A DNA stretch of 63,976 nucleotides, counting the filler, from Ministeria vibrans ATCC 50519 (lineage: Eukaryota > Protista > Filasterea), in NCBI GenBank assembly GCA_943704425.1. It is 6 parts of 6 records of this genome, joined end to end, with 100 filler letters (N's around TTAATTAATTAA, not from the genome) between each part and the next. Parts side by side here need not be neighbours in the genome. Positions count along the whole stretch, not along the records: positions 23,675 to 42,302 come from CALSCP010000408.1; 5 more parts are not named here. The stretch is one strand, 5' to 3'. The notes below the pieces were generated by a model. That model saw only the letters and a list, made by a program, of their open reading frames with translations, did not search any database and was not told where the DNA came from. Made by a program: the position numbers and the translations under genes. Of the stretch, positions 1 to 63,976 are shown in pieces. Numbering within the stretch: the first letter of the stretch is position 1; each line of letters starts with the position of its first letter.

Positions 1-73
1 GGGGGGGGGCGTTTTCTTTGGTTCTCTCTCTTTCTTCTGTGACATTGTTTGTCTTCTCCATGTCTTCACTTAG

Positions 74-1036
74 ATGGCCACTCTTCACAAACAATACATC
101 GCTGCAAAGCCATTTCCACACATTTACATTGATAATTTTGTGCCTGCTTCCTTTCTGGAGGACGTTATTCGCTGCGACTACCCCGATCAGGTACCGCCTG
201 CCTCACACTCTGTACTTCAAAGTTGCAATTGGGTTTCATTATTCTTATAGTTTTTCTCTTATCAATATGTTTTAATACTATTTTGTCGCAGTTTCCCGAG
301 GAATACTGTAAAAAGGATGTGCCCGGCACCATCTGCTACCTGGATGGCAAGATGGGCCAGCGTAAACTTCAAATTATGGACGAGACGCTGATGGGTCCGT
401 GTCTGAGGGCACTTTTCTACGTGATGAAATCACAGACATTTGTGGACTTCCTTCAGACGCTGAGTGGCATTCAGGGTCTTGTGGTGGATCCGCGCAACCT
501 AGGCTCAGGTTTGCATCAAACCGGGCGTGGTGGCTACTTGGGAATGCACGCCGACTTCAATCGCCACGAGCGCCTCCAGTTGGACCGGCGCGTCAACACT
601 TTTCTGCTTATGAATCCCGACTGGCAAGACTCGTGGGGAGGCCACTTGGAATTGTGGAACCGCGACATGACGGTATGAGAACGAAATGCGCTTCACACGC
701 ACGACAATTCACACCGAAGCGGTTCTTTTCATCTGACCGTGTTTTTTTGTGTGTGTATGTGTGTTCGTTTCTTTTCAACGCCTTCGACCTATCTTCAACC
801 GCTTTGTTGTCTTCAGCACAACTGACTTTTCGTACCACGGCCACCCCGAGCCCCTCAACTGCCCTCCACACCGCACTCGACGCTCGCTTGCTCTCTACTT
901 CTACACCAACGGGCGGCCCGAGGAGGAGAAGGATTTGAGTGCCGGAGAGGTCCACTCGACGCTCTATGTCGATCGCAAGTGCGAGTCGTGCTCGAAGCGC
1001 ATTTGCCAGGCCTTCACCTACGGAATCGCTGTCTAA
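74..1036 (+). CDS. 2OG-Fe(II) oxygenase (prolyl-4-hydroxylase-like), multi-exon, possibly 5'-partial
   Basis: Exon 74-190 (AKPFPHIYIDNF), intron 191-291, exon 292-672 (GSGLHQ..GGYLGMHADFN = HxD iron ligands; WGGHLELW), last exon ~770-1036 (PIFNRFVVFSTTDFSYHGHP..RRSLALYFY: distal His and 2OG-binding R-x-S). No in-frame AG acceptor is visible for the last intron. Confidence 0.85.
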
Positions 1037-1078
1037 CGGCAGAAGACCACAAAATGAAGCAAAATGCGTTGTTTTTAA

Positions 1079-2731
1079 TTTAGAGAGACATGACTCGAGC
1101 ATCAACCAAGTAGGGGTTGGTTGAGAAATCAGTGCGATCGCCCGCAACGAGACCCGGCACAGGAAACATTCGCGCGGAGAGCGGTTTCTTCAGCTAAGGC
1201 GAGAGAAAGTGAGTACATCAGTGGGGTGGACACACACACTCGCTACTGGCTCGATTAGTCTCTATTAGTCCCAATTTCTATTAGTCTCACTCTCTAATAG
1301 TCTCTCTAATAGTCTCACTCTCTATTGGTCTCTAGTAGTCTCACTCTCTACTAGTAAACAAAGTGATAGAGAGAGAGAGACTAGTAGAGAGTGAGACTAC
1401 TAGAGACCAATAGAGAGTGAGACTATTAGAGAGACTATCACTTTGTTTCTCCCTCCTCTCCCACTTTCTGATTGCGTGGGCAGTGTACACACCTACCTTG
1501 AAAGCCATCATGGCAAGGTCAATGTAGAGGTGCTGGAGGGCCGAGGGGGCGACTGTGCCGGGGACAGGGACACAGTCAAGGCCACAGCCACAAACGGAAG
1601 AGTGCAGCAACAGCTCATACACCGAGACCGGCTGCGTGCTCACGTGCCCAGCCAGCCCATGGTCCTCCAGGACTGGCAGCATCAGCCCGCAATAGCCCAC
1701 TCGCTAGAGACAAATGTGCACCGAAAATTCAAATGTAGATCGGCGTTTGTTTTTGCGGCATACTTTGACAGGAATAGACTTGCACGCCTCGGTGATCATA
1801 CCACTGACGGCAAGTGCGCCGGGATGGCGCAGTCCGCCTGTGCTGCTGCCCGTCAGTGCAGAGTAGGCCAGCATGACACTGGCGTTGGGCTCCCCACCCG
1901 GCGCAATCGACGTGTCAATGCCCCGGTAGGCCCACCCGTCACTAGCCAGCGCCAGTGCCTCGCCGAGCTGCTCCAGCGGCGTCAGATGAGACGTGAGTGA
2001 CTGCGTAAGCTCGTCGAGGAAATACGCAAGCGGCGAGTCGTCGTCAATCTCACTCTCGACGGCTTTACGCTCGCTTGCGTTGGCCGCTGACACAAGAACG
2101 TCGCTGTTTTCGGCGCCCAGAGCAAACGTGCGCTGGCCCAGCGACGCCGAGTGGAAGCCAGCGGGAAAAAACGGACAGCCGGGGGCGACATTGGCGATGG
2201 AGCAGAGGCGGAAGTTGAGGTCGCCCGAGGGAGTCGCGGTGGATGCGGCAAGCACACTCTGCGCCGCAACCAGTGCCATTTCGTTGGCGAGTCGCGGGTT
2301 CTCGCGCGGATCGGGGATCTGGAACGACGACAGCATCGTTGTGGTCTCGTGCACAATGCGGCTCGCCAGGCGGGCCTCGTGCGGCGTCGTGGCCGGTCCA
2401 ATCGAGACGTGCTGCAGCCCGCCGTCAACACACGCCTGGTCCAGCACTTTCGCTATCCTCAGCGCCTCCTCCACATCCTCGGTGGGCAGGTACTCGGAAA
2501 AGGGCTGTGTTGCAATTCTCACGGTTTGAACCTGGGCCACGATGCCACAGGGCAGAGAAGAGACGGGCGTTTGTTTTGGCTTGTGGTGCTTGTGCTTGGC
2601 TGTACCTCAATGTGCGGAGTAAAGTACGTCTTGGCCTTCTCGAGGAACGCTGCCGCTTCCTTAATACGGCGCACGGACTCTTCCGCATCACGGTCGAGAG
2701 TGATGCCCGCAGTAATGGTTCGGAGACGCAT
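1079..2731 (-). CDS. DUF711 / UPF0210-like protein, about 4 exons
   Basis: MRLRTITAGITL start; VQTVRIATQPF; YRGIDTSIAP; GYCGLMLPVLED; SSVCGCGLDCVPVPG; terminal exon LKKPLSARMFPVPG..NPYL ending at TAA (1079). Motifs recalled from the DUF711 family. Confidence 0.8.
1297..1438. repeat. Perfect 59-bp inverted repeat (1297-1355 / 1380-1438) with 24-nt spacer, inside the last DUF711 intron
   Basis: Manual base-by-base reverse-complement comparison of the two arms. Confidence 0.9.
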
Positions 2732-2985
2732 GTGGGAGAAACACAATGAAAATATTGATTTATGAAAAATTGATGGATTTTGAATAGAACCCATATGATT
2801 AACTATTCATTTGTGTTTCACTTGTTCAAGCATCTTCTGACGTAACTGAACAGCGAACACGGCGCAGCGTCATTTCTGTTACCAACTACTTGCGGTGGAG
2901 TCAAATCCCTTTTAATGAGTATGCTTTATAAATACAGTGTCTCTCTCACTTCTCTCCCTCTCCGTCTCGTCGTCTATCTTGGTCG

Positions 2986-4822
<1,837 letters not shown>

Positions 4823-5140
4823 ACCCGAGTAACTTTTCAAATATTTTGACCTTTTTTTTTTTGTTTTCCGAGTGATCGCCGATCGGGATTTTTGACTCGT
4901 TTCACAATTTATTTTCCCCTAAATACAGAAGAACGGATTTGAATGAAACGCACACAGGCGTGTGACACAGTGTCCAGTGACACTGTGACACTTTTGGCTT
5001 CTGGACTTCTGGCCTGCGCAGCCACATTTTGCCTGGTATCGTTTATCAACTATCAATCACACAACAAGTTCACGGACTTCCTGAGCACTACCAGTCTAAT
5101 CATTATTTAATTTATTCATAATCATATGTTGGCACCCGGT

Positions 5141-5370
5141 TCTCCCGTTCCCTTTCGAGGGTCCTCCGGCGCATTGAGCTTGAGGGTCGCCGCAATGGCG
5201 CACTAGGGACTGCCGTGTGCAGGGTCTACCTGTGCCTCCGTGCATTCTTCTCATGTGTATCAGCGGGTCTACGGGCTCCTTTCGGGACATTCTCGTCTTG
5301 AAGTCTACGGCGGAAGTATTGTGCTGCTCTTTGTTTTGTATATAGTTTTGTTTTGACATTGAGTACAGCT
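5141..5370 (+). repeat. Dispersed repeat family, copy 1 (most complete)
   Basis: 5141-5278 aligns to the reverse complement of 26912-27064; 5301-5334 matches 20113-20146 (32/34); related blocks at 27115-27205 and 33955-34118. Confidence 0.85.
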
Positions 5371-5454
5371 CTCGATTCTCTATTTATTTTCCTAATCATC
5401 AGACTTCAGTGAATTTTTCTTTATTGCCCTGTTCTTTGCTTGGCTCAGCTCTCG

Positions 5455-6826
5455 ATGAGCCAAAACTCGACCAATCGCAGACAGTTGGGCGTGAGCGAGC
5501 TGCAGATACTGAAATCGGTTGGGAAGGGCAGGTGCGACGGCCATGGCCTCAACCTGACCACAGCGACCTAACGCAGCCCTCTCTTGCCGTGTTTTGCAGC
5601 TATGGCACCGTGTACGAGGGCCGTCTCAACGGCGAGCCGGTCGCCATCAAGCAGATTTACGACAGGGTGCTGTACGAGGACGAGGCGCAGACGCTGAGGT
5701 GCGTGGCTGTCTCTTACGCGCGTCCCTCTCACTCCCTCTCTCTCTCCCACAGCCAGCTAAGCCACGAGAACATCATTGGCTATGTGGGCGAGTGTGTTGA
5801 TGGCATCACGCGCTATCTGGTCACGCAGTTCGCCCACGGCGGCACCGTCAGCGATCGCTTGCAGGCGAGCGAGCGCATCTCCGTGGCGACCATCTTCAGC
5901 TGGCTCATGCAGCTCGCTCAGGGCGTCGCCTATCTCCACGAGGGACCTGTGCGAGTCATTCACCGCGACCTTAAGACAGACAACCTGCTGCTCACGTCGG
6001 ATGGAGTCTTGAAAATTGCTGATTTGGGAGCATCGCGCGCAGTCCACGCGACAGTGACCATGTCAGTCGCTGGCACGTACAAGTACATGGCCCCCGAAAT
6101 CATCACGGGACAGGCATACAACGAGCGGGCGGACGTGTATTCGTTCGCAGTGGTTGCATGGGAGATGGCGACGCGGCAGGTGCCATACGAGGGCATGCTG
6201 GCGCTGTCCGTCGCCTTTCGTGTTGGCGAGAAGTCTCTCTCGTTGCCCGTTCCCGACGACATGCCCCCGCCCCTCCGCGATATCATTCGCGCCGGCCTCC
6301 ACCCCGAACCCGCTCAACGGCCCTCTATGCGTGACATCATCAATCGTCTCCAAGTCAGTTCTTTTGTCCTTTCTCTCTCTTCCGATCCTTTGTCACTGAC
6401 AGTCTTTTTCTTCTTTTTTCTCTCAGGTGTTTGGCGAGTCTCTTCCGTCAGACGCAGAGTGGCAGTCGCTAGTGCTGCATTGGAAGCAGGCTATTCCACA
6501 CATGTTTGATCAGATTGCGTCGCATCTCGATCTCTTTCCCACTGGCTCCGTGGAGCGCAGAGACTCTTCCGGTACTGTTTCTTCTCCTCCACCTTCTCTT
6601 TCACTGTTTACACACTCATTCTTTCTGTACAGTTGCAGTCTCGCCCTATGGCTCTCCCGCTCCCTATTCCCCTTCTCCCGATCTCCTTCAGCGTGAAATA
6701 TCTCTCAAGGAACGCGAAGAGGAGCTCGCCCGTCGCGAGAAGATGCTCCTTGCCCGTGAACAGGCCTTGGGCGCACACAGTGTACATTCACCACCACCAC
6801 CACTACCGCCGTCGTCAGGGCAGTGA
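5455..6826 (+). CDS. TKL-group Ser/Thr kinase, MLK/DLK/ZAK-like MAP3K, multi-exon
   Basis: Spliced GKGSYGTVY loop, VAIK, HRDLKTDN, DLG, SVAGTYKYMAPE, DVYSF; followed by an MLK-like zipper (WKQAI..FDQI..LKEREEELARREK). Confidence 0.88.
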
Positions 6827-6874
6827 TACTGGAGTGACAGACGAGAGAGAGAGAGGAGGGAGAAAGAAGCAACG

Positions 6875-6966
<92 letters not shown>

Positions 6967-7173
6967 GGAGAAAGAAGCAAGAGTGATAGAGAGTGTTGTG
7001 AGTGAGTTGTTGAGTGAGTTGTTGAGTGAGTTGTTGAGTGAGTTATTGAGTGAGTGAGTTATTGAGCGAGTTTTTTGTGCGTTGTTGTGAATGGATTTGT
7101 TGTGCTGCCGCGATTTGGCGCACATTTTGAAAGTTGTGTGACTTACTCAAAGCCAAAACCATTATTTTGACAG

Positions 7174-7673
7174 GAGAAACGAAAAGAGCGACTGGAAACG
7201 CTGAAAGCGGAATCTCAAGAGAGCGCATCGGCCAAGGCACAGATTGAAAAGGAGCAGTTTTTTGAGGCATTGGACAAGAGTGCGGGACGAAAGCGCAAAG
7301 ACGACCCGCAGTTGCTCCGGAAGACACTGAAGCGAGTGGAAGGGAAGAAGCGAAAGAGTGCGCGCGAGTGGGGGGAGCGCGAGAAAACAGTGGAGACGCA
7401 TTTGAAGAAGAAGGCGCATGACAGGAACACCAATATCAAGGTATGTGCCGGTTTGTGTGTTGTGCGTGTGTTTGAGAGAGGGATTTTTGTGAGATTGTGA
7501 GGTTTAATTGTGAGTGAGTGAGATTGTGATTGTTGCATCGTGTGACTCACACCATTTCTTTCTTTTCTCTACCTTTTTCCGTTTTATTTTAATAGGACCG
7601 AAAGAACGCAAAGAAAGACCGAGCAATGTCAAAGAAAATGGGACTGAAGAAAAAGAAGACAAAGGGATTCTAA
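7174..7673 (+). CDS. SURF6: SURF6/Rrp14-like nucleolar protein, C-terminal two exons only
   Basis: KRKDDPQLLRKTLKRVEGKKRKSAREWGERE...KKKTKGF* resembles the SURF6/Rrp14 C-terminal domain; intron 7441-~7595; no 5' exons found upstream. Confidence 0.75.
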
Positions 7674-7820
7674 AGAAAATGAGCCAAACACGAGATAGAG
7701 ATAGAGAGACTGAATAAAAAAGTATTCTGAATGTTTGTTGAATCGAAAAGAACAAAGATTTCACTCTTTTGTTGGTGTATTGTACAAGAGAAATTAATAA
7801 GAGAGAGAGAAAAGGGGGCG

Positions 7821-8666
7821 CTAATTGTGTTTGTTGGGTTGACTGTTTCGGGCTTTCCAAGAACACACACAGGAGACGAGAAAGGTCGCAAAGCCAAACA
7901 CCTAAAGCCATCCGAGAGTAGTGTTATTGTGTGTGTAGGTGAGTGTGTCTTTGTGTTGTGTGCTTAGAGCTTAGTGTGTGCTTAGAGCTTAGTGTGTGCT
8001 TAGAGCTTAGTGTGTGGGNNNNNNNNNNNNAGAGCTTAGTGTGTGGGGTTGTCAAAAGGCTTACCACTGAGGCAATGAGTTGGCCCGTGGAATCGACAGC
8101 GGCACCGCCTACTGTCAGGTTGGAGATGGACGACGCCCACAGACTCGATGCAACGAGCCATAAGAGCGCACAGGCAAGCGACATGACAAAATCAAGTGTA
8201 GAGAAGTACGAGGGAAGGACGTAGGGCACACTGATGACCAGTGGCAGATAGGTCGCGACGTAAACGAGAGTGAGAATTCCAACACACACAAAGAAGGCGC
8301 TCCGTGCACCGCTGTCGCTCTAAAGATATCCGCAAGAGTGGGACGGAAGAGGTTCCGTGTCGTCCGTGTTAGTCAATACTTGGTGGATGACACAGATCGC
8401 GAGAGTGACAAGGAAGGAGAGAAGCAAAAGAACGAAACGACACAACTTTTCGTGTTGGTACACACAGACACACAGACACAAGTAGAGACCAACCCATTCG
8501 CGTGCCGAATGAACCTTACCATCAAGTTCTCAAACGAGACGTCCTCGCCGGTGGTCGACAGACTGCCTTTCCACGAGAGTGTGGTGGCAAACGCAATGAC
8601 TGCGAAAACACCCTGAAATATTCTCAAAATGCTCACGCCGTCACTCAGTCGTCGAGCCTCCAACAT
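7821..8666 (-). CDS. Synaptophysin/synaptogyrin-like MARVEL tetraspan membrane protein, 3 exons
   Basis: Four hydrophobic helices: LRIFQGVFAVIAFAT; SAFFVCVGILTLVY; LDFVMSLACALLWLVASSLWA; LIASV|VFGF. Each parallels a physin motif (FAIFAFAT, AEFFVTV, DF..WLVSSSAWA, LNTSVVFGF). Confidence 0.75.
7962..8045. repeat. 18-bp intronic minisatellite (GCTTAGAGCTTAGTGTGT)n spanning a small N gap
   Basis: Directly visible tandem units. Confidence 0.85.
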
Positions 8667-8894
8667 GGCGATGCGAATATGGGAGAGAAATAAATTAAAA
8701 AGAGATGAAAAAAATGTGTGTGTGAAAATGATCATAAGAGTGAAAACGATTGAGTCGAATTTTGCTTGATCGTTGTGAAAAATAAAGTGAATTGACCGGG
8801 TAAGCGAGGTCAAAGTGCCATTCTTGAGCCGTGCAATCTTACAAATATTTGTAATTTGACCACGCCATTGCGCAAAAAAGAAAATAAGAAAATA

Positions 8895-10089
8895 CTATTG
8901 CAATATACAGTGTGCGAGCGTCTCAGGCAACACAGAGCCACGCACAGCGCCATGGACATTGGAGCATGTGGGCTTTTTGTTCTCAGGTTCAGTGATCACA
9001 TTGAAGAGAGTGACGTTGCGACAGGGTTCGTCAGAAGTGCACTCGAGGGTGGAGCCGTCGTGTGAGAGTGTGGCGCGCACCGAGTCGAACAAAATGTGGT
9101 CGATGGCCGCCGAACCACTGTCACTACTACTACTTCTGCTGCTGCTGCCAGTAAGACTAGAGCTGACGCTGTAGGCGCCAGTAATGACCAGTGGGTGCTT
9201 CACATTGGTCATGGTGATGTTCTGGAACGTAATGTCAGTCACACGTCCACCGCTGTAGCCCTTGGATGTTTTGATGCGACATCCATTGTCGGTGCCGTTC
9301 ATCACAATGTTGCGGAAGGTCACGTTGCGCACCAGCGTGTCTGTGATGGAGCCAATTGAAGCACCGTGCCCCGTGCCAAAGTAGCAGTTTTCCACGAGTA
9401 CGTTGCTTGCGGGGCCTTTGACAGCGACATTGTCGTCGCCACACTCCAAGTGACAGTCGCTAATGTGAATGTTGTTGCCGGCCGGGTCGATGCAGTCGAG
9501 GTTGCGGCTCGACGACGTGTATGGGTTCACAATGGTCACATTGGAGATGCGCACGTTGTCGCACGGCTTGGGCACCAGCGTGAGCTTGGCCGAGTTTTGC
9601 AGACGGACGTCGCGCACAGTGACTGTGTCACACTTGTACAGGTATATGAGATAGGGGTGCGAGTGCGTCGACGACTGGCTCCACCAGGCACTGCCCGAGC
9701 CATCAATGGTGCCCGTGCCCGTGATCCCAATGGCGGTTTTGCTCTCTGCATAGATGAAGCGCGGCGTCGAGTCGCGGTACAGCGTCTTGTCGGGACTCGC
9801 CAGGAGCAGCGCACCCTCGTCCAGACGGAGCTCAAGGTGGTTGCATGCAAACGAAAAAGGGTTGGACGTCCACGTGCCGGAGGGGACGAGAACCTACGAG
9901 AAGAAGGAAGGAGACGAGTGAGGGAAGAGCGCATTTGTTTACGTTTCGGACTTGTCCACCGCCAAGAGCACAGCAGGCTTCCATGGCCAGCGTCACATTG
10001 CCCTTGTGGTCGGCTATGCTACACACATTACTACCAGAGGCCAGGGTGAGCAAGAGAGGGACAAGGAGCGAGAGGGACACGCCAATCAT
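8895..10089 (-). CDS. Secreted GH28 polygalacturonase-like glycoside hydrolase, 2 exons
   Basis: Signal peptide MIGVSLSLLVPLLL; GH28 motifs NLD (NTD), GDD, GHG, RIKT; beta-helix repeats (VRNVTFRNI, VTDITFQNI); intron ~9894-9951. Confidence 0.9.
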
Positions 10090-11343
10090 CAAAAAGCGAT
10101 AATTTATTTGGATTTAGTCCAAAATATTAGTTCTTGAAGTTTGGAAATCAAAAATTCTCTGTCAAGGACGTGTCTCTGTAGTCACTGGTCACACGTGTAG
10201 CGGTTAAATATTCTGAATTTCTGTTAAGAATTTTTTAAGGAGTGCGATATGGTAAATCTTGCACTTTGAAACTGATCGCAGATCCAACTCATCCAAGCGC
10301 GACTTTAAACTGAAACTGAAACTGGGGATTCCAAGTCGATTCCCACCGTTGGTGTGGGCGCCTCGAATGATGCCTTTGACGACTCGAGAATGAGGACCAA
10401 TGTTGTTGTCGATGACCAAGACAGCGCCTTCAGTGAAGAGGAGGAAGACGAGGAATAAGACGAAAAAGAAGACGAGGAGGATTTTTACGTACAATTGATT
10501 GATTTCCACGCAAGACGTAGAGTTTGACTCAACTGTGAATTATGAACGAAGCAGACGCCGTAAGACACTAGACTGACTTGAGTCAAATGGTAATAGCTAT
10601 TAAGATTTAAGAGGTAGGTAGTAGTGTTACAGCTACAGCTTCACTGTAAAGAATCATTCTACGTATAAAATCATGTTGAAAAGTCCAAACCCAACACATA
10701 GACCATAGTCAATTGAAACGCGTCCGTCCGTCCTAGCCCCTAGAGACTGCGTAAAAACAAAAGGAAGACATCTTGCATGATACAACACACCAAACAGGTT
10801 TTCTTTTCTTTCTTTCTCTACGCATTGCTTTTGACTGCATCTTCCACAGTGGCAGTCTTATCACGACTCACTGCGCCATCCAGCGATACCAGATACTTAA
10901 TCATCGCCACTAGCTTCTCCGCAAGCACAAACCCTTCTTCATCCTTTCCCAGTTCCACCGCTGTTTCGAATTCCACGAAGTTTCCTGCCCTGTCAATCCA
11001 GCGGAAAAAAACACCTTGAAAACGTTCGTTTTAGCATTACTCTTGTACTCATACAATTTTCTCGCACTCGCCACTCTCACTATAGACGCTATTTAATTTT
11101 TGCGAACTTTTGCATTCTTACTCAAGAAAAACGTAACCGGGAGTCTCGGTAAATTCCCTTTATTTTAGTATTAGAGGGAAATTCCCGCCCGTTTTTGTTT
11201 GGGTGAGACCTTATTATTAGAGTTTAGAGTTTAGATCTTTCACTTTTTTTCTGTCATAACATTGTACTCTACTCAAACGCACAGTACGCCGAGTCGCCGA
11301 CGCACTTTTCCACTCCGAAGAAGTCAACCCAGTAGCGATCGTG

Positions 11344-12531
11344 ATGTCTGAGCCGTCGAATTCCAAAGACGCCACCATCGACGATGTAGGCACCAGTAGC
11401 TGTGGGATTGTTGGTCCCACGATGCGTGCTGCACAGTGTGCAGCGCTTGCGCGCCCCGTCGAGGAGGTCCTTACTGTGGAAGATGAAGTTGCGACACCGG
11501 ATTTCGACCCGACAACAAAGGGCTTCGCACTGGTTCGCGTTCTCGCCTGTTCACTCGCCCCAGGGGACCCTCGCGTGCTAAGTGGTCGCACACGTCGCTT
11601 CCAAGGGCCACCTGCGTTCCCTTATATTCCCGGAGGGGATTTGTGCTGTGTTGTCAAAGCAGTTGCTGAAGGAGAAACGGCCGTGAGTGTCGGAGATACC
11701 TTGGTGGCACAGTTCCACCAGAACCGCGGGGGACTTGCAGAGTATGCAGTCGTGCGCACGGACTTCTGCGCACCCAAGCCTGCCGGCCTTACGTCCGCAG
11801 AGGCGGCTGCGACTGCTTCTAGCGGCACAACAGCAATGATCGTGGCACGCCACATCCAACACGGCGACCGGGTCCTAGTTCTCGGTGGCGCTGGTGGCGT
11901 TGGCACGTTCCTGGTTCAGCTAGCAAGGGCTCGAGGGGCCTCCTTTGTTGTTGCAACGTCAACGCAGGCAAAGCTCTTGCACGACCTGGGCGTTGACGAA
12001 GTTGTGGACTACCGCGACACCGATGTGTGGACCTTGCCGCGGTTCCAGACACCTGAAGGCCGTTTTGACGTTGTTGTGGATTTGGTAGGGTTGGGGTGGG
12101 AGCGCGTGACCTCGGCACAACCCGGTGCGTCCATCGTGCGGTCAGCGTCGGAGGGCGGTCGCTTCTTGACACCAGTGGTGCCCCTCGGGAAATGGTTCGA
12201 CGTCAACACAGTGGGGCAGATCGCGTGGTTGATGTTTCGCATGCTCGCGCGCAAGTTGGACACAACCCTTTTCAGGTTTTTGCACCGGCAACGACCGTTT
12301 CACACCACCGTGCAAGGAGTGGGCTCCACGACGAATGTGCATGACACTCTGACTGAATTGTTTGGGTACATTGAATCGGGCGACGTTCAAGTGGTCTTGC
12401 ACAACGGATCGGCAATGGAGTTGACCACAGAGGGCGTGCGGGCTGCGATGACAGTGCAGCAGAGCGACCATGCCCATGGGAAGGTGGTAGTACAGCTGTC
12501 ACGCGACGATGCAGTGCTTTCGAGTGAATAA
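11344..12531 (+). CDS. MDR-superfamily NAD(P)H quinone oxidoreductase / zinc-independent ADH-like, intronless
   Basis: FPYIPGGD, GGLAEYAVV, Rossmann VLVLGGAGGVGT, GVDEVVDY, C-terminal HAHGKVVV. Confidence 0.9.
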   Translation: MSEPSNSKDATIDDVGTSSCGIVGPTMRAAQCAALARPVEEVLTVEDEVATPDFDPTTKGFALVRVLACSLAPGDPRVLSGRTRRFQGPPAFPYIPGGDLCCVVKAVAEGETAVSVGDTLVAQFHQNRGGLAEYAVVRTDFCAPKPAGLTSAEAAATASSGTTAMIVARHIQHGDRVLVLGGAGGVGTFLVQLARARGASFVVATSTQAKLLHDLGVDEVVDYRDTDVWTLPRFQTPEGRFDVVVDLVGLGWERVTSAQPGASIVRSASEGGRFLTPVVPLGKWFDVNTVGQIAWLMFRMLARKLDTTLFRFLHRQRPFHTTVQGVGSTTNVHDTLTELFGYIESGDVQVVLHNGSAMELTTEGVRAAMTVQQSDHAHGKVVVQLSRDDAVLSSE

Positions 12532-12643
12532 TAAGTAATTTATATAAATTGTTTTTCATTTTTCTTCTTAATTATATTACTTCGTTATTGTCCGCCATTT
12601 TTGAAATTGAGTACGCACTTTCTCATGCTCAAACAAAATCAAC

Positions 12644-12717
<74 letters not shown>

Positions 12718-12774
12718 CTCTCTTCCACTTTGTTTCTTTCTCCCTTCTCCTTCGCTTTCTCTCTCTTTTCTTAG

Positions 12775-13643
12775 GCAACCAAGGTTTTCCCTCCCGATGT
12801 ACTGAAGGAGTTCAACACGCTGTCGATTGTGTATCGTCAATTATCGAACAACTTCATCACGCAAGTTCCTCCGTACATCACCACTTCGTCATGGGATGGA
12901 CCTGCTGTTGACATGCTGGGTGCTGCACCTGCTACGGTTATCCCTGTTGCTGCTGCCCCTGCCGCTGCGGCCCCCACCCAGAGTCTCATTGGTGATCTGA
13001 TGGACTCGGACTTTGACGGCGGCGTCAGCGGCGCTACTCCCACCTCAAGTGTCCCCGACACGGGCATGTCGCTCTTATCGCTTGATTCACTCGACTCTAA
13101 CATGGCCCCTGGTATCCAACTCAATCCTGCGGTTGTGCTGGACGCCCCGTCGTTCGAGCAGAAGTGGACCGCGGCCGACATGTTCTCGTACGAGTGTGTG
13201 CTTGTTCCCTGCACATCCGACTAATTTCTTTCTTCTTTTTTTTCCGCTTTTCACATAGTCACTCGACGACACTACAACTCTCAGCTGTACCGTCTCTTGG
13301 TGAGTTTGAAGCGACGATGGACAAGGCGGCTCTCAAAACAATGGCTTCCAGCGAACAGCCTGATTTCCTCAAGTTCTACTTTTACGCTCAAGAGGTGCGA
13401 CCCCCCCCCCCCGCAAAAACAAAAACAAAACAAAAAGATTTGAGGGCGCGTTCAAAGGGAACCAACTAAACTAACGGTGGTGTACTTTAGCGTTACTCTC
13501 TTGCATTCTTCTTGCTTGAGGCGACTCTGATGCGCTCATCCCAGCAACTGTCGCTGCAGCTCAAGACGGACGACCCGACCATGACTGACGGACTCATCGA
13601 GTGCATTCGCCGTCCTCTCATTGGAAAATGGCTCGTGCAATAA
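12775..13643 (+). CDS. AP4B1: AP-4 complex beta subunit, C-terminal portion (end of trunk, hinge, appendage), 5'-truncated
   Basis: LKEFNTLSIVY; ear domain LDAPSFEQKW..KTMAS..LKFYFYAQE..FLLE..LQLKTDD; 3 exons; the first starts after an AG at 12774, just downstream of a (CT)n tract. Confidence 0.75.
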
Positions 13644-13747
13644 TAAACGCCCACACACCCACACCCACCCACCCCTACACACATTCACACACTTGCTCTC
13701 TTCTTTTCCCTGTTCTTTTATTGTCTTTACAATCATTATCAATATTA

Positions 13748-15723
13748 TTATACAATGAGCAACTCGGCAAGAAGACGCCTCGTCTGCTCAAAGCCATCAA
13801 TGTCCTCGGAGAATGTGTATGGATTCTTGACCACACGCGCGATCACATCAAGCACGACTGTGCGCCCAAAGCGCTGCTCGACCAGTCGCATGAGCAGACG
13901 GTCCTCAATGCCATCGCGTATCATGCGAAGTCGAACGGAATCGACGGGGACGGGCCGAGTGCCTCCAATACGCTCCACCGAGCCCGGATAGAATAGTGTC
14001 CCGTCGCCATTGCCCCCCGCATACAGTACGCTCTCCCATGCGTCTCCGTATACATCCATTGCGTTCGTGCCCCAGTACAGTTCCCCGTGAACATCCTCAA
14101 AGTATGACATCCAACTAAAAAATTAATTATTATCAGTGTATTAGAAACGAAACTCAATAATAATAATTATTATTTTGCTCTACATTGCATTGGCAATGAA
14201 ATTATATAATAAGAATAATAATAATAATATTATTATAATAGTATTAATATTAACATTATAAAAATATTATTATTATTATCATTATTATTATTATTTTCTT
14301 ATTTGTCTCACCTAAAAACGCGATTTTTAATGGCGCTGTGGTCTACCATGTACGACGGCCAGCCGGTATGACAGGTGTCTGAGGGCTGACATCCAACGGT
14401 GCAGCCGTCCGACTCGCACGACTGGTACCACCAGAGGGTCGCACAGGTATCGTACTCGGGTCGCTGGTGGAGCAGGTAGCACGCAGCGTCCTTCGAGTCG
14501 ACATAATTGATGATGGGTACCCACAAGTCGATGAGTGCAGTGATATTCTCGGCACGTGCTCGGTCCATTTCGGTGGTGCAGAGCACCCTGAGATGTGCGC
14601 TAGCCTCGTGAACAGCCTTGCCACGCGCTCGCAATTCATCCCAGTCGTCAGACGTGTGCGGCTCGTCTTGGGTGTAGTCGTAGAGACGCGACGACCAACC
14701 CCATGCGTCAAAGGTCTCGTAGAGCGTGCGCCAATATTCGATTTGTTTCGCAAGCAGTTCGTCGGTGCACACTGTGTTGGGCGTCGCAAGAGTGTCGCGA
14801 GTGAAGCCAGGCGGACGTCGCACAGCCGAGTCATTCGTAAACGACGAACAGTACGGCGTCACGGTGCCCACCGAAGAGAGCGTCGCGTTACGCAGTCCAA
14901 AGGGCAGAGCAATGCCCTCCATAAAGGGCGCCCAATGTTCGTGAGCGGCAGTCCAGTTGGGATGTGTCGACAAAATGGCAGCATCTGCCGCCAGTACACC
15001 CCCGAGGCTTACGCGGTTCATGAGTGCCGCGCGCGTGTACATTTGCGCCGTGAACAGCATTTCGCTGGTGTGATCCTTCCAGGCCGCACCGTACAGGGCT
15101 TGCAGCGCCGCCTCCGCATTCAACCCAAATTCAGTGTCGTACGTGGGATCGGACGACGGCAGCTTGAAAGGCCAGACGGTCACGGAAAGGCGCGCAGCAA
15201 GCTCGTCGCGTACGCTTCGTACCACCACCGTGATCTCGCTGAGACCCACGAGAGAGCTGGCGTCTGACGACGGAGCAAACACGTCGACCCACAAAACGCG
15301 ATTTTCCCCTGCGGGCACGCTGAACGGAAAGGCGTTTCGTTTCTCGCGAAAGAAATCGTCTACGTCGGGAATGAGAGGGTCTGGGTGGTAGCCTGTTGAT
15401 CCGTAGCAGTCAGACTCGTTGACGATGTTGAGATAGCCAACGCGCGAGACACGAAATTCAAGCGCGTGCAGAGCGTCCAACTCCAGGCTGAGCACATCGT
15501 CGACGGGCCCGTACACGACCACTTGAAACGACTCGTACTCGTCCTGGGCCATGAACACATGGTACGGCAAGGGCGCCCAGGTGGGCTGCGTTGCGTTGGG
15601 GGACATCTTCTGGAGCGGGGACACGATTGCGAGGGCACGGCCATCCGAGGGGCTGCAGAGCGACAAAACACCCAGTGTGCCGACGAGAAAGACAACAGCA
15701 GGTCGCATAGCCATATGACGCAT
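13748..15723 (-). CDS. Secreted DUF4091-domain protein (GH123-like glycoside hydrolase), 2 exons
   Basis: Signal peptide; EYESFQVV, PDPLIP, LWVDVFAP, YDYTQDEP, WWYQSCES, GWPSYMVD, GELYW, NGDGTLFYPG, SVRLRMIRDGIED (DUF4091 signature); AT-rich intron ~14115-14311. Confidence 0.85.
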
Positions 15724-15860
15724 CAAGATTTGAAAATTGAATGAAAATTGAAACTTGAACCGACTGCGATTATCGGTGCGATGACATCGATCGTGTCAAA
15801 AAAGTATCAAAGTCCAAGATTGATAACTTTTTTTTTTTTTTTTCTTCTAACTCAATTGGC

Positions 15861-18800
15861 ATGTCGAGGTATAGCATCCCCTAACGGGAGCCCTTTGCTT
15901 TGAAAAGCTCATCCCTTTCGCTCCTTCCAACTTCCAGCTCAGCCGTGTCGGAAGGCAGCGTTTCGCTCCACATCGAACGGCCCTTGCTGTTGCGCGTGTA
16001 CGGCGCGCCCTTTGGCCTGGTCTATGCCGGGGCAGTGTGGACCGCTTATCAACTGTACGACGAGCCCGACGATCAGTGGGAGGTGGCCTTGATTCTCATG
16101 CTTGGCGCCGCTCTCGTCCATCTTCTCGTGGCACTCTCGACTGTCTGGTCTGTGCGCCTGCGCTGCCTGCTCACATGCAACCCAGTGACACTGCAGTCAA
16201 TGTCCCAGGCGCGACTTGTCTGTGTGATCCCAGCGCGCAAGGAGCACGGGCGGGCCGAAATGGTTCCGCTCGATTTTGACGCGCGGCGCAATCGCTTCTC
16301 GTTTGTCTTCCAGAAGATCAAGCACGTCTGGTCGACGGACGAATCGCGCTTTGTACCGGTGCGCTTTGAGACCGATCGGCCCGTCGGGAGCTACTGCAAC
16401 ACGCGCGGGCTGCGTGGCGCCGACTCCATTGCGGAAACGCTCGCACTGTACGGTGACAACACCTTTGAGATTCCCATGCCGACCTTTCGCGAGCTCTTCA
16501 TCGAGCAGGCGACCGCACCCTTCTTTGTCTTCCAGATGGTCACCGTGGGTCTGTGGCTCCTTGACGAGTACTGGTACTTCAGTCTGTTCACACTCATGAT
16601 GCTCGTGGTCTTTGAGAGTACTGTCGTCATGCAGCGACAGCGCAACATTCGCGAGTTTCGTCAGATGCGTCAGCGTCCCTACGACGTGTACGTGTACCGC
16701 GACGAGCGCTGGACCAAAATCCGCTCGGATCAACTGCTTCCGGGCGACCTCGTTTCGATTGTGCGCTTGCAGGACACGACGGGCGTCACGGCCATTGGCA
16801 GCGACGGCGAGGACGACGAGGACGAGAACGCCGTGTCGCTGCCCTGCGACTTGCTTCTCCTCGCCGGCGACTGTGTTGTCAACGAGGCCATGCTCACCGG
16901 TGAGTCTGTACCGCAAATGAAAGAACCCCTCGCGGCGGTGGCCACGCCGGAAGCGAGCGAGGCAAATCCCGACAACGCCCAGCCAACCACAACGGCAGAT
17001 GCGTCGAGTGCTCCCTCAACAGAAGCGAGCGACGCGAGTCCCGCCAACGCAAGTGCCACAGCAGCAGGTGCGTCGAGCGCAGATGTTGTCACTACAATGT
17101 GTGCCGCCGACCAAGTGCCACTCGATGTGACGGGCCTGCATCGCGTGCACTTGCTCTCGGGAGGCACGACAGTGGTGCAGGCGTCATCGCCGACGGCCGC
17201 TCAGCTTGCCTCCTCGCTGGGTCTTCGCAGTGCTCCGCCCGACCGTGGCTCCGTTGCTTACGTTCTGCGCACTGGGTTCCACACGAACCAGGGCGATCTG
17301 ATGCGCACCATTCTGTTCAGCACGGAGCGCGTGACAGCCAACAGCTGGGAAACGTTTGGCTTCATTATGTTCCTGCTGGTATTTGCGCTTGTGGCGTCGC
17401 ACTATGTGTGGACGCACGGCACGACCGCCAAGCGCACCCGCTACAAGCTGCTGCTTGAGTGCATTCTCATCATCACGAGCGTCGTGCCACCCGAGCTGCC
17501 CATGGAGTTGAGCATGGCCGTCAATGTGAGTCTCATTGAGCTCGCCAAGCAGTACATCTTCTGCACCGAGCCCTTTCGCATTCCGTTTGGCGGCAAAATC
17601 GACGTGTGCTGCTTCGACAAGACAGGAACGCTCACGAGCAACGACCTTGTCATTGATGGCGTGGCGGGCGTGCCGGACTGCAGCGACACACAGCTGACAG
17701 GACTCGCCAATGTGCCGAGCGAGACTCAGTCCATTCTCGCGTGTTGCCAGTCGCTCATGATGCTCGACAATGCCGTTGTGGGCGATCCGCTGGAGAAGGC
17801 GACGCTTGCCGCCCTGGACTGGCAGCTGCGACCCAACAGCGTGGCACCGCGCACGGGCGGCAAGGCGCGCAGCATGGCCATTGTGCACCGTTATCACTTC
17901 ACAAGTGCCCTCAAGCGCATGTCGGTGATTGCGCGCAGTGGCAGTCCTGCTGCAACCCCCACCCGCTCCGACAACTATCTCATTTGCGCCAAGGGTGCGC
18001 CCGAGGTTATCGAGAAGCTTCTCAAGGAGGTGCCCGCTCAGTACGAGGCCACTCATTTGCACTGGGCGCGTCGCGGCGCTCGGGTGCTCTCGCTCGCATA
18101 CCGGCGTGTCACCGGCGTGTTACGGCACGAGGTGGAGGCGCTGGCTCGCGAGCAGGTTGAGTGTGATCTGGTCTTTGCCGGTTTCCTTGTCGTGTCGTGT
18201 CCGCTGAAAAAGGACACGGCCGAGGTGCTCAAGGGACTGCGCAAGTCGTCGCACCACCTTGTCATGATCACGGGCGACAGTCCCCTTACGGCGTGTCATG
18301 TCGCCGGCGAAGTCTCCATTACGAGCCGACCGGTGCTGATGCTCCATCAGAAGAGTCAGTCGAGCAGTGGCGAGTGGGAGTGGGAGACGATTGCGGGCGA
18401 CCGCCGTGTGCCGTTGGACCAGAGCAGCGATGCACTGCGCACGCTTGTATCTACCTTTGATCTGTGTGTGACAGGCGCAGGGCTCACCTACCTTGAGACG
18501 CTTGGCGGTTGGGACCTGCTCAAGCGCATTGTGCCGCATGTGCGAGTGTACGCGCGTGTGGCGCCGCAGCAGAAGCAGCAGATTGTGCACACACTCAACG
18601 AGCTTGGCTTTGGCACGCTTATGTGCGGGGATGGCACCAACGATGTGGGTGCGCTCAAGCAGGCAAGTGTGGGCGTCGCTCTGCTCGACGGCACACCCGA
18701 GTCGCTCAAGCGTGAGACGGTTGAGCGACAGAAAGTGCAGGCGAGGATGCGTGAGCGCCAGATTGCGGCACAAAAGACGCGATGGGAGGCGGTGCGTGCG

Positions 18801-20055
18801 TCGGGGGATGCGGCGCGACAGGCGGCGCTGCAGGAGCAAGCAAACCGTATGATCCAAGAGGCGTCGGACATGGCGCAGGAGGTTCCCGTCATCAAGTTTG
18901 GCGATGCTTCCATTGCCTCGCCCTTTACATCTAAGCTCTCATCGACCATGGCCGTCGTGCGTGTCATCCGCCAAGGTCGCTGTACCCTCGTCACGACCCT
19001 CCAGATGTTCCGCATTCTTGCTCTTAACTCGCTCATCATGGCCTACTCACTCTCCGTTCTCTACCTTGACGGTATCAAACCCGGTGACACGTAAGACCAA
19101 TCGAAAATTTCTCTCTTTCTCTATCACTTTCTTTCTTACTCTCTCGCTTTCCATCACTTTCTTTCTTCCTCCTCTCTCCATCACTTTGTTTCTTTCTCCC
19201 TCCCCTCTCACTCTCACTCTCTCTCTTTCTCTTTCTTTTCTCTCTCTCTCTCTCTCTCATCATAAACATTATAATATATTATTATGTATCTCGCCAGTCA
19301 AGCAACCGTGCAGGGTTTGCTGCTGGCGGGCTGCTTTCTGTTTGTCTCGCGCTCCAAGCCGCTGCACAAGCTGTCGCGTCAGAGACCCCTCACTCGCGTC
19401 TTCAGTGTCTACATGCTCGTGACTGTCCTGCTTCAATTTGCTGTGCATCTCTCGTCGCTTCTCTTGGTCATGAACGAGGCGAAACGTCTCGATGGCGCAC
19501 CGTACGCCAACAGTGTAAAAAGGAGATCAAGACATCTTAACATTTTTCTATAGTGATCCGACAGCGGAAGACTTTGATGTGGAGGCCGAGTTCACTGCGA
19601 CCACCCTTAACACATCCGTGTTTCTTATCTCCATGTGGATGCACGTCTGCAACTTTGCCATCAATCATGAGGTAGGGAAAGAGTGAAGGAATCGAGCGAG
19701 ACATGCACATGCTCACGCTTCAACATTGTGTTCTTGTAGGGACATCCCTTTAAGGAGTCGATTATGGAGAACCGCGGGTTGTTCTACAGCCTGACAGCCA
19801 CCATTCTGGTGGTACTGTTGGCGACAGTGGGTGTTGCCGATGATCTTCTTGAGATGATGGAGATGGTTCAGTTGCCCGATACGGTAGTGACGAGTGTTCA
19901 CAAGTGCTGAGCCATCCCCTTTTCTGATCTTTCTCTTCTTTTAGTTTCGAATGTATTTGTTGCAGGTGATGGCAGCTGACTTTGCGGTGGCGTACATCTG
20001 CGATCGGACGCTCAGGAGGTTTTTTGGACAAGGATCATTCCGAAAGCTCGAATGA
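15861..20055 (+). CDS. ATP13A1: P5A-type ATPase (ATP13A1/Spf1), multi-exon
   Basis: LTGES, PPELP (P5A), [47 protein letters not shown]; last exon ends ..FRKLE* at 20055. Confidence 0.96.
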
Positions 20056-20112
20056 AACTGAACTCAGAATATTGGAAAAAAAAAATGAGTATCTCGTAAA
20101 TTTCGGTTTCGA

Positions 20113-20182
20113 AAGTCTACGGCGCAAGCATTGTGCTGCTCTTTGTGCTGTAGTGTGGCATGTGCAGGCTGTTGAGTACAGC
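20113..20182 (+). repeat. Dispersed repeat family, partial copy upstream of POLR1B
   Basis: AAGTCTACGGCGcAAGcATTGTGCTGCTCTTTGT followed by TTGAGTACAGC at nearly the same spacing as in 5301-5369. Confidence 0.75.
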
Positions 20183-20321
20183 ACTGTTTGCTTCTTTTGT
20201 TCTCCCTCTTTTTAATGCCAAACGTATCCTATTTTTCCAAATAATTTGATATTCATTAAAATAATATCATATTTTGTGATTTGAACATTATTTTCAGCGT
20301 CGTCGTACAGCTCCGCACAGA

Positions 20322-21023
20322 ATGGAGGACAGATCAAAGGACGCGGCGGGAAAGAGCGTCCCGGCGCAGCTGCAGCCGACCGTGTTCGGCGACGAGCACC
20401 AGGGCCTGGTGGGCATTGTGCAGCCTCATGTGCAGTCGTTTGACGAGCTCTTCGTCGACACGCTGCCCTCCATCGTCACCGGCCTGCCTCCAGTCGAGGT
20501 GGTCGACACCAAGGGCGTCCACATGCGTGCCAAAATCGTCCAGGTGGAGCTCGGCCGCCCCGATGTGGGCGAGGCGACGGGGCGCACGGTAAAAGCACTG
20601 CCAGCGAACGTGTCCCTCTGCGCACTCCCCCGCCCGCCCAACCCACGCCCCGTGTGTGTGTGTCGCCCGGCGCCAGAGACTCGTCGAGTCCGCCGGCGCG
20701 GCACCTCGCTCTTGCCGGCACATGCCGCCATATATATAATTCAGATATTACTTTTGCGTTTGCGATCAATCCATCGTCGCTAAGACCTTTCCGTTGTGCA
20801 GGGTATTGTCGATGCCAGCGGCAATGTGACGGGTTCGGCGGTGCGTATGAACATGCGCGACACGGGCGACACGCGTCTGTTTCCGTCGCACTGTCGCGAG
20901 GCAGCGCTCACGTACCGCTCACGCTTACGAGTGCTCGTCCGCTGCCACGTCCATGGCGAAGCCGCTCCCATTGAGGTGTGGGCCAATGCTGGGCGCATCC
21001 CTATCATGCTGCGAAGGTACCTG

Positions 21024-21067
<44 letters not shown>

Positions 21068-23434
21068 CTTGTTTGTGTATGTGTGTGTGTGTGTGTGTCT
21101 GTGTGTGTGTGTGTGTGTGTGTGGACTTGTGGCTTGTGTTGATTGTTTTGCTCCTCCCTCTCTCTTTTTTCTTCGCAGCAAACTGTGCTACCTTGCTGGC
21201 ATGACACCGAAACAGTTGATCTCGATGGGTGAAGAGCAGCACGAGATGGGCGGTTACTTCATTATCAGTGGCAACGAACGTGTGCTTCGTCTGGTGGTGC
21301 AGCCTCGTCGCAACACGGCGCTCGTGTACGAGAGCTCTGCCTACGCACGCAGCGGTCCCCTCTACACCCGTTTTGTCGTCAAAATGCGCAGTGTGCGACC
21401 CGACAACACAGGCATCAAACAGTCTATTCACCTGATGACGGACGGATGCTGCACTCTGCGCGTGCGCCTCAAGCGTGACTACCTCATCCCGTGCACCGTG
21501 CTGTTGCATGCCTTCATCGAGACGACCGACCAGCACATCTTCAATGCCATCTGTGCCGGCGGTGCGTCTACCACCGACTCGGTCACATCGGACCTCGCAC
21601 GCCACATGCTTGCCGTCTCGTCGCAGGGCACCCCCGGCATTGACCGCCCCGCCTCCTGGTCGCGCTACGACACGCTGGCGTTCATCGGACGTCATTTCCG
21701 CTCCGAAAATGGACTTGACGTCCCCGACCGCTGGTGCGACGCCCATGTAGGCGCCCATTTTCTCCACACGTGCGTCTTTCCCCACCTCAACGACTCCATG
21801 GAGGCGGAGCGCAGTGATCTCCTCACCGATCCCTCCGACGAGTTCTCAGCGGACGACCCCGCGACATGGCGTCCACCTGTCGTCCCAGGCGACACCGCCA
21901 AGTTCAACTGGCTTATTTTGTGCTTCCACAAGCTGTACTCGGTCATGCGCGGCGACACACGCCCCGATAACGAAGACGAGCCCATGAATCAGGAGGTGCT
22001 GGTCCCCGGGCGCTCGTACACCATCGCACTGCGCGAGAAGCTTACGCAGTGGCTGCTGGGGCTCACCCGCGTCATTGACAACGAACGTCGTCGCCGCAAG
22101 GACGAGTGCGTCTTTACCGCAAACGCAGACTACATCGCGCGCCTCGTCACGGGCCTCGACACTGACCCCGTCGACCGCATCTCAACCTTCCTTGCGACAG
22201 GAAACCTCCTTGGTCGCACTGAGCTTGATATGCCTCAAACCACCGGATTTACCAGTAAGTGCACACAGAGAGGGAGACACAAAGACACAAAATGATGGAG
22301 AGGAAAAACCAAAAAAAAAAAATTAACAAAGGGTTAAAGAGAGAGAGGGAGATAGCGAGACAGCGCGCTCGACTCAACCTTTTCCGTCCCTTTTTTTGCT
22401 CGTAGTCGTGGCAGACAAGCTCAACTATGTGCGATACGTGTCGCACTTCCGCTCGATCCATCGTGGTGCCTTCTTTACCGACATGAAGACGACGGCAGTG
22501 CGCAAGCTGCTTCCGTCCGCCTGGGGCTTCCTGTGCCCCGTGCACACGCCCGACGGTTCCCCCTGCGGTCTCCTCAACCATCTCGCGCGCGACTGTTTCA
22601 TCACCGTCACTCTCGACCCGTCTGCGTCCGCTCGTCTCCACCACACCTGCGTCTCCCTCGGCATGCAACCCGTTTCGTCCGGTCCCGTCGCTCCGCCCCT
22701 TCACCTTCCCATTACCATCGATGGCCGTGTTGCCGGCTACATCCACACCCTCAAGGCGGCCGCCCTCGTTCGTTCCCTCCGCGCTCTCAAAGTATATGCC
22801 AATTGTGCTCAACTCGCCCGTTGACTGATATTTCTGTGTAGTTGGATGAGACGGACGACTCGGTGTCGCGCTACACAGAGATTGTTTCGGTGCCGTCGTC
22901 GTCGGGTGAGCGCGGGCTCTTTGCCGGGCTCTTCCTCTACACCTCGCCCGGTCGTATGATGCGTCCAGTTCACAGCCTTGCCGCAAACACGATTGAGTTT
23001 ATCGGCTCTATGGAACAGGTACGAGAAATATATATATATATATATATATGTGTGTGTATGGTACTCATTGACTGGATTGTTTTAGGTGTTTATGGACATT
23101 GCCGTGTTTGCACATGAGATCCGCAGTGCTGCGACGGACGCGTTCAAGACGACGCACGTTGAGCTGGCGCCCGACAAGTTCCTGAGTGCGGTGGCACAGC
23201 AGACGCCCTTTAGTGACTTCAACCAGAGCCCCCGTAACATGTACCAGTGCCAAATGGGTAAACAGACAATGGGCACGCCGGGCCATGCTACCCACCTGCG
23301 CTCCGACAACAAGCTCTATGTGTTGCGGACTCCCCAACGCCCCCTCGTGCGCAACGAGGAAGCGCATTCGTCGATGCTCATGGACGAGTACCCCAACGGA
23401 ACCAACGCGGTCGTAGCAGTCATCTCATACACTG
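20322..23434 (+). CDS. POLR1B: RNA polymerase I second-largest subunit (RPA2/RPA135), 3'-truncated at scaffold end
   Basis: [107 protein letters not shown]. Confidence 0.95.
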
Positions 23435-23475
23435 GTAAGACAGACAGACAACAGACAAGATAAAAGTATTATTAC

Positions 23476-23574
<99 letters not shown>

Positions 23575-23674
23575 NNNNNNNNNNNNNNNNNNNNNNNNNN
23601 NNNNNNNNNNNNNNNNNNTTAATTAATTAANNNNNNNNNNNNNNNNNNNNNNNNNNNNNNNNNNNNNNNNNNNN
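23575..23674. other. Artificial scaffold linker N44-TTAATTAATTAA-N44 (also 42303-42402, 57005-57104, 60209-60308, 62763-62862)
   Basis: The same 100-nt spacer, with stops in all six frames, occurs five times and flanking genes break off at it. Confidence 0.97.
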
Positions 23675-23756
<82 letters not shown>

Positions 23757-23775
23757 GGCCTCTCACTTATTTCAG

Positions 23776-24451
23776 ATCAGAATATGAGTCGTGGTGCTCT
23801 TCTTCTTGTCGAAATGAGCTCTGCCGGTTCACTCGCCACTGTATAAGCCATCCACAAAAATTATTTCTTTTTTACTTATCCACTTCTACTTATTAGGGAG
23901 TCTACTCCACAAATGCCCTTAAAATGGCAGAACAAAACAAAGGTAGTACAATTTCAATCATATGACATATGTCATACTTTTTACGTGTGTGTAGATTTTG
24001 TGTGTGGTATCATCACACAAACAGTGAGCAGTACTGAGATTGGACTGATCCACTTCACTCCGGGTGTGAATATCACATCCAATGTGGACTCACTCGGCCA
24101 ACAGTACAACGATCCTCAGACCGTAAGCCATCCTTTTTTAAGCACACTATTATTTGGAAATTGCACTCGAAAGGGTGTTTTGACGTGGAGTGACTGAACC
24201 GTTACTCGTACTGCTTTGCTCTCACTCTCATTGACTTTCCCTCACTCGATCGTTGACTTTTACCTACTCTCATTGACTGTCCCTCTTCATTTTTGTTCTT
24301 TCTTGACTCATCTCTTTTTTGTTAGTTGAGTGATCGTGGCACTGACGTGTTTATTGTGGGTCGTGGCATCTGCAACGCGGCCGATCCTCTCGCCCAGTGT
24401 GTGCTCTACAAAGAACTGTGCTGGAATGCCTATGTTGAGCGCACTGAGTGA
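23776..24451 (+). CDS. UMPS: OMP decarboxylase (UMP synthase C-terminal part), 4 exons, 5'-truncated
   Basis: Spliced RGALLLVEMSSAGSLAT|GVYSTNALKMAEQNK|DFVCGII..HFTPGV..DSLGQQYNDP|..RGTDVFIVGRGI..WNAY. Whether it is fused to OPRTase cannot be seen. Confidence 0.9.
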
Positions 24452-24685
24452 TCAAATCTTCTTCGATCGAAGAGAATGTGAATGCAGAATTGCTTAGCTT
24501 TGTTCGTGTGCATAATTCCAAAAGAACAAAAGAATGACGTATTCATAATGATTATTATTTTATTAATAATAATAGTTAAAAAAAAAATCCACATGAAACA
24601 AAAAAAGAAATCTCTCTCTCTATCCTCTCACACGCAAACTTCATGCAAATCAAACTTCAGATGAACATCAATACTCGTTATCATT

Positions 24686-26551
24686 TCATTGTGGGCATTC
24701 CTCTTCTTCTTCCTCCTCCTCCTCTTCTTCTTCTTCTTCTTCTTCCTCCTCCTCCTCTTCTTCTTCTTCCTCCTCCTCCTCCACTTCACAGGGTTCGCTC
24801 CGTATTTTCTTCACCTTGCGTTCCAACTGATTCTCTGCCATGCGCTTTGGGGTTGGCAATTTAACATACTTCGGCGTGACCGTTTGACAGGCTTCGACTA
24901 TCTCCGATAGGACAGTGGGTAGTACATGGGCTCTAACGCCCTCTTGCGTCAACTTCGTGACCACACACTCTTTGCGGATCAGAGTTGCCGTCTCTCCATC
25001 GCTTCTTGTCGCAGAGTACCGCGTAGCCAGTTCCCCTGCATCGTGGCGCGCATCGTCAAACAAGCTCACGAGCTTCCAGTATTCTGCTTTCGCCTTGTTG
25101 AAGCGCACCGTGCAAGGATGCCTTTTGACTCGCGCTTTAGCTTTCCTTAGCTCAGTGTTACTCTTGGCCTCTTTCTCAGCCGCCTGAAGCTCTGATGCCA
25201 TTTCAAAAAGTTTCATAAACGTTGAAGCCCTCTCGTCGCTTTCTTCAATATGCACCGGAGGAAAGCCGCTCACTGTTGGGTAAGACTTTCCACTGCGGAG
25301 ACGGCCAAAGATTGCACTTTTAAGGCGTGGAGCGACACAGCGAAAAAACGCAAAAGCACTTGCTGCAGCAGCCGGCTGAAATGACTTCTCCTTGTCCCCC
25401 ATTGCCCAGTCGCATATGCCCTTGATTACAATAAAAGGTACCTCATTGGCCCAGCTCAGCGCTGTCAGGCCCGCAACTCCCTCCATCTCTCCACCAATAG
25501 GATCGTAAACGCCAACTTGCTCTACAAGTTTCACGATGTCTTCATGGCGGCCCTTATCGTCCAGTAACTCTGGTCCAGACAGAATCGTGCCAACGCGCGC
25601 CTGGCAGCGGCGAGAGAAGCGTGAACTGCCCTCAACCAACCGGTCCGCATTTGAGCGGTTCCATGCCTTTGCCTCCTCCTCCAGGCAGAAAGCAGCAAAA
25701 TCAGGGATGCGGTACGGCTTGGAGCGCAACGTAACGACACTGCCAGAGCGAACATAGTCGTAGGGAACGATCATGTTGGATACAATCACGTCGGCCAGGC
25801 GCAAGTCGCTCTTGTTTTTCGGGCAAATCGAGCGTGGAGTGCCAAATGCGACGCCCACAAAGACAACACTAAGCGGTTTGAATAAGCGAGCGCCCTCTTG
25901 GGTGACTTTGATAGCGCCCATTGGACCACTTGAACCAGGACGGGTTCGCACAATGGCAACTGTGCAACCTTCAATCTTCGCAAGAAAGAAGCGAATCTCC
26001 GCTGCATCGTAGTGATAAAACTCGCCAGGTTGATATGGCTCCACGACATTGTTAACCGCCTGCCACTCTGCCTCGTTCACCACAACAAGTAGAAAATCGC
26101 ACTCGCAAGGCGACTGAAGAGCCTTAGAAGCTCGAAGCGAGTTACCCACTTCCATAAACGGAGTCGTTTTGTGCGGGATGTTCATCGGTTTGCCACAGTA
26201 GGTGGGATCCAGCGAGGTCTGCCTATCGACCAAGTCATCCGCAGTGGTGGACGGACGTACGTTGGTGACAGCGGCGGCGCTTGCATCGTCATCAACGGCC
26301 GTTGATGTGATGGAAGTCGTAGATGCCGATACATCGGGAGCAATGCGCTGTAGTCTTGAGACGAGGCCGGGAATTGTGGCGAGCGTTTGGAGGACACACT
26401 CGCCGAGTTCGTCGTTGATCGACCGTGTCCCCCCGTCGGGCTCCGACGCCGACCGCGTTTGGTAGTGACTTGATTGTTGAGTTGCAGTTCCATTCGGGGT
26501 GGAAGACAGGGGGGGTGGGACCGCACTGGCTCCATTTTCTGGTTTCGACAT
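24686..26551 (-). CDS. Intronless PNP_UDP_1 (nucleoside phosphorylase/MTAN fold) protein, ATP-nucleosidase-like, with poly-Glu tail
   Basis: FLLVVVNEAEWQAV, VVFVGVAFG, LADVIVS, GTILSG, IGGEMEG, FIVIKGICDWA..K.KSFQPAAA; 621 aa from ATG 26551. Confidence 0.85.
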   Translation of the reverse strand: MSKPENGASAVPPPLSSTPNGTATQQSSHYQTRSASEPDGGTRSINDELGECVLQTLATIPGLVSRLQRIAPDVSASTTSITSTAVDDDASAAAVTNVRPSTTADDLVDRQTSLDPTYCGKPMNIPHKTTPFMEVGNSLRASKALQSPCECDFLLVVVNEAEWQAVNNVVEPYQPGEFYHYDAAEIRFFLAKIEGCTVAIVRTRPGSSGPMGAIKVTQEGARLFKPLSVVFVGVAFGTPRSICPKNKSDLRLADVIVSNMIVPYDYVRSGSVVTLRSKPYRIPDFAAFCLEEEAKAWNRSNADRLVEGSSRFSRRCQARVGTILSGPELLDDKGRHEDIVKLVEQVGVYDPIGGEMEGVAGLTALSWANEVPFIVIKGICDWAMGDKEKSFQPAAAASAFAFFRCVAPRLKSAIFGRLRSGKSYPTVSGFPPVHIEESDERASTFMKLFEMASELQAAEKEAKSNTELRKAKARVKRHPCTVRFNKAKAEYWKLVSLFDDARHDAGELATRYSATRSDGETATLIRKECVVTKLTQEGVRAHVLPTVLSEIVEACQTVTPKYVKLPTPKRMAENQLERKVKKIRSEPCEVEEEEEEEEEEEEEEEEEEEEEEEEEEEECPQ

Positions 26552-26911
26552 TCTAAAAATCGAGTGAAACACGAAACGTTTCAAAACGTTGAGGAGAAAA
26601 ATGTGGCTTATATTATGAAAACACGCAGGAGCAAGTAAAAATACATAGTACAAACAAAACACCGGGAGTATTCAAACTACAAACACACTCGAGCGGTGAA
26701 TATCGCAACAAATTGTTGGGTTTGAAACAACTGATGCAAAGGCACTCCAACCCTCCTACGGCCTGAGCCCTGGGGATAACTACCAGCAATAAGAGCGATG
26801 TTGACGCCTGCATTGTACATAAAAGACCACTCACCCAACNNNNNNNGAAGACTGACACATTACACAATAACATTCAATTAATACAAAAAGAAAATAAATA
26901 ATATAAAAATA

Positions 26912-27205
26912 AGCCCATAGACCCACTGATGTATATACACATTACACCCATGAGAAGAATGTACGGAGGCACAGGTAGACCCTGTACACGACAGTCCCCG
27001 GTGCACCATTGCGACGACTCTTAGGCTCAATGCGCCGGAGGACCCTCGAAAGAGAACAGGAGATACAATAAATAATTGAATAAAGAAAATAGAGGAAAAA
27101 AAGTTTACGCAAGAAGATGAAAATATAATACAATGAAGAGTAGTACACTGCTTCCGCCATTTAAACGCCAATACAGACAGACCGCCATAGGCTAGCCTCA
27201 AGAAT
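26912..27205 (-). repeat. Dispersed repeat family, permuted or tandem copy between the PNP gene and KNL1
   Basis: 26912-27064 is the reverse complement of 5141-5278; 27115-27142 is identical to 33955-33982. Confidence 0.85.
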
Positions 27206-27280
27206 AATGAATAATTGATCACACAATCATCGACAATTATCATTGAGTTTGGTTCATTCCTCAAATTTTTACATCCAAAC

Positions 27281-30200
27281 ATGGACCACCTGTTCACCCG
27301 AACGCCATTTGCAGTGCTCTCAGATGAGGCGCCTAAAAACGCCGAAAACGCAGGGGCAATCACCTCACGAAAGAGACGAAGTTCCGTACGATTTCAAAAA
27401 AAAACAAAAAAAAATTCAAAACTTGCTCGTTGCAAGACATCGCCTCTATTCGGGCGCATTTGGCTCGACAGCCCATGCCTAGCCATCATGCACATGCATT
27501 ATGCCCTCTGTGTTGCTCTAAAACCCCCAGAAACGCCCATTCTAACCCCAAACATCCGATCCGCCGTCAGATTTTGAAATCGCCCGGTCGAGGAGCGCTC
27601 ATTGAGCGCGATATGAACCAAGCGCCCGACGCCCAGTCGCACAAAAAGGCTCGACTCAGCGTTGGGCGACGTGTGTCGTTTGCCCCCACCGATCAGGTAC
27701 GACTGAACATCGAAACGCGAAAATTTTGAAAAAAAAAAAAAAAATCAATGTTTTAGCGCTCATCAAAAACCAAATCTTTAAATTGTAGCTTCGCTTCTAT
27801 CAGAAGAACGCAGCCGAATGGCAGTCCCCGTCGCACGACAATGAGGAATCAAGTGATTTGAGTGCCATTGATGCATCGGTGGACCAGGAGCAAGAGCCAG
27901 AGCAAGAGGAGGAGGTCGCGAGGGAAAGGGCGCAACAACAGACAACGGCGCTCGACAACGTGCTTGTGGCGTCGCGCATTGGCTCGCCCATTGTCCTCAG
28001 TTCGCTCATGGACCCGTCGCCAGACCACCGTCGTCGTCGCTCCACGTTGAGCCCGGCACGTCGTCGCTCCACGTTGAGTCCTGCGCGACAGTCGCTCGGT
28101 GTGCTGCACGAGTCCGCCTGCATGGACATGACCGAGTGTGTCGGTGGTATTCTCGAAGAGACGGACGACCAGAACGAGGAAGAAGACGATGATGGCATGG
28201 AGATGACGGCGTGCGTCGGTGGCATCCTGGCTGAGGCAGCGCAAGCAGAGGTGGAGGCAACACCCGAGTCGCCTGGTATGGAGCTCACCGAGTGCGTTGG
28301 AGGAATCGTAGTGCAAGCAGAGGTGGAGGCAACACCCGAGTCGCCTGGTATGGAGCTCACCGAGTGCGTTGGAGGAATCGTAATGCAAGCAGAGGTAGAG
28401 GCAACACCCGAGTCGCCTGGCATGGAGCTCACCGAGTGCGTTGGAGGGATTCTCACTAACGCAGTCGCCGACACGACCACGTCCAGTCCTGGCATGGAGC
28501 TCACCGAGTGCGTCGGAGGCATCCTTGCCAGCACAGAGACAGACACAACGGCCAGCCCTGACATGGAAATGACCGAATGTGTCGGTGGAATTCTTTCCAA
28601 CAACAACAACGATGATGATGATAACAACGAAGACAACGATGAGAGTCCCGACATGGAAATGACCGAGTGTGCAGGCCAGGGTATTCTCAGCCACTCCAAC
28701 GCCAACACTACCACCACCAACAACATGGAACTCACTGAATGTGTTGGTCAAATCTTCACCAATGACAATAACACCGACAACGACATGGAACTCACCGAAA
28801 CTCTTCCAAACACCTTCATCTCCATCGGGCCCAAAGACACAGACTCAAACACACCCACCGCACTCGACAAAAATCCTTCAATGTCATCTCTTGATGTGCC
28901 CGATGCAGTATTGTCTCTCCCGGATACACCTCTCACATCCAAACAAGAGGAACCCCTTCTTTTGGTATCACACACTTACTCTCATTTCCTCACTCACTAA
29001 AACAAATTCAAATTAATAATTATGATTGTTTTAGAACAAGGAGAACAGGAAAGAAGAATTCGAATGCGGCTTGGAAGAAGAAGAAGAAGAGGAAGAGGAG
29101 GAGGAGGAGGAAGACGAAGAAGAGTACGAGAGCACACCAATCACGTTCAGTGAGTTCCTTGCGCGCACCAACACGCGCTTCATCAACAATCTGACGAGCC
29201 GTCGTCGTACGACACTTAACGTGCACCACATGAACACGTGTGCGTCGTTAAATGTCGCTGAGCGGCCCGCCGATCGCATTGTACTTGCCTGCCAGGTGCT
29301 GCCACAGCTCGAGGCGTACCAGTGGGGCTGTGACTATCTGGTGGAGACCACTGCAACGGTGCGCGATGCCACCGTGGCCCTTGAATCGGCTCTCGACGAG
29401 CGCAACCCGCAGTTGTTTGCGTCCGCTCAGCGCAGTGAGGTGGAGCTCGATGAGCTTCGCGAGGACATGAAGATGCTCAAGACGTACAGTCGGCTTGAGA
29501 CCAAGCGCCGCTGGTACGAGTGGCGCAGTAAGATTGAGAGTAATGTGCGCGAGTCGCTCAGTGAGGAGGTCACTGGTCTCAGCGAAGACCTCACGGCTAT
29601 GTCAGAAATGCGCACACGCCTCACTGGCTCGCTTGATGCGCTCTCGTCATCTGTGCAAGCTGAGATGGCAGTCACGCTGGAGCGATTGCGCGAGACGTGC
29701 ACCACCGCAGAGGACCAGGAACGTCTCAAGGGGCTGTACGCCTCCGTATGTGAACAGGAGCAAGTCATTGCGGCCTTTGAGGAAGCCATTGAGCTTGACC
29801 AGCGCCACGCCGAGTCGCTCAAGGCCCAAGCGGCTCGTGCCGAGCTGGAACACGAGGCACTCAAAGCGGACCTGACCAACGCACAGGCACAGCTGCTCGC
29901 GACCCAATCCCTTGAAGTCAACAGCGAGGCAGTCCAGGACGCACACGACCGCTGCGACCTTCTCATGGGCTTTGCGTCGTTCCAACCCGTCACACTCTCC
30001 GCCGACAACATTTCACTATCCTTTGCGCACAGTCACCTTCAGGCGCACTTCACCCTTGCCCCGTCTTCCACTCAGCTTACTCACATTGCGTTGGAACTGC
30101 CGCCAGCCACCTCTACCACACTCACCCAACTCCTCTCCACCATCACACCCACATCTCTCCAGCTACAACGCGACGACAATGGTCAGAGTGTCTCCTCCTT

Positions 30201-30367
30201 CTCAACCCTCAAATCCACTGTGGACCGTCTCTCACTCCTCACGGGTCGCTGTGAAGACCTTGCTTCTGACATCGACTCTCTCGCTCTCTCCTTTCCAACC
30301 ACGCTCAACATTGTCGACAACACTGTAAGTGGGCACACCACCGTACTCTGATGCACACGCGCGCACA

Positions 30368-30422
<55 letters not shown>

Positions 30423-31073
30423 CACCAAACTCATCATAAAAATGATGTGTCACAGACTCGCACACACACAATCACACTAACTTTTTTCCATGCTACATCA
30501 CTATAGTGCGAATTGACTGTTGAGTTCTTCAGCATGGCCCAACACGTGCTGGTTGAGGCAACTCTGTCGCTAAACCCCTCAGCTTATCCCTTTGGGGGGA
30601 TGTCCGTTGCCACTCAGACTCTCATTGGCCAACAATCAATGTAAGTTTGAATTATTTCACTTTGGTTGTGTTTGTTGCTCTCAAATTCTGCTTAACATTA
30701 ATAACTAAAGCACATGCACAAACACTCCCACAGTAATACTAATTAGTTATAAAACACAAAAGAATACGATATACGTACACGACAACATAGCACAATACCA
30801 ATCGAATATAATTATGTCTCACAAACACGAGACTCTCTCTCTCTCTATTACATTTTGTTCTCACAACATCTTTGGTCACAAAGCTAACTCACTTTTGTTC
30901 TTTCTCCCTCCTCTCTCTCTCAAACTCTCTTCTATTATTTCATTCTTTTTCTCTATCACTTTCATATCTCTATTAGGGGTTCTCTTGTCAATTCTGCTCT
31001 TAATGCCGTGGAACCTTCGTACGGCTATTTGGACTGTGTCTGTTCTGCTGTCCAATCTGCCCTCAAAATGTGA
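27281..31073 (+). CDS. KNL1: Kinetochore scaffold KNL1/Spc105/Spc7, about 6 exons
   Basis: SILK motif formed across intron 27386-27570 (RRSS|ILK), RRVSF PP1 motif, ten M[ED][LM]T repeats, Spc7-like ITFSEFL..WYEWR, coiled coil, RWD-like C-terminus ending ..SALKM* at 31073. Confidence 0.93.
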
Positions 31074-31157
31074 TTTTTTTCTCACTTTCTTTTTCCTTTT
31101 TGAATTTGAATACACTTTTATTTTTCAATACAAAAATACGCAAACAAACAAGTCAAA

Positions 31158-31836
31158 TCAAAAGACAGACATTTTCTTGACCGTTTTTTTGGCAGTGGCG
31201 CTTTTCTCGAGGGACATTTCCTGAGCTCTCAAGTGGGCAATTTCCCTCTGATACTCAGCGACTCTCTTTTGTGCATGTTGACGGACCAACGAGTCCTTTT
31301 TGCTGTCGCGAAGTTTCGTCTGATAGTGAGTGACGCGCGATTGACAGAGTCGGATTCGCTCAGTGAGTTTGGACAGTTTGACATTGAGTGACTCACTGCT
31401 GTCGCTCTTTGACCCGTTTCGTTCGTGTTCGCTTTGGCGTTTCGTCTTCTCGTTCTTTCGCTGTTCCTCCTTTGAATGTGATGCATTAAGCAGCGCAAAC
31501 AGTCCCGTTTCCTCCACTGCCACCTTCGCATTGGTCTTTGTTTGACGTTGTGCGATTCGCTCTTGTCTTTTCTGTGCACTGTGCTTGGACCGAATGAGCT
31601 CGCGCAGTTCCGGATCGACACAGTAGTCCAATGAACGACCAGCGGGCAGGACACGCACAGCAATGGGGCGTGTGAGACCGCCCGGAGCAAGTGCAGTGCC
31701 CGGTTGATAACCCATCTGCATCATCAGTTTCAGTCCGATTCCCTTTGTGTGTGCCTCAAACGAGCCAAAAGACGCGGGGACGGTCACGTCGCGTACTTCC
31801 TCATCATCATCCTCTTCTTCATCGTCGTCGTCGTCG

Positions 31837-31873
<37 letters not shown>

Positions 31874-32633
31874 CGTTGTTGTTGTTGTCGTCGTCGTCCT
31901 CCTCCTCCTCACCGCGTGCAAACAACTCTTGTTCTTCTACTTCTTCTTCTTCTTCTTCGTCTAAAGCGGTTTGCTCTTCGCGATGAAACAACGGCCGAAT
32001 CTGATCGCCTGAGACGTTCAGCGTTGCATCCCGTGCCGCACCTGCCGTCAAGAGACGTACACGATACTGATGTGTGTGTTCGTCGCTAGTGTGCACGGCT
32101 AAGATGGTAGCGAGTGCCCACAATCCGGTGCTGGGAAGTTGAACGTAGCAGGGACGATGCGGCGAGAGTGCTCCTGGCTGGCAGGCAAACAGGCGCTCGG
32201 GCGGAACGAGCTTCCCATGCGAACGAGCACACGGGTCGGCGGTGCATGTTCCGTTGAGGTGCCGTGGACAGGGCACCATTGCTTCCCGTGTGGGGGTCGT
32301 GTAGTACACCAGCACCGCCCGCCCGTCCCCCCCCGCCACCATCGCATCCAGCAGCGTCGGCATGGGCTCCGATGCGTCGCCCTCGACAAGCACATGGGTG
32401 CCTGAAGCAAAGGTGGGTGCTGCTGGCTCGAGTGCTGCCTATGACGAGAGAGAGAGAGTGAGAGAGTGAGAGTAAGAGACAACAAATGCCTTGAGTTGTA
32501 CTTTCAATTCTCCTGCCGCTCCAGCAAGCATTTCGCGAAGACTGAGCATCTCTTCAGTGAGCTCAGCATCTCCCATTGCATCAATGGCGGCGATTTGCGC
32601 CTCCATCGCGTCGAGCTGTTCTTGAAGAGCCAT
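31158..32633 (-). CDS. ZGPAT: CCCH zinc finger / Tudor-like / G-patch protein, 2 exons
   Basis: YTTPTREAMVPCPRHLNGTC..CARSHG (CCCH), GLWALATI, G-patch FEAHTKGIGLKLMMQMGY, VLPAGRSLDYC, terminal KKMSVF. Confidence 0.88.
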
Positions 32634-32765
32634 GGCAAGAGATTACAAAGTAATTAATTATAATGCGATCGCCATTGAGTGTGAATTGTCAATTGACCAT
32701 TCGCCAAAATTCAAAAAAACATTAATAATAATAATATTATTATTAATATTCTGTCTGATTTCTAC

Positions 32766-33776
32766 ATGTATCGCGCAACCGTTGTGATCATCGGTGTGCT
32801 ATCCATTGTTGCATCAAGCGCGGACCCGTGCGCACCGTACGGCGGCAAGGAGCACGCCCAAAGCGACGGCGTTTGTTGTGTTGCTGTCTGTGGCGAATTC
32901 TGCGGCGGAAGCAAGGCGAACGACTGCGACCATGGCCCAGGCGGTGGAGACGCCTGTTGTGCTAGTCATATTCGAGTTTCGGGTCGCGAATGTGGCGCAG
33001 GCGTTGATGCGCCCTGTTTGTTGTTCGCCAGCCCGCAAATCTCGCTCGCCGACGACTTTACGACCCGCAACGACTCCATGTGGACGTATGCCAACGAGAA
33101 GCTGGCCAAAGTCGAAGATGGCGTCACGTGGTACCTCAAGAACCACTCTGCGGTCAACATTCCCTTGAGCAGTGGCGAGGGACGCGGAATGGGCATTGTG
33201 TGCAACGACCAGCCGTGTGTGCACAACCCATCGCTGTGCCACGGTGCTCTCACTGCGAGCGATCATGTCCATTCGGTTCGCACCGTGAGCTACGGCGAAC
33301 ATCGCTTGCGCTTCCGTCCGCCCTACAATGCTAACAACACAAGTCCCGACGAGGTGTACGCCTACTTCACGGCGGGTTATGCCACCGGCAAACCCGCCAA
33401 GACCCTTGCCTCCAACGCCGTTCACGCAGAGAAGAACGTCTCATGGTGGAACGAAATGAACTTTGGCTTTCGAAATGATGCGCGAGGACACGGCCCATCG
33501 AGCCATGTTGTCTCGTGCGAATGGCACGCCGACACGGGTCACTACGAAGAGTTCTATGTTGATTTGGGATTTGACTTTCGCGATGGTTTTCACACGTATG
33601 TCCTTCAACATCGCGTCGACTCGCTCACATGGATTGTCGATGGACGCGTGATCCACTCGACGCAAGCGACCCTCTCCCATGAGATGGGTACCAGTCTCAT
33701 CGTTCGCTCCAATGGGCACCAGGCCATGTCGGAAGTGCGTGCAGAGTATGCGTACTACTCCTTCGTGTCCTACTAA
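32766..33776 (+). CDS. Secreted GH16-fold protein with N-terminal Cys-rich module and degenerate catalytic motif, intronless
   Basis: Signal peptide; CC..CG..CGG..C...GG..CC..C..PC module; GH16 lichenase-like LGFDFRDGFHTY..LTWIVDG; the ExDxE site reads EMNFG. Confidence 0.8.
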   Translation: MYRATVVIIGVLSIVASSADPCAPYGGKEHAQSDGVCCVAVCGEFCGGSKANDCDHGPGGGDACCASHIRVSGRECGAGVDAPCLLFASPQISLADDFTTRNDSMWTYANEKLAKVEDGVTWYLKNHSAVNIPLSSGEGRGMGIVCNDQPCVHNPSLCHGALTASDHVHSVRTVSYGEHRLRFRPPYNANNTSPDEVYAYFTAGYATGKPAKTLASNAVHAEKNVSWWNEMNFGFRNDARGHGPSSHVVSCEWHADTGHYEEFYVDLGFDFRDGFHTYVLQHRVDSLTWIVDGRVIHSTQATLSHEMGTSLIVRSNGHQAMSEVRAEYAYYSFVSY

Positions 33777-33954
33777 CTTCACAACGAAGCAACTCCCCTC
33801 TCCTAAATGCAACGCGTATCATGAAGAATCCTGCCCCAACAACCCCGTACATTGTACATATTACAATGTACATAATGCAGTATTTCGTCAGACGTATCAC
33901 ACGCGAGTGTCACACTGATATTTTATAAATGAAGTGAAAATGTTACTCCAAAGG

Positions 33955-34118
33955 AGATGAAAATATAATACAATGAAGAGTAATACTGAATAGAATGGTT
34001 CCGCCATAGACTAGCCCCAAGAAGACTGAAGATGGAGCACCCATAGACCCGCAAATTCGCTCTCGCAACGACATCAAAGTAGGAAAAAATTCAACAATGC
34101 AACAAAACTCGGAGGACC
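33955..34118 (-). repeat. Dispersed repeat family, degenerate copy upstream of CDC25
   Basis: 28-bp identity with 27115-27142, plus shared blocks CCGCCATAG.CTAGCC.CAAGAA, CCCATAGACCC and CGGAGGACC. Confidence 0.75.
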
Positions 34119-35851
34119 TTTTTCGCCCTCTTCTCAACAGTTGTCACGGCTTGCATGAGTAACATACATCCACTACAGAGTGTACCAGCCCCTCTCGGGC
34201 TTTGTACAGCCACAACCCCCGCCATACGGCCGTACGGAAAAACGATAATGTGTTGTTCCCTTCACACCCTCCTACATCAACTTCTGGCCAGCATACGCCA
34301 CAACACGTGTATAGCATCCAACACTGATACTACTCATGCGGGTGATACAATCACCTCGACGGTATTGGCTGTAGCAACAGCTCATTCTAAAATCGCACAT
34401 TGCAAAATTCACACTTCGCTCTCTTACGACTCACTCCTCTCCACGACTTCACCACATCACTGCATTGTCCAGTACTCTCCACCGCCACCTCTTACTCGCC
34501 CTACGGTATGCGCAGCGATCGCAGCTGCCTCTCCTCCTTTTTCGTTTGGCGCGAGATTTGAAAAACGAAACGTAAGCAAGCAAAATGTGACATCTGACAC
34601 CTCTGGCGGTTTTCTGATGTGGCACCTCATCCCAGCCTCACGCCGGCGCTTTCGACTTCGGCGCTCCGCCATTATTATCGACTACCACATCTCATTGTGT
34701 CCCCGGGAAGCTATGCACTCCTGTCTCTCCCCGATCTTTCCCTGTCCAAATCCGTCCAGTCGAGATTTCGGCCTCTCAGGGCATGACGACTAACCCCACC
34801 GCCATCCGGCCTCTTCTACACCCATTCTTGCCGGTAGCATGGCTGTATCTGTCCCTCCTTGCCGTTCCTCTCTAATCCGCGCCTGATACCTCCCTCTGGG
34901 CAGATTACTCAACTCTCATGTCTCGAATATCTAACAGTCATTGAGATTTAAGTCCAAAACCCATTTTTTTTTCTCCCTCCCACCGCTCACTGTCCACAAG
35001 CATCGTGACGTTCCGCCGGCCCTGGTTGTCCTCTTGGTACACTTTCTCTCCCCCCCCTTCCTCCCACGCCGTCCGCGCCCTCCCTTCGTCCTGGCGCGTG
35101 AGACAACTCAAAGCATTTTTTAACAACAACAAGCAAAAAAAAAAAAAATGAAAATGAAAATGCTGTAAAATCTCAACGCCGAGAGCTTGCCGCCGACTTT
35201 CTGCACAACGTGTGGACCCCAAATGGTTCACTAGACCGCACTACAAGTATCGCTTCTCGCCGGGCGGCCGTCCAAATCTAAAGTTTGCCGCTCGGGTTTT
35301 GTGTTTGAAACGACTGTTTTCGTCGGGTGTTCAAGCCTCTCACAGGGCGCCTCTCCCCCCAAATAGCCCTTTGGAGGTCCATTATGCTGCTCCCCAAGCG
35401 AATCCCCCCCAATTCGCCCTGGATTTCTTCTGTTACACCTCAAGATTCGCCACGCACACAAAACCCGACCTGCAAAAAAAAAGAAAAAAAATTGCCCTGT
35501 CCGAGCTCTTTCTCCTCTCTAATCGTCTCTTTGGCATCGCCCTGGCATAACTCTATCCTTCATCGTGCTGTTCCGCCGGCGCATAGCTGCGATTTCCTTG
35601 ATTCTTGTTGTTCGCTCTCGTTCTACCTATTTCCAACACAATCTCTCGAGCGCTCATGAGACCTCCTCAGCGATCTCTCGCTGCCCCGCTTGCCCCACGT
35701 GGCCCATTCAGGGCGTGCGCTCTTGCCTTCCCTCTTGCGTCCCCTCTCCTTCCCCCCCTCCTTCTCATCGGGTGCCCTTTTTTCCTTCTTTTCCTCCCCC
35801 AAGGTTGAATTCCTGTCATCGTCGATCAAGCGCCCCGTTTTCCCTTTTGAA

Positions 35852-38551
35852 ATGACCGGATCTGGTGACGCGAAGTCTACTGATAGAACTGGCGATGCTC
35901 CTCGACCCTTCACGTAAGTCTTCTTTCTTTTTTCTCCCTTTTTTTGTTTTCACTTTTCACAATATTTAATTTTACTCGTTCAGTTCGTTTGGTGTATTTT
36001 TTTTTTTCACGCTCACTTACTTTTCCAAGACATGCTCAATCGCGCCTGGCAATCTGTTCCCACCTCACCCAACCATCCTTTCGTATGCTTTTCCCACAGC
36101 GATCTGACCAATTTGCGCCCACCCATGTCACCGACCAAACTGCGCTATGACGAAGATCAGCCGTCCTTTCAAATGTCGCCCGCCACCGAGCCGCCCGCCT
36201 CGCCCCTTCTCAACACTACTGGACCACCATCACGCGATTCGGGTGCCGGCAGCGTTCCTGGCACGCCCACCAGCGTGCGTGCTCGAGTACATCCGTACCA
36301 ACGAGAAGTGCGCTGTAACTCGTCCACAGACGTAAACCTCGTGCGCTTCGCACGTCAGCAGCAGCAGCAGCAGATGCCGTCTATGAGCCGCTCCTTGCCG
36401 GGACGCAGCAAACTCGTGCCTGCACAGTCGCAGTCGCTTACCCCCACGTACTTTGCAACCGCTCCGATGGATCTCGACGGGTCGTCAAGCAGCCGCGATC
36501 GCTGCAACTCGGACCTTGGACACACCATTCGTCCGCCGCCCCACTCGTCGCATTCAAGTTCGCCCATTGGTATGTGTAACTCTGGCATGGAGGGTGCGTC
36601 GCGCAATAGCGTTGGTAGTGACGAAGTGTTCACTGAGAACGTGATGCTCCCCGTGGCATGTGCTGACGACGAGTGCGAGTCGCAGCACAGCAGCAACAGC
36701 GGTTCGACTCGTCGATCCCGCTCAAACACCTACGGTAGCGACGGTCGCTCGCGTGTCCCCAACACACCCCTACGTCAACACACGCCTCTCACACCCAAGC
36801 AGTCGCAGGCCGATTTCTCGGGTCGTCGTTCGGTTTGTGGCACCCCAAGTCTGGACGGCGACAGCAACGACCCCACCGGTCCCGTCTTCCGCACGGTCGA
36901 GGACGATTGTTCCCTCGCCGACATCTTTGATGGTGATGATGCCATGTCTGCCTGGCACTCCGACGACTGCCTTCAGGAACAGCAGCAGCTGAATTTCCAA
37001 CAACAGATGCAGTCCCGCCATGGCGTCTTCCCTCAGCATCATTCGTACGACTCGCTCTCGTCGCTCTCGCGCTCCGACAGCCTTACTACCAACTTTGCGG
37101 CCATGTCGACAGTGACACCCAGCCAGACGCCAACGCCCACTCGTGACATGGCCAAGGAGCAAGCAATGGCCGCTGCCATCTCGGCACCTCCCTCGAAACT
37201 CACCAGCAGCCCTAAATTGCCGCGTGCTCTCATTCGCTCCCAAACCCTTCACGGTCGCCCTTCGAGTCCGCTCACGTCGGTTGTTGAAGATACTTCCATG
37301 AGCATGGGCGCTGGTCGCCCCGCTCGCTCCTACCGCAGCCAAGAATGTGTCGCGTCCCCCTCCTCCTCATTTGCCGACTCTTCCTTTGTCGGTTCCAAAT
37401 GGTCTTCACATGTCCTCCCAATGCCCGTCCAAGAGCTCCAACAGCACCAGCAAGGGTCCATGCTTGAGGAAGAGGAGTCTTCTACCAGTACGCCTGCGCG
37501 AACAACAACAGCTGCTACTGCCACCGCCGCTATCATTGCTCGAATTGCCAAGACTGAGACTGCTGGTACCGTTGAGCGCACCGAAGACTACGGTGTGACC
37601 CCGTTGCATCATTCGCCCGATATTGTGGCTGTTCCCGTACCGCGCTGTCGCCGTGTTCAATCTTGCATGTTTTCGTCTCCCGCTACCCTCTTCCGCGCCG
37701 TCTCGCCCACGCCCAACTTTACCTTTGGCACCTTCAACGCCTTCAACCCGTCCGCACCCCAGCCTCCGGCCAAGGCCGCCATGACCCCTCGCGACGGCTC
37801 TCGCACCGCCTCCGAAGTGTACGGCTCACAATCGACTCTGACGGGCGCCGATTGCTACGATGGCCTGCGCCATCCCGGCGCATCGTCTAGTGCGATACAA
37901 CACATGCTCACACTGCGTGCCCGTGCAAGCTCTATGTGTGAGATTGGTCCCACTCACGAGCCCATTCCCCATCTGCTTGAGACAGTTGACGAGCCTCAAT
38001 ACTCCCACAACGTCAATCGTACCATCAGCCCGTTCACCGTACACGAACTCATCGGTGGTGTCCACAGCGATAAGTTTGACTACTACGTCATTCTTGACGC
38101 TCGTTTTGAATACGAATTCAACGGTATCCCCTAAATTGCGTTTGCGTCTTTTTCGCGGCTTTGTACTGACTGAATAGTTTATCTATTAGGCGGTCATATT
38201 GCCAATGCACTGAACAAGTACGATCCTGTCGAGTGCAAGGCATTTGTCTTTGGTGAACTTCTCGATGTAAGGAAATATTGGTTTTTCTTTTCTTTTTCTT
38301 ATTCATTCCTTTTTGTGTAGTATTTGAAGAAGGAGAACATTGACACACTGCGGTGTTGCATCGTGATTCACTGTGAGTTCTCACACTCGCGCGCCCCAAA
38401 AATGTTCGACATGCTTCGTCAAGAGGACCGCAATCGCAATGCGGCGCACTACCCTCTCCTTACTTTCCCTCAAATGTTCCTCATCAACACCGGATACAAA
38501 GGAATGTTCACGGAATACCCAGCGGTACACACACACACACCATAGACAGGA

Positions 38552-38610
<59 letters not shown>

Positions 38611-38823
38611 ACTCAACTTCCCAAATTCAGTGTGTGCAGTTTCGTTTCGTTATACTCATTGTTTCGATATGCTCTGTAGGACTGCACACCTCAATCTTAC
38701 CTGGCCATGGACGACCCTGCGTACACTGCCGAGCGCAATGCATGTCTTGATCGCTGGAAGAGCGACACTTCTAAACCCAAGAAACGCTCTCGCTCCCAAT
38801 CTTGCGTTTACTCTCACTATTAG
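35852..38823 (+). CDS. CDC25: M-phase inducer phosphatase Cdc25, about 5 exons
   Basis: Long S/T-P-rich N-terminus; ILDARFEYEFNG|GHIANA; catalytic HCEFSHSR (HCx5R); LRQEDR..HYPLLTFPQMF..GYKGMF; C.PQSYLAM. Confidence 0.93.
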
Positions 38824-38991
38824 ATTCTATTATGCTATCACTTAACTAAAATTCGCCATCGCTTCATCACTCTCATCGCGATTTTCTCCTGGCTTTTACT
38901 TCTTGCTTCATTTGTACAATAATGCATCTTTAATTGGAACATACTTTTTTCAAGGAACCACGCACATATACTTTGACTGAGTAAAATGTTT

Positions 38992-41459
38992 CTACTGAGT
39001 GTCAGTTTTGGTGTAAAAGAGAACATAGGGAGTCAAGTGCGATTGCGAGTGCGGCACAAGCACAGACCGAGTGAGTCCTTCTGAGCACATTCTCACGTGA
39101 GAATCGTCAAAATACACAAATTGGTTTCCTTTTCAAGAGAAAGGCATAGAGATACGAGAAAGAAACAAGTGTGTGATTGTGAATGGCACAAAATATTCAA
39201 CAACACACAAAATTTCTAACCAGTTTCACTTTCCGTCATCTGTTCCTCTTTTGGTTCCCGATTCGGAGGCTTCTCGGCCACTTCTGATTTCTATCAAACA
39301 ATATTATTATGACCATCATTAAAAAATACGTTTGCTTACCTTTTGAAAGAATGCTCCGATACGTTTCATTTTTGGTTCTTCTTTTTTTTCTGATTCGTTT
39401 GTGCTTTTTTCAACATTTGCTTTTGACTAAACAGTCAAGTATTAATAAGTAGACATCAAAAGGTTTCAAGTTATTATTTTTAATTGGTTTTACCGTTTTT
39501 GAGAGTTTCTTTGTAAAAAACGAGAAGATGGATTTCGTTTTGACCTAAAAATAATCATTATTGTTTTGCATTGCGTACACTTTTTTCTTACAGTCGAAAC
39601 TAAGTTCTCATTTTCTTCCGTTTCAGATTCATTTTCACTTTCATTTTCCTATAAAATCATTCAATTATAAAACAAAATGAATAACAAAAAGTCGAAGAAG
39701 AATACAACCCATTTATTAATGAACAAAAAGTAATAAGAAAATAAATTATTAATGATAATAATAATGAAATTACTATTATTAACATACTATTTTTTGTTGT
39801 ACCATTTTCTGTCGCTTTTCCGTTTCTTCCGTTTCAAATTCCGTTTCTTCCTTTGGTCTCTTTTTTCCCGTAAAATATGAAATTTCTTTTTCCTTCTTTG
39901 AACTCTTATAAAAATATAATCAGAATAAGAGAGACTTTTTGTTGGTTCTTACTGATTGAGCAGTTTTAGGAAGAGACAAAAATGAACTCATTTCGGAATA
40001 ATCGACAGACTGGTCAAAATCTATATGAAAGCCGGTGAGGATATCATCATTCCTTTTCGCTCTTTCTAACTTGAATTGAGAATGTTTGAGTGTTTCTTGT
40101 GAATGAGCACAGTGTAATGACCATTTTGCAGCGAGATTCCACTGTGCAAAATTACGCCAAAGAGTTCTGCAAAGAAAGAGAGTGAGCGACAATTATTAAA
40201 TAAATCAGAAGAGCAATCAAATCACTTTTTGTAATCGAATTGGATCGATAACGTGAGTGTTGTTTCGTACCGTAATGCGTTGACTCATTTGTGTTCTTCT
40301 CAAGATCGAAAAGGAATGGGATTTCCATTGGATTGAGCAATTTCGATGCAAACTGTGTCGTGTATGAGAATCGTTTCAATTGAATTGTCAATATGTCCGG
40401 AAGAGAACTGCAAATAATCACAAAAAGAAGTGATTCAGGGGAGATGAAATGAATACGAATTGTGCCGACCTAAAAGTGAGCGTTTTTTGTGCTTCGGTGA
40501 GTCTCTGACAATCGGGACAAAAGTACTTTTCACTTCCGCGAATGCTAAACAAACAAACAAACAAAGTTAAAGCAAACACACACACACACATTTACATAAA
40601 ACAAACATTGTTTTTAGAGTACTGTTCAGTTTTCATTTGAAGTTGAATGGCGGAAACGAGTGAGTCACTCAGAGGCACACTGAGGTCGAGAGACGACTCC
40701 AGGGTGTCGCTGGTGTACTCACATTCATCGCATCGGAGACGGGAGCGCGAGTGGAAGGAGAAAGGGACGAGGATTGGGAGTTGAGTGTGTGGCGCAAACA
40801 CAAGTTGTGCTTCGGATGCGTGAGCGAGAAAGAAGCGAAGGAGCTCGTGGACGTCGTGCTGGCGACGATCAGCGTCTGAGAAGAGTGGGGAGGCGCGGGT
40901 AAGGGCAGCAATGAGGGTGGACGGGGTGAGGGAGAGCGTGGGGGAGCGCAGAAAGGAGCGTGCTGCGGACGCGTCTGGCTGGGAGGCGTAGTCGCGCGCA
41001 TGCCGCTGCAAATCGTGCCGGAGCTGCGCGAGTGCGTGCACGACGGGATAGCGTGCTCGAAGTGCCTCCCCGTGCACCGACAGGAGATGGTCGAGAGCGT
41101 TGGAGAGTCGCGGGAGTCGAGACAAGAGCTGAACGAGAACATTGACGAAACATGTTGTGCCCAGATTGCTCTACGAAGACCTTATTGCCAAGGAGACATC
41201 GAACCGGTGCTACTTACTAGTCCTGAGCAAGGAATTGGAAGCAGCGCAGGTTCGGGAGACGCAACGGTGGTCATTTCACACTCGTCGTTGTCAACCGTGT
41301 CTGCCTGGACGGCACCAGGCCGCGTGAGCGACAGACTGGGACGCGACACAGCCCCCTTCAACGATGGATCCTCTGGCATGAGTGTCAGAGCAAAAGAAAT
41401 GGTGATGATCGCACCAGTCGCGAAACTTTGGACTCACTGTGGACTTCAAAGTCTATCAT
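38992..41459 (-). CDS. USP1: USP1-like ubiquitin-specific protease, many short exons
   Basis: Cys box GL|SNLGTTCFVN, QHDVHE, GSEKYFC, LTIQLKRF, His box LFGVILHSGISLQNGHYT, a large insertion, then YFDDSHV..TPYVLFY. The His box and the insertion position resemble USP1. Confidence 0.8.
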
Positions 41460-41531
41460 GAATCATGATCGATTCAAGTTTGAAGTTAAAATTTTCTGTC
41501 TGAGTGTTACCTTTCAAAAATAGAGGCAATC

Positions 41532-41904
41532 ATGTCCAAGTCAGTACCTGGTAAGTGATGCTTGTCAGCCATTGACTCGCAACGCACAAGGAGAACCCCC
41601 CTCGCCCCTCCCAAAAAAATCCCGTGGCAAACAAATGACCTAAACCTACAAAACAACGGTCGTACTGTGCGCTGCTGCGTGTGTGCGTGCGTGTGTGTGT
41701 GGACGGGAGTCTAATGTGCCGCGGGGGCTTGTGTGTCTAGACGTTGCGTCCGTGGCGGCCGCTGTTGAAGCGAGCAAAGATGTTCTGAGCGATTCCGACA
41801 AGACATTCCTCGTGTCCTACCTGAAGCGCGCCGACGTCGCCCAGGCCCTGGAGACCTACCAGCTGTGTCGCACCAAGACCAAGCCCAACTCGACTAATGC
41901 GACC
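41532..41904 (+). CDS. 5' exons of an unidentified gene (short helical N-terminus, possibly L27-like), truncated by scaffold end
   Basis: ATG at 41532, GTAAGT donor, AG acceptor at 41740, open exon DVASVAAAVEASKDVLSDSDKTFLVSYLKRADVAQALETY, GTAAGG donor. Confidence 0.5.
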
Positions 41905-42402
41905 GTAAGGAGAATGAGAGGAGAAAGAAGCTAAAGGAGAAAGAAGAAAAAAAATTGGGAAAAAACGCGTCGCTTGCTCGCCCTGATGTCTCTCTGGGGG
42001 CCACACCGCCGCCATCAGCCTGCCTCTTCCCGTGGCCTACCCCTCCCCGCCCGATTCCGCTGCTGCTACTGTCTCAATCACTGTTCTTTTTTTTTTTGCT
42101 TTTGACTGTTTGTCGTCTCGTCATTTGTTTGCGATTTTTACTGTGCTCTCCAAAAAGGCCGGTTCTTCGCCAGATCGTCTGTGGACACTTCCATAGGTTG
42201 AATCCACCTGCTTTTTGTTTGATAATCGGTCGCCAATTGCGTTTTCCACAAACACTCTTTTTCGTTTTCATCATTCATGTTGCACCATTGTGTGCCATTC
42301 AANNNNNNNNNNNNNNNNNNNNNNNNNNNNNNNNNNNNNNNNNNNNTTAATTAATTAANNNNNNNNNNNNNNNNNNNNNNNNNNNNNNNNNNNNNNNNNN
42401 NN

Positions 42403-45400
42403 GGTACCAAAACCGGCAAAGATGTCGGTCGTGATGTAGACGCTGCCACCGGAACCACCACCGGCCGCAGCATTGGAGGGAGTCAGACCCGCCACCGTGA
42501 TAGTACCATCCACTGTGGTGTAGTTGGTAGCAATGATGCGAACACGGCCACCACCACTTCCACCCGGACGGTTCAATTGACCAGCACCACCACCGCTACC
42601 GAGAAGCGTCGGTGCAACAAATGTACCATAGGGAATGCCCACCACATTGGCCTGATCAGCACCGCCGCTGAAGCCACGGCCGCCACGGCCCGCATGACCC
42701 GCACCCGACGCCCCTCCGACACCAGGAAGACCCGCTCCAGGACCCAAGTTGGATGTGTAACCGAGACCGGCGCCGGTAACCGTCGCAAACGTGTCGACGG
42801 TGACGTTGAGCGCCTCGAGTGTCATAAAGCCAGCCGTGAGAACTCCACCTCCATTGACGGTGAGCGTCTTGCTCATGACAATGTTGAGGCCGTGCGAGTC
42901 GGTAGTCGCGTCCGCTGTGTACGTCAGTTGACCCTCGTTAAGCAGTGTAAAGGTCGATGCGTCAATAACACCGGCTGACGCCGAGTTGATTGAGCCGGAC
43001 TCAAGCACGGTGAGAAGCGAGTTTTGCGAGACGGACAAGTCCGAGATACCATTCAGACGACCCGCCAGGTACACGTCCACAGTCTGCCAGAAGGTGACCG
43101 CTGGCAAGGTGAACACTGACGAGGGGTAGGCATTAAGACTGACACCCATAAACTTGTCGGTGGTCGAAATGTCCACAGACTGACCGGAGGCAGCGTGAAG
43201 GACAGCCGTCTTGTCACCAGTAATCGACGTAAAGGTCAAGTCAACAGTGGTCGCGTGCTGCTCCATGGCAAGGTGCGCCGACTCGAGTGCCTCCAGTAAA
43301 TCAATAGTGAGCCCCGTGGCGGTAGACGCCGCATCAGGAACGATCCAGGTACGCGCGGCGTCGGTCACGAGCGACGCCGGTGAGGCCGTCACCGTGTCCG
43401 ATCCAAGGTACAATTGGAAATCGATCGCGCTCGCGTAGCTCTGCTGACGCTGCAAGTACAACATGACCTTATCGACACCCAGGCCGATGGGGACGTCGAC
43501 GTACTCGCCGTCGAAACAGTTGGGGGTTGTGGCAAAGGTCGAAGCGGATCCCTTGATGTATGTCTCAGTTGTGCCGACCAGATATGAAATGCGATAGTTC
43601 GAGTTGTAGCCCGAGGCGCAGCTGGGATAGTAACGCACGTGATGAAGGTGTGTCGTCATGGGCAACGACACGGTCACGGGCACAATGGCACTCGTACTGA
43701 CCGAGAAGCGAGTGGACGTAGAAAGATCCGTGAGATAGCCAAATCGATTGGTGGTGCTAAGCGCATTGTAGGGCACTTGCCAGTTGACACCGTTCTCGGT
43801 GGTCACCGACTGTCCGTTGTACGAGGGTGACGATGTCTTAAGCAGCTCCACCTGGTTGATACGCTGCGTCTCTGGTGGCACACCGTCATTAGAGACGCGC
43901 AGGCGCGAGCCACTGGTATCACTAATGTACACCGTGCCGGCAGCACCGTTCTCGACCGACCCTTTGCCGCCGTTGACAACGTACGTGCCAATGAACCCCA
44001 AAGTTGACAGCGTACTTTCAATGGCCAGGCGTCCGCCGGCACCACCGCCACCTTGAAGATTAGCAGACACTGACACGTCGCCATTGCCGCCTGCAACCTC
44101 CACCGATCCAGAGCCCGTAAACAGATTTGCTGTCACCCAAATAGAGCCACCGGCGCCACCACCAGCGCCGCCACCGCTGCTGGAGCCCTGGAAGGCCTGG
44201 CCGTTGCACGCGACACGTCCATTGACCGTCAGCGTACCAGTGATGTTCAGACGAATGATGCCACCACCGGCGCCGCCCGCGTTCGAGGCGCTACCGTCAC
44301 CTCCACGCGAACCAAAGTCCTGCGGCGCAGTGAGCGAACCGTACGAAGCGGCCGACAACTGACGAATCGCCGAGCGTCCGCCACGACCGCCATGACCACC
44401 ACCGGTGCCACCACCCGTACCGCCAATGGTGTAGGAGTAGCCCGCGCCGGGTCCCGATCCCGAGCGCCATCCAAAACCTTTGTAGTCAGCCGTGATCACG
44501 CCGCCCGTGTCAATGGTAGCGTTACGCGCATCCACAGTGAGCCACTCAACATTGAGCATGCCCCCGCCACACACCTGAAGGGTGTCACCAGAGAAGCGAC
44601 GCAGCGAGTCACCGTTGATAGAATTGAGCGTACCCTGGTTGCGCACTTTGATTTCCGTAAAGAAGAAAGTCTCGGTAGCCTCGCCGGCGACATTGAACAT
44701 CTCAAGCATATTGATCACGGCGCCATTTGTCACGGTGACATTCTCGACGCCCAGCAAAAGACCATCAAGAGTCATGACAACGGGACCCGACATGGTCACG
44801 TCACCACCCAGAAGCTCCAGTTGAGCACCCGAGTTAACCATGACATTGAGGGGCAACGATGAAGCTGTGACAGTGACCACCTGCGACCAGCCCACATGCA
44901 TGGTGCCGGTGAGATCACCGAAAATCTCGCCAATCGACGCGCGCACCACCTGCGACGTGCCCAAACTCTTCGGCAGACGGACGGCAAGGTCCGCCGAGCC
45001 GTACAGGTGAACCTCCTTGGCTTCAATTTTTTCGTTGGCAAATCGCCACGCGTACGCACCGGTTGTTGGTTGTTGCAGCAGCCATGTACGCGGCGCGTCC
45101 GTCTCTGGCTGTGTGTATGTCGCATTGTTCACGCGAGGACTCACGGCATTCTGACCCAGGTTGTTGGCATACAACGTCGCATTAGAGCCATCAAGGGCAA
45201 AAATGAAAACAGTTCCGCTGCCACCCGCACGCGAACTCGTGCCGGTGCCGCCCTGTGTCTTGTACTGACCCACAAACAGGTTGGTCAGACGCGTAGCCAT
45301 ATGCACGGCAAAACGACCACCGGCACCGCCGCCGCCGCCCGGCGAGCTACCAGTGCTCACACCGCCAGCCCCACCTGAGATGTCAACGGTACCAATACCG

Positions 45401-48400
45401 TCCCAAATGGGCGTGTTGACAAAAATGGCGCCACCCGAACCACCGCCTGCTTGCAGATCGCCGTTCTGGCCACCACGCGACGACACTGTGCCATCAACGA
45501 CCACCTTGACAGTGCCGTTCATGAAGAGACGCCCACCGCCCATGCCTCCCTTGTACGGCCACACACCCGCACCGCCGGGCGAACCAAAGGTTTCCGGGAT
45601 GCGATAATCACCATGAGCAATGCCAGCGCTTGTGGCAGCCGCACCTAGACCGAAAGCACCGCTACCACCGTAGCCACCGCCCGAGCTTCCCGACGTGGAC
45701 GTGGTGCCCTGACCTGCCATGACGCTCGCCAGTGTACCCGGTGCGCTCGCATCCACCGAGACCGTGGCAGAGGACTCTACAGAGATGTCATCAAAGAACA
45801 GCACCAAATCGTCGGCAGTGAACGACGAGCCACCCTTCATGTCAAGGGCCGTGCCCTGAAACACCACGGGTTCGCCTGCCGTCGGCGAAACGGTCTCCAC
45901 CGCGCCATTTCCAAGCACTGTAAGCGCATTCCACTTGAATGTCTCGACAATGCCACTGTGAATGGTGAGGACACAGCCTTCGCCAACATTTACCACCGGA
46001 ATGACCTGAGTAATGGTGCCACGCGACCAGATGTGGCCACCCTGGCACTCAAACACCGAGCTGGGCAAGTTTGCGGTCGCAGAGCGCTCGACGTAGAGCG
46101 AGAAAGGCAGGCGCAAATGACCGACGTTGAATGTGAGCGTCTGGCCTGAACGTGTTGCCACAAGTCCCTTATTGTCACCGCGGAACACCTTGGCAGTGAG
46201 TGTCGAACCCACACCGCTGTACACAAGAGAGGCGCCTCCGTAGACGTGGACCTCCTCAAAGACATGTGCCTCGCTCGCGAGACCGGGCGACGGTGGAATC
46301 CACGCAGCATTCGGGTAGGAGCTGTAGGAATCATCGAGCGCTGCCGTCGCAGGATCCTCGCCAACGTAAAGATCGGCCGCGCGAAGACCACGGTTGGAAC
46401 CCGACAGTAACAAACTAAACTCATCGAGCCAGGCGTTGACGGGAATGTCAAGGTAGTCACCCTGAGCACATGTCGTCGCCGAAATGGCACTGCCAGAATC
46501 AATCACACTGGCAGAGACACCATTGAGCGAGCGCGACGCGTAGTAGGTCGTGGGAGCAGCGCATGCCTCGTAGATGCGCACGTACGAGATGTAGAGCGGA
46601 AGAGGGAGATCAAACTTAAGCGTTGACGACGACGAACTCGTGCGGTACACCTGAGTGGTAGACGTCATCGAACCCGAAAACATGTTCGAGATCTGGTAGT
46701 AGATACTTGACGAGCCAGTATACTGAATGCCGCCCGACGAGGTCACGACGATACCGTTGGGAGCAGTATACGTCGTGGATGACGAAGACGCACTGCCACC
46801 CGACAAGTCGAGACGCTGGACGACCGGAATGCGCACCGAGGGTGCGGTCCCCTGACCATTGTCGATGAACAGCGTTCGGTTCGCGCCCGTGGCATCATCT
46901 TGAATGTAGATGGTACCCGCGCCACCCAGCTCGAGAGTGCCCGAGCCGCCGTACGCCTCAAAGGTACCCTCAAACGTGTTGCGCGTGTTGAAGTAGAAAG
47001 CACCACGGCCGCCCGAGCCGGCGCCACCGCCACGCGTTGAACTTGGATAGCCGTCGCCACCGCGCAGAGAATAGGTGCCAACACCATCAAGGATTCCAGT
47101 GCGCACATAGATCGAGCCGCCCGAACCACCACCACCGTAGTTGCCAGTATAGTCCTGACCATCAACAAGAATCGTACCGTCGTTGCGCAGTTCAGTCGTC
47201 ACGAAAAACGTCAGCGCACCACCGCCAGCGCCGCCACCCGTCGACGAGGAAGTGCCACCACCACCGGCCGAACCAAAGTGTTCCGGAGCATAGAGTGAGC
47301 CGTACGCGGCGCGCGTAAAAGGACGCAGTGGTGCACGGCCTCCGCGACCACCGTACGAACCGCCAGTGCCTCCGCCGGTACCGCCGAGGGCCGCGTCGTA
47401 GCCTCGGCCGGGGCCCGAGCCACTCGGGAAGCCCCATTCGCTTGCGTCAATGACACCACCGGGGCTCACGTGGAGCGTGGTGGCGGACACGAACAGGCGG
47501 TTGGCGCGGAGCAGACCGGCACCACGCACGTTGAATACAGTGCAGTTGATGTGCACGCGTTCGGCGGTGCCGCCCGTCACGGTGACATTGTCAGCAGAGG
47601 AGGGATAGAAGTAGCCGTTGGCGTCCACGGTCACATTCTCAAAACGGTACTCACCCAAGTTGTCGGCGTTGTCCGTCTTGCCGGCGCTGTAGAAGAGGAT
47701 GCGACCATTACCGGACACAGTCAGATCGCGCACACCCGAAAGCGTTCCGTTCACATCGAGCGTCGTATATCCGTACACACGCTTCTTGGTCTCGTCAAAG
47801 TGAAGTGTCGCTGTCGGATACACACGCGACGTCATGGGAATGTTGCGTGTCGTATCCACAATGTTGATACGCTGGTTGCGACCCATGTGCCACACCGGCG
47901 TGGCATCACCGACAAGCAGGTTGGCAGTGAGCGTAATGGAACCGGATGTGGGCGTGGGGCGCACTGCGAGATGAGCGTTGCCACGAATGTGCATCACGTC
48001 AAAGGTATGTGCTGTCGTCCCTGACTGGTACTCGATCCAGGTGACACCACCCACAGTGGTGATGCTGTCAAAGACACCCCCCTGAATATGGTACTTGGCT
48101 GGGTAGGCAATGCCATTGTTGTCAATCGAGAGAGTGCGTCGCGTGACGGTGTTTCCACCCGCCACGATCACATTGCTCTCCTCGTACACAATGCCGGCAG
48201 CACCCGACTCGCCGCCATTGGAAGCACCGCCGTACGCAGTAATGTTGCCCAAAAAGTTGGCAGAGGCAGTGCGGTAAATGGCAATCATGCCACCAGCACC
48301 ACCACCGGCAGCGTTCACTGTCGCCGTGCCACCGTTGGCCGTGATCACACCGTAGCCACCAAACGTACCGGTCTCAATGTAAATCGCACCGCCCGCGCCG

Positions 48401-51400
48401 CCACCACCGGCGCCCGCCAGGGTCGGATTCACACCATTGCTGTTGATCACACCGTCCACCAGCAACGACGATGATGTAATGCGCACCGCGCCGCCACCAG
48501 CGCCGCCCTTGCCACGTCGGTCGACCGTCGGCGGCGAATAATAGCTCAAGTCAAAGTTGGAGCCGTAGCCACCGCCACTGCCCCACATGCTCGGAGTCAA
48601 AAAGTTGTCGTAGGGCAGACCGACGGTCGCAATGACACTGCTTGCACCTCCAGTGCCTGCGTGCCCCGCACCGCTGCCACCCACCGAACTGCCAGACAGG
48701 CTTGACGGAGTTCCTGCGCCGGGACCCATATCCGTCTGGTATCCAGTGCCCGCCAGGTCCAAAGTGCCGCCCGCCTGTACAACCAGAGTCGTCGACAGCA
48801 CATGGATGTTGTTAGCGTACACGGTTGAGCCGCCGTAGACGGTAAACGAGGTAGCATTGAATCGCACGGGCGTTGCCGAGTCAGTGGTGAGCACTTCGAT
48901 GCGACTGCCAGGCTGAGCACGGAAAAACTCAAAGTTGTAGTCGTTGGCAGCGCCACCAAAGTGATGCAGACCACCGTACTGATCGATGCGCATGAGACTA
49001 TTCGTGTCGGTGACCGTTACGTTACCCAGACCCGTCAGTTGACCCGACGAGATGAATTGGACCGAGCGGAAAATGGACGAGAAAGGCAGTGCCATGGCAG
49101 AGCCACGGTAGGCATTGGTGTGCGATGGGAAGGTCGGTCCCACACTCGACAGAGAAAACGACTGGCCGTAGCCCACATGCAAACGTCCTGACGAGTCTCC
49201 GGTGAAGAGACCGACGCTCACGTCAAAAGAATCGGTGTACGTGGTTGTTGGCAGGAACGCCAGGTGGGCACCACCGTCAATGTTGAGATGGTCAAACGAG
49301 TGCGAGTCACCGCCAGAGTCTGCGCCCACAATCCATGTACGTGCCGAGTCGAGCTGAAGCACATTAGGCTGGTAGCGCTTGGTGGGAGCGTCGCCATCAA
49401 CGTAAATCTCCACCTCGGTGACCGACTGGTAATAGCTGCTTGTGGAAGCCGAAGACGAACGCTGCAGGTACACGAACACTTTGTCGGCGTTGCGCCCGAC
49501 TGGTAAGTCCATGTAGGTGCCCACGGTGCATCCAGCGGTTTGCACATAATTCGTCGTGACGTCGGTGGTGGTACTTGAAAGAGACGATGAAACCTTGATG
49601 TCACTGAGAAACGATGAGGAACCGCATGTTGGGTACACACGAATCTTGTTCACGTAGAAGGTGCCCTTCATGTCAAAGGTCAGCGTCGCCGAGCCATAGT
49701 TGATTCTGCTCAGATAGTAATTGCTACCAGCGTAACGGAAGGTCTGATCCACAAGGTGTCCCAACGAATAAGTAGACGATCCGTGCACGGGTGTGCTGCT
49801 TGAAATGGTGCGCGACGTCTCGCTCGAGGTAAACGTCGTCGAGCCAGTGGTGTACGAAGACGCGGCAAAGCTGAGTCGGTAGCCCTCGTTGAGAATCTCT
49901 TGGGTCTCGGGGAACTGGCCGCGATTGTCAATACGCAGCGTCTTGTTGCCCGTCAGCGAATCCTCGAGGAAGACCGTACCCGAAGCGCCCGCCTCGGCCA
50001 AGCTCGTCGCTGCGCCACCTTGAATGTCAAAGAAGCCAGTGAAATTGTTGGTTGTGTAGTAAATGGCCAGATGACCGCCCGAACCACCGCCGCCGTTATA
50101 CGTAGAGTCACCAGCACCGCCCGCCACTTGGATGTGGCCCTGACCGCGAATGCGACCCGTGTAGATGAGAGCCGAACCGCCCGAGCCACCGCCGCCACGA
50201 CTGGCGGCGGTTGCGTCATCGGCAGACGCCGTGATGGTGCCCTCGACTTCGAGCGTGTGCGTGACGTTGACACGAATGACGCCGCCACCGTTGGAGCCCG
50301 AGGTGCCGCCACCGCCGCTACCATAATCGGCCGGCAGGTAAATGGAACCGTAAGGGTTGCCACGCGACCAGCGCTCCTCCGCACGACCGCCGCGTCCACC
50401 GTGACTCGCTCCGCTGCCGGAGAGCGGGTGTGTCTCGCCGGGCGCGCGGCCCGTCAGTGCCGGGTAACCCTGACCAAGCGTATCGATGAGACCATCCGTG
50501 TCCACAGTGAGGTTGTATGCTTTGATCGTGAGGCGGGGACCTTCGATGCGAGCACCTCCTTCAATGAGAAAGAAGCCCGAGGACTCAATAGTCTGACCAA
50601 AGGCGTGCGGCACAGGCGACGCACAATGAATGGTGGTAGAGGCACGCAACCAGATGTTGTCAAAGCCGTAGTAGGCGGCGACATCGTAACGTGTGTGTCC
50701 GGGCAACTCGGCATAAAACTGAGCCGCGTTGACCATGGTAAGGTTCTGCACGTGAGCAACGGTTCCCTCGACGTGCACGTTAATCTGGTTGAGGACTGTG
50801 TCGGGTGCCATGCCCAAGAATCCCAACTCGTAGACGTAGACGGAGAAGGGAAGATCGAGGAAGGGGCGATACAAGTCCATTGTCTGCTGACCCGCAATGT
50901 GCAGATAGCCCGAGCGATCACCAATTGAGGTAGACGCAAAAAATGTCGCGCTGTTGGTTGTGGTGTCGTTGGCAAGCGCCAAATGAGCGCCCTTGTTCAG
51001 CTGGAACTCCTCAAACTCATAGTCGTAGCCGTTGGTGTCCTGGAACACATGACCGGGATGCTTGAACAGCCAGGCACGAGGACCGTCCGCAGCAATGCCG
51101 GCCTCAGTGAACGAGGCAATACGAATGTTCTTGGGGAACTGGTTGGCATTCTCGACAAGCAACGTCCGATGGTTGTGCAGCTGAGCGTAGATAAAGGTAG
51201 TGCCCGGTCCGCCATACTCCGTGTTGGACCTGGTGGTCAGCGCATCACCACCGTGGTTCTCAAAGGTGCCCAAGTATGTGTTGTTCACATTGAAGTACAG
51301 CGCCATACGACCACCAGCACCGCCTGTACGACAAAGAGAGAGAAGAAAACAAAGAAGAAGGAGAATCGCATCATGATCAGTATAAAAAAAAGCAGAAAAA

Positions 51401-54400
51401 AAAAGGAATAAATAATTTTACCTCCTCCTGGGTAAGTTGCGTCCTGTTGACCGTTTCCTCCATTGACCTGGAACTGGCCCAAGCCTTTCATGGCGTGCAC
51501 GTAAATGAAAACGGACCCCGCTGAGCCACCGCCCGATCGCGCATTGGTCGCGTTCTCGCCGTTCGCCGAAATGATACCGTCCAAATAGAGCTGTCCAGTG
51601 ATGTTCATGTAAATCACACCACCACCGGCGCCACCTGCCGCATTACTGAGACCAGTGCCACCGCTTGATCCAAACACATCAGGTTCAAACATGTGTCCAT
51701 ACGGTGCGCCGCCGTTGGTGTCCCCCTGACCGTGACCTCCACGACCGCCATGACCGCCGCCTGAGCCACCCGAAGTGCTGCCCAGGCCGGCACCCACATT
51801 AATGTCGGTGCCCGTGTCACCCGAGGCGTACCCAAGCGCATCAGCGTGCAAGATTCCAAACGTATCCACGGTCAGATTAGTGAACAAGTAGTGGGTGCGC
51901 GTGGCGCGTACAATGCCTCCACCTTCAATGTGCATCGAGAGTGCCACAAAGTCCATCTTGGGGTCCGTCACGGCCGATGACAACATCTGGATGCTGGAGC
52001 TATCCTGCACAAAGACGTGGTCAAAGCGGAAACGGTTGGGTGTGCCCTCGTTCAGGGTCGTCGCGCCAATGTTCAAGTGCAACTGTCCACCGTGGTGTGT
52101 CGTGAGGTTCTGCACGTAGCCGAGAGTACCATGCAGGTAAATTTGCACACCATGCACAAAGGTGATGTTGGCCAGTCCGAGAAAGCCACCAGCGTAGACG
52201 CGGCAGCTCCAGGGCAAGTCGGCCGACGTGACAATGCCAAGCCCAAACGTGGTAGCCAAGTCGAGGATTTGACCGTCGCCAACATGAAGGAACCCAGTGC
52301 GATCGCCAATGACGGCGCGCGTACCAAGCTCTGCTTTCATTGTATTCGGGTCGTTTTGCATGGCAAGATGAGCTCCACCGTTGATCTGGAGCTCGTCGAA
52401 TTCATAGTCAACGGTGTTGATAAGAGCAAACCGATGTGTTTCCTCGAGTGGGAAAAGCCAGGTACGTGCCGAGTCGGTCGAGAGACTTGAGTAGTCCACG
52501 ATGATCGTTGACATGGGGTACTGGTTGTTGTTGGCAACGAGAAGCGTACGATGAAGCTCGACTTCGTCAAAGACAAAAGTCGTACCAGCACCACCAGGCT
52601 CTGCCGAAGCACTTGCCACACCACCGCCGTGCGCCTGAAACTTGCCGTAAAACGTGGTGTTGGCATGGAGATACACCGCAATACGACCACCACCGCCACC
52701 ACCGCCGCCGCCAGCCGCACTACCACCAATAGCAGTAATAAAACCATCACCCTTGATGGTGTGCGTGAGAACTCGCAGCGAGCCGCCCGAGCCGCCACCG
52801 TTGTTGCTAGAGCCCGCCGCGCCATCGCACGAGATGGAACCGTCCACAAAAAAGGTGTTGGAGACATTGAACCAAAGCACACCGCCACCACGGCCGCCGG
52901 CGGTGTTGCCACCAGCCGAGCCAAAGGTGGTCGGGTCATAGAGATGCCCGTAGGCGCGGCCAGTTGTTGCCGTGGCCGCACCGCGGCCCGAGCTTCCGCC
53001 ATGACCACCACCCGAGGCACCCGACGAGGTCGCAGTGCCACGACCAATGTTCATGGTGACACCGGCATAGCCAGTGCCTGAGTCGGCGTAGGCGTAGCCA
53101 AGGCCATTTGAATGAATGAGACCGCCCGCGTCGACGGTGACGTTGGCGGCGTTGATGTACGAACGCGTCGCCTGCACAACGCCACCACCACGAACCGTCA
53201 AGAAGTCGGTGAGGTCGAGGGTGGTCCAGGGTGCAGACGTCTGGTCGGTCACAATGTTAATACTGCCCGTGTCTTGCACCAACAATCGATCAAAGTGAAA
53301 GTAGTTGGCACCAAACTCGGTGTGCGTAAACGCACCGGTGTACAGGTTGAGCGAGGCGCCCAGACGAATCTTGGCATCCTCGAGGTTCTGCAGTTGACCA
53401 TGGACGTGCACGGCGACACCGGCAATTAACGAAACGTTGGCCAACGCGCACACACCCTCGACATAGACACGCACGTTGAACGGAACGTCCACGGTAATCT
53501 TGCCAAAATCAATGTGCTGCGTGGGTCCAATGTGAGCCCAGCCGGTGCGGTCACCAATGAGGGCGTCCGTAAAAAAAGTCGACTCCTGGTTGAGTGCATC
53601 CAACTCGAAGGCAACCTGTGCGTTTCCGTTGAGCTGGAACTCGTTAAAGAAGTAGTTAAAGCCGGGGCGAACGTATCGCGAGCGCTCGTCAGCCGGCAAG
53701 AGCCAAGTGCGCGCAGCGTCCGTCGAAAGCGACGCCCAGTTGCTCACTTGGGTGTCCTTGGCGACAAGGCCGTTGTTGTCAATGATCATCGTACTGTGCT
53801 GCTCCACCTCGTTGTAGAGCAGCACAGTTCCGGCAGCACCGGGTTCGAGCCCCAAGCCACTGACCTCACCGCCATAGGCTTGCGCCGAACCAAAGAAGGT
53901 CAAGTTGGTCTGGAAGTAGATGGCCATGCGTCCGCCAGCGCCACCTCCACCACAAGTGCTGTAGCCGCTGCCGCCGTCGACGCTAATGATACCACGACCA
54001 GACAAGTTGTTGACGGTGGCATACAAACTGCCGCCCGAACCTCCGCCGCCGCAGTGCGTTGATGTGCCCGTCGAGCCGCTGGCGGAAATAAGACCGTCCA
54101 CATCAAGTTCGACGGTGACGGTCATGTTGATAGTGCCACCGCCATAGCCACCACCGTTTCCGCCACCCCGGCAACCGTAGTGCACTGGGTCATAGACAGA
54201 GCCGAAGGGAGCACCACGGATGCCGCTGCCGCAGGAGCCGATGCCGCCACGACCACCATGACCACCGCCGGGAGAGCCCGATGAGCATGTGGTGCCAGTG
54301 CTCGATGTGGCGCTGCACTGCGCCGTCGAAAGTTCCGTCGAGTAGGTCGTGAGGGTGGCAATAAGCGAACCGGAGTCGTCGATCACGACGGTGTGAGCCC

Positions 54401-56876
54401 AGAGGACGACGGCCGGGAAGGAGACGAGTCCGCCGCCGCCAATGTGAAGGCGTTGCGTAAAGTGAAAGTACGCGATGGCCTGGTGAGATGCCGTCTCGGC
54501 GGGAGGGGGCTGCACGACACCGCCATCGTGAACGGTGAGATTCAGGAACTCAAAGGAACCGGCGACGCCCGCCGAGAGACCCGACGAAGCAGTGGCAGTG
54601 GCAAGCGTCAGCGTGGTCGTGGTGGTGGATCCACCAAGAACGACGGCAAGCTCCGTTCCGAGAAGTTGACCGCGCAGGCGCAGTTCAACACCGCCGCACA
54701 GGTTGAGAGTGTTGGTGGGATGCATGAAAGCACCGGCGTACACAAAGGCGGAGGTAGGAAAGCCCGAATAAGGCTGGATTTCTGGAATGAAAGTCTGGCC
54801 GGCGAGGACGTGCACGAGACCCGAGTAGTCGCCAAAGACACGTTTCACCGACACTTGCGTGACGTTAGTGTTGAAGGCAAGCTGTGCACCTCGAAGCAGG
54901 TGAATCTCGTCAAACCACAACATGGCACCGTCGTCGTTGGCAAGCCACGAGCGACCCCGACCGTCGTTGGCAACAGAGGAAATCTCATCGTGCGTGGTGG
55001 AAACGTCGGCAGCGTCGATGATCAGTGTCGTGTTCACGGCAGCGCCCAAGAATGCATTGGCGGCCCGACGTTCAAGGTAGATTGAGCCGGGACCACCGTT
55101 GTAGTTGCCTTTGCCACCCGTGGCAAGAAGCGTGCCAGTCCACCAGGGGAGCATGGACGCATATTCGAGAGCGATACGACCGCCACCGCCGCCGCCGGCA
55201 GTGCCGCTATCTGCGCCACCGTTGGCTGTGATGCTTCCCGTACCTTCGAGAGTGTCGGCCGTGATCCAGATGGAACCACCGGAACCACCACCGGCCGTGC
55301 CCGACGTGGCACCACCGCCGTTGGCCAAAATGGAACCTTGCACAATCAGATCGTTGGTGACCTGCAGACGCAAATGACCACCACCGCGGCCGCCCGTTGT
55401 CTGTGTGCCGGGGCAACCAAACGCGGCGGGCTGCTTGTGGCTACCAAATGCCGGGCCCACCACGTTGCTGTTGGGACCACCGCCGCGACCACCGTAGCTG
55501 CCTCCCGACGGGATGGCGCCGGCGTCAATGCAAGGGGAGGCAGCGGAGAAGCCGGAGGCGCTCACGTCGATGGACGAGGTGACATCGAGACGAAGCGAGC
55601 CGGACGAGAAGGCAAGGCGGCTGGCGGAGATTTTGGCGCCAGCTTCAAGCACGGTGGCGTTGGTGACACTCATGGACCAGGTGTCGGCGGCGTCATTGAG
55701 CACTTGCTGCAACGTGAACTGAGCGTTGCGCTCGAGACGAAGGCCGTCCATGTCCATGGTGCGCACGGGCGAGCCCGAGTCGATGACAATGTTGACGTTG
55801 GGACCGAGTGTGACCGACGAGAACTGCATGTTGAGTGTGCCGTAGACGGTGAAGGAGTTCTCAAAGAGCACTGGACCCGTGTTGGTGGTGAGCGACGCCT
55901 GGCTGAGAATGACAGGCGTCACAGGGAACTCAAAGTTGACGGCGGGACGCAGGGGAGGCAAGAAGCGGCTCTTGGTCACGAGCGTCACAGTTTGGTTGGT
56001 ACCGATGACAAGACCGTTGGCAATGCCGCCGCCGACGAGCTGGGTCGCCTGCAGTGTCGTCACAGTCTCCTCAATGGCGACAACAGCGGAGCCCAAGACG
56101 GTGAAGGTGTCGAGGGTGAGCGCCTCGTTGAGCCAGGTGAAGGCACCGGTTGCCTTAATGCTGGCAAAAGTGCTTGAGGGCGTGGGGACGGCGGGAGTGC
56201 GTGACATTTCCTCGTTGTTGACGGTGAGCTCCTGGACAGTGAGAGCGCCACCAAGCGTACCCATGGCAAGGAAATACGTGCCTGAGGCTCCTGCTTCGCC
56301 GGTTGTCGAGCTACCACCGCGAATCGAGACGAATCCAGTAAATTCGTTTGAGATGGAGTAGTACACGGCAATGCGACCACCAGCACCGCCGCCATTGGCC
56401 GACGAGCCTGCAGGGCCTCCAATGGCCGCGACGGTACCGCCGCCGGCAAAGTGGGCACATTCGATGAGGATAGAGCCGCCAGAGCCGCCGCCGTGTACGT
56501 AGCCAATCTGGGCGGCATTGGCGTCAATGGTACCGTTGAGGATGACGTCGCTGGAGACAATGAAGCGAGCGACACCGCCGCCGACACCTCCGTCGCTGTT
56601 GCCACCACCCGAACCGTATGTTTGCGGGTCCTTGATTGAGCCGTAGCCGAGCACCGGGTTGGTGGTCGCGGTCGTGGTCATTTGACCACCACGTCCACCG
56701 TGCGATGCACCGCCACCCGACGCATCACCGGGTGCTGTGCCAGCACCAGCAGCGTTGCCTTGGGCGCCAGCCGTGATTCGGCCGCCGTCCGCAACAATGA
56801 GATTGGCCAGTGTCAGCGTTGGATAAGTGTTGCCCACGGGGTCACCCACAATGGTGACGTTGCCGTAGACAGTAAG
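42403..56876 (-). CDS. Giant (>4,790 aa) Gly-rich modular, probably extracellular protein; both ends missing
   Basis: Two huge exons (56876-51422 and 51323-42403) joined in frame by a GT-AG intron at 51421-51324; about 11 modules carrying HGGRGG..YG...P..FGSGGG, GGSGGSI, GGRIA, ARTW, GDRTG.LH.G..Q; many N-x-S/T sequons. Confidence 0.9.
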
Positions 56877-57317
56877 CTACGCCAAGAGAAGGGGTCGGCG
56901 GAGTGAGTGGATGAGCGGCGCGGGGGGAGATGAACTTTAATACGAATAAATGTCTTGATTTTTCATATTCAATCATCTGCTGCACCTCCGGGTTTGTCTT
57001 CTTTNNNNNNNNNNNNNNNNNNNNNNNNNNNNNNNNNNNNNNNNNNNNTTAATTAATTAANNNNNNNNNNNNNNNNNNNNNNNNNNNNNNNNNNNNNNNN
57101 NNNNGCGAAGATTTTTTTTTTTTTTTTTTTTTTGGTACTCGTCGATGAAAGGACGGCTGTCTGGCGTGCAGTGCCCTGGATAGCCGACGTCAATCTTGAC
57201 GCCGAAGACGATGCTCTCAAAAGGCGAGACATGGCAACAGAGGAGATCAGAGTGAAATAAGTGAATAGTGTCTAGTGACTATCAATGAATAATTCTCGAA
57301 AAGCCAATTCTTTTGTA

Positions 57318-59267
57318 ATGTACACACTTGTGATAATTCTGGCGGCGAGTTTACTTTCCAGCGCACACGGGGCGACGGGACGCTACGCAGAGTATGAGTT
57401 TGCGAAGAATTACACGCCAGAGGAGCTGCAGATCAGCAGAGAGAGTCAAGATCGCTTTGCGATGGACGTTGCTAAGTGGGAGGCACGCTTCAACACGGAC
57501 GGGGTCGGGGTGAGCGGGCGTCTTGGTGTGACGTACGACGGAACCGACATCAGCACGGCAACGGGCCTGCCGACGAACCTTCACCGGTTTGTGATCACTT
57601 TAAGTGTTTTGATCAATTTCTCACTTTCCCTTTTCACTCTCTCTCTGTCTCTCTCTGTCTCTCGCAGGTTCTCGGCCGCCTCAAAGGAAGGCATCCATCT
57701 GCTGATGGCCTCGCGCGCCATCAACGGCAGCGCTGTCGCCCTGCGCTTCTTCCACAACAATGCAAGTCTGATCCGCGAGACACTGCAGCGCAAGCTGGAG
57801 ACGTACAACGCCTTCTTTGCCGCCTATCCGGGCTTCTGCAACTTCCTTCCGTGGTTTGCGGTCCTCGACACGCACATCGAGCCTACCTCCGACTGGACGA
57901 ACCGCGTGCCGGCCTTGGACAACGGCGAATGGATGTGGGGCTTGCTGGCCAGCGCACGCGCACTGGAAGTGAGCTCGTTTTCAGTGCACGATCGCACACT
58001 CGCACAGCAGATCCATGCGCAACTCAAGCGCACTGTGGAATGTGCGCGTAGGGTGTTCTTCAACGAGGCACGGGGTGGGTGGAGCGCCACATCGGCTCTG
58101 GTGGACGCGCGACAGTCACCAGACACTCCGGGTCAGTTCACGCCGTCAGAGGCGCTCCTGCTTGACCCGTACGAGGGAGAGCTGTTTGTTCTTTTTATGG
58201 ACCTTTTTGGAAAGGATTGGCAGAGCGCAGAGGAGCGCGACAACATATGGGTGCAAAAACGCAAAAACACAGTCGCAATGGACTATCGAACAACAAAAGG
58301 AGAGATTGTGACTGTCCAGCAGGGATTCTGGTTCAGTGCACACGAGCAATGGAAAGTGTGGAGTGCGCCCTATCTGAGCAATGCTCGGGTACGCGCTGTC
58401 TTTGAAAATTGCGAGCGAGTGCGCTCCATTTACAGTGCGGAGAAGGGCATTCCCGGTCTGAGAGCTTCAGTGAGAGGTCAGAAACCCCAAACTAATCACC
58501 CTAGTCCTAATGAAAATTCTTCTTACCCCAACCCTAATCCTAATCACATATGTAATCCTAGCCCTAATCATTTACCTTGTGTCAGAGTGCTTCCTGTGCA
58601 GAGACATCTTAATTTAGCTTAAACTTGATTCGTTTTCAATTTCCATAGGGATTGACGGAAACTGCGGAAATACGGGATACGACAGTGACTGTGGAATTCC
58701 GTCACTGGCGAGTCAGAATGTGACTTGCCTGACCATTGTGACTCCGTACGGCGCAAGTCCACTTCTAGCAATGCACAGCGAAGATTTGGTCGGGATTGGG
58801 TTTGTGTACTATGCAGCGATGCTCAACGGCACGCGTGTGCAAGGGCCCTTTGGCTCCACTGCAAGCGTCGATGTGACAGGAACGAACATTTCAAATGGTA
58901 TCGAAAAACAATGGCAAACAGGAATCGGAGAAACGTTTTGTGTTACATTCCCACTTATGCAACTTGTCACTCACTGTTCTCAATATTAATCCGATACTTT
59001 TCCGTAGGTTTAACTTGGGACAGCAAAATCTTACCTGTTCTGGGTCTCTCTGGCGCTGGTTATGCGACGCTCCAATACGATGCACTCTCGGTCACCTCGA
59101 CCGGGTTCAATAGGACTGAAATAGCGCTCGATCGCTTTATGTTTGTGTTGGAACGCGAATTTTCATTGATTTTCCCCTCTGTGAAAGGGACGGACGTAAA
59201 ACCGCGCTTACCAACTGTGCGACTGCCGTATCGTGGTGGGTTTAGTGACCGAGTGATTAGAAATTGA
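57318..59267 (+). CDS. Secreted GH162-type endo-beta-1,2-glucanase, 4 exons
   Basis: Signal peptide; FSAASKE, YPGF..FLPWF, DWTNRVPALDNGE, DPYEGELF, GFWFSAHEQWK, CGIPSLA, VTPYG, TWDSKI, recalled from fungal beta-1,2-glucanase (TfSGL-type) sequences. Confidence 0.78.
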
Positions 59268-59503
59268 AACGTATTCTGAATCATTCAAATTATTATTTTT
59301 GTTTTGTAGTAAGAGTAAATTTTTCACTGTATTTATTTATAAATAAGAGAAGTATTTTAACAACAATAACATTATACAATATTATTATACTCATGAATTA
59401 ATTATTATTATTCGTTATTGTTGATGAATTTATTCTTGATGAATAATGTGAATATAATTTATTATTGTGATGATTGAATGATCAATCTTTATTCTCTCCT
59501 TCA

Positions 59504-60040
59504 ATGACTCTCCCCTTCACGAAAGACCGGTACGTCAAAGGCGGAAGACACGCGATAGACACACACACATACATACATACACACCCCTACGCGAATCCAC
59601 TCCAAACGTGCAGGTTTGGCGGTGTTCTTGTGGACTCGCAGAGTGTGACAGATGTCGTGTCGTTTGGCGATGCGCTGCGCAGCGCCATTGACACATGGAC
59701 AGCCAGCGGGGTCCGTGGCGTGTGGCTGCGGCTCCGCACCGAGCATGCTGGCTGGATCGCGGACGCTGCAGCGAACGCCTTTGACTTCCATCATGCCAAG
59801 CCAGGTAAGCAAGATCAACTCACGGTCGTCTGCACTGATCGTCTGCTTTCTTCAGGGTTTGTCATGATGCTGCGATGGCTACCTGCCCACGAGCCGAGCC
59901 TTGTGCCCCCGTACCCGTCGCACAACATTGGCGTTGGTGGGTTTGTCGTGGATGACGAGGAGAACGTGTTGGTTGTGCAGGAGGTCTACTCAACCCGAAG
60001 GATGTGGAAGTTGCCCGGAGGAACGGCCGATCGCGGAGAG
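59504..60040 (+). CDS. NUDT6: Nudix hydrolase NUDT6-like, 3'-truncated
   Basis: DRFGGV, RGVWL, FDFHHA, PPYPSHNIGVGGFV, VLVVQE, and the start of the Nudix box WKLPGG..DRGE. Confidence 0.88.
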
Positions 60041-60138
60041 GTACACGCTACACAAGTACACCACACAGACACATACACATATATTTATCTTAGTAATATA
60101 TTATATTGTACACCACACAAAACACACAGGCAGATGTG

Positions 60139-60208
<70 letters not shown>

Positions 60209-60308
60209 NNNNNNNNNNNNNNNNNNNNNNNNNNNNNNNNNNNNNNNNNNNNTTAATTAATTAANNNNNNNNNNNNNNNNNNNNNNNNNNNNNNNNNNNN
60301 NNNNNNNN

Positions 60309-60382
<74 letters not shown>

Positions 60383-60458
60383 GAAGAGAGAGAGAGAGAG
60401 AAAGAGGAATACATTCTCAAAAGACACGCCCACTGACCGACTCACTCACTCTCTCTTT

Positions 60459-62689
60459 TCAGACCATTGACTCGTATGTCTTAAGCAGCGTCTTGAGGAC
60501 GGCCTCCTCGGCATCGTACGTGTCGAGTTGCTCCTGGTCGCGCACACGGACTTTCTCGGGAACGGTCGTGTCGTAGTTCTCGACAGCACGGCGCTGGTTG
60601 ACACGTGCACGTGCAGTCGCCAGCTTGGCCAATTTACTTGCGACATTGGCCTGCTCCGCTGCGACGTCAATGTGACCACGGCACTCGAGGAAGACCTGGA
60701 AGCGTCCGCTCTGGCCCAGATCGGAAGCACAGCCGGCCGGATCCGCGGCGTCGGACGGCAGCAGCGTCAGAGAGGTCAGGTGTGCCAAGGTACACACGGT
60801 GGCGGTGTTGCTGCTCTGCTGAGCGAGGTCAGAGGCGTGAGCAAAGCGCACAAACCCGGGGAGGTTCTTGCGGTCGGGGATGTTGACAGAGGCGCGCAGA
60901 GATCGCATCTGGGCGGCAATGGCACGGAGCAGAGCGACACTGTCGTCAACGGCGGCACGCAGGACACACGCAAGGGCGTGGGTGTCGGACTCGCAGGGGA
61001 AGTCGCACAGGTGGATGGACTCGGTGAAGCAGTTAGGGCGACGCGGGAGACGCTGCCAGAGCTCTTCGGCGAGGAAGGGCATGGCGGGTGCAATGAGACG
61101 CAAGCCCACGTCAAGGCAGGTGTAGAGGGTCTGCTGGGCAGCCATGGTCGCATCGGCATTGGCGCCCTCGGCAAAGACTGGCTTGACGGCCTCAAGGTAC
61201 ACATCACACAAGTTGTAGAGCCACATGTTGTAAAGGCCCGTCGTGTATGCGGGGAAGTCGTACGCCGTCAAAGCCACATTTGACTCGTCAATAGTCGCAC
61301 TCAGTCGAGACAGAATCCATTGGTCCATTGTCGACGCATTACGGATCTCTCCGACATCCGCGACGGGCACAAAACCCTCGCCCAGTCTAAATAAAACAAA
61401 AAGAACGCAACGTGAGTGAAAAGCGACGCGAGCAACACATGGTTTAATCTTATATTGATATGATTGAATCATTACTTTCCAAGGACAAATTTAGTCGCCT
61501 GCCAGATTTTGTTGCAGAACTTGCGGTAGCCATGGACACGTTGAATGTCGAGGTTGATGGAACGGCCCTGGGCAGTGTAGGCGAGAAGGGCAAAGCGCAG
61601 TGCGTCGGTGCCGCACTCGGGAATGCCGTTGGGAAAGTTCATCTTCTGGCCCTTGCGCGCCCGATCGACCTCGGCCGGTGCAAGATTGCCGCTGGTGAGC
61701 TGTGCGTGGAGCGCCTCGAGCGAGACGCCCTCGATGACGTCGATGGGGTCGATGACATTGCCGAGGGTCTTGCTCATCTTGGCGCCCTGCGCATCGCGCA
61801 CCATGGCGTGCAGGTAGACCTCCTTGAAGGGCAGCGCGCCCATGAGGTGCTGTCCAAAGAAAACCATGCGTGCCACCCAGAAGAAAATGATGTCGTGGCC
61901 CGTCTCGAGCAGCGAGCCCGGGTAGAAGACGTCCATGTCGCGCGAACGGTCGGGCCAGCCAAACACGGAGAACGGGAAGAGACCCGACGAGAACCAGGTG
62001 TCGAGGACATCTGGGTCCTGCTCCAGCGTCAGCTTGCTTGCGGGCAACTGAAATCGCTCAATAGCCTCGCGCATGGCGGCCTCGCGCGTGCGTGCAACAA
62101 CCCAGTGACGCTGGTCGGTGTCCTGGGCACGCGGCTCGCCGTCGACAAGCACGAAGAAGGCGGGAATGCGATGGCCCCACCACAGCTGACGGCTGATGCA
62201 CCAGTCGCGGCTGTTCTTGAGCCAGGCGTACCAGGTCTTCTCGTGAGAGGCGGGTGTGAGCTTGAGGGCGCCCGACTGGACGGCGTGGACGGCGTCGGCA
62301 GCCATGACATCGCAGTCGACAAACCACTGGGGCTTGAGCATGGGCTCAACAACGTCGCCCGTGCGGTTGCTGATGGGCAGCACCATTGCATTTGCCTCCT
62401 TGCCGTGGTACAGGCCCAGCTCCGTGAGAGCCGCGCGAATTGCCAGACGTGCGTCAAAACGGCGCATGCCGGCAAAACGGTCGCCGCAAACGTCGTTGAC
62501 AAGACCCTCGTCGGTGAGCATGTTGATCATGGGCAGCTTATGGCGCTTGCCCACCTCGTAGTCATTGAAGTCGTGCGCCGGCGTGATCTTGACCGCCCCT
62601 GTGCCCACGTCCATCTTGGCGTGCTCGTCACCGACGATTGGAATCCGTCGGTCGCAGAAGGGGTGTTGCACGTGCTTCCCAATAAGATG
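60459..62689 (-). CDS. VARS1: Valyl-tRNA synthetase, 3' half (2 exons visible)
   Basis: [73 protein letters not shown], and the C-terminal coiled-coil arm. Confidence 0.96.
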
Positions 62690-62862
62690 CTAAACACACG
62701 CGCTCGCCCGTGTCGATCTTGTCGGCTCCGAAAATGTTGACACGCACATTCGAATCAGTGCCNNNNNNNNNNNNNNNNNNNNNNNNNNNNNNNNNNNNNN
62801 NNNNNNTTAATTAATTAANNNNNNNNNNNNNNNNNNNNNNNNNNNNNNNNNNNNNNNNNNNN

Positions 62863-63446
62863 CATCCATTGCACCCAAGAACACCCAACCAAACGCCACC
62901 ACCATCGCCTTGGCCAGCCAAAACTGCCAATACCATGCCAGCATCCACCGCCACAGTCCCACCGTCCGACAACCCTAACCCTAACCCTAACCGAGACATG
63001 AACTTTACGATTGTATTCAGACGTTTAACACATACTTAAGCAGCTTATGGGGCCCACTCGGAATACATCGCAATCCTCAACACACACATCAAACACAAAA
63101 ACACACAAGAGGATACTACAAGCAACACCAAAGAACAAAATATATACCAAAACAACACACATACTATCAAAACAAACAATCACGAACACTAAGAAAACAA
63201 CACAGTCACACACAAAAGTAATAAAAAGCGCCACACTAACAAACACAACGTGATCAGCAGGCACTCAAAGCCACAAAGACTCATGTCAAAGCTCAAATGA
63301 CTGAACCGCACCATCAAAACTCAAACTTCATCCATTGCATCCAAGAACACCCAACCAAACGCCACCACCACAACCTTGGCCAGCCAACACTGCCACTACC
63401 ATGCCAGCAACCCTAACCCTAACCCTAACCTTAACCCTAATCCTAA
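62863..63446 (+). repeat. Two copies of an ~80-bp unit (62863-62943, 63329-63409), each followed by telomere-type (CCCTAA)n (62971-62992, 63409-63446)
   Basis: Direct comparison of the two copies; the hexamer tracts are visible. Confidence 0.85.
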
Positions 63447-63976
63447 GAAGGCGCACGTACACACCGTCAGGATCATGGGTGGCACTGACCGGCTCAATAC
63501 GCGCGACAGAGGAGTTTTTGAGACCCAGCGCGCGTCTGTGCAGCCAAATGGGTCAAGTAGGGAGCGGAGCGGGCGCAGGCGGAACGACTGCCGGGCGACG
63601 CGCAGCAGCGCCGTTGAGACGCCCTGATGGGCGTTGCACGTATAAAAGATGAAATCGAGTGTTTGAGTCAGTGTTCGGACTTCTGAGAACATGCAAACAT
63701 GCATGAAACAATGTATACCCGCCCACGCAGGGTGGGCACTTTGAACCAAACCTGCCGGCGACGGTTGTTTCGTGGCGGTCAGTTGTCCTCTTTCTCTTCA
63801 CCACAGTGTAGAGAGAAAAAAGTTCCAAAATCGTCAGGTTGTCAAAGAAAGGACCGGGAGGGCGAGCAAAGTACAGGAAAAGGTCAAAGTTGATGTTTGT
63901 GTTGGCAACCTGAAGCAGAGCGCCTGGGTTGAGTTGAACGTGAGGAGGGATGAGGACGGGAGCGCGGTCGTGTGTG

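Follow-up and report, generated by a model that had tools for sequence, protein, structure and literature searches.

A conflict-system-type PNP nucleosidase domain in an intronless gene of Ministeria vibrans, and the small eukaryotic family to which it belongs

Cap17 and DtcC, together with two eukaryotic domains of their clade, are ATP/dATP nucleosidases (Rousset et al., bioRxiv 10.1101/2023.01.24.525353). Cap17 is an effector of type III CBASS in Escherichia coli KTE188 and DtcC belongs to the Detocs system of Vibrio alginolyticus, their catalytic aspartates being D472 and D353, respectively (bioRxiv 10.1101/2023.01.24.525353). Defensive PNP domains are also carried by eukaryotic proteins, namely NLRN of H. 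variabilis, DDAN of A. queenslandica and the Z-alpha PNP proteins of arthropods and nematodes, two of which cleave ATP/dATP (bioRxiv 10.1101/2023.01.24.525353).

The gene described here lies in a window of 63,976 nucleotides, filler included (the whole stretch of DNA analysed, made of six parts of the Ministeria vibrans ATCC 50519 assembly GCA_943704425.1 joined end to end), within the part taken from CALSCP010000408.1. Its product comprises a PNP-type domain followed by a C-terminal module and charged tails, laid out as follows in window coordinates.

24686..26551, minus strand: intronless complete ORF of 621 aa plus stop (ORF list and sequence)
26111..26551, minus strand: N-terminal region of low complexity and probable disorder, residues 1-147, 50% S/T/P/A/G
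25292..26110, minus strand: PNP/MTAN-fold nucleosidase domain of conflict-system type, residues 148-420 (Pfam, PADLOC, AF2, Foldseek, VIA, residue table, tree)
26066-26068, minus strand: E162, catalytic
25841-25855, minus strand: GVAFG motif, residues 233-237
25478-25495, minus strand: GGEMEG motif, residues 353-358
25481-25486, minus strand: M356/E357, catalytic
25406-25426, minus strand: IKGICDW motif, residues 376-382, then Q392 and AA395-396
25421-25423, minus strand: K377, grouped with the catalytic residues of the PNP domain
25409-25411, minus strand: D381, catalytic
25037..25291, minus strand: linker and long helical coiled-coil-like segment, residues 421-505 (AF2 helices 435-504, pLDDT 74-87)
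24857..25036, minus strand: small conserved C-terminal segment, residues 506-565 (alignments; low model confidence)
24800..24856, minus strand: basic patch, residues 566-584 (sequence)
24689..24799, minus strand: acidic tail, residues 585-621, containing 28 consecutive Glu (sequence)

The initial annotation had described an intronless ORF of 621 aa between UMPS and KNL1, and this is indeed the arrangement of the locus. This length takes the first ATG as the start; the ORF called mechanically extends back to a GTG at 26662. KNL1, which has short GT-AG introns (~70-90 nt), is identified by Pfam matches to MELT_2 (5.6e-23), Spc7 (6e-27) and Knl1_RWD_C, and the last UMPS exon by a weak match to OMPdecase (E 1.2e-3, under the gathering score). 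The repeat element previously placed upstream of the ORF could not be found, since the interval 26552-27800 contains, apart from tracts of poly-A/T, only an assembly gap of 7 N at ~26841-26847, between the gene and KNL1; a mobile element was rejected on the same grounds. The idea that the gene might be mobile was likewise not supported: no repeats, transposon features or mobility signature were found at the locus, the gene is single-copy with no paralogue elsewhere in the DNA piece examined, and its GC3 (0.556) is only slightly lower than that of its neighbours (0.60-0.67). The proposed paralogue count and synteny check thus yielded no second copy in this piece and no common neighbours among the three genomic copies of the eukaryotic family compared. 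An exact look-up in a protein collection retrieved neither the protein nor one neighbouring product. Bacterial contamination was rejected as well, the gene being contiguous with the UMPS 3' exon, with zero gap between them, and adjoined by KNL1.

The overall architecture that had been read from the sequence, a low-complexity N-terminus, a PNP_UDP_1 domain with three signature motifs, an unassigned helical region and a poly-Glu tail, was recovered in every part. The N-terminal region is modelled with low confidence (AF2 mean pLDDT 32-64 per 10-residue block and <50 over most of its length) and contains a CGKP motif (residues 118-122) in common with the homologue P0006 in the alignment. Pfam assigns PNP_UDP_1 to residues 173-399 (E 3.7e-7; 30.2 bits, the gathering score being 25.1), where all three motifs were located. 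In the AF2 model built with an alignment (a single-sequence model, with a mean pLDDT of 37.7, was set aside), most 10-residue blocks of the PNP domain have a mean pLDDT >90, Foldseek aligns the domain to solved MTANs with TM 0.82-0.84 and VIA gives a Z of 26.2 and an rmsd of 2.3 Å over 225 residues against MTAN. Residues 148-420 are thus confidently predicted to adopt an NP-I alpha/beta, MTAN-like fold. A homodimer prediction for residues 148-560, run without an alignment, scored 0.01, which is evidence neither way.

Housekeeping MTANs are single-domain proteins of ~230 aa, with which the protein has in common its fold and the catalytic Glu, Met-Glu and Asp. By alignment, all four catalytic residues are kept, with E162, M356/E357 and D381 matching MtnN E12, M173/E174 and D197, and they are invariant among the aligned sequences. 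D381 is by this correspondence the probable equivalent of Cap17 D472 and DtcC D353. The substrate pocket, however, differs: MTAN G78, H98, V102, R193 and S196 (E. coli numbering) are replaced by F236, Y264, R268, K377 and C380, replacements that 91% or more of the 150 bacterial relatives in the comparison also have. All the residues that discriminate conflict-type domains from MTANs are present (F236, Y264, R268, R276, W297, GG353-354, K377, C380, W382 and Q392), Y264, R268 and R276 being specific to the clade. Although the MtnN model NF004079 is its best match in NCBIfam, the protein fails the curated cut-off by a wide measure (34.4 bits against 169), and a profile built from the eukaryotic family gives conflict-type PNPs at least 96 bits and MTANs at most 31 (a Gemmatirosa MTAN locus, which has no usable ORF, was left out of this comparison). 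On score, signature residues and phylogeny, the protein is not a housekeeping MTAN.

Beyond the PNP domain, residues 421-584 are predicted to be helical and match no family. The coiled-coil-like segment, which in Pfam attracts only chance matches of coiled-coil type, occupies an equivalent position in the homologues P0005-P0008 and P0157. It is followed by the small C-terminal segment, where the pattern T..V..hV.P..L..I and then h.hK recurs across the family. The basic patch resembles a nuclear-localisation signal, which may suggest a nuclear destination, and Lys/Arg-rich patches stand at the equivalent place in P0006, P0007, P0008 and P0157, while P0005-P0008 have acidic tails that are shorter. 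Searches with the C-terminal part in Pfam and among PDB sequences returned no match, and residues 405-590 had no usable match in the ESM Atlas, in agreement with the earlier view of this region as an undescribed module. No sensor, adaptor or death domain was recognised by Pfam, and no domain other than PNP was detected in Pfam, PADLOC or NCBIfam.

A point that emerged from the analysis is that the protein belongs to a small, monophyletic, eukaryote-only family, which includes a homologue in the ancyromonad Nutomonas longa and members in several other eukaryotes. In full-length members the PNP domain is accompanied by the coiled coil, the small C-terminal segment and a tail that is basic, acidic or both. 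The family is a rare one: at 50% identity it amounts to about eight representatives in 1.8 billion proteins. Homologues on two other eukaryotic contigs are intact and intronless, and the name of the Nutomonas homologue ('comp..._c0_seq1') follows the style of a Trinity assembly, which suggests a transcript. In a careful maximum-likelihood tree of 45 rows, in which the housekeeping set consisted of six MtnN sequences and DeoD (Udp, XapA and Amn being left out), the eukaryotic family is recovered as a single clade (98/92), whose sister group (99/92) consists of bacterial PNP-transmembrane proteins, one of which adjoins a phage-type integrase. The family and the conflict PNPs are split from MtnN/DeoD with 100/100 support and a stem of 4.8 substitutions per site, and the split from MtnN is found again in a larger, quicker tree (SH-aLRT 98). 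Grouping with MTA/SAH nucleosidases, named beforehand as the result that would count against an immune-type assignment, is therefore not what was obtained. A placement beside the housekeeping stem, with the family outside the radiation of the bacteria sampled, was not rejected by an AU test (p 0.24), so nesting among bacteria, and with it any particular donor, is at most tentative. An ancient bacterial origin is nevertheless plausible, because the eukaryotic clade lies in or beside the bacterial radiation. The suggestion of horizontal acquisition may thus hold for the distant past and not for a recent arrival, as the gene is part of a conserved eukaryotic family.

The relatives of this family are found in bacterial conflict systems. 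Outside the family, the best matches of an exhaustive phmmer search are multi-domain bacterial proteins (1e-25 to 1e-14) carrying TIR, EAD1, EAD8, bDLD1, nSTAND6, AAA_22, TPR or WD40 domains, and the closest of these non-family relatives have 30-38% identity across the whole PNP domain. In the tree the protein groups with bacterial TIR, EAD, death-like, STAND and REC fusions of PNP, including P0039, a REC-PNP protein encoded in a GAF-kinase/REC/REC-PNP operon that has the layout of Detocs. The PADLOC CBASS 'PN-superfamily' effector model is matched with an E-value of 2.8e-8, only at model positions 412-490 of 506, and the 30.7 bits of the PADLOC Cap17-type model are no better than the 34.4 bits of the NCBI MtnN model. 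The placement in the clade of Cap17 rests on proxies identified by their architecture, which stood in the tree for verified sequences of Cap17, DtcC, the fungal NLR and the sponge DDAN; with these proxies, the tree, the profile scores, the residue table and the NCBIfam score support the grouping with conflict or defence effector domains that the initial annotation had proposed, and not with housekeeping MTAN. Searches by words in a protein collection brought up just three PNP proteins, all distant, tblastn against plasmids one distant match in Rhizobium, and the metagenome scan, among the matches listed, only the contig of P0157, already in the family. In a scan of viral contigs, distant relatives (27-31% identity) were confined to six loci, and giant-virus nucleoside phosphorylases in BFVD match at the level of the fold only, which gives no support in either collection for viral members of the family.

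Set beside the described systems, the protein resembles Cap17 and DtcC in belonging to a non-housekeeping branch of PNP_UDP_1 with the catalytic Asp kept; it matches the PADLOC CBASS effector model and groups with a Detocs-like REC-PNP. In contrast to Cap17, it has no TPALS/SLOG cyclic-oligonucleotide-binding N-terminus (PF18178) and no CD-NTase partner, its neighbours being KNL1 and UMPS. Unlike DtcC, it lacks an N-terminal receiver domain (no Response_reg match in Pfam) and the kinase and buffer partners; no eukaryotic family member was among the BLAST matches to CheY and CheB receiver domains, a search that covered family members other than the protein described here. It also differs from both, with which it was compared by features and not by direct sequence, in being eukaryotic and monocistronic and in having its accessory module at the C-terminus, where it corresponds to no known family. 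With the bacterial EAD1, EAD8, bDLD1, nSTAND6 and TIR effectors it shares the signature GVAFG..Y..R..R..GGEMEG..K.ICDW..Q..AA, but the motif after the catalytic Asp is CDWGM.. in the eukaryotic family and CDWADGKK in these relatives, and the adaptor or sensor domains that they carry within NTP-dependent conflict systems are absent. The fungal NLRN, sponge DDAN and Z-alpha PNP proteins, compared by published description, pair the domain with NACHT/TPR, Death and Z-alpha, respectively, whereas the partners here are the coiled coil, the unmatched C-terminal segment and the charged tail, in protist rather than fungal or animal hosts. No sensor or signalling domain, defence operon or immune-like architecture was found at the gene with Pfam, PADLOC and NCBIfam or across the three genomic copies.

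The reading that we favour, to which we would give a little better than an even chance, is that the protein is a regulated stand-alone adenine-nucleotide nucleosidase, probably acting on ATP/dATP, of the Cap17-like PNP branch and descended from bacterial defence effectors. Such an N-glycosidase would cut ATP or dATP to adenine and ribose-5'-triphosphate, as do Cap17 and DtcC; this substrate is proposed because Arg and Tyr residues, which could hold the phosphates, replace the hydrophobic 5'-alkylthio pocket of MTANs. The enzyme would stay inactive until switched on by its C-terminal module, which might oligomerise, bind a partner or release a charged, autoinhibitory tail, and activation would drain ATP and arrest or kill the cell, as might happen when a virus infects it. 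A single transfer from bacteria probably brought the lineage, whose bacterial relatives are defence effectors, into eukaryotes, where it would since have become an ordinary resident gene. An immune or cell-death role is plausible. A bolder version, which we consider speculative and rather unlikely, is a one-protein, eukaryote-specific antiviral or suicide switch, present from ancyromonads to other protists and directed for instance against giant viruses, in which a bacterial abortive-infection ATP nucleosidase would have gained a new C-terminal module for sensing and oligomerisation and a charged tail for autoinhibition or nuclear targeting.

An alternative is a domesticated enzyme with a non-immune job, in which a conflict-type PNP domain would have been recruited to signalling or to the regulated turnover of nucleotides or nucleosides, perhaps a nuclear function, with the coiled coil and charged tail serving in localisation or in chromatin or protein binding and not in the sensing of infection. 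The protein stands alone, has no sensor domain and is encoded by a gene that is single-copy in the piece examined, among housekeeping genes and close to them in composition; its basic patch and acidic tail resemble those of nuclear proteins; and the family has been kept across distant eukaryotes, ancyromonad included, and is not patchily expanded as immune families often are. Against this, conflict systems are indicated by all characterised members of the defensive PNP clade and by each architecture seen in the bacterial relatives, and so rare a family is more readily explained as accessory than as serving a core function. We regard domestication as a possibility of limited likelihood.

That the protein is instead an MTA/SAH or purine nucleosidase of methionine or purine salvage, with incidental extra tails, is quite improbable. 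The nearest solved structures are MTANs, MtnN has the same four catalytic residues and its model is the top NCBIfam match, but this match falls far under its cut-off, the pocket is changed at five positions, the family profile separates MTANs from conflict-type PNPs and the tree places six MtnN and DeoD across a long, fully supported stem. It is more improbable still, to the point of being hardly credible, that the gene is a relic, that is, an untranscribed or decaying old transfer or a bacterial contaminant. An intronless gene amid intron-bearing neighbours, with an assembly gap on its KNL1 side, might give that impression; yet the 621-codon frame is intact with every catalytic and clade-invariant residue kept, the junction with UMPS is gapless, and the family has intact intronless copies on two further eukaryotic contigs and what its name suggests is a transcript in Nutomonas.

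To our knowledge, innate immunity in protists is understood very little, and the eukaryotes known to carry bacterial defence domains are mostly fungi or animals. With this family, free-living protists, a deep-branching ancyromonad among them, are seen to have an intact PNP domain of defence type within a compact, expressible architecture whose accessory module matches nothing known. If infection does trigger ATP depletion by this protein, immunity by nucleotide depletion would reach a further part of the eukaryotic tree, and a new regulatory domain would be gained; if its role is a housekeeping or nuclear one instead, the family would represent a clear case of a conflict enzyme co-opted for another use.

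The ORF at 24686-26551 on the minus strand is, as the initial annotation had it, a single uninterrupted frame without intron, encoding 621 aa counted from the first ATG; the mechanical ORF reaches a GTG at 26662, but the added stretch is hydrophobic and non-conserved. The layout ascribed to the protein also held. PNP_UDP_1 (Pfam) matches residues 173-399 (E 3.7e-7, 30.2 bits versus a gathering score of 25.1), the three motifs quoted for it lie at residues 233-237, 353-358 and 376-382, the low-complexity N-terminus (residues 1-147) is 50% S/T/P/A/G, the 165 residues ahead of the tail are helical and Lys/Arg-rich, and a run of 28 Glu closes the protein.

In an AlphaFold2 model built on a 102-sequence alignment, residues about 150-420 have a pLDDT above 90. 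The nearest solved structures are MTANs, the housekeeping MTA/SAH nucleosidases (TM 0.82-0.84 at 15-20% identity, Foldseek; Z 26.2 and rmsd 2.3 Å over 225 residues, VIA-align), and the fold is thus MTAN-like. A profile search of PDB sequences likewise brought up MTA/SAH-type nucleosidases, namely MTANs and the futalosine enzymes related to them, but not one structure of an immune PNP. Several independent results agree that the domain is, judged by sequence, not a housekeeping MTAN. The MtnN equivalog model (NCBI) scores the protein at 34.4 bits versus a cut-off of 169, no PDB MTAN does better than E 0.03, against 1e-25 to 1e-14 for bacterial relatives in a database four orders of magnitude larger, and a profile of the eukaryotic family gives at least 96 bits to every conflict-type PNP (bacterial domains fused to TIR, EAD, death-like, STAND or REC domains) and at most 31 bits to every MtnN. 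When 150 bacterial relatives, eight family members and six MtnN sequences were compared by column, the catalytic residues were common to all (E162, M356/E357 and D381, equivalent to E12, M173/E174 and D197 in MtnN). The window protein and its family keep the conflict-clade residues F236 (G78 in MTAN), Y264 (H98), R268 (V102), R276, W297, G353-G354 (A-V), K377 (R193), C380 (S196), W382 and Q392 (L211).

Phylogeny of the domain led to the same branch. A quick tree of 90 rows separated the housekeeping sequences from the others (SH-aLRT 98). In a careful tree (45 rows, LG+C20+F+G4 by PMSF, ultrafast bootstrap and SH-aLRT), the family joins conflict PNPs identified by architecture and splits with them from DeoD and six MtnN sequences (100/100), with a stem length of 4.8 substitutions per site. 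The eight sequences from eukaryotes group as a single clade (98/92), sister to a bacterial PNP-transmembrane pair, P0001/P0060 (99/92), within a radiation that holds a Detocs-like REC-PNP, TIR-PNP, EAD- and death-like-domain PNPs and a STAND-linked PNP. An AU test did not reject a tree in which the family falls outside the bacterial radiation as sampled (log-likelihood difference 4.0, p 0.24), which leaves the nesting, and with it any bacterial donor, tentative. Membership of the non-housekeeping branch is solid, and we place the protein in this conflict-type branch with high confidence. Its placement in the published 'Cap17 clade' would rest on relatives identified by architecture rather than on verified Cap17, DtcC, fungal NLR or sponge sequences. 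By definition, that clade is the only one among PNP clades to show enrichment in the vicinity of defence systems; CBASS, Avs/NLR-like, pAgo, DRT8 and Detocs effectors belong to it.

When residues 140-590 were run exhaustively with phmmer against 1.84 billion representatives, 2077 matches came back, the best of which, beyond a handful of close eukaryotic relatives, are multi-domain bacterial proteins (1e-25 to 1e-14, 30-38% identity across the whole PNP domain). Bacterial relatives carry TIR, EAD1, EAD8, bDLD1, nSTAND6, AAA_22, TPR and WD40 domains, and one from Kouleothrix is named as TIR domain-containing. The gene for the REC-PNP P0039 follows those for a GAF-GAF histidine kinase and a REC protein; Detocs has this gene layout, although the sensor described for DtcA is TPR rather than GAF-GAF. 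This three-gene operon, with P0039 as effector (contig L181, 1119-5967; also L182 and L183), was observed on 17 metagenome contigs; the middle gene in L181 codes for a REC protein of 550 aa that matches TCAD9 faintly. Bacterial P0001 (L184, 1002-5001; 621 aa, with a hydrophobic transmembrane-like C-terminal region) is located between a phage-type integrase/HTH_17 excisionase pair, which it adjoins, and sigma-70-like regulators, and thus on an integrative element. The PADLOC CBASS effector model 'PN-superfamily' also matches the window protein (2.8e-8, 30.7 bits), but no more strongly than the MtnN model does, so that this match alone is not decisive.

The surroundings of the gene are as follows.

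24326-24451, downstream, tail-to-tail: putative UMPS
27600-30351 (+): KNL1/Spc7 gene, N-terminal RVSF (PP1-docking) motif near 27670-27690; two short GT-AG introns observed
27858-29000: about ten MELT-like repeats of KNL1, M[ED][LM]TECVGGI, three being near-identical 72-nt tandem copies (97% matches)
29071-30351: Spc7 and RWD domains of KNL1, after the repeats
31158-32393 (-): G-patch protein of 411 aa containing long runs of Asn, Asp and Glu
32766-33776 (+): single-exon 336-aa protein; N-terminal hydrophobic signal-like segment, Cys-rich region, weak GH16 match (E 2.4e-5)
36032-38545 (+): long disordered Ser/Pro/Gln-rich 700-aa ORF, ending where a rhodanese/Cdc25-like domain begins
38675-40674: AT-rich segment (GC 0.34-0.37 versus about 0.5-0.59 elsewhere) between the Cdc25-like and UCH-domain genes
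40592-41125 (-): UCH-domain gene

The ORF sits in a eukaryotic context. The KNL1 neighbour was recovered at 27858-30351 (+) (MELT_2 5.6e-23, Spc7 6e-27 and Knl1_RWD_C, Pfam; exon searched singly), with a first exon carrying RVSF upstream of 27858 and GT-AG introns of about 70-90 nt. For UMPS, there is a weak match to the C-terminal part of OMPdecase at 24326-24451. The repeat element reported upstream was not found; the interval has nothing but poly-A/T tracts and, near 26841-26847, a gap of 7 N; tandem repeats around the ORF are its poly-Glu codons, the MELT repeats and a TC microsatellite. GC3 is 0.556 versus 0.60-0.67 in neighbouring exons, the piece (23,675-42,302) holds no paralogue, and the three genomic copies of family genes have no common neighbours. 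Contrary to the suggested mobility, the gene looks like an old resident rather than a recent or mobile insertion. Homopolymer runs in the G-patch protein, together with poly-Glu in the PNP protein and KNL1, point to a genome whose proteins tend to carry homopolymeric amino-acid tracts. An HCEFS..R.P motif in an exon downstream of the 700-aa ORF suggests that this gene may encode a Cdc25-type phosphatase, domain and motif alike having been picked out by eye only. For the AT-rich segment, a long intron, a repeat and an intergenic spacer are all candidates.

Eukaryotic relatives of the window protein
P0004: partial; JGI metagenome
P0005: 447 aa; Logan contig, mRNA-like length
P0006: 523 aa; Logan contig, mRNA-like length
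P0007: 490 aa; intronless; 17-kb contig
P0008: 504 aa; EukProt, Nutomonas longa (an ancyromonad); Trinity-style assembly name
P0014/P0156/P0157: up to 591 aa; intronless; contig with mitochondrial carrier and intron-split enolase
P0020: 305 aa; more divergent

The P0007 contig (L003), possibly of protist or viral origin, also has a 1557-aa ORF (6396-11069, minus strand) without Pfam match in its GC-richer half (0.59 versus 0.47). All full-length members share a variable N-terminus, the PNP domain, a coiled-coil-like helical stretch of about 60 residues (helices 435-504 in the window protein, pLDDT 74-87) and a small segment with a recurring T..V..hV.P..L..I, then h.hK; most have a Lys/Arg patch and an acidic tail is usual. 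The C-terminal region had been called unassigned and remains so: Pfam gave only coiled-coil-type chance matches that differ between members, the family profile found nothing below E 0.25 among PDB sequences, and the ESM Atlas gave no match.

The window protein would best be read as an N-glycosidase of adenine nucleotides whose activity is regulated, probably a nucleosidase of ATP/dATP, and we lean slightly towards ATP/dATP as its substrate. By homology with MtnN, E162 is predicted to place the water, E357 to bind the ribose hydroxyls and D381 to donate a proton to N7. We infer that Arg and Tyr, in place of the hydrophobic 5'-alkylthio pocket of MTAN, hold the phosphates; triphosphate specificity would follow from these substitutions and clade membership. 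That unregulated PNP domains of this clade are toxic, according to Rousset et al. (bioRxiv 10.1101/2023.01.24.525353), and that the C-terminal module is conserved across the family suggest that this module may regulate the activity.

Given its descent, the protein could plausibly serve in immunity or cell death. However, published eukaryotic cases are convincing through sensor or adaptor domains, which the window protein does not have, and we hold an immune role in this protein only tentatively. That the enzyme has been domesticated for a task outside immunity, perhaps in the nucleus, is rather unlikely. An MTAN-like housekeeping enzyme would suit the fold but not the profile scores, pocket residues or tree, and is improbable; a relic or contaminant, to be set against the intact frame and eukaryotic neighbours, is more improbable still.

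Rousset et al. (bioRxiv 10.1101/2023.01.24.525353) report defensive-clade PNP domains in proteins from fungi, corals, sponges, arthropods and nematodes, two eukaryotic ones cleaving ATP, and the domain class is thus already known. Full-text literature searches, within the text they cover, returned no description of such a protist PNP family, which is weak evidence of absence. What appears to be new is a monophyletic and rare protist family, to which about eight of 1.8 billion representatives belong, its stand-alone architecture and its conserved C-terminal module belonging to no family.
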